Positions 1-64,000 of a DNA stretch of 64,000 nt are shown here, one piece after another (the first letter of the stretch is position 1; every line of letters begins with the position of its first letter). The stretch lies in contig CAVXLD010000001.1 of NCBI GenBank assembly GCA_963762565.1, forward strand, positions 1,248,001 through 1,312,000. Direction: 5' to 3'. The stretch is from an uncultured Verrucomicrobiae bacterium (lineage in GTDB: Bacteria > Verrucomicrobiota > Verrucomicrobiia > Chthoniobacterales > JAFAMB01). The translations under genes and the position numbers were made by a program. The notes beneath the pieces are model-generated. The model was not told the origin of the DNA, searched no databases, and saw nothing but the letters and a program-made list of their open reading frames with translations.

Positions 1-112
1 TGGCAAGCCAATCTTTTTTACCAAAGAAGACCTGGGTACGGACGAGCGCTTAGTGTACCAAACGTTGAGTGACCGTGTGATGGCAGCCATCGCCGCTTTA
101 CAGAAGCCATAA
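1..112 (+). CDS. 3' end of a CDS, probably a lysophospholipid acyltransferase (PlsC-like); partial
   Basis: Frame from nt 2 reads GKPIFFTKEDLGTDERLVYQTLSDRVMAAIAALQKP* (TAA 110-112), resembling PlsC C-termini. Confidence 0.45.
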   Translation, partial: GKPIFFTKEDLGTDERLVYQTLSDRVMAAIAALQKP

Positions 113-128
113 CAGCTTCTTTAAAGCT

Positions 129-289
129 GCGATGGCTATGGGTTTTTAAACCGACGCCGACGTCTGTTTAAAAACCTGGCTTGGTGGCAGTATCTCTGAT
201 CGATTTGAAGGCTTGCAGCGGAAAGGACCGGCTTACAGCGTCCTTTCCGCCATAGCGCGCATCGCCCGCAAATGTCTCAGCATTTGCGG
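129..289. other. Multi-hairpin region between convergent genes (terminators or structured RNA)
   Basis: Hairpins 141-151/166-176, 218-228/240-250 and 266-274/281-289; closing helix 129-141/250-265. Confidence 0.5.
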
Positions 290-301
290 ACGATCGCGCG
301 C

Positions 302-754
302 TTAATGATTGGCCGTAGCCCGCCGTTGGATGGTGATGCGTTTGATCCTGGCATCATCGGTGGGGCTGAAACTCATCAATTCCGGGTCATCCTTCAGCGT
401 ATTATGAACGATCCGGCGATCGTAAGAATTCATTGGCTCAAGCTTTACCGGGCGTCCCGTTAACCGGACAGTGTCGGCGATCTGACGTATCCGTTGACGA
501 AGCTTATCGTCCCGCATGGCTCTCCAATGGCCAATGTCCACTTGTACCCGCGGTGCGTTCCTATCCCTCGACTGCAAGATCCGGTTCAGTAAAAATTGCA
601 GATCTTCTAAAGTTTCACCGTTGTGGCCGATTAACGCATCCGCTTCCGCGGTGAAAACCTGAAGCTGGATCCCGCTCTCCGTCTCGATCTCTTGAATCTC
701 CGCCACGAAGCCCAGATGACCTAACATTGTGTCTAGGATCTCTTTAGCATCCAT
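302..754 (-). CDS. jag: Jag/KhpB-like RNA-binding protein (KH + R3H, short form)
   Basis: LIGHNGETLEDLQ KH motif, PMNSYDRRIVH R3H motif; directly downstream of yidC. Confidence 0.85.
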   Translation of the reverse strand: MDAKEILDTMLGHLGFVAEIQEIETESGIQLQVFTAEADALIGHNGETLEDLQFLLNRILQSRDRNAPRVQVDIGHWRAMRDDKLRQRIRQIADTVRLTGRPVKLEPMNSYDRRIVHNTLKDDPELMSFSPTDDARIKRITIQRRATANH

Positions 755-778
755 AACGGGATCACGGGAACCCCTTAA

Positions 779-2512
779 TTAACGGTAACTCTTCTTTTTC
801 GCAACTGCCTGGGCTTTGACCGGCTTAGGCAAGTCCGGCGCGGTCTGCTTCATGGTGAGGTAGGTCTGCAGGATAGTGAACAGGTTCGACGCGGTGTAAT
901 AGAGCGATAGGGCCGCAGCGAAATTATAGCAGATGAATAGGAAAACGATCGGCATGATCAACAAAATCCGCTGCTGCGAGGCGTCTCCCGTTTTCGGTGT
1001 GATCTGGAGCTGCCAAAGCTGCGTCGCTGCCGACACCAGAGGAATAATGTTGAGAGGAAAACCGAAAATGTGAGCAACGGTGTCAGGCTGGGACAGGTCT
1101 CTAACCCACAAAAAAGAACTATCTCTTAGCTCAACGGCTGACCCCAGCATGGCGTAGAAAGCAAAGAAGATCGGGATCTGGATGAGCATCGGTAAGCAAC
1201 CAGCGAGAGGATTGATGTTGTACTCCTTGTACAACTTCATCATCTCTTGATTCATCCGCTGCTGATCATCCTTATATTTGACCTTCAGCTCGTTAATCAG
1301 CGGCGACAGTTTGGCCATCTTCCGCATGCTCTTCATTGAGACATTCTGGATGGGCCAAACCGCCCCCCGGATAATCACCGTCATGAGAAGGATCGACAAC
1401 CCGTAACTACCCACGAAAGCGTGGATCGTGTTCATCATGATCAGGAGTCCCGTACTGATGGGCCCGAATGGCAGCCCAAAAGGCAGTACGGCGGTGAAAT
1501 CGTCTCCTAGCTTTGACAGGCGGCCGTATTCCTTGGGCCCGGCATAAATCACGAATTCCTTACTCTTGGTTTCACCGGGTTGCAGATTGAAACCGGGAAA
1601 CCCGAGAGCGCCGTCGATGCTCCATCCTGGCTTTTGGGTCGGATCGTTGGAGAGAGGATCGCGTTTTGCCCAAACCTGGCCAGCGCTTTTGTCCTTCGAT
1701 TGAAGGATGGTGGTGAAGTATTGGTCGGCTACTGCGGCCCAGGAAATCTGGTCGCCGGTTGCAGAATAAATGTCGTGGCCGGCGGAGGTCGGGAAGAAAA
1801 GAAAGCTGGAAGGACCAAACCAGTCGACATTGACACTTTGGTACTTACTGTCACGATCCCAACCGAACGTGGTGTAGTTTGACCGATCATTGGCGTGGAT
1901 CGGTTGAGCTGCGCCGGTATTGACAAAGAAACCGGGCACGTCCTGAGCCGCGCCTCCGGTGTTCTTGAATCCGATGGTCAATTTAAGCTGAAACGGATCT
2001 TGGACCCCAGCCGATTTCCCGACCGTGTAGGTCTTGGTCACCTGGATATTATTTCCAATGTCTTTGGTTAGGGTGACCGAGCTATTCGCTTGATCGTCCG
2101 TGAGCGTATATCCGCTGTCCCGCCAATCGCTGGGATTTCTGGTGATGGCCCCAATGGCTGCCGCGCGATCGTTACTTAAGATTACCGGATGGTCGTCCTC
2201 GGCCTTGTACTGCAACAGTTCGACCTGCGTCAGGCCACCGCGCACATTGGAGAAATCCAGTTTCGCGACGTCGCTCTTCAAGGTGGCGTCTTGTTCCGGA
2301 ACCTCGGCCTGAGCTGGAGTCGGGGCTGACTGAGCGGTTACCGCTGGCGGTGTAGCCGCCGGTGTCGCGGAAGGTGGGGGCGGAGTGACCGGTTGGTTGG
2401 CGTAAGCCTGGGCTCGAGTTCTAGCCGCTTCTTGCTGCTGCCAGAAAATTGTCAGGATTAGGCCAATGACGGCTAATGGGACCACAATCCAAGTAAGGCG
2501 ATCGCGGGGCAT
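779..2512 (-). CDS. yidC: Membrane protein insertase YidC
   Basis: YNINPLAGCLPMLIQIPIFFAFY and WVRDLSQPD motifs; periplasmic domain; synteny. Confidence 0.97.
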   Translation of the reverse strand: MPRDRLTWIVVPLAVIGLILTIFWQQQEAARTRAQAYANQPVTPPPPSATPAATPPAVTAQSAPTPAQAEVPEQDATLKSDVAKLDFSNVRGGLTQVELLQYKAEDDHPVILSNDRAAAIGAITRNPSDWRDSGYTLTDDQANSSVTLTKDIGNNIQVTKTYTVGKSAGVQDPFQLKLTIGFKNTGGAAQDVPGFFVNTGAAQPIHANDRSNYTTFGWDRDSKYQSVNVDWFGPSSFLFFPTSAGHDIYSATGDQISWAAVADQYFTTILQSKDKSAGQVWAKRDPLSNDPTQKPGWSIDGALGFPGFNLQPGETKSKEFVIYAGPKEYGRLSKLGDDFTAVLPFGLPFGPISTGLLIMMNTIHAFVGSYGLSILLMTVIIRGAVWPIQNVSMKSMRKMAKLSPLINELKVKYKDDQQRMNQEMMKLYKEYNINPLAGCLPMLIQIPIFFAFYAMLGSAVELRDSSFLWVRDLSQPDTVAHIFGFPLNIIPLVSAATQLWQLQITPKTGDASQQRILLIMPIVFLFICYNFAAALSLYYTASNLFTILQTYLTMKQTAPDLPKPVKAQAVAKKKSYR

Positions 2513-2514
2513 GT

Positions 2515-2769
2515 TTAATTAGAAGGTTTTGAGTGGCGAGCGGGGACAGGATCGTAACCGGATCCTCCCCATGGATGGCAACGCAGGAGGCGCTTGGTTC
2601 CCAGCCAGCAGCCGGTCAACCAACCGTGGGTTTCGACTGCTTGGACAAAATATTCCGAGCAGGTGGGTAGGAACCTGCAACCGGAGCCTGGGCCGCCGGT
2701 CAGCGCCGCCAGAATGGGAGAAAGCGTTAACTTGTAGATCTTCAATAAGAACCTTAAAACGGGCGCCAT
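2515..2769 (-). CDS. yidD: Membrane protein insertion efficiency factor YidD
   Basis: [10 protein letters not shown]...[17 protein letters not shown]; start taken at ATG 2769. Confidence 0.92.
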
Positions 2770-2810
2770 GAGCGACTTCCTCCAGCGAGTCCAATGACCA
2801 GGTGGCCATG

Positions 2811-3185
2811 CTAAGACCGCGCTAAAATAGAAGCGCGCTCGGCTAACCGCAACCAATCTCGCTCCAGATCCCGGAAGCTGGCAGTGGCTGCAGATGGGCG
2901 CGCAATCGTCACCAACCAAAAGCCCGACATTAGATCAAATTGATGCAATCTAAAAACCTCTCTAATCCGTCTTCTGATCCGATTGCGAACAACAGCCATT
3001 CCAACCTTCCGCGTGGTGACGATCCCTACTCGGTTACGCGGCGCGTCCGGTTGGGCTAAAACGCCGAGCACCAGGTGGCGCCCGGTCCAGGACTGTCCCG
3101 CTTGTTTAACCAGCTTGAACTCCGCCGCGCGCGAGAGTCGAGAAGCCCGGGGAAATCGATAGCGTTCCCGCTTCTCCTCGGGCAT
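2811..3185 (-). CDS. rnpA: Ribonuclease P protein component
   Basis: [25 protein letters not shown] (RNR motif); start at ATG 3185. Confidence 0.93.
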
Positions 3186-3225
3186 AACTTGTCGCGTCCG
3201 TACGCTTGGCCAAGGCGGAGTGATC

Positions 3226-3399
3226 TCAAGCCTGGGTGTGCCGAGCGAAATGGTTGTCAGTACCGACCGGTAGCAAGCGTCTCCGGCCGCGTTGACGGCG
3301 CCGGGCCAGCGTCGCACGGCCGCCCTTTGTTTTCATGCGAGCCCGAAAACCATGCTGACGCTTCCGGGTGCGCTTGGAAGCTTGATAAGTTCTTTTCAT
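3226..3399 (-). CDS. rpmH: 50S ribosomal protein L34 (57 aa, absent from the ORF track)
   Basis: Hand translation [57 protein letters not shown]. Confidence 0.95.
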
Positions 3400-3471
3400 A
3401 AAAGCGGATCCTGGATCGTCGCGAGTCGGGAATGATATTCAGCGAGGGACGGATGTCAACGAAGCGTTAAC

Positions 3472-3648
3472 GTTTGGCGTTCGGGGTTCGGCGTTTAGCA
3501 GTTGTGCCGTTTGCGGTACGCGCTTACGGTTTCGCCCTTTCCGCTTCTGATCTATTAGTGAACCATCTCCATTGCCGAATCCGAGTAGAAAACCAGAAGG
3601 TCAAGCTACTGAACCGCCGAACGCCAAACGCCGAACGTGAACGTGAAC
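3472..3648. repeat. Inverted pair of 7-mer tandem arrays (GTTYGGC)n ... (GCCRAAC)n
   Basis: gtttggc gttcggg gttcggc gtttagc (3472-3499); gccgaac gccaaac gccgaac (3616-3636). Confidence 0.8.
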
Positions 3649-4812
3649 CCTCAGACCGTCCTTGAACAGATCAAACAAGGGGGAACCCAACTGATTAGCG
3701 AACAGGAGTTGCTCCAGAAGTTGGCTGAGAATCGGCCGCTGAGGGTGAAGCTGGGAGTAGATCCTACTTCTCCTGATTTGCACTTAGGACACTCTGTGGC
3801 GCTAGCGAAGATGCGTCAATTTCAAGACTTCGGCCATCAAGGGGTCCTTATCATTGGCAATTTCACCAGCATGGTCGGTGACCCGACTGGACGGTCCGCC
3901 ACTCGGCCCGTCCTGACTGCAGAAGAAGTCGCCGCTAACGCTGAGACCTACCGGGCCCAAGCGTTCAAAATTCTCGATCCTGGTCGGACCGAGATAGTCT
4001 GGAACGCCGATTGGCTCGGAAAAATGACCTATCTCGACGTCATCCGGCTCAACAGCAGAGTGACACTCCAACAGATGCAGCAACGGGACGATTTTCGACG
4101 CAGGCTTGACGAGGGGAGCCCGGTCTTTCTCCACGAGTTGCAATATCCGATTCTTCAAGGGTGGGATTCGGTCGTGATTCGAGCAGATGTTGAGCTCGGT
4201 GCTACCGAGCAAATGTTTAATATCATGGTGGGCCGCGCATTGCAGAAAGAGCACGGACAACCGCAACAGATCGCCTGCTTATTGCCAATCCTTGAAGGCC
4301 TGGATGGAGTTCAAAAGATGAGCAAGAGCCTGGGCAATTACATCGGGCTGACCGACGCGCCAGAGGCGATGTTCGGTAAAATCATGAGCATCTCGGACGA
4401 GTTGATGGGTCGTTATTACGAGGTGTTGTTTAACGAGCCGGCGCCGGACGGTCATCCGCTCGACGCAAAGAAGGCTCTGGCGTCTCGGATCGTGACTCGT
4501 TACCACGACGCCATGGCGGCGAAAACAGCCTTGGAGGAATTCGAACGGCGGTTCGGCAAACGCGACCTGGAGTCGGCAAACTTACCCGAGGTACCGGTGA
4601 GCGCTCTAGGAAATGATCTGGTATCCGCCATCGTCACCGCGTATGCGATGGCGTTTAATCTAAACCGTTCCCGAAGCGATGTCCGTCGGCTCATCGAACA
4701 AGGCAGTGTCCAGTGGCAAGGCGAAAAGATAACTAATCCGAAAGAATGCCCCGCATTTCAGGCCGGCGAGGTCCTGAAACTGGATAAGACCCGAGCGGTC
4801 AGGTTGGTGTAG
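3637..4812 (+). CDS. tyrS: Tyrosine--tRNA ligase
   Basis: GVDPTSPDLHLGH (HIGH), KMSKS, C-terminal S4-like domain; start GTG 3637 or 3643. Confidence 0.97.
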   Translation: MNVNPQTVLEQIKQGGTQLISEQELLQKLAENRPLRVKLGVDPTSPDLHLGHSVALAKMRQFQDFGHQGVLIIGNFTSMVGDPTGRSATRPVLTAEEVAANAETYRAQAFKILDPGRTEIVWNADWLGKMTYLDVIRLNSRVTLQQMQQRDDFRRRLDEGSPVFLHELQYPILQGWDSVVIRADVELGATEQMFNIMVGRALQKEHGQPQQIACLLPILEGLDGVQKMSKSLGNYIGLTDAPEAMFGKIMSISDELMGRYYEVLFNEPAPDGHPLDAKKALASRIVTRYHDAMAAKTALEEFERRFGKRDLESANLPEVPVSALGNDLVSAIVTAYAMAFNLNRSRSDVRRLIEQGSVQWQGEKITNPKECPAFQAGEVLKLDKTRAVRLV

Positions 4813-4832
4813 TTTCGGTAGGGCGAAAAACA

Positions 4833-5101
4833 TGGTGGGGCGAGGCTCCGGAACGGGCTAAAACACCTCGCAAGGGGCATCGCGCGTATGTCATTGCTGT
4901 AGCGGATTGGGCCAGGGCACTGCCGAGCCGGTCCCAGCGCGATGCAACCTGAAAACCGGTCATGAGTTGATCGCTCGATTCCTGGACGTTGGCAAATCAG
5001 GGGCCGCGGCTCGGCAGCGACTCGGCCTTGCACATGTTGTCATGGAAACCCGCGGGGGGCTTTGGGATGACCAGTCCTAGTTCCGGAGCCTCGCCCCACC
5101 A
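4833..5101. mobile_element. REP/MITE-like foldback, family A copy 1
   Basis: 22-bp perfect IR TGGTGGGGCGAGGCTCCGGAAC (4833-4854/5080-5101); inner GCCGAGCCG 4922-4930 / CGGCTCGGC 5007-5015. Confidence 0.8.
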
Positions 5102-5102
5102 A

Positions 5103-5828
5103 TCAGCCCCTACCGTCACTCGTTTCCTTAAGAAGCTCTTCCACCGATCTTCTTTTCCTTAGCCGGAGCCAGTTATTCCAGGTTTTCCGGAAGCTGTCCC
5201 GGATCGAGAGGTAGTTTTGACTCAGGTCATTCTCTTTGCCGATTTGCTCTAAAATACCAGCCACGGAGAAATTTTCGGTTCGGAAAGTCGTAAACGCGGT
5301 GCCGATCGCGGCATAATGATGGGCATCACTGGCGGCTGTCATCGGTAAGCCGCGTCGAACCGCATAATCGTACGCCATCCGATTGTATCGTTTTAGGGTG
5401 GTAGCGGCGTTGAAAACCTCGATGGCATCGATTGGCAACGTGTTAAGGACGTTTTCACGAATTCCAGCCCGGAATAGGTCGTACGGATGAGGGGGAATGG
5501 CTACGCCTCCTGCCTCGTGAATCAAATGACAGACCTCTAAAGCGGGACGGCCTTTCAGGTCCGGCAGGACAGCACCAATGCAGAGCAAATGCCCTTCGGC
5601 GGTAGTGACCTCGACCCCGGGAATGATCAAAAAGTCGTTCACTGGCAAACCGTCCGGACGCATCAGTTCCCGGTCCGTCAAGTACTTCACGGCATCGCAG
5701 GTGTTGTGGTCAGTAATCGCAAATCCACTCAGCCCTTTAGCCCGAGCGGCTTCGATCAGTTGTTCAGGACTACTGACGCCGTCCCCGGAAAAAAACGAGT
5801 GGCAATGCAGGTCGATCTTCACAGGCAT
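5103..5828 (-). CDS. PHP-domain metal-dependent phosphoesterase
   Basis: DLHCHS, AITDHN, PGVEVTT, HP, SDAH motifs. Confidence 0.9.
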   Translation of the reverse strand: MPVKIDLHCHSFFSGDGVSSPEQLIEAARAKGLSGFAITDHNTCDAVKYLTDRELMRPDGLPVNDFLIIPGVEVTTAEGHLLCIGAVLPDLKGRPALEVCHLIHEAGGVAIPPHPYDLFRAGIRENVLNTLPIDAIEVFNAATTLKRYNRMAYDYAVRRGLPMTAASDAHHYAAIGTAFTTFRTENFSVAGILEQIGKENDLSQNYLSIRDSFRKTWNNWLRLRKRRSVEELLKETSDGRG

Positions 5829-5875
5829 GCGGCGTTTAAGTAAGCTGGAAACCAAAACTGTGCTACAGCTAACAG

Positions 5876-6490
5876 ATGGCGCAAGCACTAGGAAGAGGTG
5901 AATTAGACTCACTGAGATCGACTCAGGGCTCTTCCATTGCTTTTAAGGAATGGGCACTCGTCTGCGCTTCAACGCTGCGGGGCGAAACCAGCCTCATTTT
6001 CCGAAAGGGCGGTATTGCCGAGGGCCGCGAGGGATTTCGATTCCGTCACCAACGTTTTTTTCTTTTTCCAACTTTTTTTCACGAACAGGCAGATCGTTTG
6101 CGGATTGATGCCCCGATCATTGAACCGGAGCCAGACGTCGTGACCTTTTCCGCTTACGTTCACGTGGAGTTCACACGTTGGATCGAAGATTTAAGCGTGT
6201 TGCAATCACTCGCTGATCTCCACATCCTGAAGCCGGAGGTCTTAGAGCAGCGATTTGCCTATGATGATCCCAAGGGTCTCCATGTAGCAATGATCCGAGT
6301 ATTTCGGGTTGCGCCGGTGTGGAGTCTGCCTGTTCAGAAATCCTTTGGTGGTTGCCGCTCCTGGGTGGAGCTACCAGATGCACCGACGGAGCTGCGGTTT
6401 ACGCCAGTTGTGGACGACAGCGAACAGGCAGCTCGCAAGGCGCAGGTTTTGACGGCGGTTGGCGAGAAACGATCGGTGATTGGTGAATAG
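5876..6490 (+). CDS. DUF1802-family protein (start uncertain)
   Basis: AFKEWA..., RKGGIAEG, FFLFPTFFHEQ, GGCRSWVEL. Confidence 0.8.
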   Translation: MAQALGRGELDSLRSTQGSSIAFKEWALVCASTLRGETSLIFRKGGIAEGREGFRFRHQRFFLFPTFFHEQADRLRIDAPIIEPEPDVVTFSAYVHVEFTRWIEDLSVLQSLADLHILKPEVLEQRFAYDDPKGLHVAMIRVFRVAPVWSLPVQKSFGGCRSWVELPDAPTELRFTPVVDDSEQAARKAQVLTAVGEKRSVIGE

Positions 6491-6607
6491 TGATTGGTGA
6501 TTAGTAGGCGACGCGCGTCTGTTCTTCCTCCGGCCGATCAGGCAAAATCTCGCCAAAAAAATTCGGGTCATCACCGACCGTTCCACCAATCACGAATCAC
6601 CAATCAC
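6470..6607. repeat. Inverted pair of 7-mer tandem arrays (GATTGGT)n ... (ACCAATC)n
   Basis: gatcggt gattggt gaatagt gattggt gattagt; accaatc acgaatc accaatc. Confidence 0.8.
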
Positions 6608-6613
6608 ATTCCC

Positions 6614-7102
6614 TTACAGCTCTACGAGCTGGACCCGATTCATGGTTGAAGCCAGCCGATTCTGGACGCGCTTAATCTCCGGTGAACTCGCGTATTTGAG
6701 CAGGTCGCTTTTCAAGGTATCGAACGTAGACTTCGAAGCTTCGACCTTTTTCTTGAGGTCGGTCATGAAGTCTTGGATGTTTTTTTTCGCTTCCGCGTCG
6801 TTGTCCATGCTCTTGAGGACCTCAGAGCCCTGATATTTGTCCCGCACGCCGTTGTACTCATCCACGAACTTATTGGCTTCGTCGCAGAACTTATCTGCCG
6901 CCTTTACCACGTCCCCGTCGTTGTCGGCGCTCTTGATAGAATTCTCCAAGCTCTGCATAGCGTTTATGTAGATGTCCCAGGGCTTTTTGTATGCATCCAG
7001 AACGGCTTTCTGGTCAGCGTCTAGAGCGTACCCAGGTCGTGGCAGGACTAGGAGCACCAGACCGGTCCAAACAACAAACTTCAGAAGACTTTGCATAAAC
7101 AA
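6614..7102 (-). CDS. Hypothetical secreted helical protein
   Basis: Signal-peptide-like N-terminus (…PGYA|LD); charged helical body. Confidence 0.75.
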   Translation of the reverse strand: MFMQSLLKFVVWTGLVLLVLPRPGYALDADQKAVLDAYKKPWDIYINAMQSLENSIKSADNDGDVVKAADKFCDEANKFVDEYNGVRDKYQGSEVLKSMDNDAEAKKNIQDFMTDLKKKVEASKSTFDTLKSDLLKYASSPEIKRVQNRLASTMNRVQLVEL

Positions 7103-7167
7103 TAGGCGGCTAGAGACCGAAAAGTGGGGGAGAGGTTACTTCAGATCAATCAATTTTTCCGGTGACA

Positions 7168-7968
7168 TTATTTTGCCCTGTGCACCAGCAGCAAATAATT
7201 CGCAACCAAGGCCAGGCTGGACGAATTAATCACGTCGTCTCCTGAACGCGCCCAGAACTGGGTTGATGATCCTCCGTCCAGGTTAAGCGCTGAAATTACC
7301 GATGTGCGGCCGAGTAGATTGGGCGTCGACAAAATCTGGCCCATTTCCGCCAGTGTCACCGACCGGCATATCCCAAACCCCCAGACCGAATTGCTGCCTG
7401 CGAAAACGAACGTGCGGGCGGCGCTCCGACCGTTATTGAGCCCGGTCAAAACTCTGCCGTCTTCCACGAGAAACGGACCACACTGGATGGCTTCGCTTAC
7501 ATCTTTCAAGCGGGCGAAACGTGAGCTCCGGACAAGGCCAGGTTTCCCGTCCCGGACGAAAACTACACCGGACAAAAGCTTTGCCGTCCCAAACTGATGG
7601 ATGGTTCTGTTGTCGCTGATCAGCAATCCAACCGGGGTACCATCAAGTTGAAAATATCCACCGTTGACTCCCGCCACGGCATCGAAAGCAGCGGCTGCAT
7701 CCGCCACCGATCCATAGCGCCCTTCCTCGTTGCTGACGACACGGATCGCGAACCTATTAGGATGAAAAACAATGAGAAGAAGGTTGGCCGTCGTGGCATC
7801 GTTCGCGACTTTTAGCCTGAAAGGAACGCCGTCCGCTGGTTCAGAAGGTTGCCGATCGAGAACGCGCCATTCGGCAAACAAAGTCGCTGGCAGGAAACAG
7901 AGGAAGGCCAACAGGGCGTTTGGCGCTCGGCGTTTGGCGTTTGGCGTTTCGCGGTTGCGGCGTGGCAC
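7168..7968 (-). CDS. Phosphodiester glycosidase family (NAGPA/DUF2233-like) exported protein
   Basis: GVNGGYF, AIQCGPFLV, ALNLDGGSST motifs. Confidence 0.85.
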   Translation of the reverse strand: MPRRNRETPNAKRRAPNALLAFLCFLPATLFAEWRVLDRQPSEPADGVPFRLKVANDATTANLLLIVFHPNRFAIRVVSNEEGRYGSVADAAAAFDAVAGVNGGYFQLDGTPVGLLISDNRTIHQFGTAKLLSGVVFVRDGKPGLVRSSRFARLKDVSEAIQCGPFLVEDGRVLTGLNNGRSAARTFVFAGSNSVWGFGICRSVTLAEMGQILSTPNLLGRTSVISALNLDGGSSTQFWARSGDDVINSSSLALVANYLLLVHRAK

Positions 7969-8146
7969 AGCGGGATCTTCTAATCGGAGTCAAGGGCGCG
8001 GTCCAGTCCGAAGAGTTCGGCGGTTTCGATTCACAGGTAACCCGGAACGGAAGACCTGCCCAGCTCTGTCGAGGACGAGGACGACGACGAGGACAAGTAC
8101 GATCTCGAACGCAGAACGCCGAACGCCAAACGCTAACCGCTAACCC
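7915..8146. repeat. Inverted 7-mer arrays (GGCGTTT)n ... (AACGCCR)n enclosing a 6-mer (GAGGAC/GACGAC)n array
   Basis: 7915-7949 and 8107-8146; gaggacgaggacgacgacgaggac at 8072-8095. Confidence 0.75.
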
Positions 8147-9072
8147 TTAACCCCGGTGGCGAAAACAGTCTGGAAATAAGGGCTCTCGATCTCGCGAGAG
8201 ACAATTCGAACGTCGGTATCAACAAACTTCGCTTCTTTCAGAAAGCGCAGCAATTCTACTTCGCTGAAGCCTAGCCAAACGTCGGCGTAAAGATCTCTAG
8301 CCTGCTCGAAGCCGTGAGCGAGCAAATCAAGGATCAATATTCGGCCGGACTTGCGCAGGATCCGATGCGCTGCTTGCACCGCTCGGAGAGGGTCAATCGC
8401 GTGGTGAAGAGCTTGACTGAGAACAACAAGATCAACACTCGCTGGATCAATTGGCGGACTCTGAATGTCGCCTAATCGAAACTCCAAATTCTTGAGGCCG
8501 TGCTCTCTGGCCAATTGAGAGCCGAATTCGACCATTTTCTCTGATAGGTCAACGGCAATAACGCGCTTCGCTCGGCGCGCCAGCAACTGCGCTAAGGTCC
8601 CCTCCCCGGCTCCCAAATCGGCGATTTCCACCTCCGGGATCAACGTTAATAACACATGAGACAACGCTTGCCAGGAGCGCCCGGGACAGTAGCTACGGCC
8701 GAACTTGCCCGCGAGGCGGTTGAAATATTCGCGGGATCGGTCGTGGCGCCGGGCCAGGACATGAGCGCGAGTTCGTTCGTCCGCTTGTGCTTCAGGCAAA
8801 TCTTTCATCGCCAGAGACACCAGCCGTTTGAGGTCGTCGATTGGAATCGAGCCGTTTGCACCCCAAGCATAATAAATGTTTTTGCCAACGCGGCGGTCCT
8901 GGACCAAGCCGGCCCGCTTTAACTGAGCCAGATGCGTCGAGATACGCGACTGCCCCATACCGAGTACCTCTTGAATTTCGGCTACGGACAGTTCGTCCGG
9001 CTCGATGAGGTGTAGCAATCGGGCTCGAACCGGGTCCGAAAGCACTTTAAGTGAATTCAGCGTTGACGACAT
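8140..9072 (-). CDS. ArsR-family regulator fused to a SAM-binding methyltransferase domain (SahR-like)
   Basis: N-terminal ArsR HTH (LSVAEIQEVLGMGQSRISTHL), ADLGAGEG motif I; divergent from metK-ahcY. Confidence 0.88.
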   Translation of the reverse strand: MSSTLNSLKVLSDPVRARLLHLIEPDELSVAEIQEVLGMGQSRISTHLAQLKRAGLVQDRRVGKNIYYAWGANGSIPIDDLKRLVSLAMKDLPEAQADERTRAHVLARRHDRSREYFNRLAGKFGRSYCPGRSWQALSHVLLTLIPEVEIADLGAGEGTLAQLLARRAKRVIAVDLSEKMVEFGSQLAREHGLKNLEFRLGDIQSPPIDPASVDLVVLSQALHHAIDPLRAVQAAHRILRKSGRILILDLLAHGFEQARDLYADVWLGFSEVELLRFLKEAKFVDTDVRIVSREIESPYFQTVFATGVKG

Positions 9073-9087
9073 CGGATAGCGGGATAT

Positions 9088-9103
9088 ATCAGGATATCAT
9101 GAT
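9088..9103. promoter_or_regulatory. Near-perfect palindrome, candidate operator of the SahR-like regulator
   Basis: ATCAGGATATCATGAT (one mismatched pair) in the 97-bp divergent spacer. Confidence 0.6.
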
Positions 9104-9169
9104 TGGTCAATATACACCAGTCCTGCTCGCTCTAAACTGCTTGGGGATTCAATCGTAGTAATCAAGGCT

Positions 9170-10348
9170 ATGGCGCACCGATACATCTTTTCCTCGGAAT
9201 CCGTGACTGAAGGTCATCCGGACAAAGTCTGCGACACCATCTCTGATCGCATCCTGGACGCCTGTTTGGCCCAGGACCCGCAAAGCCGGGTCGCTTGCGA
9301 AACGCTCGCCAAAGGCAACCTGGTGGTCATCGCCGGCGAGATTACCACTAACTCAAGGTTTGACTATATCGAAGAGGTTCGCTCCGCGATCCGTGAGATC
9401 GGCTACGTCCACGAGGACTCACTTTTTCAGGCTGAGACCTGTCTGGTAGTGCAGGCTCTTAGCCGGCAATCTCGCGATATTGCCCAAGGAGTCGACGCCA
9501 AAGCCGCCGAGGGCAAGGAAACCGACGAGCAAGGCGCCGGAGACCAAGGCCTCATGTTCGGCTTTGCCGTTCGGGAGACGCCGGAATTGATGCCGGCGCC
9601 GATTCAACTCAGCCACAAATTGGGACGCGAGTTGACGCGTTTAAGAAAATCCGGCGAGTTACCCTGGTTGCGGCCCGACGCGAAGACCCAAGTTTCGGTC
9701 GAGTATGAGGGCTTTACCCCGATTCGAGTCACTGCGATCGTCATTTCGACCCAACATTCGCCCGACGTCAAACATAAGGAAATTCGGGAAACGCTGATCG
9801 AGCGCGTGGTCCGTAAAATAATCCCGGCCGAGCTAATCGATGCCGAGACGCGCTACCTGATCAATCCGACCGGAAGATTTGTTATTGGCGGTCCGGAGGG
9901 AGACTCCGGGTTAACGGGACGAAAGATCATTGTTGATAGTTATGGGGGCATGGGCCGCCACGGTGGTGGTGCGTTCTCCGGCAAGGATCCGTCCAAAGTG
10001 GATCGTTCAGCTGCTTATATGGGTCGCTACGTTGCCAAGAATATTGTGGCGGCGGGTCTGGCGGACCGATGCGAAATCCAGTTCGCCTACGCCATTGGCT
10101 ATCCCGATCCAGTGAGCATCTGCGTGAACACATTTGGCACCTCCGCAGTCGCCGAATCCAAGATCGAAGAGGCGGTCAAGCACGTGTTCAATTTTAAACC
10201 GGCCGCTATTATTCAACAGCTCGATCTCTTACGGCCGATCTATAGCCAGACCACCAATTACGGTCATTTTGGCCGGGAAGATGATTTAAACGCCTTAACC
10301 TGGGAACGCACCGATAAAGCCGAAGCCCTTCGGCAATTTGTCTCTTAA
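9170..10348 (+). CDS. metK: S-adenosylmethionine synthase
   Basis: [26 protein letters not shown]. Confidence 0.98.
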
Positions 10349-10358
10349 TTCACGATCC

Positions 10359-11786
10359 ATGAGCAGCATCACTACACCAAGCACAACCGACTATAAGGTC
10401 GCAGATATCTCTTTGGCCGATTGGGGTCGCAAAGAGATCAACATCGCCGAAAAAGAAATGCCGGGTTTGATGGCGATCCGGAAGAAGTATTCTGAAGCGA
10501 AGCCACTCGCGGGCGTCCGGATTACCGGTTCGCTCCACATGACTATCCAAACGGCGGTGTTGATCGAGACTTTGCGCGATCTTGGTGCGTCCGTCCGCTG
10601 GGCAAGCTGTAACATCTTTTCAACGCAAGATCATGCGGCCGCGGCCATCGCCAAAGCTGGTGTACCGGTGTTCGCCTGGAAAGGGGAGAGCCTGGAGGAA
10701 TACTGGTGGTGCACGAATCAAGCGATCTCGCATCCGGACGGTAAGGGACCACAGCTCGTGGTCGATGATGGCGGCGATGTGACTCTGCTCCTGCATAAAG
10801 GATACGAATTGGAAGAAGGTAGCGACTGGGTAAATACGCCTTCATCCAGCCACGAAGAGAAAGTTATTAAGGATTTACTTAAAGAAGTTCATGCGGAGAA
10901 CCCGTATCGCTGGCATGAACTGGTAAAAGAATGGCGCGGAGTTTCCGAGGAAACAACGACCGGCGTCCATCGGCTTTACAAGCTGCAAGAAGCAGGAAAA
11001 CTGTTAGTTCCGGCGTTCAATGTGAACGACTCGGTCACCAAGTCGAAGTTCGATAACCTTTATGGGTGCCGGCATTCACTCGTAGACGGAATTAACCGCG
11101 CGCTGGATGTGATGCTAGCCGGAAAGATCGCGGTGGTCTGTGGGTATGGGGATGTAGGCAAAGGTTGCGCTCAATCGTTACGCGGTCAGGGTGCGCGAGT
11201 AGTCATCACTGAAATTGATCCGATCAATGCGTTGCAGGCGGCGATGGAAGGTTTCGAGGTCACTACCGTCGAGGACACCTTAGGCCGCGGCGATATCTAC
11301 GTTACCACCACCGGCAACCGCGACGTTATCACCGTCGAGCACATGGCCAAAATGAAAGACCAAGCAGTGGTTTGTAATATCGGCCATTTTGATAACGAGA
11401 TTCAGGTAGACAAGCTCAAGGCTTTTCCGGGCATCCAAAGCACCAATATCAAGCCTCAGGTAGACAAATTCCGGTTCTCCGATGGACACGAAATTTTCCT
11501 CCTGGCGGAAGGCCGCCTGGTAAACTTGGGTTGCGCCACGGGGCATCCGTCGTTCGTTATGAGCAACTCGTTCTCGAATCAAGTCCTGGCTCAGATCGAT
11601 CTTTGGAAGAACAAGGATACCTATACCCCGAGCGTGTATATTCTGCCGAAGAAACTCGATGAAGAAGTAGCCCGCCTGCATCTCGAGAAGATCGGAGTCA
11701 AGCTGACCAAACTAAGCGAGCAACAGGCAGAATATATCGGGGTTCCTGTCGAGGGTCCCTACAAGCCTGAGTACTACCGGTACTAA
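10359..11786 (+). CDS. ahcY: Adenosylhomocysteinase
   Basis: [43 protein letters not shown]. Confidence 0.98.
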
Positions 11787-11797
11787 GCGGGGGATAG

Positions 11798-12001
11798 GGT
11801 TAGCGGTTTGCGGTTAGCCGTCGGCAGTTAGCGGTTAACCGCTGGGTTTCTATCAGGGCCAGCTATAAATACTCGCGCTGAGTTCCTGGAACGGATAGGA
11901 TCCGCCTTCGCAAAGCCTACGGCGCGACAGGCTCTATGGGACCAATAGGACTTATATGTGCCGACGGCCAACTGCTAACTGCTAACTGCTAACTGCCAAC
12001 T
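11798..12001. repeat. Inverted 7-mer arrays (GGTTAGC)n ... (GCTAACT)n with an internal 9-mer array
   Basis: ggttagc ggtttgc ggttagc cgtcggc agttagc; gccgacg gccaact gctaact x3. Confidence 0.8.
11901..11931. mobile_element. 31-bp mini-element, copy 1
   Basis: TCCGCCTTCGCAAAGCCTACGGCGCGACAGG; related copies at 42581-42610 and 55355-55384. Confidence 0.7.
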
Positions 12002-13275
12002 CGCAGCCGGTACCTGGAAAAGCAGATCAATCCGGCCACGCAGGCGAGACCGGCGATAATCGATGTCCAACGCAATCCGGTTGGTCCGAGTCCGGCTTGA
12101 ATTTGCGCAAATGACACCACCGAAAGCCCAATCATCGATTTTTGCAGGATTGCCTGTACGCCGAAATAGATTGCTTCTCGACGGGTGCCGGTACGCTCGG
12201 CGTCAGCGTCGATAACGTCTGCTAATAAGGCAAAAGCTAAGACCCCAAAGCCTGCTACCGGCAACCCAGCCAGGCCGCAGACAAGTTGGGCAGCAACGAG
12301 CGGAGATACGGGCAGACCTAATTGATCGGACCACCCGAAAAGGCAGAAAACGATCCCGGAAAGAGCAAATACCAGCATCAGAGACGCAAACTTCCCGACC
12401 CTTTTAGCCAGCCAGTTAAAAAAGAAAAAACCTACGAGGTTTGTGGCAATGAAGGGTAGCATCAGCCAGGTCACAGCATCCTTAGATAGACCCAGCCGGG
12501 CTTCGACCCATCTAGGCACCAACATCAATAATAAGTTTAAGGCGAACCAGTAGAAGGAAGTTCCGATCAATAACGGCAGGAAATCCCGATTAGTAAGCAC
12601 CTCCCAAATCCAACGGAACAAACCGGTCAGCGACCCCTTCGGCTGTTCGGCGGGGGGATTTTCCCGGATAAAAATCGTAATCGGATAAAACGAGATCAAC
12701 ACCGCGACGGCTAGCACCAGCCCTAGTACCGGGTAACCGAACTGCTGGATGATCAAACCGGATAAGGCGAATACCAGGGTGCCCACAAGCGTGGCTACGC
12801 CTTGACCGGTAGTCAGGTTCAATCTTTCGCGCGGAGAATTACCGATCTCCGGTAACAGCGCCAGATATGGTGTAACCACCAAACCATAAAGTAAGAAGTA
12901 GCCCTGACAAACGGCGGCCGCATAAATGATCCGAATTGTCTCCGGCGCCTTTACTGGCGGGCACCAGAGCAGGAAACAGACGACGGCCAACGGCAAGGTT
13001 GCGACAACCAAAAAGGGGATGCGCCGTCCCCAACGCGAGTAGCTGATATCGGTCCAATAGGCGATGAACGGGTCTGAAATTCCGTCCGTCAGGCGGCCAG
13101 CCAATAAGATCAACGAAAACGCCGTCGTGGTCACGATCCCACCAATCACAAACCTCTCATAGAGCCATTGGGATAAAACCAAATTGGTAAGATTCATCGC
13201 AAACCCGCCCGACACGTAGATGATGAACTGAAGGCTGGAGAGGGAAGGCTTCTTGTTTTCCTGGCTGAGTGACAT
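11989..13275 (-). CDS. MFS transporter, GPH/MelB-like
   Basis: DGISDPFIAYWTD, SRWGRRIPFL, DVIDADAERTGTRREAIYFG; about 12 TM segments. Confidence 0.9.
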   Translation of the reverse strand: MSLSQENKKPSLSSLQFIIYVSGGFAMNLTNLVLSQWLYERFVIGGIVTTTAFSLILLAGRLTDGISDPFIAYWTDISYSRWGRRIPFLVVATLPLAVVCFLLWCPPVKAPETIRIIYAAAVCQGYFLLYGLVVTPYLALLPEIGNSPRERLNLTTGQGVATLVGTLVFALSGLIIQQFGYPVLGLVLAVAVLISFYPITIFIRENPPAEQPKGSLTGLFRWIWEVLTNRDFLPLLIGTSFYWFALNLLLMLVPRWVEARLGLSKDAVTWLMLPFIATNLVGFFFFNWLAKRVGKFASLMLVFALSGIVFCLFGWSDQLGLPVSPLVAAQLVCGLAGLPVAGFGVLAFALLADVIDADAERTGTRREAIYFGVQAILQKSMIGLSVVSFAQIQAGLGPTGLRWTSIIAGLACVAGLICFSRYRLRVGS

Positions 13276-13332
13276 GGGTGGTGGCGGTTGCGCCGGTTAT
13301 CTCGCGCGAGTCGGGGCGAGGATCAAGGAGTT

Positions 13333-13664
13333 GGTAGGGCGACTTTCGAACGCGCCTTCCCGCGACCCGCAGGGCAAGGCCCAGGGCCCGGAGGGGAGCC
13401 GCTTTGTAAGCCGCTAGCTCTGGCGGTTGGCGGCAGGCGGCTCCCGGGAATAACCCAGCGCGTCGCAGTTCCATCGACTGCGTTCGGATCAAGGGTCTAC
13501 AGAACAGTTTTGGGCAATAATCTACGTTGGATCGTTCCCGGGAGCCGCCTGCTGCTCACCGACAGAGCTGCGAACCTACGAAGCGGCTCCCCTCCAGGCC
13601 CTTGTCCCACGGCCTCGCAAGCGAGGCAGCGCTCCACGGGTGGCGCCCCCCTCCACGCCCTACC
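13333..13664. mobile_element. Nested repeat composite: family B foldback 13384-13601 plus REP 13607-13638 inside GGTAGGGCG...CGCCCTACC ends
   Basis: GGGCCCGGAGGGGAGCCGCTT / AAGCGGCTCCCCTCCAGGCCC; inner GGCGGCTCCCGGGAA / TTCCCGGGAGCCGCC. Confidence 0.7.
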
Positions 13665-15831
13665 GATCTCCCTTCTGCTCAAGCCGCATCACCGCATCAT
13701 GGGCGAGCTTCACCTGATCAACGAGCGCGTTAAGGTAGAAAAGAAACCATGAATTCTTGCCTTGGTCCGGCGCACCGTCCTGAAGTTTATCCTCCCAACC
13801 ATTCAACGCCGCGAAATTTTTTGGCAACGGCTTTGGCGGTCGACCACTCTCCAGGTTTGCGCCGAGATCATCTAGATCATCGGCTAGTTCGCGGGCAATC
13901 GGTTGCACTTTCTCGGATCGAATCTGCTCAAGTTTTTCTTTGGGCAAGTGCGCCATTGCCGACAGCGAATAAAAAATATCCTGGCAAAAGTTAAGGCTGG
14001 CCAACAATGGTTCGACATCACCGCGCAGATGGGGCGGCTCACTCAGCAGACGCTGGCCGGCATTGACAGCGTTAGCGACAGCTAAACCACTCTGTTTCCG
14101 CATCTCCGTGACTGAGAGCCGTTCTTTCCCCAGCGCGAAGAGAGCTCGCAGAAACAAAGCCGTGGTCTGGTAGGCTTTGGCGAGCTGACCAGGCAATTTA
14201 CTGCGTTCCCATACCGGGAAAAACAGATAACCACAAACAATGGCTAGTGCGCCGCCGATTATCGTGTGCATCAGCCTGAGGAAACTATCCGTGGCCGTGC
14301 CCGGGTGAGCTAAATCGAGCATGACCATGATCATCGGCGTCAGAGCAAAGGAGAACGCCACGTAGTTAGCCCATCTCAGCGCCATGGTGGCGAAAGAGAG
14401 GACCGCCAGGATTAGCAGTAACCAACCTGAATCATGAACGCACAATAACAGTATAGCCGCCAAGACCGCACCGGCGACTGTCCCCGTTATTCTTTGAATG
14501 GCTTTGTGGAGGGTTCCGCCAAAATTCGGTTTCAAGACTACGACCACCGTCATCGGGATCCAGTATCCGCGAGTCACGTGAAACGCGGATGCGGCGAGCG
14601 CGGCTAGTGCCGACGCCACGGCTAACCGCAGCGCGTGGCGAAATGAGCTCGACTGAAACGATAGATTGTTCCGAATCTCTTCGATGCCCCTAAACCGCTC
14701 GATTCTTGGGCGATCGGGTTTGCGCGCCACGGAGCGTTGCTGACGTTCTCCTGTCTTTAATAGACCTGCGGTTTCGGCTAGCCAGGTAAATTCCCTGACC
14801 AGTGCTTCAACGGTCCTCCTTAGCTCATGCCGGGAGAAATCGTATTTGGCAGATGACTCCAATTCGTGGAGCCGAGGCAACAGTTGCCCGGCGGCTAGCT
14901 CTAGATACTTAGGATCGACAATTCCGCCGCGTCGTGCGACCGCGCCGCCCACCTCTCGGGACAGACGAGTTAAAGCCTCCGTAAAGCCGCGTAGTTCTTC
15001 ACGTACAGAGTCAAACCAAGCTTCATGGCCAACTAAATTAAGAACGCCTCTGAATGCGATGACCATTTTACCCGCGCTATCCAGGTTCTCGATCAGATCC
15101 AGCAACTGAGTGCTCCGGAGACTAGGCCCAGCGCGTTTGGCTCGAACGGCTCCCCAAATCTTCCGGCTCTGTTCGATGCTGGTCAGCAACGCGTCATACG
15201 CTAGCGCCACCTGCAAATTCGAGGCGCCAGATCCGGATTTCGGGGCTCCGACCCAGACCGCGTCGAGGAGATTGCCCAACTGTTCGCTACTCTTTGAGCA
15301 GGCCTGAAACAACGGTAAGAAAGGGCGCACCGGCCAAAGCGCCAGGATCAGGACTGCTGCCCATAAGATGCCGATCGTGCAAAGGAGTAAGCGGATCCAA
15401 AACTCATTTGGGGCGTTCAACACGACCGCCACAACCACAATGGTGGTGCTAACCAGGCCTGCCTGGGAAGCAGCGTTCCCGGCTACGCCTATCAGTGTCA
15501 TCACAAAAGCCCAACCAAAGACGCCAAGGATGTATCCCGGTACCGATTGAGTGATCCACGCGCCGTACACGTACGCCAAAAGAATCACGAACCCGGAGCC
15601 GGCAATACCAATAGCCTTCTGTGGATAAGCGCCGCCCATATCGCACAGCAGAGTCCAGAAAGCGGCCAGCGCAGTCAGTATGCCCCAGCTCAAATGCCCG
15701 GTGAGCAAGCCGATGCTGGTCGGGACCGAAATACAGACTGCTGTGCGGATTCCTTGGGACCAATCATAAGTGCCATCGCCCGCATCCGTGTGCCACGCGA
15801 TGATCGTCTGCCAAATGCTTTCACGGTTCAC
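13660..15831 (-). CDS. FUSC/YccS-YhfK family membrane protein
   Basis: [38 protein letters not shown]. Confidence 0.88.
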
Positions 15832-15896
15832 GTTTCTTGAATAGCGTCTATCTTGGGGTGTCAGACTGGGACTTATTTGAGAGCGTTGGATCGATT

Positions 15897-17258
15897 ATGA
15901 ATTTAAGGCTCGCTCTATTATCGACAGGTTTGCTGTTCGTCCTCGTTGGGAGGAGCTCGGCCGAGAATACCGCGCAAATTCCAATTAATCACATCATCTA
16001 TATCATCCAGGAGAACATCACTTTCGATCACTACTTCGGGACGTATCCTGGAGCGGACGGCATCCCAGCCGACGTGAAATTCGCCTTTCGACCCGGAGGG
16101 AAACCTAAACTTGGCCCTTTTCATTTAACGAAGACTGCGATTCCGCACGACCTGAATCACAGCTGGCAAGCCGCCCGGACCGCTTACGACGGGGGCAAAA
16201 TGGACGGGTTTCTCTGGGCGGAATGGCCCGAGGCCTTGCATTACTATTGGCGAGGCGAAGTGCCTCAGATTAATCCAGCCAAGATTGAGCCGGTTGCAGG
16301 TCTGCCCGGTAAAGGCGGCCCGATGTTTAGCACCAATGTTCTTGACGGGCAACTAATCGGAAAACGGCCGAACTCGGCTCCATCGGGCCCGCCACCAGAT
16401 TGGGTTTTGAATACTCTCTCCTATTACGATTATCACGAAGTCCCCAACTATTGGGAGTACGCCCGTCGGTACACCCTGTGCGACCGTTTCTTTTCCTCGC
16501 TCAAAGGACCCAGTGAACCCAATCACCTCTACACCATTGCCGCGCAGTCCGGCGGATTAGTGAATAATCCGGGACCAGATATCGCTCGAAAAGAGGCAGT
16601 TTATAATTTCAAGACCGTCGCCGAGTTGTTGCAGAGCAAAGGCGTCAGTTGGAAGTATTACGACGAGAAACCGAATCCTCACCAGCATACCTTATGGAAT
16701 CCGTTGCCCGGATTTAAGAGCTTCACGCCTAACGGAGAGCTAATTAAGAACGTAGTTCCGTTGGATGAATTCTTTTCCGATATCAAAAATGGCGAGCTCC
16801 CTAGTGTTTGTTGGATTGTGCCGAACGGACCAGACAGCGAACACCCACCTCAGGATTCCGCTCGAGGCATGTGGCATGTAACGGACCTGGTGAATGCGGT
16901 GATGAATAGCCCGTTCTGGAAAGATACTGCCATCATCATTACCTGGGACGACTATGGAGGCTTTTACGATCATGTTGCTCCCCCAAAGATCGACAAGTAT
17001 GGCTATGGGTTCCGAGTTCCCGGGCTAGTTATCTCGGCTTACGCACGACCCGGGTTTGTTGATCACACCCAATTCGATTTCACTTCGCCGTTGAAGTTGA
17101 TTGAGACGCGATTCAATCTGCCGGCTTTAACCGACCGCGATCGCGCCGCGAATGACATGCTCAGTTGTTTCGATTTTAAGCAACAACCCTTATCGCCCGA
17201 TCCGATCACAAAAGGTACCAAGCTGGATTTTTCGGCTGTGAAACCGACGCGACCGTAA
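15897..17258 (+). CDS. Secreted phosphoesterase / phospholipase C family protein
   Basis: Signal peptide; [39 protein letters not shown]. Confidence 0.9.
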
Positions 17259-17274
17259 GGGGGGCGTGTTAGGT

Positions 17275-17526
17275 TGGTGGGGCGAGGCTCCCGCACGGTC
17301 CCGACCGCTTTCCAGGGCCCGACGTTTGAAACGAAAGAGGCGATCTTTGGGCCAAAGCGCTCGCCGAGCCGTGTCCATGGCGGGGCTATGTTCCAACGCG
17401 TCGAATCGGATTGGCGCACGCCGGGCCGCGGCTCGGCAACGCTTCGGCCAGGCGGCGGGCACAGGTTTGAAAACCACCAATCGGTTCGCGCACCTTTTGA
17501 GGAAGATCAGGAGCCTCTCCCCACCA
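17275..17526. mobile_element. REP/MITE-like foldback, family A copy 2
   Basis: TGGTGGGGCGAGGCTCC / GGAGCCTCTCCCCACCA; inner GCCGAGCCG 17363-17371 / CGGCTCGGC 17429-17437. Confidence 0.75.
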
Positions 17527-17598
17527 GTCTTGGGACGGAAGTCCCTAGCCCAGGGCATACGAATCCAACGAATTGGCAAGAAAACAATTGCGATACAT

Positions 17599-17620
17599 TG
17601 CTATCTTAGTACATATGTAC
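17599..17620 (+). promoter_or_regulatory. Extended -10 (TGcTATCTT) followed by a perfect palindrome GTACATATGTAC
   Basis: Palindrome 17609-17620, two nt before ATG 17623. Confidence 0.55.
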
Positions 17621-17622
17621 CA

Positions 17623-17898
17623 ATGTCAAACGCGAACGATCGTCAATCCCATGTTGAAATCGAACGCGTTCAGACCGGGGTTCGCCTCGAAAAAAAGCTG
17701 CTTAAAGTGCTCAAGGCGGTTGCCGAGCTGAAAGATATGTCCCTGGGAGATCTCCTGGAAGGAATCGTCCTTCACGCGTTTGAAGGTAAATCCGCCTTTA
17801 CCCGGGACACGCTTAAAGAAATTGAACAACTCAAGACTATCTACGGCTTAACCCTAAGCGCGGAAGATAGTCACAAACTCAGGGAACGTTCCCGATGA
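17623..17898 (+). CDS. Small conserved hypothetical protein, ribbon-helix-helix-like
   Basis: RVQTGVRLEKKLLKVLKAVAELKDMSLGDLLEGIV has a beta-alpha-alpha pattern; the longer tracked ORF reads through a repeat. Confidence 0.75.
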   Translation: MSNANDRQSHVEIERVQTGVRLEKKLLKVLKAVAELKDMSLGDLLEGIVLHAFEGKSAFTRDTLKEIEQLKTIYGLTLSAEDSHKLRERSR

Positions 17899-18434
17899 AA
17901 ACCGGGTTCATTGTTTTCATCATTGTCGGAGCAATTGCGTTTATGACCGTTTTATCTCAAGCCGATCATCATTCCGGAGGGACGGCTTCTCCGGTCCACG
18001 TTCGCACGGAGTTCGAGCTCACGGTTCGTGCCCCTTACAACGTCTCGTTTCCACTATTCGGGCCGGTTGGCGAGCGACCGTGGGCAGGAGGTGACTGGGA
18101 TCCCCAGTTTGTTTATCCAAGCCCCGGGGCAGATATCCAAGGAACGGTTTTCACGATAAAGCATGGCCCTCATCAGGCGATCTGGGTGAACACCGCATTC
18201 GACGTTGAAGGGCGCCACATTCAGTATGCCTATTTCATTACTGACGTGATGGTGACGACCATTAATCTCACTTTTCTTCCTCTGGATTCAGCTAGCACAA
18301 AGGTCTCCGTCGTATATGACCGGACCGCTCTCAGTGTCGCGGCAAATGATCATGTACAACAATTCGCAGCCGCTGACCGCGCGAGAGGTGCTGACTGGGA
18401 AAAAGCGATTAATGCCTGCATCCAGAAACACTGA
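17895..18434 (+). CDS. Hypothetical exported protein, possibly SRPBCC/START-like fold
   Basis: Signal-like N-terminus; ATGA overlap with the upstream gene; C-terminal WEKAIN helix. Confidence 0.7.
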   Translation: MKTGFIVFIIVGAIAFMTVLSQADHHSGGTASPVHVRTEFELTVRAPYNVSFPLFGPVGERPWAGGDWDPQFVYPSPGADIQGTVFTIKHGPHQAIWVNTAFDVEGRHIQYAYFITDVMVTTINLTFLPLDSASTKVSVVYDRTALSVAANDHVQQFAAADRARGADWEKAINACIQKH

Positions 18435-18579
18435 GTATCGGCGTTTGCTGCGGAAAATCTAGGGCGCTAGATTTGTGGAGTTACACCAGGCGGTGCAGGC
18501 CACGCCTGCGACGCATCCGCCGCAACGGATGTGGGCGGGGGCATGTGTATTGCTGTGCTATCTGGGTGACGTTTTAGCC

Positions 18580-20592
18580 ATGAAAAAAGAGCCTCGCATA
18601 ACGCTTCCGATCAAGAAGCCGGCCAAAGTAGACAAACAGGGTCCGCAGTGGCGCTTCATTATTATTTATTTTCTGATCACTCTGTTGATCACTTGGGGGT
18701 GGCAAGAATTCTTTTGGCAGGCCACCCTACGGACCATTCCTTATAGCCAGTTTAAGCATTATCTGGCTCTGCACGAAGTCACGGAGGCGGTCGTTAAAGA
18801 AGACGAGATCGACGGTCGAATCGTGCCAAAGGCAGAAGCAGCGCCGAAAGCCTCTACAGCCGAGCCGGCCCCGAGTGGATCGGCGTCTCCCGCCCAGCCG
18901 AGCCCAAGTGGTTCGCCAAACCAGGAAGTGCAGAAAGCGGAAACAGCGCCGTTTTTCTTTCGCACAGAACGGGTTGAAGACCCCGACTTGGTTAAGCAGT
19001 TACAGGAAGCCGGCGTCGAGTACGCCGCGCAACGCCCAGGCTTCATCAGCCAGTTCCTGGTTTCATGGGTATTGCCAATCGCTTTTATTTTCATTTTGTG
19101 GACCTTTCTCGCGCGGCGTATGGGGCGCTCCGGCCAATCGATTTTCGGAATCGGCCGCAGCGGGGCAAAATTGGTCGCTGATACTGATACCAAGGTCACG
19201 TTCGATGACGTAGCCGGCTGTGATGAAGCCAAGTTCGAGTTAAAGGAAGTGGTCGATTTCCTTAAAAGTCCGGAACAATACGAGGACTTGGGCGCGCGAA
19301 TTCCAAAAGGCGTTCTTTTGATTGGTCCGCCAGGCACGGGTAAGACTCTGCTGGCAAGGGCGGTGGCTGGTGAGGCCAAAGTTCCATTCTTTTCTATCAG
19401 TGGGAGCGACTTTGTTGAGATGTTCGTGGGTGTCGGAGCAGCCCGCGTACGGGATCTATTCCAACAGGCTAAAGACCATGCTCCCTGCATCATTTTTATC
19501 GACGAGTTAGATGCGATAGGTCGTCAGCGCGGCGTCCATATGGGTGCGGTTAACGATGAGCGCGAACAGACGTTAAACGCTCTGTTGGTGCAAATGGATG
19601 GGTTCGAACCGAACACAGGCGTAATCATCCTGGCCGCCACCAATCGTCCCGAGGTCCTGGACCGGGCGTTGCTGCGTCCTGGCCGGTTTGACCGGCAGGT
19701 GGTGGTCGACGCACCTGATCTCGACGGCCGCGAGGCCGTTCTGAAAGTCCATTCGAAAGATAAGCGGTTCGCAGTTGACGTTGATCTCCGTCGTATCGCC
19801 GCGGCTACGGCGGGCCTTTCCGGAGCTGATCTGGCCAATATTCTTAACGAGGCGGCCTTGCTAGCAGCGCGTCGACACGCCAAAACAATCAGCCAACGCG
19901 ATCTCGAAGATGCCATCGAGAAGGTAGTCGCAGGCCCGGAGCGGAAGAGCCGTCGTCTCAACGAAAAAGAAAAACAGAGAGTCGCTTACCACGAAGTCGG
20001 TCATGCGCTCATGGCTGCCTATAATCCTGATAGCGATCCGGTTCACAAAATCAGTATCGTGCCACGCGGAAGGGCTGCTCTCGGGTATACGATGCAGCTT
20101 CCCACCGAAGATCAATTTCTGCTTACTCGCACTGAATTGGTGGAGCGGATAGAAGGGTTACTAGGTGGCCGAGCTTCAGAGGAAGTGGTTTTTGGCGAGG
20201 TCAGCACCGGCGCCCAGAACGACTTGGAAAGGGCTACCGCACTAGCCCGTCAGATGGTTGCGATGTACGGAATGAGCGACCGGGTGGGACTAGCGAGCTG
20301 CGCTCAACGCCAGCCAAGCTTTCTCGATGGACAACAGTTCCAGTTGCAGCGCGATTGCAGCGAAGAAACCGCCCGAACTATCGACGAAGAAGTTAAGAAC
20401 CTGCTCGACCTCGCTTATACGCGAGCCAAAGAGACTTTGACCTCGCATCGTGACCAACTCGAGAGGGTGACCTCGGAGCTACTAAAGGCCGAGAGTGTCG
20501 ACGGTCCAACATTTTACCGGCTCATCGGGAAGGAGACCCCGATGATTCAGGCTCCTGCTTCGCTTCAAACGGCGGCTGCGGAAGCCAAGTAA
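18580..20592 (+). CDS. ftsH: ATP-dependent zinc metalloprotease FtsH
   Basis: 2 TM segments, [17 protein letters not shown] ([20 protein letters not shown]), HEVGH; start ATG 18580. Confidence 0.96.
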
Positions 20593-20612
20593 CAGGGGGG
20601 CACGGACCGGTT

Positions 20613-20738
20613 GGGAGGCGAGCGTCCCGGCGCGCCGCGGAAGGGTCTGCGTCGTTGACATAGCCGGGCGTTTTTGTCGGGTCTTCCTGGGCTTCGAGGA
20701 CCATCCGGCAGCTGCCGGACGAGGACGCGATCCCTCCC
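20613..20738. repeat. REP-like inverted pair, family C (GGGAGGG...CCCTCCC)
   Basis: Related to 30946-31066 and 55246-55398. Confidence 0.6.
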
Positions 20739-20914
20739 CAATCCTATCGAACCTGCGCGTCCCAAATCCGGGACTCCGTGCCCAAAGGCGGAATATGGTG
20801 TCCGGCGCTTGGCAGCAAAGTTAAACCGCGTTCCCTGGGGAGCGCGGTCCAAATACCACCAAAATGATGTTGGCACGCGAAATGATATAGGAGTGTTCCG
20901 TGCCCAGCGAGCTT

Positions 20915-21028
20915 ATGAAAACTTCACGCATTCCCAGAGAACAAAATCCTTACTTCCTGACAGGTCGAGGTAAGAAAAAAGTCTGGTTCTTTTTCTGGAC
21001 AACTGCTCCCAGGAAAAATGCTCGCTAG
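20915..21028 (+). CDS. Unannotated 37-aa peptide MKTSRIPREQNPYFLTGRGKKKVWFFFWTTAPRKNAR
   Basis: Paralogue at 33835-33942 with synonymous-only core changes; alternative in-frame GTG 20900 with AGGAG; terminator downstream. Confidence 0.8.
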   Translation: MKTSRIPREQNPYFLTGRGKKKVWFFFWTTAPRKNAR

Positions 21029-21057
21029 AGCGATTTTCTTTTAAGTTTTTTCTCAAT

Positions 21058-21083
21058 GCCCGGGATTTACTCCCGGGCTTTTT
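21058..21083 (+). terminator. Rho-independent terminator
   Basis: GCCCGGGA-tttac-TCCCGGGC followed by TTTTT. Confidence 0.8.
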
Positions 21084-21125
21084 GTTGCGTACGGAAAGAA
21101 CGAGAATACGAGATTTCGGACGGCA

Positions 21126-21352
21126 GGTAGGGCGAAAAACTCGGCGCGCCCATGATGATATTTCGCCGAACAAAATCCGCGCCGGTTTTGAGCCGCGCCG
21201 TGCGTGTAGCAGCATCAGCGGCTGATTCGACCTGAGGGTTCCGGATTCGGCCGCACGTTGGACAGAATGGCCGCACGCAATGGCTCAAAACCGGCGCGAT
21301 TTTATTCAATTCGCAAACCGCATCGTGGGCGCGCCGAGTTTTTCGCCCTACC
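21126..21352. mobile_element. MITE/REPIN-like foldback, family D
   Basis: 27-bp perfect IR GGTAGGGCGAAAAACTCGGCGCGCCCA with ~50 bp further imperfect pairing; 15-bp end fragment at 4817-4831. Confidence 0.8.
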
Positions 21353-21374
21353 GGCCCCGACCAATCACCAATCA

Positions 21375-24266
21375 CTAATCACCTTTCCCGTCCCCAACCT
21401 CGAGCACGCAACGGAAGCCGTAGGTCACATCGCGGTCTTGGGGTGAGACTACATCGCGATACGAGCTAAGCAGAAGCCGGACACCGTAGGTGGTCCAAGA
21501 TCCACCGCGCAAGACGCCCCAGCTGGAAAAAGTTCCCGAGCCACCATAGGGGTCGGAGCACCACTGCCAAACATTGCCGGCCATATCGTACAGACCAAAA
21601 CTAGTCGGCGCGTAGCTGCCGACCGGAGATGTCTGAGGGAATCGTCTTTTTACCTGTTTCGATTCACTCGGATTACCGAAATTTCCCGCGTCCGGCGGTG
21701 GAGGCCAAATCTCGCCCCAAGGATAATGCTTCTGATCCTTCGAATCCCGTGCCGCCGGAGATTGTCCCTGTTCATCCGGCAACCCTGCTAGCCGGCTCCA
21801 ATCGCGATCCGTGGGTAACCGATATTTTGTTTTCGGACCGATCAATCCTTGGCGTCTTTCCTCGTCCGTTAGCCAGCTGCAAAAAGCTTCCGCATCGGGC
21901 CGGTTGATCAGGACAGCCGGGTGATCGGCGGTTTGCTCAAAATCCGGAACAACCATTCCTCTGTCCGTCGCCCGGCAGAAAGCCCTGAAATCAGAGACTC
22001 GTGTATCCCAGATGGATGCCAGGATATCTCCCACCGGAACGAACTTCATCCCTAGTGAATTAGTCCAGCTTGTCTTTCCGTCTGGCCAATTCGAAGGCTG
22101 TAGCTTGATCAGTGGAAGATCGAGATTTTGTCTTGCGTCTAGGCTCGTCTCGACTAGTCCGGTACGATAACCCGCCAGCCGTACCTCAATTTTCAGGGGG
22201 CCAGGAGTGACATTTTCTAAGACTAGTGGTGTGCGCCCCATTTCCTTACCATTGAGCGTTACCTCGGCTCCGGCCGGATCGGAACGCAGCGTCACCACGC
22301 CAAACGCGGGCGTTTGCAACACACAACGGAAACCGTAGCAATCAGTCCGGCTGTCCACGATGTCATCGATCCGGCGGGTCAGCCTTAAAAGCCCAGGATC
22401 AGCGTTAGCCCAGGAACCACCTCGTAGAACTCGGGTGTCGCCATTCCGAGAGAATTTGTCCATGCACCACTGCCAGACATTCCCGCTGACGTCGTAGATC
22501 CCGAAAGCATTTGGTTTAAAAGAGGCAACCGGGGATGTGCGGGTAAACAGATCAGAGTAGCCCTGAATCCAATGCCAGTTCTGTGGCCAGTCAGCGCCTT
22601 TCATCTCTGCTCCCGCATAATTTCCCGCGCCGGCCGGAGGAGGCCAAGTTCTGCCCCACGGAAAAACCTCAGGTCCTTTGTTTGATCGCTCCTCCGGTGT
22701 TTCACCCTCTTCATGATCGAGGCCGGCAGCCTGGCTCCATTCAATGTCGGTGGGCAAACGATAATACTGGCCTTCTTGCAAAAGCCCCGTGCTCTGTTCC
22801 TTTTGGGTGAGCCAAGAACAGAACTCCATGGCGTCTTTCCAGCTAACGCCGACCACTGCATAATCGTCTGTCTGGGTAAAGCCGGGGTCATCCCAGGTTT
22901 TACCATGTTGCCCTTGTTCACCGTTCAAGACGCTTTCCATCGGGCCGGTGGGTTGATAGCCGGTTTCTCGGACGAATTGCGCGAAGTCGCGAACCCGCGT
23001 ATCCCAGATAGCGACCAACAAGCCGCCCACGGGAACGAATTTCATCCCGATAGTATTGGTCCAGCTCTGGCCACCGACCGGCGCCTTGGCGATCTGCAGA
23101 TCGGCTTGCAGCGTTAGGGCTTGTCCGCTCTCAACTGTACCCGTTACATCTGCGTAAAGGTAACGAGCGAATCGCAGCTGATAATGAACGTCGCCGGCAG
23201 GAACGGTGTTAAGATTCAGCGGTGTAAGTCCAAGCTCATGCTCGCCGTCCCAGACCTGTGCACCCGAAGGGCCGCTCTCGATTCTAACCGAACCGGTTGC
23301 TGGAATTGATACCGGTGTAGCTGACCTCGCCGGGGTCGGGCTCGTCTGCGCTTCCTTAGGGGCCGTGCCAAACCAATGGGAGGCCGATCCGACAACGGCA
23401 ACGGCGCCAAGGATCAAGACGAGGCCGGCGATCGTAGCCCGCAAAAGCCAACGGCGTTTTGGCCGCTTGGAAACTGGCTCCGCCTCGACTGCACCCAATG
23501 CCTTCTGCAGCTCGCGGCCATTTTGAAAACGCTGCCTTGGGTCTCTCGCACAAGCCTTCAATAGGACTGAGTTAAGCTTCAGCAGGATCTCTTTGTCAGA
23601 TCGCTGAGGTAGATCGGTTGGGATCTCGGGAAACTCGAGCCTGTCTTTGCCGGTCGCGGCCTCATAGAGAACCTTGCCCAATGCATAAACGTCTGCGCTG
23701 CGGCTCCCTGGGCCCTCAGGCGGTACGTAACCTTCCGTTCCTACATAGGTTTTCCGCCCCGCGGCTGCCACTAATCCTACATCTGCCAGCTTTGGCGCTC
23801 CATTCACGAAGATCACGTTGGACGGCTTAATGTCGCGATGGGTCAGTCCTTCTTCATGGAGATAGCCAAGCGCCCCGCTAAGTGTTTTCCCCAGCTCCAG
23901 GCAAGCCTTAGGTGAAAGCCGCTTAAATCCACGAAGATCAGTTGCCAATGTACGTGGACTGTAGCTGGCTGGATCGATCTTTTGCCCTCTAGCAGAGTCA
24001 TCCGCTAGCTCCATTGTATAGAACAGGAAGCTGTCTCCGCGGCCTACATGATAGATGTTAACAAATCCCGGGTGATGGCGAGAGATCGGTTCAAACGCCC
24101 GTATCCCGTCGAATTCGCGGTAGGCGAGGTCTGGTTCCGGAAACACCACCTTGACCGCTCGGAATCCGCCCGTCAGCGTCTTAGCCAACCAAATTTCACC
24201 GTAAGCGCCTCGCCCAATGGAGCGAATCAGATCGTGATCCGGAATATCAGGTACGCGCAGGCTCAT
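21375..24266 (-). CDS. Membrane Ser/Thr kinase with two tandem PEGA + FGE-sulfatase (C-type lectin fold) modules
   Basis: IGRGAYG, HRDIKPSN, DVG, one TM helix; twice YRLPTD.xW, GNVWQWC, RGGSW, YGFRCVL. Confidence 0.9.
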   Translation of the reverse strand: MSLRVPDIPDHDLIRSIGRGAYGEIWLAKTLTGGFRAVKVVFPEPDLAYREFDGIRAFEPISRHHPGFVNIYHVGRGDSFLFYTMELADDSARGQKIDPASYSPRTLATDLRGFKRLSPKACLELGKTLSGALGYLHEEGLTHRDIKPSNVIFVNGAPKLADVGLVAAAGRKTYVGTEGYVPPEGPGSRSADVYALGKVLYEAATGKDRLEFPEIPTDLPQRSDKEILLKLNSVLLKACARDPRQRFQNGRELQKALGAVEAEPVSKRPKRRWLLRATIAGLVLILGAVAVVGSASHWFGTAPKEAQTSPTPARSATPVSIPATGSVRIESGPSGAQVWDGEHELGLTPLNLNTVPAGDVHYQLRFARYLYADVTGTVESGQALTLQADLQIAKAPVGGQSWTNTIGMKFVPVGGLLVAIWDTRVRDFAQFVRETGYQPTGPMESVLNGEQGQHGKTWDDPGFTQTDDYAVVGVSWKDAMEFCSWLTQKEQSTGLLQEGQYYRLPTDIEWSQAAGLDHEEGETPEERSNKGPEVFPWGRTWPPPAGAGNYAGAEMKGADWPQNWHWIQGYSDLFTRTSPVASFKPNAFGIYDVSGNVWQWCMDKFSRNGDTRVLRGGSWANADPGLLRLTRRIDDIVDSRTDCYGFRCVLQTPAFGVVTLRSDPAGAEVTLNGKEMGRTPLVLENVTPGPLKIEVRLAGYRTGLVETSLDARQNLDLPLIKLQPSNWPDGKTSWTNSLGMKFVPVGDILASIWDTRVSDFRAFCRATDRGMVVPDFEQTADHPAVLINRPDAEAFCSWLTDEERRQGLIGPKTKYRLPTDRDWSRLAGLPDEQGQSPAARDSKDQKHYPWGEIWPPPPDAGNFGNPSESKQVKRRFPQTSPVGSYAPTSFGLYDMAGNVWQWCSDPYGGSGTFSSWGVLRGGSWTTYGVRLLLSSYRDVVSPQDRDVTYGFRCVLEVGDGKGD

Positions 24267-24843
24267 GCTCCCCTTTTTCGACGCGGGCCATGATCTCCTT
24301 CAGAATCGGTAAAAGCCGATTTTTTGCGAGATAAACCGAGCCGACACTGACCCGGAGTTCCTTGGCGACTTTCTGAGCAGGCCATCCTTTAATTACATAG
24401 CATTCGAAGACCTGGAATTGGGAGAGACTAGCCTTTTGTTTCAGGCGTTCCAGCGAAGCAGTTAACAGATGGTTTTCCCATTCCGCGTTCCAAGCTTCGG
24501 TGAACCAAGGTTGTTCTATTGATGCCGCCTCGACGGCAATGGCTTCCCTTGATCGCCGTTTACGGAATTGGTCTGCGATTCTCCATCTGGCTAATGTGAG
24601 CAACCAGCCCCGGAAGCTCCCAATATTGGGATCGTATCGCAATTCCGGGATTCGGCGAACGACAGAAATAACAGTTTCCTGGACGGCTTCCTCCGCTTCA
24701 TACTGATCTAACCCGGCTTTCCTGGCGACGGAGTAGATTAACCTCCAATAGGTCTCAAAAAATTCCTGCCAAGTCCGGTGATCCTCTAAGTTGCCGAGAC
24801 GTTGAACTAGACTGCGTCGGGTAGCGAGGAAAGCTTCCTCCAT
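24247..24843 (-). CDS. ECF sigma factor (kinase-associated type)
   Basis: TRRSLVQRL...WQEFFETYWRLIY...AEEAVQET...GSFRGWL, C-terminal HTH; overlaps the kinase start. Confidence 0.92.
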   Translation of the reverse strand: MEEAFLATRRSLVQRLGNLEDHRTWQEFFETYWRLIYSVARKAGLDQYEAEEAVQETVISVVRRIPELRYDPNIGSFRGWLLTLARWRIADQFRKRRSREAIAVEAASIEQPWFTEAWNAEWENHLLTASLERLKQKASLSQFQVFECYVIKGWPAQKVAKELRVSVGSVYLAKNRLLPILKEIMARVEKGEHEPART

Positions 24844-24863
24844 AAAAGGTGTGCCGTTATCCT

Positions 24864-24880
24864 AGCGGATGCCGTGCCAG
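24864..24880 (-). promoter_or_regulatory. Candidate sigma-54 (-24/-12) promoter for the ECF-kinase operon
   Basis: Minus strand CTGGCACGGCATCCGCT = GG-N10-GC, about 20 nt upstream of the ATG. Confidence 0.45.
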
Positions 24881-24910
24881 AGGCGAGACGATTCGGTTGG
24901 GGGGCGGAAG

Positions 24911-25016
24911 AGTAGACGTAGTGGACACAGTAGACGTAGTGGATCTCCCCAACGCGCGGGAGCACCGAAAGCGTCGACTTTGTCCACTCAGTCTACTACG
25001 TCTACTAAGTCCACTT
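24911..25016. repeat. Inverted pair of 9-mer tandem arrays
   Basis: agtagacgt agtggacac agtagacgt agtgga ... gtccactca gtctactac gtctactaa gtccact. Confidence 0.8.
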
Positions 25017-25043
25017 TCTAACGTGCATTCCCTACCGGTTCAC

Positions 25044-25087
25044 TTTTTTTGAAAGAAAGCCCGGAACTTCGACGTACTACCTAGTGA
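25044..25087 (+). promoter_or_regulatory. Bipartite motif T7-GAAA-N19-GTAYTACCTMGTGA, copy 1
   Basis: Second copy with the same spacing at 33531-33574. Confidence 0.5.
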
Positions 25088-25099
25088 AACATCATTACT

Positions 25100-28000
25100 A
25101 TGCCATCCGCTCCGGGCCGATTCCTGAAGTCTATCCAGACTTTTTTTCAAACCATCCTACGCTTCATCTTTGGCGACATACAATGGCGTCCGCCGATTTG
25201 GTTGCGACCAATCGGTCGGTTTATTGTTGGCCATCGCATTCTTTCTTCATTGGCCGCCCTCGGCCTCGTTATCTGCGCCTGTGCCGTCTATTTCGTCCAA
25301 CATCTGCCCCAACCTCAATTTAGTAGCTTTACGGTTACTCCTCCCGAGATCACTCCTCTGGAGAAGGACCTGAAGCCAAACCCGGCTACTATCGTCTTTC
25401 GAGACTCAGCAGCGCCTCTTGGGAAAATCGACGCCACGGTCAACCTGCAAATGACGCCCCGTTTAGCGGGTGAATGGAAATGGAAGAACGACCGGACACT
25501 CGTTTTCTCGCCCTCGGAGGACTGGCCGCCTAATACCCATTATCGGGTGACTCTGCCGGAATCAGAACTAGCCAACACTATCCGGCTGAAGAGCAACGTA
25601 GCCGAATTCGTAACTCAACCGCTCGAGGTGAGGTTCAAAGATCCGCAATTTTACCAAGATCCGGTTGATGCAGATAAAAGACAGGTAATCGCGACGATTG
25701 AGACCAATTTCCCTGTCGACGTTGACTCGCTCCGCAAGCAGGTCAGTTGCCAGGTACTCGGTGGCACCAACTTGTTTGGAGACAAGCAGCCGTTCGAAAT
25801 TGTGGCTGACCTGCACCAGCGGCGATTCTTTCTCCGGACAGCTAACGTAATCTTACCGGACCAGGAAGACTTTGTTCTGATGGCCATCAAGGAGGGCTTG
25901 GTTAGCACATCGGGCACCTCGCGGACGGCGAAAGACGAAGTAACCAAAGTACGTGTACCCGATCGTTACAGCTTTTTCTCGGTCCAAAGCGTTGAGTCAT
26001 CGACAGCGCGCCGGGATAATGGCGATATCGCACAGCTGATAGTGGTTTCCACCAGCACCAACACCAAACCCACTGATATTGCTTCCGCGATTCAGGTCTG
26101 GCTGCTTCCTAATAAGAAAAACGTAGACGAAGGGAACAATAACGCCTCGGACGATAGCGACTCCCAAGCCAGCGATGACGAAAATAAAAACAGCGACGCC
26201 AAAGACAACACCTCTAAAGATAGCGATAGCAAAGACAGCGACTCGAATACGACCGAATCTAACAACGACAGCACGAACGATAACGACGACGACAACAGTA
26301 GCGCCGGATCTTGGAAAAGCCCGGGTGAAATCACCGATGAAGTCCTAAAGACGGCGCAAAAGTTATCCGTTACGTTGGAACCAGAGAAAGAGAAGTTCTC
26401 GCAGGAGCATCTGTTCCGCTACGTCTTACCCAAGGGTGGACAGCTATTTGTTAAGATTCCGAAGAACACGCCGGCAGTGGGCGGTTATCTGCTTGCGTCC
26501 GATTATTGCGCCATCGTCGATATCGATCCGTTGCCGCGCGAAATCCAAATCCAAGGAAAAGGTGGAATACTGGCGCTAGGCGGAGAAAGGACCCTCTCTA
26601 TTGTCACCCGTGGGGTGCAGGACCTTGAGTTCGAGATTGCCAAGGTCTTGCCTGGCCAACTTAACCATTTGGTCACGCAAACGTCCGGTTCGTTCAACAA
26701 ACTGGAGTTCCTCGGCGATAATTTCGATGAGAACAACATCAGCGTAATCAACCGGCCTCGTTTGCAGATCGCAGATGATGGTGACGGGACTGCCAAATAT
26801 AGCTCGCTAGTCCTGGATCCTTATTTAACCGCAAACGGAAAGATTCAGTATGGGCTTTTTTTCATCCAGCCTAAGGCGATCGACCCGCATAGCCACAAGA
26901 AGCTGAAAGCACGCGCGGAAACGCGTTTCGTTCTGGTAACCGATCTCGGCATTCTGGTGAAGCAAAACAAGGATCACAGCCGCGAGATTTTCGTGGTCTC
27001 GCTTAAGGACCAGACTCCGGTCCCGGATGCGCATGTATCCCTGTTAGGAAAAAACGGTTTGGCCGTGTTCGACGGCGTGACCGACGCGAATGGGCATATC
27101 CATTCGCCAGCGTTGGCGGAGACGGAGAAAGAGCGTGAGCCTGCGGCCATCGTCGCCCAATTAGGAAATGATCTTTCGTTCATGCCGTACGAACGCGACG
27201 ATAACCTGGTTGATTTTTCGTCTTTCGAGATCGACGGCGAGATCTCACCGTCCGCGGACACGGTAGAAGCGTTCCCGTTTACTGAGCGCGGAGTCTACCG
27301 GCCAGGTGAAACGGTTCATGTCGGGTTGATTGTTCGGTCCCAGCATAGCGCCGAGATCCCGTTGGTAGTAGATCTGGACGATGTCAGCGGTAACTCGGTC
27401 GGTTCGCAGGTTCTGAAAACGCAGGGATTGGCCGAAACCAGTTTCGAGCTGCCGGCTGACGCGGGTACCGGCGAGTATCATCTAACTGTTCACTTACAAA
27501 ACAAAGACCAAACCCAAATCGCCGAAGAATATTTTCACGTAGAAGATTTTCAGCCTGATCGGATGAAATTGACGGCATCGGCTGCAGCCGGCGAAAACGT
27601 GGCCTGGGTGACGCCCGAACAACTCGTCATTAATGCTCATCTGGAGAACTTGTTTGGTACGCCCGCGGTGGGGAACCGCATTGCTGCTACCCAGAAAGTC
27701 AGCGTCGGCCAGTTCGAATTGTCAAAGTGGAAAGACTTTTCCTTCTTTAACCCGACACTCTATCCGAGTAAGCATCCGAACTACGACGAACAGGAGAACC
27801 TGGAAGACCAAAACGCTGATGCGCAAGGGAACGCCACACTGAAGGCGGATCTCAGCAAATACGCCAACGCCTGCTACCGAGTGGATTTTGATGTGGAAGG
27901 GTTTGAAAGCAACGGAGGCCGAAGTGTCCACAAGGAAGTCCAAGCGATTGTGTCCGATCGGGATTTTGTGGTCGGCTACCGGACTGCATCACCGTTAGAT

Positions 28001-30916
28001 TTCCTGCCGTTCAACCAACCTGCTTCGATTGAATTGTTGGCAGTTGACCGGTCTCAGGTCCCAATTGGATTGAGCGACTGCCGGTTTCAACTAATCGAGC
28101 TAGTGAACGAGCCAGTCCTGACCAAACAGGATAATGGCACCTTTAAATACGAGACGGTCAGCCAAGAGAAAACAGTACAGGACCAGGCGTTCGCTCTGGA
28201 GAACAAGGCGACGAGCTTTTCAGTGCCGACCAACGAGGCCGGGAAATTCCGGTTGCAGCTCCTCGACCAGGATGGGACGCCCATCTTCAGCCTCGACTAT
28301 ACCGTGGTGGGCGCCAACCAGCGGAACCCAGCCTTAGGCGAAAAAACCGATCTCAATCTGAAGCTAAGCAAGCAGACGGTTGTTCCGGGCGAAAATCTGC
28401 AAGTCAGTCTGCAAGCACCGTATGATGGCTATGGCCTCATCGCCATCGAGCGAGAAAAGACATACGCATGGAAATGGTTTCGGGCGTCGCGAGGCATGTC
28501 TGTGCAACAGATCCAGATCCCAGCGGATTTCAGCGGCTATGGCTACATAAACGTTAGCTTCGTGCGCAGCCTAACCGCGCCGGAAGTTTATGCATCGCCG
28601 TTCAGTTATGCTGCTGTCCCCTTCCGCTGCATACCTCCTCAGCGGGAGATCAAGCTCGCGCTTGACGTTCCCAAGCGATCGAAACCGGGTGACAAGTTGC
28701 CAATCAAGATCCGGGCGGATCGTAATTGTAAGCTCGTCGTATTTGCAGTTGATACCGGCATTCTGCAGGTCAGTGACTATGAAACGCCTGACCCGCTGGC
28801 CTGGCAGTTCCGTAAGCGGCAATTGGAGGTCCAGACCTACGACATCGTGGAGTCACTTTTACCGGAGTACTCGAAGCTAAAACAGGTAGCAGCTTCAGGA
28901 GGCGGCGACGAACACGTTGAAAAGAATCTAAACCCGTTCTCTCGAGTGGCGGAAAAGCCCGTCGTATTCTGGTCCGGGGTTATCTCAGCCGGAACTCAGC
29001 CGCTCGATATCAACTATGTTGTGCCGGAGTTCTTCGATGGAAGCGTTAGAATAATGGCAGTGGCCGAATCAGCCGAAGGTGAAGGTTCAGCCCAATGCGA
29101 GAGCGCAATTCACGGTCCAATTATTATCACACCGCAAGCCCCAGTATTCTCGGCGCCGGGGGACCAGTTCTTGACTTCCGCGACTCTGACGAATGCGACC
29201 GACGATGAATTAAGCACGAATGTCCACATCGAGTGCGAAGGCGGAGTGAGCGCCGTTGGCCAGCCGCAACAGACCATTACTTTGCAACCTGGAGCCAGCC
29301 AGACGCTCCGTTGGCAAATTCGGACTACTGATACCTTGGGCAATGCCGTCATCCGGTTCATGGCAACGGCTCCTACTGAGTTAGTGCATCGCCAACGCAC
29401 TTTAAGCGTTCGCCCGGCAGCGCCCTTCCTGACTCTGATCGAAAGCGGAAAATTAGCGAATGGAGGCAAGGAAGTACCGTTAACTCAGGAATTTTATCCT
29501 CAATTCGAGTCCCGTACGGCCATCGGATCTAATACGCCAGTGCTTTTCGTTAACGGGTTGCATCAATTCTTGGAAACGTATCCGTACGATTGTTCCGAAC
29601 AATTGACCAGCAAGGAGCTAGCTAATCTAGCCCTGATCTCGATTCCAGGATCAGGCCTGACCAAGACTCAGTTAGCGAGCAAGCTACAGAGTTATTTCAA
29701 AATCATCCGGGAGCGCCAAGGATCAAATGGAGCGATCGGCTACTGGATCGCCGACGACACCAAAGAACTGGATCCGCTTTCCGTCTACGTTTTGGAATTC
29801 ATTACGGATGCCAAACTAGCCGGGTTTGCCGTGCCCGCCGATATCGACAAGGCCGGCGTCAACTATCTAAAGAAGGTAGCTAGCGCTAACCCGTCCGACC
29901 TAGAGCAAGCAGAGGTGGTAGCAAAGGCAATTTACCTGCTGACCCGGCGAGAACAGCTAATGACTAACGAACTTCTTAGCTTACGGGATACGCTCGACCG
30001 ACAATTCCCGGATCAGTGGAAGGAGTCGATCACCGGGGTCTACGTGGCGGCCTCGGCAGAGCTTTTGCTGAAGGAACGGGAAGCGAACGATTGGATCAGT
30101 CACTATCGTTTAACCGGCCAACTTAACTCGTCCGGCCTCTGGTCCAGCTTGAGCGACTATGCCCAGTATTTGACGATCCTTGCCCGGCACTTCCCGCAAC
30201 GGTTCCGATCGTTGGGCCGTGATCAGGTCGAACAAATTCTGAAACCGATCTGGGCGGCCGACTACAATACGCTGTCAGCGGCTGAATGTTTGCAGGCGCT
30301 GGTTGCTGGACAGAATTTGGTCGAGCTAAACAAAAACAACCTTCGAATCAGCCAATGGAATGGCAACTGGCAACCGTTGGTTACAAACGCGCTCGGTTTG
30401 GTGACTCTGGGCAACGATGTGACCAAGGTAAAATTCGACGGAAACCAGAACGGCGCGGGGTATTTCCAGGTAGTCCAGAGCGGGTTTCCGAAGAATGTGA
30501 AGCCATTCGCTAGAGGGCTCGAGCTCAGGCGCGATTTCTTAGATGCCAAAAATGAACCGATCTCAAGTGTGAGTCTGGGAGATCAAATCAAAGTCCGGCT
30601 GCGGATCCGGTCCACAACCGGTACATCGGTTGACCACGTCGCGATCTCGGATCTGTTGCCCGCCGGATTTGAACCGGTTCGAGACGACAAGGGTGGAGTT
30701 GCCCTGGCTGCCGACGGTATCGAGCATTCCGATGTCCGAGAAGACCGGGTGTTGATCTATCTGACGGCCGGGACCCAAGACACAGAGATTACCTACGAGG
30801 CGAAAGCCACCGTGCCAGGTAATTTGATTGTGCCGCCGGTCGCAGCGCAAGCCATGTACGATCAGGCGGTCCAGGTAGCCGGCGAAACCGGCCGGATCGA
30901 GGTGAAACAGCCATGA
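25100..30916 (+). CDS. Bacterial alpha-2-macroglobulin (YfhM-like)
   Basis: TERGVYRPGETV, VEDFQPDRM, YPYDCSEQ thioester (CxEQ), DLLPAGFE, REDRV; followed by pbpC. Confidence 0.95.
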   Translation: MPSAPGRFLKSIQTFFQTILRFIFGDIQWRPPIWLRPIGRFIVGHRILSSLAALGLVICACAVYFVQHLPQPQFSSFTVTPPEITPLEKDLKPNPATIVFRDSAAPLGKIDATVNLQMTPRLAGEWKWKNDRTLVFSPSEDWPPNTHYRVTLPESELANTIRLKSNVAEFVTQPLEVRFKDPQFYQDPVDADKRQVIATIETNFPVDVDSLRKQVSCQVLGGTNLFGDKQPFEIVADLHQRRFFLRTANVILPDQEDFVLMAIKEGLVSTSGTSRTAKDEVTKVRVPDRYSFFSVQSVESSTARRDNGDIAQLIVVSTSTNTKPTDIASAIQVWLLPNKKNVDEGNNNASDDSDSQASDDENKNSDAKDNTSKDSDSKDSDSNTTESNNDSTNDNDDDNSSAGSWKSPGEITDEVLKTAQKLSVTLEPEKEKFSQEHLFRYVLPKGGQLFVKIPKNTPAVGGYLLASDYCAIVDIDPLPREIQIQGKGGILALGGERTLSIVTRGVQDLEFEIAKVLPGQLNHLVTQTSGSFNKLEFLGDNFDENNISVINRPRLQIADDGDGTAKYSSLVLDPYLTANGKIQYGLFFIQPKAIDPHSHKKLKARAETRFVLVTDLGILVKQNKDHSREIFVVSLKDQTPVPDAHVSLLGKNGLAVFDGVTDANGHIHSPALAETEKEREPAAIVAQLGNDLSFMPYERDDNLVDFSSFEIDGEISPSADTVEAFPFTERGVYRPGETVHVGLIVRSQHSAEIPLVVDLDDVSGNSVGSQVLKTQGLAETSFELPADAGTGEYHLTVHLQNKDQTQIAEEYFHVEDFQPDRMKLTASAAAGENVAWVTPEQLVINAHLENLFGTPAVGNRIAATQKVSVGQFELSKWKDFSFFNPTLYPSKHPNYDEQENLEDQNADAQGNATLKADLSKYANACYRVDFDVEGFESNGGRSVHKEVQAIVSDRDFVVGYRTASPLDFLPFNQPASIELLAVDRSQVPIGLSDCRFQLIELVNEPVLTKQDNGTFKYETVSQEKTVQDQAFALENKATSFSVPTNEAGKFRLQLLDQDGTPIFSLDYTVVGANQRNPALGEKTDLNLKLSKQTVVPGENLQVSLQAPYDGYGLIAIEREKTYAWKWFRASRGMSVQQIQIPADFSGYGYINVSFVRSLTAPEVYASPFSYAAVPFRCIPPQREIKLALDVPKRSKPGDKLPIKIRADRNCKLVVFAVDTGILQVSDYETPDPLAWQFRKRQLEVQTYDIVESLLPEYSKLKQVAASGGGDEHVEKNLNPFSRVAEKPVVFWSGVISAGTQPLDINYVVPEFFDGSVRIMAVAESAEGEGSAQCESAIHGPIIITPQAPVFSAPGDQFLTSATLTNATDDELSTNVHIECEGGVSAVGQPQQTITLQPGASQTLRWQIRTTDTLGNAVIRFMATAPTELVHRQRTLSVRPAAPFLTLIESGKLANGGKEVPLTQEFYPQFESRTAIGSNTPVLFVNGLHQFLETYPYDCSEQLTSKELANLALISIPGSGLTKTQLASKLQSYFKIIRERQGSNGAIGYWIADDTKELDPLSVYVLEFITDAKLAGFAVPADIDKAGVNYLKKVASANPSDLEQAEVVAKAIYLLTRREQLMTNELLSLRDTLDRQFPDQWKESITGVYVAASAELLLKEREANDWISHYRLTGQLNSSGLWSSLSDYAQYLTILARHFPQRFRSLGRDQVEQILKPIWAADYNTLSAAECLQALVAGQNLVELNKNNLRISQWNGNWQPLVTNALGLVTLGNDVTKVKFDGNQNGAGYFQVVQSGFPKNVKPFARGLELRRDFLDAKNEPISSVSLGDQIKVRLRIRSTTGTSVDHVAISDLLPAGFEPVRDDKGGVALAADGIEHSDVREDRVLIYLTAGTQDTEITYEAKATVPGNLIVPPVAAQAMYDQAVQVAGETGRIEVKQP

Positions 30917-30945
30917 GGTTGAGGACACGTGATATGGCCCGTCAA

Positions 30946-31066
30946 GGGAGGGCTCGCGTCCTCGCGCGCCGTGGGGCGTGGATAACACCTATCGGCGTAG
31001 ATGAACCCTAGACACGATAAACACGTCGCTCGGTTCACGACGGATCGCGGGGACGCGATCCCTCCC
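30946..31066. repeat. REP-like inverted pair, family C
   Basis: GGGAGGGCTCGCGTCCTCGCGCGCCG ... CGGATCGCGGGGACGCGATCCCTCCC. Confidence 0.7.
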
Positions 31067-33277
31067 GGGCCAGGGGCTGCGCGGTCACGGCAGAGATTAC
31101 TCAGCGTTTTTGTGCCAGCTGCGCTCATCGCGTCCATTCTCCTCACCGCCTGGTTCTTCCTGCCGTGTCCACCGCTTCTGGACGATGTCCCGTTCTCGGC
31201 CATTGCTCGCGACCGAAACGGCGCTCTGATGCGACTGAATACGGCCTCTGATCAACGGTATCGGCTGCGAGTTAGTCTAAGCGAGATCCCACGGGATTTA
31301 GTACTGGCGGTCACTACACAGGAAGACCGTCACTATCGGTCTCACTTTGGCATTGATTTCGAGGCCCTTCTCCGAGCAACCATCGATTTTGTCCAAGGCC
31401 ATCCTCGGTCCGGAGCTTCCACATTAACCATGCAGGTCGCTCGTTTACGCTTTCATCTTCACACCAGAAGTGTCCTCGGGAAATTAGTCCAGATCTATCG
31501 AGCGTTGGAGATCGAGCGGCACTATTCAAAGGACCAGATCTTAGAAGCTTATTTTAACCTGGCTCCGTACGGCAGAAATATTGAAGGGATCGGCGCCGCC
31601 AGCTTGATCTACTTCAATAGGAGCGCGGCTAAACTGAGTCGCCAAGAAATTTTGGCGTTGGCAGTTCTCCCTCAATCTCCATCTAAACGCACCCCAAAAG
31701 ATGGTTTGGAGCCGGGCGCTCTAACCCAGGCGCGTAGCCGGTTAAACCAGCTGCTTTGGAAGGATCCCCTGGCTGATCTTCCACTCCACTATCGCCAGCT
31801 CAAAGACTTACCCTATCTAGCGCCGCATTTGGTTCAAAGAGTGTTAAAGAATCAAGAGGGCGAAACTCGTTTAACTGTCGATGCCGGGATTCAACGGGTG
31901 GCTGTGGATGAAATCCAACGTTTTCTAGCCAGCCGCCAATCGAGCGGGCTGAACAATGCGGCTTGTTTACTGGTTGATACCCGATCCATGGATGTGCTCG
32001 CATCAGTTGGTTCGGGTTCTTTTTGGAATAACGCAATCAAGGGCGAAAACGACGGCACCAGACAACTTCGTTCCCCGGGATCATCCTTAAAACCGTTTGT
32101 ATACGCGATGGCCCTGGACCGCGGATTGATCGGTCCGTCTACCTTGCTTTACGATGTGCCCGGACGATTTGGAAATTATTTGCCGGAAAACATTGATGGA
32201 AAATTTGACGGCCCGATTCCTGCCCGCTTGGCTCTAGTTAGAAGCCGAAACCTCCCGGCAGTGACGCTGGCGTCCCGCTTAGGTCCAGATTCACTCTACC
32301 AGTTCTTGGAGTCAGCCAAGGTCCATGGGTTGAGCCAGGTCAACAACTATGGTCTGTCCGCAGTTCTTGGAACCGTGGAGATATCAATGCAGGATCTAGT
32401 CCGCCTCTACGCCGGGTTAGTAAATCATGGCCAGATCAAAGCACTCCGCGTGAAGATGTCGGATCCGGCGGATTCCGGGATACGCCTCCTGTCGCCAGAG
32501 GCCGCCTTTATCACACTCGACATGATGTCCACAAGTGAAGCCGGTATCAGACTACCGACAGCACCGACGGTGAACCTTCCTTACAAAACCGGGACCTCGA
32601 CCGGTTTTCGGGACGCCTGGTGTACAGGCGTTATTGGACACTACGTCCTGGCGGTTTGGGTTGGCAGCTTTGACGGAAGATCGAACCCGTCCTTAACCGG
32701 TCGTTACGCGGCCGTGCCTCTTTTTATGCGGCTCGCGTCGAGATTAGCTGAAGAAAGAGAGGTCACCGTCGTGCCGTTAGCTCCGCCGGCCGGAGCCAAT
32801 CTGCGTCAGGTCGACGTCTGCTCAGTTTCGGGTTGTTTACCAGGTCCCTATTGTACGCACACCAAGAAAGAATGGATCATTCCGGGCGTGTCTCCCATCA
32901 CGCGATGCCACATCCATACCGCCAGCGGCAACGAGGCGTGGGATAGCGAAGCGGAACATTACTTCGAGACCGTTGGGTTGGGGCGAAAAGCAGCGAATGG
33001 GGCGAATGGCAGTGAAGAGCTGCATATCTTACCGGTTGCCAGGGATGTTAGCTGGCAAGCGAATCAGGCGGCTAGCGAGCGCGTCATTGCGCTGCGTGCC
33101 CGAACCGCAGCGGGAGCAACTCGAGTCTATTGGTTTGCGAATCGCGACTTCATCGGGTCAGCGGGCTCGGGCGAGACCTTCTATTGGTCACCGGCCCCGG
33201 GGACTTACACCATCGCGGCGACCGACGATCGTGGGCAGTCGGACTCCGCCCAGATTACGGTTGAAGGCGAGAGGTAG
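31001..33277 (+). CDS. pbpC: Penicillin-binding protein 1C
   Basis: EDRHY, GASTLTMQ, SSLK (SxxK), SRN, KTGT, C-terminal PBP1C domain; start uncertain because the N-terminus overlaps a REP. Confidence 0.93.
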   Translation: MNPRHDKHVARFTTDRGDAIPPGPGAARSRQRLLSVFVPAALIASILLTAWFFLPCPPLLDDVPFSAIARDRNGALMRLNTASDQRYRLRVSLSEIPRDLVLAVTTQEDRHYRSHFGIDFEALLRATIDFVQGHPRSGASTLTMQVARLRFHLHTRSVLGKLVQIYRALEIERHYSKDQILEAYFNLAPYGRNIEGIGAASLIYFNRSAAKLSRQEILALAVLPQSPSKRTPKDGLEPGALTQARSRLNQLLWKDPLADLPLHYRQLKDLPYLAPHLVQRVLKNQEGETRLTVDAGIQRVAVDEIQRFLASRQSSGLNNAACLLVDTRSMDVLASVGSGSFWNNAIKGENDGTRQLRSPGSSLKPFVYAMALDRGLIGPSTLLYDVPGRFGNYLPENIDGKFDGPIPARLALVRSRNLPAVTLASRLGPDSLYQFLESAKVHGLSQVNNYGLSAVLGTVEISMQDLVRLYAGLVNHGQIKALRVKMSDPADSGIRLLSPEAAFITLDMMSTSEAGIRLPTAPTVNLPYKTGTSTGFRDAWCTGVIGHYVLAVWVGSFDGRSNPSLTGRYAAVPLFMRLASRLAEEREVTVVPLAPPAGANLRQVDVCSVSGCLPGPYCTHTKKEWIIPGVSPITRCHIHTASGNEAWDSEAEHYFETVGLGRKAANGANGSEELHILPVARDVSWQANQAASERVIALRARTAAGATRVYWFANRDFIGSAGSGETFYWSPAPGTYTIAATDDRGQSDSAQITVEGER

Positions 33278-33279
33278 CT

Positions 33280-33512
33280 TGGTGGGGCGAGGCTCCGGAA
33301 TGACCGAAATGGAGTCGCAGCGCGAAACAACGTTTCGTCGGTATCTCGGGTGCAGCGTCTAAAAACTGCCGAGCCGGGGGACGCGCAACCCACGGCTCGG
33401 CAGCCTTCAGATGTTGCATCCCATATACCAACGACACGTCATTTCGCCCTGCGACGTACTTTGGTCTTTCCGGAGCCTCGCCCTACCATTGTTCCCGGAG
33501 CCTCGCCCTACC
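33280..33512. mobile_element. REP/MITE-like foldback, family A copy 3, with a duplicated right end
   Basis: TGGTGGGGCGAGGCTCCGGAA 33280-33300; right ends 33468-33488 and 33492-33512; arms complementary over most of their length. Confidence 0.8.
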
Positions 33513-33530
33513 GCGGCTTCGTCCTGCATT

Positions 33531-33574
33531 TTTTTTTGAAACTTTGAGCGGCGCTTTCCGGTATTACCTCGTGA
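33531..33574 (+). promoter_or_regulatory. Bipartite motif T7-GAAA-N19-GTAYTACCTMGTGA, copy 2
   Basis: Matches 25044-25087 in both blocks and in spacer length. Confidence 0.5.
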
Positions 33575-33677
33575 CGATTGATGCGGTGAGCAGGGCGTTC
33601 CGGGGCAAAAAATTGATTAAAAATTTTGTCAATTAAGGAGGGCGCCGTTCGTCGTTTAGAAAAGATTGAACTGACCT

Positions 33678-33812
33678 ATGAGAACAAAAACCATTTCGGA
33701 TTATCCGCTTCTGATCGGAGAACTGATCCGCCGTTCCGAACTACGGAAAGCACGGCGCCAACGATGGTCGGCGTTCTTTAAGATCAATCGACTCGCACAA
33801 CGAACTAAGTAA
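33678..33812 (+). CDS. Candidate 44-aa basic peptide MRTKTISDYPLLIGELIRRSELRKARRQRWSAFFKINRLAQRTK
   Basis: ATG...TAA ending 22 nt before the next small ORF; A-rich leader. Confidence 0.45.
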   Translation: MRTKTISDYPLLIGELIRRSELRKARRQRWSAFFKINRLAQRTK

Positions 33813-33834
33813 CGGATTTGTCACTGCCATCGCC

Positions 33835-33942
33835 ATGAGATTTACAAGACTCCCACGGGAACAAAATCCCTACTTTCTGACGGGTAGAGGTAAGAAGAGA
33901 GCCTGGTTTTTCTTTCGCTGGAGCTCGGCCAAGAGGCGCTAG
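33835..33942 (+). CDS. Unannotated 35-aa peptide MRFTRLPREQNPYFLTGRGKKRAWFFFRWSSAKRR
   Basis: Paralogue of 20915-21028. Confidence 0.8.
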   Translation: MRFTRLPREQNPYFLTGRGKKRAWFFFRWSSAKRR

Positions 33943-34004
33943 CCAAAGGTTTTGCGAACGAGCAAATCGGACCCGCGTTCGCGGGCCGCGATTCCGCAAA
34001 GGCG

Positions 34005-34084
34005 CACTACTCCACGACTCCAGTACTCCATCACTCCGCTCGGCCGGATTCGAGAACGAGGACGACGACGAGGACGAGAACGAA
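34005..34084. repeat. 8-mer (ACTCCANN)n and 6-mer (GAGRAC/GACGAC)n tandem arrays
   Basis: cactactc cacgactc cagtactc catcactc; gagaac gaggac gacgac gaggac gagaac. Confidence 0.75.
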
Positions 34085-34105
34085 GTGCGCGGTGTGAAAC
34101 GGCGG

Positions 34106-35050
34106 TTAATGAGGGACAGGCGAAGACGGGATCTCTATTGCGGGTTTCGGAAGAAAACTTTGCCCCTTGGTTTTCATGAATTTCCAAATAGCGCTGCCCG
34201 CTGGGGTCAGCACTCGATCCGAGTGATGAACGATGTACCACTCCCGAAAAATAGGTAGGCCGTTCATTTTAAGAATTACCAACCGGCCAGTCGCGAGTTC
34301 GAACTCAACGGTATGCGCTGAAATCAAGGCGAGGCCAAGCCCAGCCATGACTGCCTGTTTAACAGTCTCGTTTGACGCGATCTCGATTTTGATTTTATCG
34401 AACTGAATCGGCAGCCCGCCGAAGAAGTATTCAAACATGCTCCGGGTCTCGGAGCCGACTTCGCGCAGGATAAAATTTTGATTGGTTAGGTCTGCTTTCG
34501 AGACGAGAGGTTGGCCCGCTAATGGATGATCAGGCGGGGCGACAAGGATGTATGGGTGTGGCCCGATTGCTTCACTGGTTACACCAAAATCTTCGGGTGG
34601 GCGGCCCATCAAACCGATATCCGCTTCAAAGTCGCGCAGGGTTGAAATAACGGTGCTGCGATTGCCCACATGGATTCGGAGATCGATTTGCGGGTGTTCC
34701 TTCATGAACGCCGCGATCAGCCATGGCGCAAAGTACTTCGCGGTCGCGATGAAGGCGATACGCACGCGGCCACCCAAGTATCCGTTTCTGCCGTGTAGCG
34801 CACTGAGAAGGTCGTCCATTACATTATCAATGCGGGTAGCAGCTGCTACCACTTCTTTGCCCGCGTCAGTCAATCGCAAGCGGCCTTCGAATCGTTCGAA
34901 CAACTCGAGTCCTAAATCCTCTTCCAGGGATTTAACCCGAGAAGTAAGCGCTGCCGGAGTCACGCGGAGGGCTAGCGCTGCCTTGACCATGCTGCCACAC
35001 CTGGCTACTTCGCGGATTGTTTCTAGCTGCCTGAACGTAAGATTATGCAT
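34106..35050 (-). CDS. LysR-type regulator, CbbR-like subfamily
   Basis: TAKYFAP, LMGRPP, REVGSETR, SNETVKQAVMAGLG, SAHT, GLP..R.W. Confidence 0.88.
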   Translation of the reverse strand: MHNLTFRQLETIREVARCGSMVKAALALRVTPAALTSRVKSLEEDLGLELFERFEGRLRLTDAGKEVVAAATRIDNVMDDLLSALHGRNGYLGGRVRIAFIATAKYFAPWLIAAFMKEHPQIDLRIHVGNRSTVISTLRDFEADIGLMGRPPEDFGVTSEAIGPHPYILVAPPDHPLAGQPLVSKADLTNQNFILREVGSETRSMFEYFFGGLPIQFDKIKIEIASNETVKQAVMAGLGLALISAHTVEFELATGRLVILKMNGLPIFREWYIVHHSDRVLTPAGSAIWKFMKTKGQSFLPKPAIEIPSSPVPH

Positions 35051-35215
35051 CGTGCATCCGCCAGCTTTCCCCCTTTCTCCAAGATCGCCTTACGACAATA
35101 CGCAGATTAAATTAGTTTCACCAGAGCGAGGTTGTCCCAACGCGGTTTGAGGGTTACTCTTTTGATCAAGCCTCCCAGCGGCGACCGGAAAAACTATCCC
35201 CCAGGACCTCTAAAC

Positions 35216-35842
35216 GTGGCTGCGCCTGACTACATTCAGAATCAAGGCCTTATTAAAACGTTGCGCCGTTTTCGCGAGCAACCCCGCTCTCTGCAAGAGA
35301 AATGCGAATTTTGTGGCGTTGGTCTCGAGACAGAACACCGGCATTTATTGGAAGTCTCGAAAAACCGAATTGCCTGCACTTGCTCTCCTTGCGCCCTCCG
35401 ATTCCAGGATGTGGTCGGAGGTCGGTTTAAGCTAATCCCGAGAGATGTCCGGCATTTGTCCGAATTCGATATGTCAGACGGGGAATGGGAAAACCTGGCC
35501 CTCCCGATCAATCTTGCGTTCTTTTTCTACAGCACACCCCAACAAAAGATGAACGCGATGTATCCTAGTCCGGCCGGTGCAACCGAGTCGCTTCTGCCGC
35601 TCACAGCTTGGACTTCCTTGACCGAAAAGAATTCGGCTTTGACGAGGATGGAGGCAGACGTGGAGGCGCTTTTGGTAAATCGGGTTGGCGCGAAGCGTGA
35701 ATATTACATTGTACCAGTCGATGTCTGTTTTGAGCTGATCGGCCTAATTCGCATCCATTGGCGCGGATTCTCGGGTGGAGACAAAGTCTGGGAAGAAGTC
35801 GAGAGATTCTTTGCCAAGCTCGACACAAATTCTTGTTCATGA
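35216..35842 (+). CDS. Group 1h hydrogenase-associated protein (DUF5947-like)
   Basis: EKCEFC, CTCSPCAL, YPSPAGATES, HWRGFSGG; start GTG 35216 assumed. Confidence 0.85.
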   Translation: MAAPDYIQNQGLIKTLRRFREQPRSLQEKCEFCGVGLETEHRHLLEVSKNRIACTCSPCALRFQDVVGGRFKLIPRDVRHLSEFDMSDGEWENLALPINLAFFFYSTPQQKMNAMYPSPAGATESLLPLTAWTSLTEKNSALTRMEADVEALLVNRVGAKREYYIVPVDVCFELIGLIRIHWRGFSGGDKVWEEVERFFAKLDTNSCS

Positions 35843-35908
35843 GGGCCCTTAGCGTGGTTCGAGCGGGCTTTCATCGCGAAAAAACTCTGTTAGGGCGCTC
35901 AAAAACCG

Positions 35909-36553
35909 ATGCCTGACCTTGATTTCAAAGTGACGGGAGTGGGACCGGCAGCGCGTGGGTTATTGCCGTTGCTTCATTTCAATCTGCAGATTTCGAATCG
36001 GCCGCCTGCTGAATTGATTCAGGCGGTAATGATCCAGGCTCAGATACAGATTCAATCGGCCCAGCGCTCGTATAATGACGGGGAAAGAGAGAAATTAGAG
36101 GATCTCTTCGGCACACCTGATCGTTGGGGTCAGACACTGCGCAATCGGCTGTGGACGCACGCCAGCACGACGGTGTCACCTTTTTCCGGAGAGACCGAGG
36201 TCATTCTGCCGGTCCAATGCACTTACGATTTTAACGTGATCGGCACGAAGTATTTTTATGCCTTGGATGGAGGGGAAGTGCCGTTGCTGTTTCTGTTTAG
36301 CGGGACCGTTTTTTACTCGGGACCGCACGGCGAACTACTAGTGCAACAGATTTCGTGGGACAAGGAGTGCGCCTATCGGATGCCAGCGAAAGTCTGGTCC
36401 GATTTAATGAACCATCACTATCCCAATAGTGCTTGGCTTTCTTTGCAGCGGGACGTCTTCGACAAATTAACTGATTTCAAGCGTAAACGCGGTTTGCTAA
36501 CTTGGGAGCAGGCTCTGGAGCTCCTATTGGAGGGTGCAACCAAAGAGCAATAG
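35909..36553 (+). CDS. Group 1h hydrogenase-associated protein (DUF6084-like)
   Basis: DLFGTPDRWGQTLR, CTYDF, PLLFLFSGTVFY, HYPNSAW. Confidence 0.85.
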   Translation: MPDLDFKVTGVGPAARGLLPLLHFNLQISNRPPAELIQAVMIQAQIQIQSAQRSYNDGEREKLEDLFGTPDRWGQTLRNRLWTHASTTVSPFSGETEVILPVQCTYDFNVIGTKYFYALDGGEVPLLFLFSGTVFYSGPHGELLVQQISWDKECAYRMPAKVWSDLMNHHYPNSAWLSLQRDVFDKLTDFKRKRGLLTWEQALELLLEGATKEQ

Positions 36554-36600
36554 AGCGACTGCGTAGAGAACTGTGTAAGGCGAAGGCCCCCCGGTAACCT

Positions 36601-38487
36601 ATGAATCTTCCCTTAGTTAACGAAGTGGTCGAAGCGGTGTTGTATGAAGGATATATCCTTTATCCTTACCGGCCTTCCGCGAAGAAAAACCGGCAACGGT
36701 TCACTTTTGGTCGCGTTTATCCGCGCGCTTACAGCGAGGCGCAAAAAGGAGCGGAACCTTTCGTGATGACCACGCAGTGTTTGGCTCATAGCCAAGGGGA
36801 AGGGACGCGGCTGGAAGTCAGTACCCGTTTCTTGCAGGTGACTTCCAGAGAGATCCTATCGCCCCGGGAACCTTTGCCCGACCTACCGGCAGCTTTGTCT
36901 CCGGGGTTGGCAGAAGTTGTGCCCGAACTTGTAGTCGAGGGTCAGCATTTTTTAACCTGGCAAGAGGCAGTTGAACGAGAGATTAATATCGCTCCGCGAG
37001 ATCCAAAGCAGATCTCTGGCGCGGCCTGCCGTCTGGCCTTCGAAGTTCCCGCCTCCGAGAATTTGGAGCCGATAAAAGATAGCCGCGGATCGATCGTCGG
37101 CATAATCCGGCGGCGTCAGGAAAGGTTAGCGGGAGAGATCCTGCTTCAAGTTGAGGAGCTACGGTCACGTGTATTTAAGATCAAGGTAGATGTCAGCAAT
37201 CAGACTCCCATCTCAGAACCCGACCTCGAGAATCAGGATTCGGTTCTGCTGCGGACCCTGGCCTCAACCCATACCATCCTCCATCTGGAGGATGCAGAAT
37301 TTATCTCCTTGATGGATCCTCCGGATTCGCTGCGCGAATTGGCTTCCTCTTGCAAAAATGAGGGAACCTGGCCGGTATTGGTCGGGGACGAAGAAGCCGG
37401 CGATCGGAGAACCATGCTTTCCTCGCCTATTATTCTCTACGACTACCCAAAAATTGCTGCGGAGAGCCCCGGCGAATTGTTTGACGGTACCGAGATCGAC
37501 GAGATTCTGACCTTGCGCGTCATGACCATGACGGATGCCGAAAAAGACGAAATGCGCCAATCGGACCCCCGGGCACGCCGGATCTTGGAGCGCACAGAGT
37601 CAATGCCGGAAGATCAATTGCTAAAGATGCATGGGGTTGTCCGCGAGCTGCGACCATTTGGCGATGATCCCTTTAGCGATGACTTTTTTAGCAATGACCG
37701 GCGCCTAGAGGTTGCTGAGGTTAACGGTGTACAGCTTCGCGCTGGGGATCGAGTGATAATTAGACCTAAATCCAGAGCGGATATCATGGATATGGCGCTG
37801 GAAGGAAAGATAGCGACGATCGAGGCGATCGAACAGGATGCCGAAAGTCGCATTCATCTGGCTTTGGTACTGGATGACGATCCAGGCAAAGACCTCGGGT
37901 TCATGCGCCAGCCCGGCCATCGATTCTTTTATACGCTCGACGAGGTAGAGCCTGTTTCGGAAAATCAAATGAATGCGAACGGGCGCATTCTGGTTGCCGG
38001 CATCGGGAATATTTTCTTCGGCGATGACGCGTTTGGCGGCGAAGTAATAAAAGAGCTCACGAAATCTCAACTGCCCCAGAAGGTCGACGCGAAGGACTTC
38101 GGCATCCGTGGGTATGATCTGGCCTACGCGATCATGGACGGCTATGCGGCCACGATTCTAGTGGATATTACCGCGAAAGGGGAGCCTCCTGGAACGCTCT
38201 ACCTGATTGAGTTAGACCAAGAAAAGATTGCGAACGTGGAGGCGTCAATTCCGGATGCCCATAGCCTTGGGCCTGTCCAAGTCCTTCGTCTGGTTAAATC
38301 GTTGGGCGGCCAGATTACCGCACTCTACTTGGTCGCCTGCGAGCCGGCAGTTTTAGAGACGGAAGATGGTCACATTGGTCTGAGCGAACCAGTACAAGCC
38401 GCTGTGCCTGAGGCCATTCAGATGATTCAAAGGCTCATCGAGCGACTGCGTCTCCCGGCGAATGGTTCGCCGCCGCCTGAGCAGTGA
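36601..38487 (+). CDS. Hydrogenase-associated hypothetical protein fused in frame to a hydrogenase maturation endopeptidase (from ATG 37969)
   Basis: AVLYEGYILYPYR, SPIILYDYP, FDGTEIDEIL, RFFYTLDEVEP; then ILVAGIGNIFFGDDAFG...DFGIRG...DAHSL...ACEP. Confidence 0.85.
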   Translation: MNLPLVNEVVEAVLYEGYILYPYRPSAKKNRQRFTFGRVYPRAYSEAQKGAEPFVMTTQCLAHSQGEGTRLEVSTRFLQVTSREILSPREPLPDLPAALSPGLAEVVPELVVEGQHFLTWQEAVEREINIAPRDPKQISGAACRLAFEVPASENLEPIKDSRGSIVGIIRRRQERLAGEILLQVEELRSRVFKIKVDVSNQTPISEPDLENQDSVLLRTLASTHTILHLEDAEFISLMDPPDSLRELASSCKNEGTWPVLVGDEEAGDRRTMLSSPIILYDYPKIAAESPGELFDGTEIDEILTLRVMTMTDAEKDEMRQSDPRARRILERTESMPEDQLLKMHGVVRELRPFGDDPFSDDFFSNDRRLEVAEVNGVQLRAGDRVIIRPKSRADIMDMALEGKIATIEAIEQDAESRIHLALVLDDDPGKDLGFMRQPGHRFFYTLDEVEPVSENQMNANGRILVAGIGNIFFGDDAFGGEVIKELTKSQLPQKVDAKDFGIRGYDLAYAIMDGYAATILVDITAKGEPPGTLYLIELDQEKIANVEASIPDAHSLGPVQVLRLVKSLGGQITALYLVACEPAVLETEDGHIGLSEPVQAAVPEAIQMIQRLIERLRLPANGSPPPEQ

Positions 38488-38515
38488 GTACCGCACGCGA
38501 GGCTCAGTGCCCAGG

Positions 38516-38678
38516 TAGGAGCTAGGAGCTGGAATCTAGGAGCTAGGAGGAGGTCCCAGGCGAACCAACGGGACTCCGGGTTCATATGCGCGCCTGAGTC
38601 CCCTGTTCTTTTCCCTAGGTGTCGAGTTTTGCCTGAAGTGTCTGCTCCTAGATTCTAGATCCCGGCTCCTAGCTCCTG
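38516..38678. repeat. Inverted pair of 7-mer tandem arrays (TAGGAGC)n ... (GCTCCTA)n
   Basis: 38516-38549 and 38644-38678. Confidence 0.8.
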
Positions 38679-38764
38679 AATTGATGGCTCGAAGGGACGC
38701 ACAAATCCCGGAAATTGGCAAAGGAATCACTCCACTCGCTTTGTCCGCCATCCGAAAGCGCCAT

Positions 38765-38829
38765 TAAAAAAAATTTAAGCAGAATCAAGGAATTTCAATT
38801 TGCCTTAATCCGGCCAACAATGATACGGT
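38765..38829 (+). promoter_or_regulatory. Candidate CbbR-type operator overlapping a sigma-70-like promoter
   Basis: TAA 38765, TTA 38775, TCA 38785, TCA 38795, TTA 38805 (TNA-N7-TNA chain); TTGCCT 38800-38805; TGaTACGGT 38821-38829. Confidence 0.6.
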
Positions 38830-38993
38830 CCGAATATTCACCCCCCGTCGGCTACTCTCGGTCCGAGTGGTCAAATGCATATGGCAGCAATTTCTTGTTC
38901 CACCGAGGAGGGCCTCCGACTGCAGTCGAGTTGTAGGCCGCCCGCGCGGGATGTGTTCAGCGACGGGCGGATTTCAGAAAAGGTAATCGGATA

Positions 38994-39557
38994 ATGAGCG
39001 CCAAAATCTCTTCCTTCCCCGGGACATCCGGACGTAGTGCCGATCTTCTACTGGAAAAGCTCCAGGATCCCAAGGTCGCCGAATCATTGGTTTCGCTTTT
39101 GGAAAAGTCACAAGTGCTTAACGACTTTCTCGAACGAAGCGAGGGCATGTTAAACTCGATCACAAAAGGGGTCGGAGATCTCGGCCGGGTCGGGGTAGCC
39201 ACCCTTTCGGAAACCTTTAAATCGGTCGAATTGGACGACCTGAAAGCGGCGGGCGGACATTTACAGGCCATGATTCCGGCAGTGCGAGATTTAATGCGCG
39301 AGCTCGGCTCGCTCAAAGAGTCCGGTTTCTTTGATCCCGAAGTGATCAAACTCTTCGGGAGAACGACTCGGGCCATGGCCGCAGCTGCCCGAGACCCTGA
39401 TGCGCATTCCGATGACACCTATGGGATTTTCAGCGTAGGCGGCTTGCTGAAGGATCCTGAGATTGCTCGTACCTTAAACTTTTTTATTTCATTCGCTCGC
39501 CATTTCGGGGGCGATCTCAAACAAGACGGAGCAGGTTCCGCCAACGAAAAAAAATGA
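38994..39557 (+). CDS. DUF1641-like helical protein
   Basis: C-terminal GIFSVGGLLKDPEIARTLNFFISFARHFG. Confidence 0.7.
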   Translation: MSAKISSFPGTSGRSADLLLEKLQDPKVAESLVSLLEKSQVLNDFLERSEGMLNSITKGVGDLGRVGVATLSETFKSVELDDLKAAGGHLQAMIPAVRDLMRELGSLKESGFFDPEVIKLFGRTTRAMAAAARDPDAHSDDTYGIFSVGGLLKDPEIARTLNFFISFARHFGGDLKQDGAGSANEKK

Positions 39558-39629
39558 ATCGGGAGCGAAGCCGAGATTGGATCGGCTCGCAACAAAATAT
39601 CCTAAAAGCCAAAACGGAAGCGTAAAACC

Positions 39630-40691
39630 ATGGCAGCAGCAGCATCCCCTCAAATCGGAGCCCATCGTCCGCCGGACGTGAAGGAAGTCCACGTTGTATG
39701 GATGACGACCGGTCTTGGATGCGACGGCGACTCAGTTTCAGTCACCGCCGCTACCTTACCCAGTATCGAAGATGTCGTTATGGGAGCAATTCCCGGTCTC
39801 CCTAAAGTTCATCTGTATAATCCGGTCTTGGCCTATGAAGTTGGCGACGACTTCATGCAGTACTGGTACAAAGCGGCGGAAGGGAAGTTAGATCCGTTTG
39901 TGCTCATAGTGGAAGGTTCAATTCCGAACGAGAAGATTAAAAAAGAAGGCTACTGGGCGGCGCTAGGCACCGACTCGAAAACCGGCCAACCGATAACCAC
40001 CAATGAATGGTTGGACCGCCTTTCGCCTAAAGCATTAGCCATCGTTGCTTGCGGCACCTGCGCTACCTACGGGGGTATCCATGCCATGGAGGGTAACCCG
40101 ACAGGAGCAATGGGAGTGGCGGATTATCTCGGCTGGGATTGGCGCTCAAAAGCTGGTCTTCCGATTATTAATGTCCCTGGTTGTCCGGTCCAGCCCGACA
40201 ACATGATGGAGACCTTGCTTTACCTGCTGTACCAGGTTGCCGGTTTAGCGCCGGTGATACCGTTGGATGACGAGCTCCGACCCAAATGGTTGTTCAGCAA
40301 GACGGTACACGAAGGGTGTGACCGCGGCGGCTACTATGAAGAGGGTGACTTCGCCGACACTTACGGTTCGCCCAAGTGCATCGTGAAACTCGGCTGCTGG
40401 GGGCCGGTTGTTAACTGTAACGTCACCAAACGAGGGTGGATGGACGGGATCGGAGGATGCCCCAACGTAGGCGGCATCTGTATCGGCTGCACTATGCCGG
40501 GTTTTCCGGACCAGTTCATGCCATTTATGAATCCGCCGCCCGGCGCAATGATTTCCTCCGCGGTTTCCGGGGTAACGGGAGGCATTATTCATGCGTTACG
40601 AGAGATCACGCAACGCGCCGCGAATAAGGAGCCCACTTGGCGCCATCCTCGCGCTCAACTAACGACGGGTTATCAACCCACCACCTATTAA
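39630..40691 (+). CDS. hhyS: [NiFe]-hydrogenase small subunit, group 1h-type (no Tat signal)
   Basis: GLGCDGDS, CGTCATYGG, PGCP, HEGCDR, CIVKLGCWGP, CPNVGGICIGC. Confidence 0.93.
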   Translation: MAAAASPQIGAHRPPDVKEVHVVWMTTGLGCDGDSVSVTAATLPSIEDVVMGAIPGLPKVHLYNPVLAYEVGDDFMQYWYKAAEGKLDPFVLIVEGSIPNEKIKKEGYWAALGTDSKTGQPITTNEWLDRLSPKALAIVACGTCATYGGIHAMEGNPTGAMGVADYLGWDWRSKAGLPIINVPGCPVQPDNMMETLLYLLYQVAGLAPVIPLDDELRPKWLFSKTVHEGCDRGGYYEEGDFADTYGSPKCIVKLGCWGPVVNCNVTKRGWMDGIGGCPNVGGICIGCTMPGFPDQFMPFMNPPPGAMISSAVSGVTGGIIHALREITQRAANKEPTWRHPRAQLTTGYQPTTY

Positions 40692-40737
40692 CCCTCTGCC
40701 GTCCAACCAAAATTTCGCCAACCGAAGGAACTAACCA

Positions 40738-42543
40738 ATGTCAGTTGCAACTGCTCCCGTTAAGGGAACCAAGTCTCACCCGGAAAATATCGTGGAAATG
40801 TCTTGGGATCCGATTACCCGGATCGTTGGAAGTTTGGGCATTTTTACGAAAATTGATTTTGCTAACAAAAAGGTGGTCGAGTGTCACAGCACATCTTCCA
40901 TCTTCCGGGGGTACAGCATTTTCATGAAAAACAAAGATCCCCGCGATGCGCATTTCATTACTAGCCGTATCTGTGGGATCTGCGGTGATAATCACTGCAC
41001 CTGCTCGATCTACGCCCAGAACATGGCTTACGGAATTAAGCCACCCCCAATGGCGGAGTGGATCCTGAATCTGGGTGAGGCGGCCGAATACATGTTCGAT
41101 CACAATATTTTCCAGGACAATCTGGTGGGGGTCGATTTTTGCGAGAAGATGGTGCGCGAAACCAATCCTAGCGTTTGGGAGAAAGCCAAGACCACAGATT
41201 CGCCTCACGCTGCCGATCATGGATACCGCAAGATATCGGATATCATGACGGCGCTGAACCCGTTCGAAGGCGAATTCTATCGCGAGACCTTGCAAGTAAG
41301 CCGGATGACACGTGAAATGTTCTGCCTGATGGAAGGGCGCCATGTGCATCCGTCGACCTTGTATCCGGGTGGTGTCGGCACGGTGCCATCGGTACAATTG
41401 TTTACCGATTTTCTCGTTCGGTTGATGAAATATATCGAGTTCATGAAGCGATGCGTACCGCTGCATGACGATCTCTTCGATTTCTTCTACGAAGCGTTAC
41501 CTGGTTACGAGCAAGTTGGTTTCCGCCGGACGCTCATGGGCTGCTGGGGATCTTTCCAGGATCCTGACGTCTGTGATTACAACTACAAGACGATGGATAA
41601 GTGGGGGAAGGCAATGTTTGTTACCCCCGGAATCATCGTCGACGGAGAGTTAGTAACCACGAATCTGGTCGACATCAACGTCGGGCTACGAATCTTGCTC
41701 GGCTCTTCCTATTACGAAGATTGGGATAAGAGCGAAACCTTTGTTAAGCAAGATCCGCTGGGCAATCCGATCGATCAACATCATCCGTGGAATCAAACCA
41801 CGATTCCAAAACCGCAGAAGCGTGATTTCGCTGGGAACTACACCTGGGTGATGTCACCACGCTGGCTTGATAAACGGACTGGAGACCATCTGGCGTTAGA
41901 CACTGGCGGCGGGCCTCTACCTCGTCTCTGGGTGACGGCCATGGCCGGCCTGGTGGATTGCGGTTATGTCAAGTCTACTGGACATAGCGTTAAGATTATC
42001 CTCCCGAAAACCGCGATGAAGCCGGAGGTCGAGTTGGAGTGGAAGATTCCGAAATGGAGCAATGCACTCGAACGGGATCGGGCTCGCACTTATTTCCAAG
42101 CTTATTCCGCAGCCGTGGCGATGCATTTCGTGGAGAAAGCGATGAAAGAACTACATGCTGGCCGTACCGAAACGTTCACGCCATTCAAAGTGCCGAGCGA
42201 AGCGATCGGGTGCGGGTTCCATGAGGCTGTCCGCGGTGTGCTCTCGCATCACCTCGTGATTCGAAACGGTAAAATAGCTAACTATCATCCGTATCCGCCG
42301 ACGTGCTGGAATGCTAATCCCCGGGATGTATACGGTACCCCTGGCCCCTACGAAGATGCCGTGCAGAATACGCCGATCTTCGAAGAGAACGGGCCCGATA
42401 AGTTTAAGGGAATCGATATTATGCGGGCGGTACGCAGCTTCGATCCCTGCTTACCATGCGGGGTCCACATGTACTTAGGCGATGGCAAGGTAGTGGAACA
42501 GATGCACACCCCAACCGTGTACGCTGGACTCGCCAAAAAATGA
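40738..42543 (+). CDS. hhyL: [NiFe]-hydrogenase large subunit, group 1h-type
   Basis: L1 TSRICGICGDNH, L2 SFDPCLPCGVH, N-terminal WDPITRIVGSLGI. Confidence 0.95.
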   Translation: MSVATAPVKGTKSHPENIVEMSWDPITRIVGSLGIFTKIDFANKKVVECHSTSSIFRGYSIFMKNKDPRDAHFITSRICGICGDNHCTCSIYAQNMAYGIKPPPMAEWILNLGEAAEYMFDHNIFQDNLVGVDFCEKMVRETNPSVWEKAKTTDSPHAADHGYRKISDIMTALNPFEGEFYRETLQVSRMTREMFCLMEGRHVHPSTLYPGGVGTVPSVQLFTDFLVRLMKYIEFMKRCVPLHDDLFDFFYEALPGYEQVGFRRTLMGCWGSFQDPDVCDYNYKTMDKWGKAMFVTPGIIVDGELVTTNLVDINVGLRILLGSSYYEDWDKSETFVKQDPLGNPIDQHHPWNQTTIPKPQKRDFAGNYTWVMSPRWLDKRTGDHLALDTGGGPLPRLWVTAMAGLVDCGYVKSTGHSVKIILPKTAMKPEVELEWKIPKWSNALERDRARTYFQAYSAAVAMHFVEKAMKELHAGRTETFTPFKVPSEAIGCGFHEAVRGVLSHHLVIRNGKIANYHPYPPTCWNANPRDVYGTPGPYEDAVQNTPIFEENGPDKFKGIDIMRAVRSFDPCLPCGVHMYLGDGKVVEQMHTPTVYAGLAKK

Positions 42544-42570
42544 GGGCTCCCGCTACGCTAACAACGGCGT

Positions 42571-42628
42571 CGGCCTCGCACCTGTCGCGCCGTAGTTTGG
42601 CGAAGGCGGAAGCGAGGCGCGCTCCACG
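42571..42628. repeat. REP palindrome (family E) split by the 30-bp mini-element at 42581-42610
   Basis: CGGCCTCGCA|insert|AGCGAGGCGCGCTCCACG versus intact copies at 13607, 49373 and 54421. Confidence 0.8.
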
Positions 42629-42640
42629 GAAAGAAAGGCT

Positions 42641-43315
42641 ATGATTCAACAAATCGAAGCGGTCCCAGAAGAGATCTACGACATTGAACTTGAACATAGC
42701 CTTTTAGAAGCAAACGCAAAACTTGCCCAAGAAAACCGGAACGAACTCGATCGCCGCGGGGTGACGGCGATCGATGTAATGGGAGCGATTGGATCCGGTA
42801 AAACGACACTGATCACGCGTCTGGTAGGAAGATTAAAGGATCGATTTGGAGTCGCCGTATTTAACGGCGATGCCACCACGAGTAACGATGCCGACCAGAT
42901 CGCCAGTCAGAGTGTACCTGTAGTCCAGATCGCCACCGTCAACGGCTGCCATCTGGACGCTAACCTGGTTGGGAAAGCTCTGCGGAAGATAACCTTAGAC
43001 AATTTGCGGCTGATCTTTATCGAAAACATTGGCAACCTGATCTGTCCCGCCGAGTTTCCGTTAGGCTCGAAAGCCCGAGTAGTAGTGGTCAGTGTTACCG
43101 AAGGTCCTTACATGGTCAGGAAACATCCTCACATGTTTATGGGAGCGCAGTTAGTTGTGATCAATAAGATCGATCTGGCTGAGGCCATGGAAGTCAGCGT
43201 GGCGGATTTAACCCAGGATGTTCACCGGTTAAAGCCTGACCTGACGGTGATTCCGACGAGCTGTAAGACCGGCGCTGGGCTCGATGAGGTAATGGCAGCA
43301 CTGCTCGCGGTGTGA
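42641..43315 (+). CDS. hypB: Hydrogenase nickel-insertion GTPase
   Basis: GAIGSGKT, GCHLDA, ENIGNLICP, NKID. Confidence 0.95.
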   Translation: MIQQIEAVPEEIYDIELEHSLLEANAKLAQENRNELDRRGVTAIDVMGAIGSGKTTLITRLVGRLKDRFGVAVFNGDATTSNDADQIASQSVPVVQIATVNGCHLDANLVGKALRKITLDNLRLIFIENIGNLICPAEFPLGSKARVVVVSVTEGPYMVRKHPHMFMGAQLVVINKIDLAEAMEVSVADLTQDVHRLKPDLTVIPTSCKTGAGLDEVMAALLAV

Positions 43316-43329
43316 AAAATGATCCGCCG

Positions 43330-43731
43330 ATGCATGAGTTATCCATCGCCTCGGCGGTAGTCGACAGCGTGCTCGAGTTTGTGACTGAACGCTCCGTAAA
43401 AAGAGTGATCTCAGTCAAACTGGCGGTTGGCGAGTTGACCCAGGTAGAAGAAGAACAACTCCGTTTCTCCTACATGGCGATTACCCAGGAAACGCCGATC
43501 CAAGACTCAGAATTAGAAATCGAACGGATCCCAGCCGTAGTGCGGTGTCAGGAGTGTGGCTATTCTGGGCGCCCGAAGTATTGGGAGGACGCCCTCGCGG
43601 TCGCACCGATACCAACCATGCAATGTCCTGATTGCGGAGGCACGGTCGAGCCCGTGGAAGGAAACGATTGCGCGATCAGATCGATCCGGTTCGCGACTGA
43701 AGATAACGGTATGGCCGTTCCGGCTGCCTGA
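43330..43731 (+). CDS. hypA: Hydrogenase nickel chaperone
   Basis: MHELSIA, CQEC...CPDC. Confidence 0.93.
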   Translation: MHELSIASAVVDSVLEFVTERSVKRVISVKLAVGELTQVEEEQLRFSYMAITQETPIQDSELEIERIPAVVRCQECGYSGRPKYWEDALAVAPIPTMQCPDCGGTVEPVEGNDCAIRSIRFATEDNGMAVPAA

Positions 43732-43739
43732 AACTTTTT

Positions 43740-44666
43740 ATGGAAGGAAATCTTAACGTGCCGAGTAGCAACGGAAACTCGGAGACGAGTTCGCAGTCCG
43801 GAGGGTCAGCCGGCGATATCAATGCGCATGGCGATCGCATTCAGCGGCTTCTCGAACGAGTGGAAGCATTGCCGTATCCCGGTGCCAGAGAACTCATTCA
43901 CGAATGCATGGAGGCGGTGCTGGCATTTTACGGAGTCGGGTTGCAGCGGATTCTGCAAGTAGTAAGCGGAGATGGCGCGGAGGGCCGCAAGGTCTACCGT
44001 GACTTAATTCATGACGATGTGGTGAGAGGATTGCTTCTGATTCATGACCTCCATCCAGCGGACTTGGAGACCCGCCTGCGAGAAGCTTTAGATAAAGTGC
44101 GGCCCTATTTGAAGAGCCATGGCGGTAACGTTGAGCTGATTAGCCTGCAAAACGATATCGCCAGGTTGCGGTTACAGGGCACTTGTGAAAGCTGCGCTTC
44201 ATCTTCGGTGACCCTGGAACTCGCGATCCGCCATGCGATCGAGCAGGCCTGTCCCGACTTGGCGCACTTTGAGGTTGAAGGTATGCAAGACAAACCGGCG
44301 GCTTCACTAGTAGCGCAGCGCAAGGTTACTGATTGGACGGTCATAAAGAGCGCACATCAGCTCGAAGAAGGAGCTTGGATGCCGGTTCGGCTAGGGGACA
44401 CTCGGCTGGTAGTGTGCAAGCTCAATGGAACGCTTTACGCTTATCGCAATCGTTGTCCGGCCTGTAATATGCCGCTGGACACGGGCACCTTTGCCGCCGG
44501 TTTTCTCTCCTGCGCATTGAATCACCGCTACGATGTGATCCATGCGGGCCAATGCGCGGAAGTCCCTAGCGCACATCTCGATCCTCTTCCCCTTTTGATC
44601 CAGAACAGCGTCGTGAAAGTGGCGCTCACGCGAGAGGTCGCGGATGCAGCCGCAGAAACCGTTTAG
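43740..44666 (+). CDS. NifU-like domain + Rieske-like domain protein
   Basis: VRPYLKSHGGNVEL...GTCESC; C-terminal RCPAC...SCALNH. Confidence 0.85.
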   Translation: MEGNLNVPSSNGNSETSSQSGGSAGDINAHGDRIQRLLERVEALPYPGARELIHECMEAVLAFYGVGLQRILQVVSGDGAEGRKVYRDLIHDDVVRGLLLIHDLHPADLETRLREALDKVRPYLKSHGGNVELISLQNDIARLRLQGTCESCASSSVTLELAIRHAIEQACPDLAHFEVEGMQDKPAASLVAQRKVTDWTVIKSAHQLEEGAWMPVRLGDTRLVVCKLNGTLYAYRNRCPACNMPLDTGTFAAGFLSCALNHRYDVIHAGQCAEVPSAHLDPLPLLIQNSVVKVALTREVADAAAETV

Positions 44667-44691
44667 CCAAAAACTTCAGCCAGCGGATCCG

Positions 44692-46989
44692 ATGGAGTTT
44701 GCGCGGGCCAAGATCACCATACATGGTGCGGTACAGGGCGTCGGCTTCCGTCCGTTCGTTTACCGGCTAGCGATGCAGCTCCACTTAAATGGGTGGGTGT
44801 TGAACTCTTCCCAAGGTGTATTCATTGAAGTCGAGGGCCGGGTTAACCTCCTTCAGACTTTTCTGGCCCGGCTCGAAAAGGAGAAACCTCCGCTGGCCAT
44901 TATTCAGAGCTTAGAATGCTCCTTTCTCGAGGCGGAGGGCTATGAAGGGTTCGAAATTCGTTATAGCGAACAGACCGGGCAAAAAACCGCCCTGATTCTT
45001 CCCGACATCGCGATTTGCGCGGATTGCTTGCGCGAAATATTTGATCCAACAAACCGGCGGTATCGGTATCCGTTCACGAACTGCACGAACTGCGGTCCGC
45101 GATTCAGCATTATCGAAGAACTGCCGTACGACCGTCCGCACACGTCGATGAGGCGATTCCAGCAATGTCCGGAATGTGAAACGGAATATCACGATCCCCT
45201 CGACCGGCGGTTTCATGCGCAACCGAATGCCTGCCCCAAATGCGGCCCACATCTTGAATTATGGGATGGGCAGGGAAACGTTTTAGCCCGGGAAGACACG
45301 GCGTTGCGAAGAGCGGCGGAATTGATTGGCCAGGGAAAGATCCTGGCCTTGAAAGGAATTGGAGGTTTTCAACTGATCTCCAGCGCCCAAGACGAGGACA
45401 TTGTACGACGGCTACGTGAGCGGAAGCGGCGGGAAGGAAAGCCCTTTGCCTTGATGTATCCTTCCTTGGACCAAGTTAAGCGGGATTGTCTCGTTTCGAA
45501 TCTGGAAGAGCGCTTACTCGGTTCGCCCGAATCACCCATCGTATTACTGACGCGCCAGGTTGGCAGTTCGGCCATCGCTGCCTCCGTGGCGCCTGGCAAC
45601 CCCAGTTTGGGCGTGATGTTACCCTACACGCCGTTCCATCACCTGTTACTCACTGAGCTCGGATTCCCGGTGATTGCCACCAGTGGAAATTTAGCAAACG
45701 AGCCGATTTGCATTGATGAAAATGAAGCTCTGGAACGGTTGAGAGGAATCGCCGATTTCTTCGTGGTTCACGACCGGCCGATCGTCCGGCATGTCGATGA
45801 TTCCATCGCCCGCGTGGTTTGTAACCGTCAGATGGTGTTGAGACGGGCGCGAGGCTATGCGCCGTTGCCCGTGCGCATGAACGAAGCCGTGCCTTCCGTT
45901 CTGGCAGTAGGCGGGCATTTGAAGAACACCGTCGCCTTGAGCGTCGGTCGAGACGTCTTCATCAGCCAGCACATCGGCGATTTAGAGACGCCCGCCGCCT
46001 TGGCCGCTTTTCAGCGGACGGTCGCGGATCTACCTCGACTTTACGACGCAGAGCCGGGTTTGATCGCGTGTGATTTGCACCCTGATTACCTCTCCACCAA
46101 ATATGCGGCCGGCGCCCATGCAAAGGTAGAACGAGTTCAGCACCATTGGGCTCACGTGCTGGCTTGTATGGCGGAAAATGAGTTGGAAGCGCCCCTGCTC
46201 GGAGTGTCTTGGGACGGCACGGGATACGGAACCGATGGGACTATCTGGGGCGGCGAATTTCTGCTGGCAACCGAGGATTCATTTCAACGGGTGGCCCATT
46301 TCGGGCAATTCCGTTTACCTGGAGGCGAGATGGCGGTGCGGGAACCGCGCCGGACTGCGTTGGCCCTCCTACACAAGATCTGGGGAGAAAATGGTTTCGA
46401 GGATCGCCACCTGGCGCCGGTGGCTGAGTTTTCAAAAAAAGAGCTCGGGCTTATCCAACAAATGCTGGCGAAGGGACTCAACGCGCCGATAACATCTAGC
46501 GTAGGGCGATTATTTGATGGGGTGGCCGCCTTGGTTGGTGTCCGGCAACAAGTCACGTTTGAAGGCCAGGCCGCTATGGAGTTAGAGGCACTCGTCGATC
46601 CCAGCGTCACCGATCTTTACCCGTTTGAGCTTAGTAACGGTGTTCCACAGATCATCGATTGGGCGCCCATGATTGGTGAGATCTTGATCGATCTGCGGCG
46701 AGGAGCACCGGTTGGGTCCATCTCTGCAAAATTTCACAATACCCTGGCAGAAATCATCGTGGCGATCGGCCAACAGATAGTAACGCCGAAAATAGTACTG
46801 ACTGGCGGATGCTTCCAAAACCGGTATCTTCTTGAACAGTCCGTTCAGCGTCTCTCCCAGGCCGGTTTTAAGCCATATTGGCACCAGCGTGTACCCACGA
46901 ATGATGGCGGTATCGCGTTGGGACAAGTAGCCGCTGCCGCCCGTGCTAGCCGCCGGATGGTCAACGTTGAAGGAGTCGAAACCCGATGA
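44692..46989 (+). CDS. hypF: Carbamoyltransferase HypF
   Basis: GAVQGVGFRPF, two zinc fingers, KGIGGF, QHHWAH, DGTGYG, NDGGIALGQ; alternative start 44644. Confidence 0.97.
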   Translation: MEFARAKITIHGAVQGVGFRPFVYRLAMQLHLNGWVLNSSQGVFIEVEGRVNLLQTFLARLEKEKPPLAIIQSLECSFLEAEGYEGFEIRYSEQTGQKTALILPDIAICADCLREIFDPTNRRYRYPFTNCTNCGPRFSIIEELPYDRPHTSMRRFQQCPECETEYHDPLDRRFHAQPNACPKCGPHLELWDGQGNVLAREDTALRRAAELIGQGKILALKGIGGFQLISSAQDEDIVRRLRERKRREGKPFALMYPSLDQVKRDCLVSNLEERLLGSPESPIVLLTRQVGSSAIAASVAPGNPSLGVMLPYTPFHHLLLTELGFPVIATSGNLANEPICIDENEALERLRGIADFFVVHDRPIVRHVDDSIARVVCNRQMVLRRARGYAPLPVRMNEAVPSVLAVGGHLKNTVALSVGRDVFISQHIGDLETPAALAAFQRTVADLPRLYDAEPGLIACDLHPDYLSTKYAAGAHAKVERVQHHWAHVLACMAENELEAPLLGVSWDGTGYGTDGTIWGGEFLLATEDSFQRVAHFGQFRLPGGEMAVREPRRTALALLHKIWGENGFEDRHLAPVAEFSKKELGLIQQMLAKGLNAPITSSVGRLFDGVAALVGVRQQVTFEGQAAMELEALVDPSVTDLYPFELSNGVPQIIDWAPMIGEILIDLRRGAPVGSISAKFHNTLAEIIVAIGQQIVTPKIVLTGGCFQNRYLLEQSVQRLSQAGFKPYWHQRVPTNDGGIALGQVAAAARASRRMVNVEGVETR

Positions 46990-47303
46990 ACCTGCTCTTC
47001 GGCCAAATCGTCGACATGTTCTCAGAAGACGGGATGTGGTTTGGTAAAATCCGGGTCGGCGGCGCTTTTAAGAAAATCTCTCTAGAACTTATAGAAGAAG
47101 CTCAGATCGGAGATCGAGTCCTGGTTTGCGACGGTATCGCGCTGAGCAAGGAGGAACCGATTGAACCGCTTTCCGAGCAGCTCTCATCCGCTAGGCAAGA
47201 GCGGCACGCCAACCCTCCAATACTCCAGCACTCCAACACTCCACCCGCCGAACTCGAGGGCGCCACCGAAGCGCTTAACGAGCCGGTCCAAGGATTTTTT
47301 TAA
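46986..47303 (+). CDS. Divergent HypC/HupF-like protein lacking the N-terminal Cys
   Basis: GDRVLVCDGIALSK resembles the Hyp[13 protein letters not shown]; tail reads through an 8-mer repeat (PPILQHSNTP). Confidence 0.7.
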   Translation: MNLLFGQIVDMFSEDGMWFGKIRVGGAFKKISLELIEEAQIGDRVLVCDGIALSKEEPIEPLSEQLSSARQERHANPPILQHSNTPPAELEGATEALNEPVQGFF

Positions 47304-47311
47304 ACAAAACT

Positions 47312-47566
47312 ATGTGTCTAGCAATACCGGGTAAACTCATCGAAATCTCGCAAGACGCACAAGGCGTCAGAATGGGAAAGGCGAACTTTGGCGGTATCGT
47401 CAAACAGGTCTGTTTGGAATACACGCCGGAAGTGAACACGGGTGACTATGTCTTAGTGCACGTCGGGTTTGCGCTAGGCAAGGTTGATGAAGAAGAAGCG
47501 GCGCGCACGTACCGGCTTCTGGAAGAAATGAATCAGTTGAGTGAACTCGAAGTACCAGACGTGTGA
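47312..47566 (+). CDS. hypC: Hydrogenase chaperone HypC
   Basis: [19 protein letters not shown]. Confidence 0.96.
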
Positions 47567-47586
47567 GTTCCGCCCAGAGGCTGCGT

Positions 47587-48741
47587 ATGAAATATCTTGA
47601 CGAATATCGAAACGAAGAGCTGGCCCAGAAGGTGGTCGGCGAAATCCGTCGCGCCGTTACCCGGCCCTGGGTATTGATGGAGGTTTGCGGCGGTCAGACC
47701 CATACCATCGTGAAATATGGGATTGACCACATGCTGCCTCCAGAAGTTGAACTGGTGCACGGCCCCGGTTGCCCGGTATGCGTGACTTCGCTGGAGATGA
47801 TTGATAAGGCGCACGCGATCGCGCGCCGTCCAGACGTGATCTTCACCTCGTTTGGCGATATGCTCAGAGTTCCCGGCTCTGACGGCGACCTATTGGTGCT
47901 CAAGTCACGAGGCGCCGATATTCGCGTGGTCTATTCGCCGATCGATGCGCTCAAAATCGCACGAGCGAATCCGGATAAGAAAGTCGTGTTCTTCGCCATC
48001 GGATTTGAGACCACGGCACCCGGCAATGCTATGGCAGTTTGGCAAGCGCGTAAGCAAGGCATCAAAAACTTCTCGGTCCTGGTTTCCCATGTTTTGGTCC
48101 CCCCTGCCATCGCTTCCATCCTGCAGTCGTCTTTCAATCGGGTGCAAGGATTCTTGGGACCCGGGCACGTCTGCACGGTCATGGGGTATCGAGAATACGA
48201 GCCGATCGCCGAGCGTTTTCATGTTCCCATTGTGATTACCGGGTTCGAGCCTTTGGATATCCTCGAAGGCGTCCTCATGACGGTTCGGCAGCTAGAGGAA
48301 GGGAAATGGGACGTTGAGAATCAATATCCTCGCGTGGTGCAACGGGACGGTAATGTCATAGCTCAAGATCTGGTCAATCAGGTCTTCGAGATTGGTGACC
48401 GCAAGTGGCGTGGTGTGGGGTCGATCCCAAAGAGCGGTTACAAGCTCCGCTACGAAATGCGAGATCACGATGCGGAACGAATTTTTGAGGTCGAAGAAAT
48501 CGACACCAAAGAACCGGATATTTGTATCAGCGGTCTGGTGTTGAGAGGAGTGAAGAAACCGCACGACTGCCCGGCTTTCGGTACCCTGTGCAATCCGGAA
48601 CATCCGCTGGGTGCAACCATGGTTTCGGCTGAAGGCGCTTGCGCCGCTTACTATGCCTACGGCCGTCATTTGGAACAACCGAAGCGGCGGAGCGCTGCGG
48701 CGGAAGGCGCAGCCGTTCAAGAAACCTCCGGCGTAACATGA
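47587..48741 (+). CDS. hypD: Hydrogenase maturation protein HypD
   Basis: [33 protein letters not shown]. Confidence 0.97.
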
Positions 48742-49370
48742 GCACGACCCATCAGAGCGGGACCATCGTCGATAAAACGACTGAAAGCTTTCGCGACAAA
48801 GTCATTCGTAAGTGCGGCGAAAGCGTCGAGATGAAGGAAAAATTTTTTAACAAATACGCTGAGCCGCTCGAAGCGATGTCACGGGATATGGCGGAACACT
48901 TTCAGCATGGCGGCCGGCTTTTCGTCATGGGTAACGGTGGCAGCCTTTGCGACGCCTTACACATGTGCGTCGAGTTTAACCATCCGATCATCGAAAAACG
49001 GGCAGCGTTTCCGGTGATTCCGCTGATGACCGATATCGCGACCATGACCGCAATTGGCAACGATATCGATTTCACCCGAGTTTTCGTTAACCAGCTTCGC
49101 CTGTTGAGCTTGCCGGGTGACATGGCCATGGTCTTCAGCACCAGCGGCAAATCGCCGAACCTAATCTATGCGCTGCAAGCCGCGAGGGAAAAAGAGATGT
49201 TAACGATCGCCTTCGCCGGCAAAGATGGCGGCCGATTTCCCGATATCGCCGATTACTGTTTCATTGTGCCGTCTTACAGTATTCATCGGATCCAGGAGGT
49301 ACACGCCACGGCGGTGCATGTTGTCTGGGACCTGGTTCACATCGCTTTGGGCGCAGAGGACGTGACGTAA
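48738..49370 (+). CDS. SIS-domain protein, GmhA/phosphoheptose isomerase-like
   Basis: GNGGS, TAIGND, STSGKS.N, HRIQE.H; ATGA overlap with hypD. Confidence 0.88.
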
Positions 49371-49372
49371 CG

Positions 49373-49434
49373 TGGAGGGCGCCTCGCTTGCGAGGGCCCG
49401 TGGTCGGTCGGCCTCGCAAGCGAGGCGCCCTCCA
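49373..49434. repeat. REP doublet, family E
   Basis: 23-bp perfect IR TGGAGGGCGCCTCGCTTGCGAGG. Confidence 0.85.
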
Positions 49435-49448
49435 AGGTTCGGAATCTT

Positions 49449-50552
49449 ATGAAATCATCAATCACCGAAAGCGAGCCGTCTGCCTCTTCGGGGTCGACCC
49501 ACGACTTAAGCCCGCTGATGGGCTCCTGTCCCATCCCGATATCCGACTATCCGGGGATCGTGTTGGCTCACGGCAGCGGTGGGAAATTGAGCCAGCAGCT
49601 AATTCAGAAGATTGTGCTCCCCCAGTTCCGAAACGAGCTGCTCGAGCCGCTCCATGACGGTGCGATTTTCTCGCTGAATGGGGTCCGGCTTGCCTTCAGC
49701 ACGGATTCCTTTGTCGTCAGCCCGATCTTTTTCCCGGGTGGCGATATCGGCAAACTTGCCGTGCACGGGACGGTCAATGACATTGCCATGTGCGGCGCCC
49801 GGCCTCTTTATTTGTCGGCCGCATTTATCCTGGAGGAGGGAACATCCATGGAGGATTTTTGGAGGATCGTTTCTTCGATGCGTGAAGCGGCTGCCGAAGC
49901 CGGTGTGACGCTGGTAACCGGTGATACCAAGGTGGTCGATAGGGGTAAGGCCGATAAAATCTTCATCAATACCTCAGGGATCGGCATTGTGCCGGATGGC
50001 ATCAACATCGGCCCCGGACGCGCCCAAGTTGGAGACAAGATCATCGTGAGCGGTGAGATCGCCGTGCACGGAATGGCGATCATGTCGGTTCGTGAGGGAT
50101 TGGAGTTTGAAACCCAGATCGCGAGTGACACCGCGCCACTCAATCGCCTGGTTGAGACCATCCTGGCGGCGGCTCCGGATGTTCACGTCTTTCGCGATCC
50201 AACCCGAGGCGGAATCACCAGTGCTCTGAGTGAGATCGCCCAAACCGCTAAAATTGGCATCCGTCTCGATGAAGCTCAGATTCCGATCAGCGAAGAAGTG
50301 AAAGGCGCTTGTGAAATCCTTGGCCTCGACCCGCTTTACGTTGCGAACGAAGGGAAACTGTTGGCGATCGTCCCGGCTGGGTCTGCCGAAAAGGTGCTAA
50401 GCGCAATGCGTGCGCATCCCCTCGGCTCAAAGGCAGCCGTCATCGGTGAGGTGGTAGCGGATCATCCGGAGTTTGTAACCATGAAAACGCGGGTTGGTGG
50501 AACCCGGGTCGTGGATATGCTGTCCGGAGAACAGCTGCCGAGAATCTGTTAG
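49449..50552 (+). CDS. hypE: Carbamoyl dehydratase HypE
   Basis: HGSGG, TDSFVV, GDTKVV, RDPTRGG, ANEGK, C-terminal PRIC. Confidence 0.97.
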   Translation: MKSSITESEPSASSGSTHDLSPLMGSCPIPISDYPGIVLAHGSGGKLSQQLIQKIVLPQFRNELLEPLHDGAIFSLNGVRLAFSTDSFVVSPIFFPGGDIGKLAVHGTVNDIAMCGARPLYLSAAFILEEGTSMEDFWRIVSSMREAAAEAGVTLVTGDTKVVDRGKADKIFINTSGIGIVPDGINIGPGRAQVGDKIIVSGEIAVHGMAIMSVREGLEFETQIASDTAPLNRLVETILAAAPDVHVFRDPTRGGITSALSEIAQTAKIGIRLDEAQIPISEEVKGACEILGLDPLYVANEGKLLAIVPAGSAEKVLSAMRAHPLGSKAAVIGEVVADHPEFVTMKTRVGGTRVVDMLSGEQLPRIC

Positions 50553-50752
50553 TGCTTGCAGCTACAGGCTTTTGGCCGGCACAGGTGGTATCCACCGAAG
50601 TTGAGCTCGATATCCGCAGCTGCGGAATGATCCGCGCACAACAGACAGAGATATCCGATCTCCTGATCTTGATATTTGAGTGCTCGATAGCCGTTACAGC
50701 AGTCGCAGTGACCGACTAAATGGTGACTTATTTTTCTAATTGCTACGTTCAT
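50549..50752 (-). CDS. Candidate 67-aa Cys/His-rich protein
   Basis: MNVAIRKISHHLVGHCDCCNG...CLLCADH...HLCRPKACSCKH (8 Cys, 6 His). Confidence 0.45.
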   Translation of the reverse strand: MNVAIRKISHHLVGHCDCCNGYRALKYQDQEIGYLCLLCADHSAAADIELNFGGYHLCRPKACSCKH

Positions 50753-51035
50753 TTTCCACTTACAGCTCCCAAGTAACGATGTTTTAGCACTTCTCGTGCC
50801 CAATCAATCGCTCTTTGGAATAAGGTCCGACTCGGCAAAACGATTACGCGTGGCTTCGCGCCCACTCGTGGACTCCTGGCGCTGGCGGTCCGCTGCGAGG
50901 GGTCGAACTTTCGAACATTAGCGTTCTTGCGGGTCGCAAATACTAAGGCGCTGGGCTCAAGGAGGTTAGTCCGAGGAAAGTTTGTCGGACGAAAGCGACC
51001 GCAAACCCATCGCGCCCCGCGGGCGTCGGGACTTA

Positions 51036-51255
51036 TCCCGAAGGGATAATAGGACTTAGCCTGGGGTTTTAACCCCAGGGTACAGACGAAAGAGGAATAC
51101 CGCCCTGATGGGGCGGAAGAATCATTGCCTCAGGAACGACGTTAATCCAACGAAACCAAACCCAACAGATCTTCTTCCGCCCCTACAGGGCGGGCGCTTT
51201 GTTCCTGTGATCCAGGGGTTGAAACCCCTGGCTGAGTCCTCAAGTCCCTTCGGGA
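51036..51255. repeat. Multi-palindrome REP-like inverted element
   Basis: TCCCGAAGGGA..AGGACTTAGCCTGGGGTTTTAACCCCAGG..CGCCCTGATGGGGCG mirrored by CGCCCCTACAGGGCG..CCAGGGGTTGAAACCCCTGGCTGAGTCCT..TCCCTTCGGGA. Confidence 0.8.
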
Positions 51256-51345
51256 CAAGAACCAACCGCGGTTTGGGCAAAGTCCGACAATTCCCGAAAA
51301 TAGAAATTTTCAGTCTCGATTTTGGATTACGATTGCAGCCAGTCC

Positions 51346-52392
51346 CTATTCCGGTGTCGCGGCTGCGGGCGACTCTAATCGATCAAAACCTTTGATTCGA
51401 TAAACGACGATCGACCCTATCCAACTGAGTACAAATACCCCGATGATCATGAAGCCCAACGCGCCGAAATTGTCATTTAGACTACCCACGAAGTCCCAAA
51501 GTCCCCCACTTAGCTTCAGTTGATCTTTCACCAGGCCGATTGCCTCGATTCCTCCGATCAAAAGAGCCACTACGACGGAAACGAAAGTAATCGTTAGGTT
51601 GTAATAGAGTTTACGAACGGGTTTGACGAATGCCCATCCGTAAGCGCCGACCATCAAAACGCCATCGGTCGTGTCGACCAACGTCATGCCGGCGGTAAAG
51701 AGGATCGGGAAAATTGCCATGGTTTGCAGCGATAACCCCTTGGCTGCGGCCGCCGCGGAAATGCCAAGAATAGCGACTTCAGTTGCGGTGTCGAATCCAA
51801 GCCCAAACAGTAAGCCAATCGGATACATCTGCCAGGGAGAGGACAGGAAGCGGAACAGTGGACGAAAAAGCCGGCCTAACAGGCCGGTTCCCATCAGAGT
51901 ATCGGGAGTCTGGTTAGTATAACCCTCTCCTCTCCGGACTGCTTGGAACGCCTTCCACACTCCACGCAGGATGATGATGTTGATAAGCGCGATCGAAATC
52001 AGGAAAAAAGCCGAAATCGATGTACCGATGATGCTGCCAATCTCTCGGGCAACGTCTATTTGCCGCTCAACCACGGACGCGGTCGCGTACACCAGGAGCG
52101 AGGCTATCACTACGACCGTCGAGTGACCGAGCGAAAAGAAAAGCCCGATACCCACCGGTCGTTGGCCTTCCTGCATCAATTTGCGGGTAACATTGTCAAT
52201 CGCAGCGATGTGATCGGCGTCTACTGCATGCCGCAGGCCAAAAGAGTACGCGAGAAAAGCTGTCCCAAGCAGGAGTGGCTTGTCGTGAAAAGCGAGCACG
52301 GCCCACACCCAAGCGCCGATATTTACTACGCCCAACAATGTGTAAACCCCTACTAACCGGCCACGGAAATTAGGGGGAAGCACCTCACTCAT
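51346..52392 (-). CDS. hoxN: HoxN/HupN/NixA high-affinity nickel/cobalt transporter
   Basis: RHAVDADHIAAID, FSLGHSTVV, LGFDTATE. Confidence 0.95.
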   Translation of the reverse strand: MSEVLPPNFRGRLVGVYTLLGVVNIGAWVWAVLAFHDKPLLLGTAFLAYSFGLRHAVDADHIAAIDNVTRKLMQEGQRPVGIGLFFSLGHSTVVVIASLLVYATASVVERQIDVAREIGSIIGTSISAFFLISIALINIIILRGVWKAFQAVRRGEGYTNQTPDTLMGTGLLGRLFRPLFRFLSSPWQMYPIGLLFGLGFDTATEVAILGISAAAAAKGLSLQTMAIFPILFTAGMTLVDTTDGVLMVGAYGWAFVKPVRKLYYNLTITFVSVVVALLIGGIEAIGLVKDQLKLSGGLWDFVGSLNDNFGALGFMIIGVFVLSWIGSIVVYRIKGFDRLESPAAATPE

Positions 52393-52515
52393 GCGACATT
52401 GTTCGGGGGCTTGCTCTAGGAAATCGCGCGCTCCGCGATCATTAAATATGCTAACTCGGGAGCAATTGGCCGTCTAGCAAAAGACCGGGTTTTTGGGGCT
52501 TGCCGCGTAGCGGCC

Positions 52516-54063
52516 TTACCTAGCGGGCTGATAATCTGCAGACTCCGTCTGATCCGCTGCCGCTTTACCTACGCGATTGAACAAGGGAGTCAGGACGACC
52601 GCTAGGACCAAATTTAAAGCCACGCTATAAAGCGCGCTGTACCCGGGAAACGTCCAACCGGCGATTTGTAACGGAAACGTAGCGCTGAAGTTCATCACTG
52701 CGGCCATCCAGGTGCCGGTGGTGATACCCACGCCCCAGCCAATCAACTGAGCCCAGGGGTTGAGCCAACGCGTATAGGCGCCGATTAACACCGCGGGCAA
52801 GGTCTGAATGATCCATATCCCGCCGAGCAATTGAAGTTGGATTGCGTATTGAGATGGTAACAAAAGGATAAAAATCAATGCGCCGAATTTCACGATCAGG
52901 GACATCCACTTCGCCATCTGCGATTCTTGTTTGGCGCTGGCGTTGCGGTGAAAAAACTCGCGGTAGATGTTGCGGGTAAACAGATTCGCTGCGGCAATCG
53001 ACATAATGGCGGCCGGCACCAGCGCGCCGATGCCGATGGCAGCAAAGGCGACACCAACGAACCAGGAAGGGAATGCGTGCAGCAGCAACGCCGGGACCGC
53101 AAAACTCGCTTTGAAGACTTTAAACCCAGCGGCGAATTCCGGGAGTTTATCGACGCCGAGCGCGAACGCCATCAACCCAAGGAGGGTTAATAACCCCAAC
53201 ATAAACGAATAGGCCGGCAAAAGAGCAGCATTACGACGAACGGCGCCTCGGTTGCTGGCGCTGAGGATACCGGTCATCGAATGGGGATAAAGGAATAAGG
53301 CCAGCGCGGACCCGAGCGCGAGGGTAGCATAAGCACCGTACGCGCCGGTCGTCTGGCCATGCGGCACAGCCAGAATTAATTTCTGCATGGGGATCGCCGC
53401 GAATATCTTTCCGAAGCCGCCGACCTGGATCGGAATGACGATACAAGCAGTGAAGGCGGTGATATAAATTAATAAATCTTTGACGACGGCAATAGCGGCC
53501 GGAGCTCTCAAGCCGCTGGAGTAGGTGAACGCGGCCAGAATAATGAATGCAACGATCAAAGGTACCTCACCTAACCAGCCTTCACCGTTCAATCCCAGAC
53601 CGCCGATGATCACCTGCAGCCCGACTAATTGAAGCGCGATGTATGGCATCGTGGCGACGATACCGGTAACAGCGACGGCTAAAGCCAGCCACCGGTTGCC
53701 GAAACGGCCAATCACGAAGTCGGCTGCGGTAATGTAGCCGTGTTTGTGACAGACAGACCATAACCGGGGGAATACCACTAACAGGATCGGATAGATCACG
53801 ATGGTATAGGGCACGGCAAAGAAGGCGACTGCTCCCGCGCCGAAGGCTAATGCCGGCACTGCAATGAATGTGTAGGCTGTGTATAGGTCACCGCCGACCA
53901 AAAACCAGGTGATCAGCGTTCCGAAACGGCGTCCCCCTAACCCCCATTCATGGAGTAAATTGAGGTCGCCGCGCCGCCAATGGGCCGCGGCGAAACCTAA
54001 CCAGGTAATGAAACCGAATAGCAGGGCGAAAACAATGAGAGCGATCCAATTGATGTTCTGCAC
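52516..54063 (-). CDS. Sodium:solute symporter, MctP-like monocarboxylate permease
   Basis: EWGLGGRRFG, GGDLYTAYTF, YIALQL; many TM segments; paired with a small upstream membrane protein. Confidence 0.9.
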   Translation of the reverse strand: MQNINWIALIVFALLFGFITWLGFAAAHWRRGDLNLLHEWGLGGRRFGTLITWFLVGGDLYTAYTFIAVPALAFGAGAVAFFAVPYTIVIYPILLVVFPRLWSVCHKHGYITAADFVIGRFGNRWLALAVAVTGIVATMPYIALQLVGLQVIIGGLGLNGEGWLGEVPLIVAFIILAAFTYSSGLRAPAAIAVVKDLLIYITAFTACIVIPIQVGGFGKIFAAIPMQKLILAVPHGQTTGAYGAYATLALGSALALFLYPHSMTGILSASNRGAVRRNAALLPAYSFMLGLLTLLGLMAFALGVDKLPEFAAGFKVFKASFAVPALLLHAFPSWFVGVAFAAIGIGALVPAAIMSIAAANLFTRNIYREFFHRNASAKQESQMAKWMSLIVKFGALIFILLLPSQYAIQLQLLGGIWIIQTLPAVLIGAYTRWLNPWAQLIGWGVGITTGTWMAAVMNFSATFPLQIAGWTFPGYSALYSVALNLVLAVVLTPLFNRVGKAAADQTESADYQPAR

Positions 54064-54125
54064 GGGTTAACGGTTGGGCAGTTTGCAGTTTGCAGTTTCC
54101 GGGGATCCCGGCGTTCTAATGGCTT

Positions 54126-54326
54126 TCATTCGGTTGCGAAATAGACGATCGCCGTGATTCCAGCCCCGATGAATACCATCAGCATTTGGTACCAATAAAA
54201 GAACGGTATTCCGGCCCAAGCCGGCTCAACTGAGTTGTAAAACGGTACCCACAGGGTGCTCACGAATTGCACCAACAGGAGAAGATACCACCAGTTGCCA
54301 CCGGGCTTACGCTTCTTGCTATCCAT
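54126..54326 (-). CDS. Small 2-TM partner of the symporter (DUF3311-like)
   Basis: LWVPFYNSVEPAWAGIPFFYWYQ. Confidence 0.88.
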   Translation of the reverse strand: MDSKKRKPGGNWWYLLLLVQFVSTLWVPFYNSVEPAWAGIPFFYWYQMLMVFIGAGITAIVYFATE

Positions 54327-54420
54327 GGAGGGGCTGAAGGTCTGCCTACTACAGACCGTTTATTGTACGCGTATTATCAGGATTTTTGTCGCTCTGTCGA
54401 GGCTTTGCGGAAGCGTAAGC

Positions 54421-54452
54421 CGTGGAGCGCTGCCTCGCTTGCGAGGCCGTGG
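54421..54452. repeat. REP palindrome, family E
   Basis: Exact reverse complement of 13607-13638 (32 bp). Confidence 0.85.
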
Positions 54453-54649
54453 TGAACAGGGGAGCCGGATCAGGTTTAATCCCCTTTCCTGTGTAGCGCT
54501 CCATCGTTTGCAGATTGCCGACCCTGGTTTGACGACATGGGTTTTGCGACAGTCGAAACGCGAACCGCAGCCACCCGGCTGGCCGTTGACGCGTTGGCAC
54601 CTGCAGCCTAAAGGTGCCTCAAAGGCCGACTCAGCTAGAGCACCATTCT

Positions 54650-55177
54650 ATGGTAACCCAACGCCAGGCCCTTTTCGAAACCGCGCATTTTACGGCCGAG
54701 TTATTGTCAGCCGCAGATCTCGATTTGGTAATTCGGCTGAATGAGACGTGTAGCGACTTTTTCTTTTTTCAGAATGGGCTCCCGCCAAGTGAAGAAGACG
54801 CTCGTGAGGTTTTCGAATCCCTGCCTCCGCAATCCGATGGTGTAACCAAACTACCCGTTGGGATTTTTCATTCGGGAAAGCTGGTCGGAATTATGGATGT
54901 TTTGCGCGGCTACCGGACCTGTTCGGATTGGTATATCGGTTTCATGTTGTTGGCTCCGAGTGTTCGAGGTCAGGGTTTCGGAACTGAAGTCCATGATGAA
55001 TTCGTCAGATATGCTCGCCGCCGAGGTAGCAAGCGGCTGCTTCTGGCTGTCCTAGAAGCAAATGAGTCCGCTCGTAGGTTTTGGCTCCGCCTAGGTTATC
55101 GCAAAGTCAGAGATTACCCGCCGAGACAGTTTGGTCAGCGTCTCCATGCGTGTACTGAGTTCGAATTGATTCTTTAA
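54650..55177 (+). CDS. GNAT family acetyltransferase
   Basis: VRGQGFG, NESARRFWLRLGY. Confidence 0.88.
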   Translation: MVTQRQALFETAHFTAELLSAADLDLVIRLNETCSDFFFFQNGLPPSEEDAREVFESLPPQSDGVTKLPVGIFHSGKLVGIMDVLRGYRTCSDWYIGFMLLAPSVRGQGFGTEVHDEFVRYARRRGSKRLLLAVLEANESARRFWLRLGYRKVRDYPPRQFGQRLHACTEFELIL

Positions 55178-55245
55178 TGGGTTGGCAACCTCGGAAGCCG
55201 CCCGGGAGCCACGTCGCTCTTGGATTTAGCGCAGCTCTGTCGCCC

Positions 55246-55398
55246 GGGAGGGATCGCGTCCCCGCGATCCGCTGTTATCGGAGCCGAGGACGTGTTCTGA
55301 TCGCGAACAAAAATACACGTTTGGGTTATGGCACGTCCTCGCGGCGCGCGGGGATCCTCCGTCGCTAAAGCTATGGCGGACAGGCTGCGCGCCCTCCC
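55246..55398. repeat. REP-like inverted pair (family C); right arm interrupted by the 30-bp mini-element at 55355-55384
   Basis: GGGAGGGATCGCGTCCCCGCGATCCG ... CGGCGCGCGGGGA|TCCTCCGTCGCTAAAGCTATGGCGGACAGG|CTGCGCGCCCTCCC. Confidence 0.75.
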
Positions 55399-55421
55399 CG
55401 GTTTGCACCCTGCGACTCCTG

Positions 55422-56204
55422 CTAGGCCGGCTTCACCGCTACCGCAACCAGCCGTTGTGCTTTCAAATCGTAAGGGATGCCTTGTAACGAGCCAAAAAGC
55501 CTTACCTTCTCAAAACCGGCTTCCTTTAGCAGGTCAGCCATTTCTCGGCCCGAGTACAATGCATTATCGAATTGGACTTCGGCGACCTTCCCGTCCCGAA
55601 TCAGAAACCAGTGCGAACGGATCCGGTACCAATCATCAATGATTTCGCGGGTCGATACCCAAATACTTCCGTCTGGCTGCTCGCGGACTTCGCTGGGCGC
55701 AAATCCGCGAGCGACGATTTCTTTTCCCATCACATCGATAATGAAAAACCCGCCCGGCGCCAAAGAACGGAAAACATTTCGCAGCACAGTCAGGTCTTCC
55801 TCAACGTCTCCGAAATAGCCAAACGAAGTGAAGAGATTGATAACGAGATCAAATTCGTCCGGACGAACAAACGAGCGCATATCGGCTTGCACCCATTCGA
55901 TATTGAGCTTCTCAAATTCCGCTCGCGATCTCGCCTTTTCCAATAGAGACGGGCTTCGATCCACGCCGGTAACTTGAGCGCCTTGCCTAGCTAGCGGAAT
56001 TGAATGCCGCCCGGGACCGCAGCCCAGATCGAGGACCCTGGCAAAAGGTTTTCCCGTTAATTTCGCGAACTCGCCTACTTCCGCTTCGGCAGAGATGAAT
56101 CTGTCCTCTGAGAATGTGAAAGGATAAATCGATTCCCAGAAGTGCTCGTCTTCAAACCATGAGCAACCAGGCGTGGGGGCGTTTTCGGTTCTTGGGGAGT
56201 CCAT
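55422..56204 (-). CDS. Class I SAM-dependent methyltransferase
   Basis: VLDLGCGPGRH, DMR, NLFTSFGYF, LAPGG. Confidence 0.92.
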   Translation of the reverse strand: MDSPRTENAPTPGCSWFEDEHFWESIYPFTFSEDRFISAEAEVGEFAKLTGKPFARVLDLGCGPGRHSIPLARQGAQVTGVDRSPSLLEKARSRAEFEKLNIEWVQADMRSFVRPDEFDLVINLFTSFGYFGDVEEDLTVLRNVFRSLAPGGFFIIDVMGKEIVARGFAPSEVREQPDGSIWVSTREIIDDWYRIRSHWFLIRDGKVAEVQFDNALYSGREMADLLKEAGFEKVRLFGSLQGIPYDLKAQRLVAVAVKPA

Positions 56205-56255
56205 GCTGAGGAGATTTCTTTGTGTGGCGCAGGCTTATGGTTTGTAAAGCGGCTT

Positions 56256-56549
56256 TAGTGTCCTGTCCCATAAATAACGTGGCTTTCGTTGCGATCAAAA
56301 TGGGCCGCCGGCAAGGCGGTCCGAGCCGGACTGGCGGTAGAGGGCGCATATCTAGATCGATACGTAACCGACGAGCAACGCAGCCGCCGGCCCATTTTCA
56401 TCGCAACCCTCCGGGCCGTGGCCAGTTGGCTGTTTTTCCGCGTTGCTCGCTCGACCCGTATGAACCAGATATGGGCGCTTCGCTCGCGCCTTGAAAAACA
56501 GCCAACTGACCGACGGCGAAAGCCACGTTATTTATGGGACAGGACACTA
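56256..56549. mobile_element. MITE with 33-bp perfect terminal inverted repeats
   Basis: TAGTGTCCTGTCCCATAAATAACGTGGCTTTCG (56256-56288 / 56517-56549); internal 16-bp IR 56423-56438/56493-56508; no transposase. Confidence 0.85.
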
Positions 56550-56747
56550 GCACGTACGCAAATTTCAATCTGAAACTACCGATCACGACAGCGGCCGGAG
56601 TTGCTATGATATCGATGTCCGCGAAAAAGTTTTGGGGAATTCCTGTTTTTTTCAGGCTTCTAACTTGCGGCATATTCAGAGTCCTGCTAGTTTACGCGCT
56701 CTATTCCCGATTAATTACCTTACCGGTTCAACGAAGAGGAGAAACCT

Positions 56748-56831
56748 ATGATGCTAATGCTAGACCAAATTTCTCTCGACTCTCTCTTCCATGCAATGAT
56801 CCCGCCGGTAGTAGGTAAACGTCATCGTTAG
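56748..56831 (+). CDS. Candidate 27-aa ORF MMLMLDQISLDSLFHAMIPPVVGKRHR
   Basis: Strong SD (GAAGAGGAG) 6 nt upstream of the ATG. Confidence 0.3.
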   Translation: MMLMLDQISLDSLFHAMIPPVVGKRHR

Positions 56832-57071
56832 GTTAGGCCTGGTTACAGGTAACCACCACTCTTGACGTTTAGCGGACGAAAAATAGTTCGCCTTAACGCG
56901 CTGTCGTGTTAATCGCCGATCCGGTGTGACTTGGGGTCGACCTTTCGCGAGCTGAATCAACAAGGCTCAGCGATCGAAGCGGCCTCCAAACCTGCTTCCC
57001 AGGGCTATGAAGCCCGCGCGTAGCAACTGTCTTCTCACCTGACCTTCCTCTTTTCCGATTTTTTATTTACC

Positions 57072-58301
57072 ATGAACCTGCACCGACTTTGGCAAAGGGC
57101 TGTTGGTGGGTTTCCACCCGGCTTTTGGACCTTGTGGTCTGGCATGCTGGTCAACCGCATAGGTGCCATGGCTTTTCCTTTTCTCTCTTTCTTCCTGATC
57201 AGTCGTGGTGTCCCCCAAAACGTAGCCGCGGCTGCAGTTTCTTGCTGGGGTATTGGCGGGCTAAGCGCTGCCTTCTTCGGAGGATGGAGTGCGGATAGGA
57301 TCGGCCGCAAATTTACGCTGTTAACCGGATTGCTTGGTTCCGTTGTGGCCATGTTCGCCATACCGTGGTGCCAGTCTCTGTTCCTGATCTATGCGTGCGC
57401 CTTTCTGGCCGGCTTTGCGGCCGACTTTCAAAGGCCTGCTGTCTCAGCCGCGGTAGCGGATCTAGTGCCGGTATCAGATAGAGTTCGCGCATACGCGCTT
57501 AACTATTGGGCGGTTAACATCGGAGCCAGCATTGCACCTCTCATCGGCGGCGCGCTGGCAACCATTAGTTTTCATTTCCTGTTCAGTTTCGATGGCACCA
57601 CTTCGCTGCTTTATTTTGCGATTATCCTATTCTGCTTTCGAGAGCCCCGGCAGCATGTCCAGCGAGTTCGGCGTTCTCCGTTTGCCGCGTTCAGCGACCG
57701 CCGTTTAGTTGTGCTTTTTGGGGTGGCTTGCTTGTTAACCGGTCAATTCTTCCAAGCCTATTCCACGCTGCCGCTGGTGATGAGCCAAAAAGGATTGGAT
57801 GCCTTTGATTTCAGCCGCGCAATGGCCACCAATGGTATTACGGTCGTGCTTCTGAGCATCCCTATCAGCCGATTTTTACAGCGTTGGTCACCGGCGGTCG
57901 GCCTGACCATCGCGGCAATTTCCACCGGGACTGGATTCTTCTTAACTCAGTTTGCACACACTACGCTGGAATACGCTGCGACGGTCTTCGTCTGGACACT
58001 AGGAGAAATCGCCATCGCCTCGACCACGCCAGCCCTGATCAGCCGGATCGCTCCGCCAGGTCAACAAGGGGTCTATCAAGGCTCCTACTCAATGTCCTGG
58101 TCTTTTGGGATTCTGCTGGGGCCGGTGGCCGGCGGATATATCCTGCAGACTTTTGGCGAGCATGTTCTTTGGTCCGGATGCGGGATAGTGGGACTTCTGG
58201 CCGGCGTCGGTTTTTGGTTTCTGCTCGGGAAAGCCGAAGTTGCCAACGAGCGAATCTCAAAACCTGAAGCGAAACAAGAGACTGCCCTCGAGCCTGAGTA
58301 G
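57072..58301 (+). CDS. MFS transporter (MdtH/YceL-like)
   Basis: GWSADRIGRK motif A; NYWAVNIGASIAP; about 12 TM segments. Confidence 0.9.
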   Translation: MNLHRLWQRAVGGFPPGFWTLWSGMLVNRIGAMAFPFLSFFLISRGVPQNVAAAAVSCWGIGGLSAAFFGGWSADRIGRKFTLLTGLLGSVVAMFAIPWCQSLFLIYACAFLAGFAADFQRPAVSAAVADLVPVSDRVRAYALNYWAVNIGASIAPLIGGALATISFHFLFSFDGTTSLLYFAIILFCFREPRQHVQRVRRSPFAAFSDRRLVVLFGVACLLTGQFFQAYSTLPLVMSQKGLDAFDFSRAMATNGITVVLLSIPISRFLQRWSPAVGLTIAAISTGTGFFLTQFAHTTLEYAATVFVWTLGEIAIASTTPALISRIAPPGQQGVYQGSYSMSWSFGILLGPVAGGYILQTFGEHVLWSGCGIVGLLAGVGFWFLLGKAEVANERISKPEAKQETALEPE

Positions 58302-58374
58302 AAGAGGCCCGCCAGACAAATCGTTCTCCCGACTTCGCTGGCGAAACAGGGGTTGCAGCGTACAGACCACAAGC

Positions 58375-58407
58375 TAGTGTCCTGTCCCATAAATAACGTG
58401 GCTTTCG
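58375..58407. mobile_element. Solo copy of the 33-bp MITE end
   Basis: Identical to 56256-56288. Confidence 0.85.
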
Positions 58408-58411
58408 CACG

Positions 58412-58489
58412 GATGGTCCTTATGGGACACATAGGACTAGTGAGCTGCACATTAGTCCCATTAATCCCGTTAGTCCCATAGGTCCCATT
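58412..58489. repeat. Inverted pair of 9-mer tandem arrays
   Basis: atggtcctt atgggacac ataggacta ... agtcccatt aatcccgtt agtcccata ggtcccatt. Confidence 0.7.
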
Positions 58490-58599
58490 CGCCGAATGTT
58501 GCCCGCGTATTGATTTATCGCGCATGGTCACGGCACGAGGACGAGATCGAATATGCCTGATCTGAACCAAAACGCCGATTCGATTGTCTTATTAAGAGA

Positions 58600-59061
58600 A
58601 TGTCTCGAATGGCGTGCTTGATAGCCGTTAGTGTCCTTTTAGTCGAAACGCTGTTTTCTCAACCGACACCCAAGCTGGTCGCTTTTGATACATTGCTGGC
58701 GAACCCGCTGCGCTATGGCGGTAAGACAATCGCGTTGTATGGCGTTGTCGATAAATCTGAACCGACAACTGGGTTCACGCTCACCGGAGCCCAGAACTCA
58801 GGCACCACCGCAAAATCAAAGCACTCGCAGCTCCAAGCGAGTTGGATGAAGGACGCCACGGTGGTCTCGATACAGAAGGGCCAAGCAGCCATCGTCATCG
58901 GCCAAATTCAAATGCAAGGTAACACGGCGATTCTTCACGTCGCTAATATCATTACGGATAAAGGCGCGATCCGGCGATTCATCCGGCCATCAGAGCGAAA
59001 ACCACGACCGGGCGATAATCTCGGACACGACGCCCAACCCAGCAAATCGCTCTCGGACTGA
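58600..59061 (+). CDS. Hypothetical exported protein (OB-fold-like)
   Basis: Signal peptide; LLANPLRYGGKTIALYGVV; GAACC-N17-GTCTT (ECF-like) at 58564-58590. Confidence 0.65.
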   Translation: MSRMACLIAVSVLLVETLFSQPTPKLVAFDTLLANPLRYGGKTIALYGVVDKSEPTTGFTLTGAQNSGTTAKSKHSQLQASWMKDATVVSIQKGQAAIVIGQIQMQGNTAILHVANIITDKGAIRRFIRPSERKPRPGDNLGHDAQPSKSLSD

Positions 59062-59165
59062 CGCTTTGAGGTAGACAATCGGCTGCTACCACTGTTATCA
59101 AGCCTTCTTAACCTGTGGGTGACGGCCTCCTCACTCACCTTCGTTAATTGATCCTTGTTTTCCTT

Positions 59166-61828
59166 ATGAATCCCCGTCGCCCTATCTTCAAAAAAGGAGC
59201 TAGAGTTAGCTCTCAACGTTTAGTCTCCGCGGGAGGACTGGTCACCATGGCGATCAGTTTATGCCTCTGTTTACCGGTGCGCGCGATCGATCCAGCGCGA
59301 CTACACATGAAGCCATTCGGTCATCCGCCAGAGCTAAATACGGTGCTTGGCCCTTTGCGGCCCAAGACGTATAGCCGGACGGAACGATCGGTAATACCAC
59401 TATTGCAACCCGAGAAATTCGCGGCTGCTCAATGGATTGCGCTCGGTCCGGATCCAATCCCGAACGGCCAGACTTACACCTCTCATGGCACCGCTCCGCC
59501 ATCTCTTGAGGTGCCGGTCAGCGGGCGCGTTTCCGCGATCGCAGTTGATCCCACAAACCCTAAGATCGTCTATGTCGGCGGCGCTCAGGGTGGCGTTTAC
59601 CGGTCCCTGAACGGAGGGACAACTTGGGAGCAGCTTCTTGTGGGTGCACTGGGTTTTGCCATCGGAAGCATTACCGTGGATCCGACAGACTCGACCAGGG
59701 TACTCATCGGTACAGGTGAAGGTAACTTGTCGGCCGACAGCTAGTTCGGAGTGGGTGTTTACTTCGTTACCGGTGCTACCTCCAAGACTCCGAAGTTGAA
59801 CGGTCCGTTCAACGTTACCTCTACCGGCGCCAATGCGTTCCTGAATCGAAGCATTGTGAAGATTCTGGTTGACCCTCAGAACAATAACATCGTGTTCTGT
59901 GCGACATCATCGGGAGTCGGCGGTTGGGCGCCCAAACCGGAACCACTTTGCCGCCCCGGGGTCTTTATCGCTCGACGAATTTCGCCAGCGCCAATCCCAC
60001 GTTTGATCAATTGGCAGTGGGTCCTGGCACAAACGTGATTTGCACAAGTGCTGCCATGGATCCGACGAATCCTGACCATGTGGTCTGCAGCCTTTTCGGC
60101 CAAGTCACCGATTCAGAGGGGCACAATCTTCAAGGCGGCTTTTACTATTCCACGAACGCGACGAGCGCAACACCGACCTTCACGCTCGCGACAGTTACGC
60201 GTGGCCCAGTCATCGGGCACAATTTGGCGGCCTTTGTCAATGTGAAGCTCGACATTTCCCCGGATGGCCAAACAATTCTGGCGGCAACCGACGAGTACGC
60301 TACCAATCAACTGGACCAAGGCCTTCTCCGTAAATCGACTGACGGCGGCCAGACTTACACGACAATTCTGAAGGCTGCGGACGGGTTTGCAGGCGGTCAG
60401 GGTTTCTACAACGTAGCCATCGCTATCGATCAGAGTAACCCACAGAATGTTTACCTGGCCGGGACGCTAAGCTCGACCGGCGTTGATCCCGATGGACCTC
60501 CCGGGCACGGTTACATGTACATTGATGGCCAAGTGATAGCGAACCCAGGTCCTCCGAATCCTCAAGCAACGGGTCACGGTCCTATCAACGGTGGCGGAAT
60601 TTTCCAGTATTCAACCGACGGCGGCACGACTTTCACGCCGAGCGTGTACGGATTACACGCGGACAGCCACGCGATTGCCATTTCGAAGTCCGATCCGACA
60701 GTGCTCTATACCGGCAACGACGGCGGAGTCTGGACCACGTCCGGCGTGAAAGAGAAATGGAAAGACATCAATACAAAGGGATTCTCGGCGACCCAGTTCG
60801 AAAGTATTGCTGTTCATCCTACCAATAAAACGTTCAGCATCGGCGGCACCCAGGATAACGGAACCATTTTCTTCCGACCGGATGGCACCATTCGGCGCGC
60901 GGATTTTGGCGATGGTGGCTACGCCCTAATCGATCAGAGTGCGAAGAATACGGAAGAAGTCACGATGTATCATACCTACTTCAACGTGACCAACGATCTG
61001 ATCGGTTTCGGCCGTGTGCTCAAGACGAGTTGCGCTGAGGAAGGAGAATGGTCTTTCCTTGGTATTTATACTGGCGACGTTGATCCCACAGTCCACTGCG
61101 ACGGAACAACGGACAGGTTTAACGGCATACAAATCACCGACAGCGTGAACTTCTATGCCCCGATGGCTCTTGGACCGGGTACGAAGGGGAATCCCAACAC
61201 GGTCTATTTCGGTACGGAGACATTGTATCGCTCAGATGATCGCGGCGATACGATGTTCCCGGCGAGCGCCGCGCCGATCGAGACTGGAGTCCCGATCAGC
61301 GCTATCGGAATTTCTCCAACGAGCGACAACATCCGGGTTGTAGGGCTGGATAACGGCGACGTCTATGCGACGGTTACGGGCAGCGCTCTAGTGAATCTGA
61401 ATGTGGGACTTCCCGTGTACGTCACCCGCATTGTCATGGACCCAGTGAATCCTGACGTAGTGTACCTCTGCTACAACGGTTACCAGCTCACGGGCGCAAA
61501 CAATATTCTGACGGTTGTGGAACTCACGAACCTTTCTGCGGCGGTGGCTAACCCGACCAATGCGAATTTCGTGCCGATGGGTCCACCAACTTCGTTTGCC
61601 ACGTCGGTGAACGGTTTTGTGGTCGATCCGCTCAACACCCAGCACCTATTTGCTGCTACGGATCAAGGTGTTTACGCTTCGATGGACGGAGGCAATACCT
61701 GGGCTTTGTTTGGGACCGGGTTACCTGATGTTGAAGTGTTCGATCTTAAGTTGCAGAGCCCAGGGAGAATTCTCCGGGCGGCGACTCATGGTCTGGGCGT
61801 TTTCGAGATATCAATCTCCGGTCTGTAG
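59166..61828 (+). pseudogene. Disrupted secreted BNR/Asp-box beta-propeller (glycosyl hydrolase/sortilin-like) gene
   Basis: In-frame TAG at 59742-59744 inside GEGNLSADS*FGVGVY and a 1-nt frameshift at ~59924; Asp-boxes SLNGGTTW, STDGG, SMDGGNTW; terminal AATHGLGVFE. Confidence 0.8.
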
Positions 61829-61864
61829 GCCGTCAGGTTTTATAGCTGCGTCGCGTTAACCTTA

Positions 61865-61901
61865 CCCGCCTGCTCGCTGAAATACCGCGGGCAGGCGGTT
61901 T
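61865..61901. terminator. Hairpin between convergent genes
   Basis: CCGCCTGCTCGC-tgaaatacc-GCGGGCAGGCGG-TTT. Confidence 0.55.
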
Positions 61902-61947
61902 GCTCGTGGAGCTCCCGTCCCGTACGGACGTGTCGGACTTTGCCGCG

Positions 61948-62529
61948 TCACTCAAGCAACCCCTTCAACTTGGCGTGTTGCAGCAGCATAATCGTTTTTC
62001 CGTCTTCGATCTCCCCGGTTTCTATCATCTGTAACGCCTGATCTAAACCGAGCTCGACTAGCTCGATCTCTTCGCCGTGATCGGCTACACCGCCACCCGG
62101 GCTCTTCCGTTGTGCCGAGGTATATGGGGCCGCAAAAAAATGGACCTTCTCGGTGACAGAACCCGGGCTCATATAAGCCGCGAATAGCTTGGTAACGGGT
62201 CCGAGGTGATAACCGGTTTCTTCTTCGGTTTCTCTCCGGATAGCGCTTTCCGGATCATCCTTTTCCAAAAGCCCGGCACAAGCTTCGATTAGCAATCCGT
62301 CCTCGCAGCCATTTACAAATGCCGGGAATCGAAATTGTCGGGTAAGTAAGACGGTCTTTTGCTCACGATTAAAAAGGAGAATCGTCGCGCCGTTTCCGCG
62401 ATCATAGGTTTCACGAGTGACCGTTTGCCAAGAACCGCCTTGGCGGCGGATTTCCAAGGTGGTCTTCTTAAGAGTAGACCAATCGTCCGAGAGAACTTTT
62501 ACCTCTTTTATTCTGATTCTGTCTTCCAT
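61948..62529 (-). CDS. nudK: GDP-mannose pyrophosphatase NudK-like Nudix hydrolase
   Basis: RETYDRGNGATILL, Nudix box GLLEKDDPESAIRRETEEETG, SPGSVTE, DGKTIMLLQ. Confidence 0.9.
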   Translation of the reverse strand: MEDRIRIKEVKVLSDDWSTLKKTTLEIRRQGGSWQTVTRETYDRGNGATILLFNREQKTVLLTRQFRFPAFVNGCEDGLLIEACAGLLEKDDPESAIRRETEEETGYHLGPVTKLFAAYMSPGSVTEKVHFFAAPYTSAQRKSPGGGVADHGEEIELVELGLDQALQMIETGEIEDGKTIMLLQHAKLKGLLE

Positions 62530-62560
62530 TGTTATTGTTGTGTTGATTTGTATCGAGTTT

Positions 62561-62849
62561 TGTCCCGACGGGACTGGGGAGGAGCCGCTTTTAGCGTGGC
62601 AGTTCTATTGGATGGCAGCCATCGAAAGTCTTCGGGGTCAGACAGGCGGCTCCCGGGAATTATCCATCGCCGTGCAGCTCTATCGCGGGTGGTCCGAGCA
62701 AATGGAGACGATGGATGAAACATGACGCTGGGCTGTTCGCGGGGAGCCGCCTCTTTTCACCGTTTTTGGTCACAGCAAGCGTTGAATTAAAAGTAGCCAG
62801 ATCATCTGGTCCGTGCCAAAGCGGCTCCCCTCCACAGCCCTTCGGGGCA
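62561..62849. mobile_element. REP/MITE-like foldback, family B copy 2
   Basis: GGAGCCGCTT..GGCGGCTCCCGGGAAT ... GGGGAGCCGCC..AAGCGGCTCCCCTCCA, as at 13384-13601. Confidence 0.7.
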
Positions 62850-62869
62850 AAATCCGACGAGCTCCGATC

Positions 62870-63250
62870 CTAACGCTCAACCGCTTCAATCTCGCCAATT
62901 GACAAATAGACCTGCTTGCCGGCACACCGCCCTAAGGTCTCCATCTCGTCCGCGCCACTCGATGGTCCACCGACTCTTAAAACCGCGTCCACTCGCTCTA
63001 TCAGCCGCCGCGCGATGGGATGGAATATCTCGTTGAAAATTTCGTCTCCGATCTGTTTGGAGCCGGCAACCTCGATCAGCGGCAATGCGAGCGCTTCACC
63101 GGTTACGGGGATGTGCCCCAAACGGAATAGCTGCAAACCGGCCACAGTCATTATCTGCAGGTTGTTAGCGATCTTTTCCGGGTCATCGCCGGTGTTTGAT
63201 CGGTAAGGTCCGGCAACCAGAATGAGGAGCGATTTATTTTTTGGCGGCAT
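62870..63250 (-). CDS. DUF4406-like / nucleoside deoxyribosyltransferase-like protein
   Basis: ILVAGPYRS, GHIP, DAVLRVGGPSSGAD.M. Confidence 0.75.
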   Translation of the reverse strand: MPPKNKSLLILVAGPYRSNTGDDPEKIANNLQIMTVAGLQLFRLGHIPVTGEALALPLIEVAGSKQIGDEIFNEIFHPIARRLIERVDAVLRVGGPSSGADEMETLGRCAGKQVYLSIGEIEAVER

Positions 63251-63315
63251 ACTTGATTCGCCTCATCATGATGTGCAGTTAGTTGCTCGTATAATGATTT
63301 CTTGGTATCGGAGCC

Positions 63316-63330
63316 ATCATTGTGGATGAT
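63316..63330. promoter_or_regulatory. LysR-type T-N11-A palindrome
   Basis: ATCAT-tgtgg-ATGAT between the divergent LysR and DUF4406-like genes. Confidence 0.55.
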
Positions 63331-63336
63331 ACCTCC

Positions 63337-64000
63337 ATGGATGCTCATTTGCTTCCGGACGTCCTAGTTTTCCTCAACGTAGTTCGATGTGGTTCTATCA
63401 CTAAGGCGGCGAATCGGCTGAACATGGTACAGTCCAACGTCACCGCCAGAATTAAGAAGTTGGAGGATGCGCTCGGAGTAACGCTTCTCCGGCGGCACGC
63501 TCGAGGGGTCAAACTTTCCAGTGGCGGCGAAACGGTTTTGCCCATGGCGATGCGGCTGGACACGGTTCTAAATGATCTGGGATACGCATTTGGTCGCGGC
63601 AAACCGGCTAAAGAAGCTAGCCTTCGGGTCGGAGCGATCGAAACGGTCGCTGCCGTTCATTTACCCGGCTTGGTCTCCCGGTTCCTTGAAAAATCGCCCC
63701 ATGTCGATGTTTCAGTACATGTAGGCAGCTCGTCGACATTGATTGACCAAGTTAAACGAGGCGAACTCGATGCTGCCTTTGTATCCCGGCCGTTCGCGTT
63801 GCCCGGCCTCCGTGAACACCAAGTCTTCACGGATAAGCTGGTGGTGCTCGCGCCCAACAAGGTGACCACAAGGAACGATCTCTTTGCCGTGAACCGCATC
63901 GGGCTAAAGGTCCTGGTCCAGCGCTTGGGTTGTTCCTACACGGAGAGATTGTTGATGTTCCTAGAGACCCGCAAGGTCCGCCCGGAGCGTATTATGGAAA
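63337..64000 (+). CDS. LysR-type regulator, runs off the window end (not in the ORF track)
   Basis: MDAHLLPDVLVFLNVVRCGSITKAANRLNMVQSNVTARIKKLEDALGVTLLRRHARGV... Confidence 0.9.
   Translation, partial: MDAHLLPDVLVFLNVVRCGSITKAANRLNMVQSNVTARIKKLEDALGVTLLRRHARGVKLSSGGETVLPMAMRLDTVLNDLGYAFGRGKPAKEASLRVGAIETVAAVHLPGLVSRFLEKSPHVDVSVHVGSSSTLIDQVKRGELDAAFVSRPFALPGLREHQVFTDKLVVLAPNKVTTRNDLFAVNRIGLKVLVQRLGCSYTERLLMFLETRKVRPERIME

Follow-up and report, generated by a model that had tools for sequence, protein, structure and literature searches.

Inner-membrane regulators of less than 50 amino acids that are co-regulated with their target have been described in several systems and include AcrZ, which pairs with the AcrAB pump, SpoVM and lambda CIII, which both act on FtsH, and AzuC and MgtS. 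Conserved bacterial small proteins with a basic-aromatic anchor are, as a kind, already known. The mini-protein family reported here resembles these regulators in size, in being encoded by a stand-alone small gene and in its placement in stress regulons, with one of its types (type C) located within the palindromic sites of an efflux operon and another (type A) directly after ftsH. It differs from them, however, in having no sequence similarity to any of them, neither a transmembrane helix nor a classical amphipathic helix, an invariant polar block of 11 residues and several paralogues per genome, and any binding of the mini-proteins to the targets of these regulators would be hypothetical. 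Basic-aromatic membrane-binding clusters of the MARCKS effector-domain type and Trp/Arg-rich cationic peptides share with the mini-proteins a Lys/Arg run beside clustered Phe and Trp residues and a strongly favourable computed interfacial partitioning. These are eukaryotic domains or secreted host-defence peptides, whereas the mini-protein has no export signal and possesses an extra conserved N-terminal motif, and the resemblance is one of composition only.

The analysed stretch of DNA (64,000 nt; hereafter the window) derives from an uncultured Verrucomicrobiae bacterium (Chthoniobacterales; JAFAMB01; assembly GCA_963762565.1, contig CAVXLD010000001.1, positions 1,248,001-1,312,000 of the forward strand). 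It contains two genes of the family, and only two according to a six-frame motif scan. Copy 1 (type A; 20915-21028, forward strand) translates to the 37-residue MKTSRIPREQNPYFLTGRGKKKVWFFFWTTAPRKNAR, with a net charge of +9 and 7 aromatic residues, and copy 2 (type B; 33835-33942, forward strand) to the 35-residue MRFTRLPREQNPYFLTGRGKKRAWFFFRWSSAKRR, with a net charge of +10 and 8 aromatic residues. Both translations are exactly those of a preliminary description of this DNA, which also reported that a core of 15 residues, PREQNPYFLTGRGKK, is identical in the two copies despite synonymous codon differences. Inspection of the DNA confirmed this: 7 codons of the core differ, all synonymously (copy 1/copy 2: CCC/CCA, AGA/CGG, CCT/CCC, TTC/TTT, ACA/ACG, CGA/AGA, AAA/AAG), and the WFFF stretch holds the 3 further synonymous differences that had been counted there (TTC/TTT, TTT/TTC, TTC/TTT). 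Outside the ORFs, the sequences flanking copy 1 cannot be aligned with those flanking copy 2. Pfam assignments for the window ORFs place copy 1 directly after ftsH and agree with the earlier view that the two copies bracket a block of kinase, ECF sigma factor, alpha-2-macroglobulin and pbpC genes, the kinase being a PEGA/FGE-domain Ser/Thr kinase and the alpha-2-macroglobulin of the bacterial kind. Both loci are genuine, independently transcribed genes of a previously undescribed family of 35-49 residues. Its members share a build of three parts. A few basic residues at the N-terminus precede the invariant polar and aromatic block PREQNPYFL(T/S)G, and the third part consists of a basic run, an aromatic patch (W/F-F-F-x-x-W) and a tail that is again basic.

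The preliminary description did not recognise this family, and neither do the resources consulted here. Profiles of Pfam, NCBIfam, PADLOC and PHROGs gave no family match at E<=10, tblastn against phages and plasmids returned no match, and the ESM Atlas gave no usable match for either the mini-protein or the 44-residue protein encoded next to copy 2 (see below). The PDB likewise yielded no relative, and no description of the family was found in the part of the published literature that was accessible to us; the family is undescribed. One PDB profile match, to Bacillus subtilis Pol III delta (3zh9_B; NPYFLTG plus KK, 12 residues, E=0.12), was judged to be due to chance, and the idea of clamp-loader or clamp-binding mimicry derived from it was dropped as unsupported. 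A PqqA-like precursor, considered because of a Glu-x3-Tyr spacing, was rejected as well, there being no NCBIfam or Pfam match and no pqq genes in the window or at the other loci.

Relatives were sought in one genome per species with the exact word PREQNPYF only, a scan that under-samples diverged members and the true taxonomic range. It returned 13 loci (L001 to L013), of which 12 are true relatives in 7 genomes with 1-3 copies each, all labelled Verrucomicrobiota, Chthoniobacterales or Verrucomicrobiae. A search of related genomes had been proposed as a check; the scan found the same peptide encoded at 12 loci elsewhere, far above chance. At the remaining locus (L013, Clostridia), LPREQNPYFL belongs to the N-terminus of a protein of the phage integrase family and represents a chance 8-mer match. 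As far as sampled, only Verrucomicrobiota of the Chthoniobacterales type carry the family, each genome having 1-3 paralogues that were detected.

A profile search of 1.84 billion representatives of all lengths gave 28 matches, 27 of which are short proteins with the motif (39-157 amino acids, the motif standing at differing offsets through miscalled starts or read-through). About 27 metagenome protein clusters carry the block PREQNPYFLTG. A fused or longer form of the protein was considered and rejected: the only long match, P0031 (504 amino acids), is a repetitive protein that does not contain the motif and, with all other matches being short, there is no longer parent protein. When the 42-residue GTG-extended ORF of copy 1 was used as the query, 7 metagenome proteins were obtained, all called "hypothetical". 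The label "unannotated" given to the genes earlier holds for copy 1, which had no match at or above 90% identity in this search, but not for its relatives, which are called "hypothetical protein" in metagenome sets. In two metagenome proteins (P0019 and P0028) the upstream region that contains the 44-residue gene in type B is read in shifted frames and fused to the peptide, which may reflect assembly error or decay.

The claim that selection acts on the peptide was assessed on 14 genomic copies, i.e., the two of the window and the 12 related loci, with pN/pS calculated over 19 codons. Within the PREQNPYFLTG block all 11 third codon positions vary among the copies, against 2 of the 11 first and 1 of the 11 second positions; the varied first positions belong to the six-fold codons of Arg and Leu, and the varied second position to the Thr/Ser change. 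The pN/pS ratio is 0.26 in the peptide frame and 1.1-1.7 in four of the other frames, with the antisense frame that shares the wobble positions at 0.34. Stops interrupt this antisense frame in 9 of the 14 copies and the remaining frames in 9, 11, 12, and 14 copies, leaving the peptide frame as the sole frame that is open in every copy. Purifying selection acts on the peptide frame, and it is almost certain that the mini-proteins form a real coding gene family, as had been supposed.

Among the findings that the preliminary description named as speaking against such a gene were frameshifts or stops in homologues and conservation through RNA structure. The first finds no counterpart in the 14 copies. 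With regard to the second, no conserved structure was found: the RNAalifold consensus comprises 3 pairs at -0.4 kcal/mol, and the folding z-score of the copy 1 transcript is only -1.68. An explanation without any protein, in which the conservation stems from a repeat, from a different reading frame or from an element acting as RNA, could draw on Rfam matches over the 3' end and the terminator. Neither locus has a match at the gathering threshold, however, and those seen at E<=1 lie far below it (L20_leader, 22.8 bits vs 58.7; anti-hemB, 20.2 bits vs 49.5). The concentration of core variation at third codon positions, the stops in the other five frames, the lack of a consensus structure and the unalignable flanks of the paralogues effectively refute this explanation. 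For so short a gene the coding signature is unusually clean, which makes the family well suited as a positive control when methods for finding small ORFs are assessed.

The start of copy 1 is likely the ATG at 20915. An AGGAG (20889-20893) followed by an in-frame GTG (20900) had been noted upstream of it, and both are indeed present. The GTG is not conserved, however, since L002 has GTA at this position and the extension differs in length and sequence among the orthologues; it was consequently rejected as the start codon, which leaves the ATG. That the ATG begins the peptide at the same offset, previously noted for the two copies, extends to types A, B, and D; in type C the ATG is one codon nearer the motif, and L007 starts with GTG. 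A Shine-Dalgarno-like AGGAG stands 7 nt upstream of the ATG in all three type-D copies, and (A/G)AGGA 10 nt upstream of it in 4 of the 5 type-B copies. The terminator attributed to copy 1 was recovered by a terminator scan at 21058-21078 and trails into the T tail TTTTTGTT. With its 8-bp GC-rich stem and the T run it has the features of an intrinsic terminator (21058-21083, forward strand), and it is kept in all three orthologous loci (L001, L002, and L003).

A nested inverted repeat of ~235 nt separates this terminator from the end of the kinase gene, which converges on copy 1 (window 21122-21157 / 21321-21356; inner arms 21173-21204 / 21272-21303). Its arms of 36 nt are 94% complementary, and the 23-mer of the arm is unique within the window. 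The repeat is also found at this place in L001 and L003, and L002 has related sequence ahead of the peptide gene; a MITE-like element and a long RNA hairpin are both conceivable. Long inverted repeats recognised by eye also follow the type-D peptide genes at L010 (4433-4550) and L011 (6136-6255), and two metagenome homologues (P0022 and P0026) read through into the type-D 3' inverted repeat.

The copies occur in four conserved settings, and each paralogue type keeps its own neighbourhood and upstream signals. Type A (copy 1 and L001-L003) follows ftsH and is convergent with the kinase/ECF pair in 3 of its 4 loci, the contig of L002 ending before any downstream gene. Type B (copy 2, L004, L006, L007, and L009) follows pbpC in the window, L004, L006, and L009; L007, where the short upstream ORF has no Pfam match, aligns with the other type-B loci, and the downstream gene is convergent in all 5. 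Together with the terminator of copy 1, these convergent arrangements support the view that the genes are stand-alone units. Type C (L005 and L008) is situated between two TetR genes, 20 nt upstream of a TetR-HlyD-MFS operon on the same strand. Type D (L010-L012) is found in phosphoesterase clusters, among phosphoesterase, phosphodiesterase, and LprI-domain genes, and stands out by its strong AGGAG. The synteny within each type comes from closely related genomes and is, therefore, not independent evidence for a functional linkage to ftsH, pbpC or the efflux operon. In type A, ftsH is itself preceded by a phosphoesterase gene (PF04185) and by two ORFs that lack a Pfam match (window 15837-18431; L002 729-3290), and the type-D copies likewise lie among PF04185 and PF01663 genes; with PF04185 near both types, the association of the family with phosphoesterase genes recurs.

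Types A and D share a promoter-like motif, TGGCAC-N6-TG-N-T, which precedes copy 1 at 20871-20886 (forward strand). It has a single match in the window when both strands are considered, against 0.38 expected, and occurs once each in L001, L002, L010, L011, and L012. In all of these it precedes the peptide gene, and it is absent from the other 8 loci. The motif stands 43-44 nt before the ATG in type A and 80-82 nt before it in type D. The preliminary description had proposed an imperfect sigma-54-like element here, TTGGCACG-N4-ATGA at 20870-20885. The sequence is present, and two paralogue types have kept its TGGCAC, which is that of a sigma-54 -24 element; the second half of the assignment does not stand. 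A -12 element reads TTGC(A/T), with its GC five bases past the -24 hexamer, while ATGA, ATGT or CTGT is found in this position, and TGGCAC-N5-TTGC does not match at the copy 1 site even with 1 mismatch permitted. The site thus resembles sigma-54 (-24/-12) promoters in having TGGCAC at the proper distance from a TG-containing second element, kept in two paralogue types, and departs from them in the replacement of the -12 GC by GA or GT. No sigma-54 activator gene was detected by Pfam among the neighbours of the 12 loci. In the type-A copy L003 (3416-3667), the first five residues and the upstream TGGCAC region are replaced by unrelated sequence, the ORF being open from an upstream GTG. This copy may be rearranged or represent an assembly join, or, given the replaced residues and the missing motif, it may be decaying.

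Putative regulatory signals of another kind accompany type C. Both loci contain an 18-bp palindrome (half-site TGCAAGTA) four times, arranged as two tandem pairs, 30 nt apart (L005 5868-5916 and 6129-6178; L008 3976-4024 and 4237-4286). One pair lies before the type-C gene; the other covers its last codons with the stop and reaches into the beginning of the TetR-HlyD-MFS operon. The palindromes are likely TetR operators. Upstream of the operator pair in L008, just past the first TetR gene, there is also a perfect inverted repeat of 27 nt (3887-3913 / 3940-3966; 100% complementary).

The position of type C directly before a co-directional operon is also what a cis-acting leader or arrest peptide that regulates its downstream gene would occupy, and drug-sensing small ORFs upstream of resistance genes are known. 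For the family as a whole such a role seems very improbable. A co-directional gene directly downstream is found for the 2 type-C copies only, the next gene is convergent for 8 of the 14 copies, and copy 1 ends in its own terminator. Furthermore, conservation peaks at the N-terminus of the mini-protein, while arrest motifs usually act at the C-terminal end.

All 13 full members carry a net charge of +8 to +11 and 6-8 aromatic residues, and their longest apolar or aromatic stretch is ~9 residues. The tail past residue 28 varies, with the W-F-F-x-x-W patch being kept. For this aromatic patch of 9 residues (at residues 21-31), the interfacial free energies, computed from composition alone, add up to between -4.3 and -6.7 kcal/mol in 13 of the 13 members, which is at or below the 0.62nd percentile of 17,288 9-mers from 44 window proteins. 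The members contain no signal peptide, no double-glycine leader and no membrane-spanning stretch. The AF2 model of the mini-protein is weak (pLDDT 62, pTM 0.21) and places its only helix on residues 18-30. A cationic and aromatic tail had already been taken as a hint of membrane or nucleic-acid binding, or of a regulatory or toxin role; the computed composition supports binding at a membrane interface, and the membrane, nucleic-acid, regulator, and toxin roles are all candidates.

The reading that we tentatively favour, short of calling it probable, is that of a stress-wired protein which would act at the cytoplasmic surface of the membrane and dock a partner through its invariant N-terminal motif. 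How the mini-proteins are built and composed, and that their upstream signals differ by type, was observed directly, and the localisation, the partner and the effect are inferred. Since there is neither a signal peptide nor a transmembrane stretch, the protein would remain cytoplasmic. Its basic and aromatic C-terminal half would hold it on the anionic inner membrane face, and a single conserved partner would dock on the short motif formed by the invariant N-terminal block and be modulated in its activity. The paralogues, in turn, would bring the same effector under differing regulatory inputs, i.e., a TGGCAC-type promoter in types A and D, the TetR/efflux regulon in type C, and co-transcription with a basic helical protein of 44 residues in type B. 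Of the alternatives, we rank RNA or ribosome binding first, followed by a RiPP or antimicrobial peptide, a self-toxic peptide, the leader peptide and the non-coding explanation discussed above.

The 44-residue protein is encoded by a second conserved small gene (33678-33812, forward strand; MRTKTISDYPLLIGELIRRSELRKARRQRWSAFFKINRLAQRTK) immediately upstream of copy 2. A gene of this kind (43-44 amino acids) precedes all 5 type-B copies and is absent at all other loci. It, too, behaves as a coding sequence: 7, 4, and 22 of 42 first, second, and third codon positions vary, respectively, and pN/pS is 0.19, compared with 1.25 and 3.57 in other frames. The protein is represented by 24 metagenome clusters and has no family match in Pfam, NCBIfam, PADLOC or PHROGs at E<=10. 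The two genes form a putative unit that is preceded by a non-coding leader or promoter region (33560-33677, forward strand), which aligns and is conserved in all 5 type-B loci and in which a scan detected no sigma-70-like site. The AF2 model of the 44-residue protein consists of a single long basic helix (residues 10-43, pLDDT 81). A complex prediction with the type-B peptide scored 0.00, and this result carries no weight in either direction on binding.

A single long arginine-rich helix is a shape typical of RNA-binding peptides, and its predicted occurrence in the type-B partner adds to the case for the mini-protein being a small RNA- or ribosome-binding protein, with basic residues and stacking aromatics, comparable to the very small basic proteins of the ribosome or associated with it, the paralogues of which would be swapped by condition. 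The basic-aromatic composition would suit RNA or ribosome binding, so many charges in so few residues point the same way, and the invariant motif suggests one highly conserved partner, e.g., rRNA. Against this, Pfam, NCBIfam, and PDB show no similarity to ribosomal or RNA-binding families, none of the 14 loci has a ribosomal or translation gene context, the family is limited to a narrow clade, and 4-5 consecutive W/F residues are unusual in RNA binders. On balance we regard such a role as unlikely, though it stands highest among the alternatives.

The same paired gene bears on the suggestion that the mini-protein is the toxin of a type I-like toxin-antitoxin module, or a self-toxic protein restrained by an RNA or by its 44-residue neighbour. 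The gene is small, stands alone with a terminator of its own and is present in several copies on the chromosome, all of which would fit. Known type I toxins, however, have a full membrane-spanning helix (~18 residues or more), against a longest apolar run of ~9 residues here. A scan of both strands around copy 1 revealed no promoter-like site, and neither PADLOC nor phages or plasmids contain the family. This makes a toxin quite improbable in our view.

A further possibility is that of a RiPP precursor or an exported cationic antimicrobial peptide, in which the aromatic and basic C-terminus would form the core, with PREQNPYFLTG acting as leader or recognition sequence. In common with precursors of the prochlorosin type, the mini-protein is short, occurs in several dispersed copies per genome and is better conserved in its N-terminal part than in its C-terminal tail; one paralogue type (C) moreover adjoins an HlyD-MFS pump, and the W/F/K/R-rich tail can be likened to the substrates of cross-linking enzymes and to cationic antimicrobial peptides. 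A Pfam search of 75 neighbouring proteins of the 12 loci and 59 window ORFs revealed, however, no radical-SAM, YcaO, lanthipeptide, ATP-grasp, peptidase-transporter or RRE-type gene within ~4.5 kb of the 12 loci or in the window, so that, in contrast to prochlorosins, there is no modifying enzyme near any of the 14 copies. The aromatic patch is semi-conserved rather than hypervariable, cores rich in Cys, Ser, and Thr do not occur, and there is no signal or double-glycine leader. We hold a RiPP precursor to be improbable, if less so than a toxin.

A conserved effector present in several copies, tied to an efflux operon by its position and by common operator-like sites and located beside ftsH and pbpC, would offer a concrete handle on envelope or antibiotic stress handling in the carriers. 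These are Verrucomicrobiota of soil, of the Chthoniobacterales type, abundant and barely tractable, Chthoniobacterales being a dominant soil lineage. Two more far-reaching readings seem doubtful. The family might constitute a new class of stress effectors with a docking motif and a basic-aromatic membrane anchor, duplicated and rewired into envelope and xenobiotic regulons (efflux/TetR, ftsH-linked, pbpC-linked with the helical partner, and a phosphate-scavenging cluster), or, alternatively, its scattered copies might encode the precursors of a novel peptide natural product with aromatic cross-links. Annotation systematically misses small proteins, and this single window holds two conserved ones (37/35 and 44 amino acids).

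The surroundings of copy 2 vary in one further respect. In L007, genes for NicO and an SSF transporter (815-2422) come immediately after the type-B peptide gene, while in the window ~17 kb (34106-51300) separate copy 2 from NicO/SSF and contain a LysR gene and a complete NiFe-hydrogenase and hyp maturation cluster. L009 carries the LysR/hydrogenase side. The arrangement of L007 compared with that of the window amounts to an insertion or deletion of a hydrogenase island beside copy 2. At the far edge of this hydrogenase block, adjoining NicO, a match to the Acido-Lenti-1 sRNA was found (window 51034-51079, reverse strand), with 41.7 bits vs a gathering score of 37.
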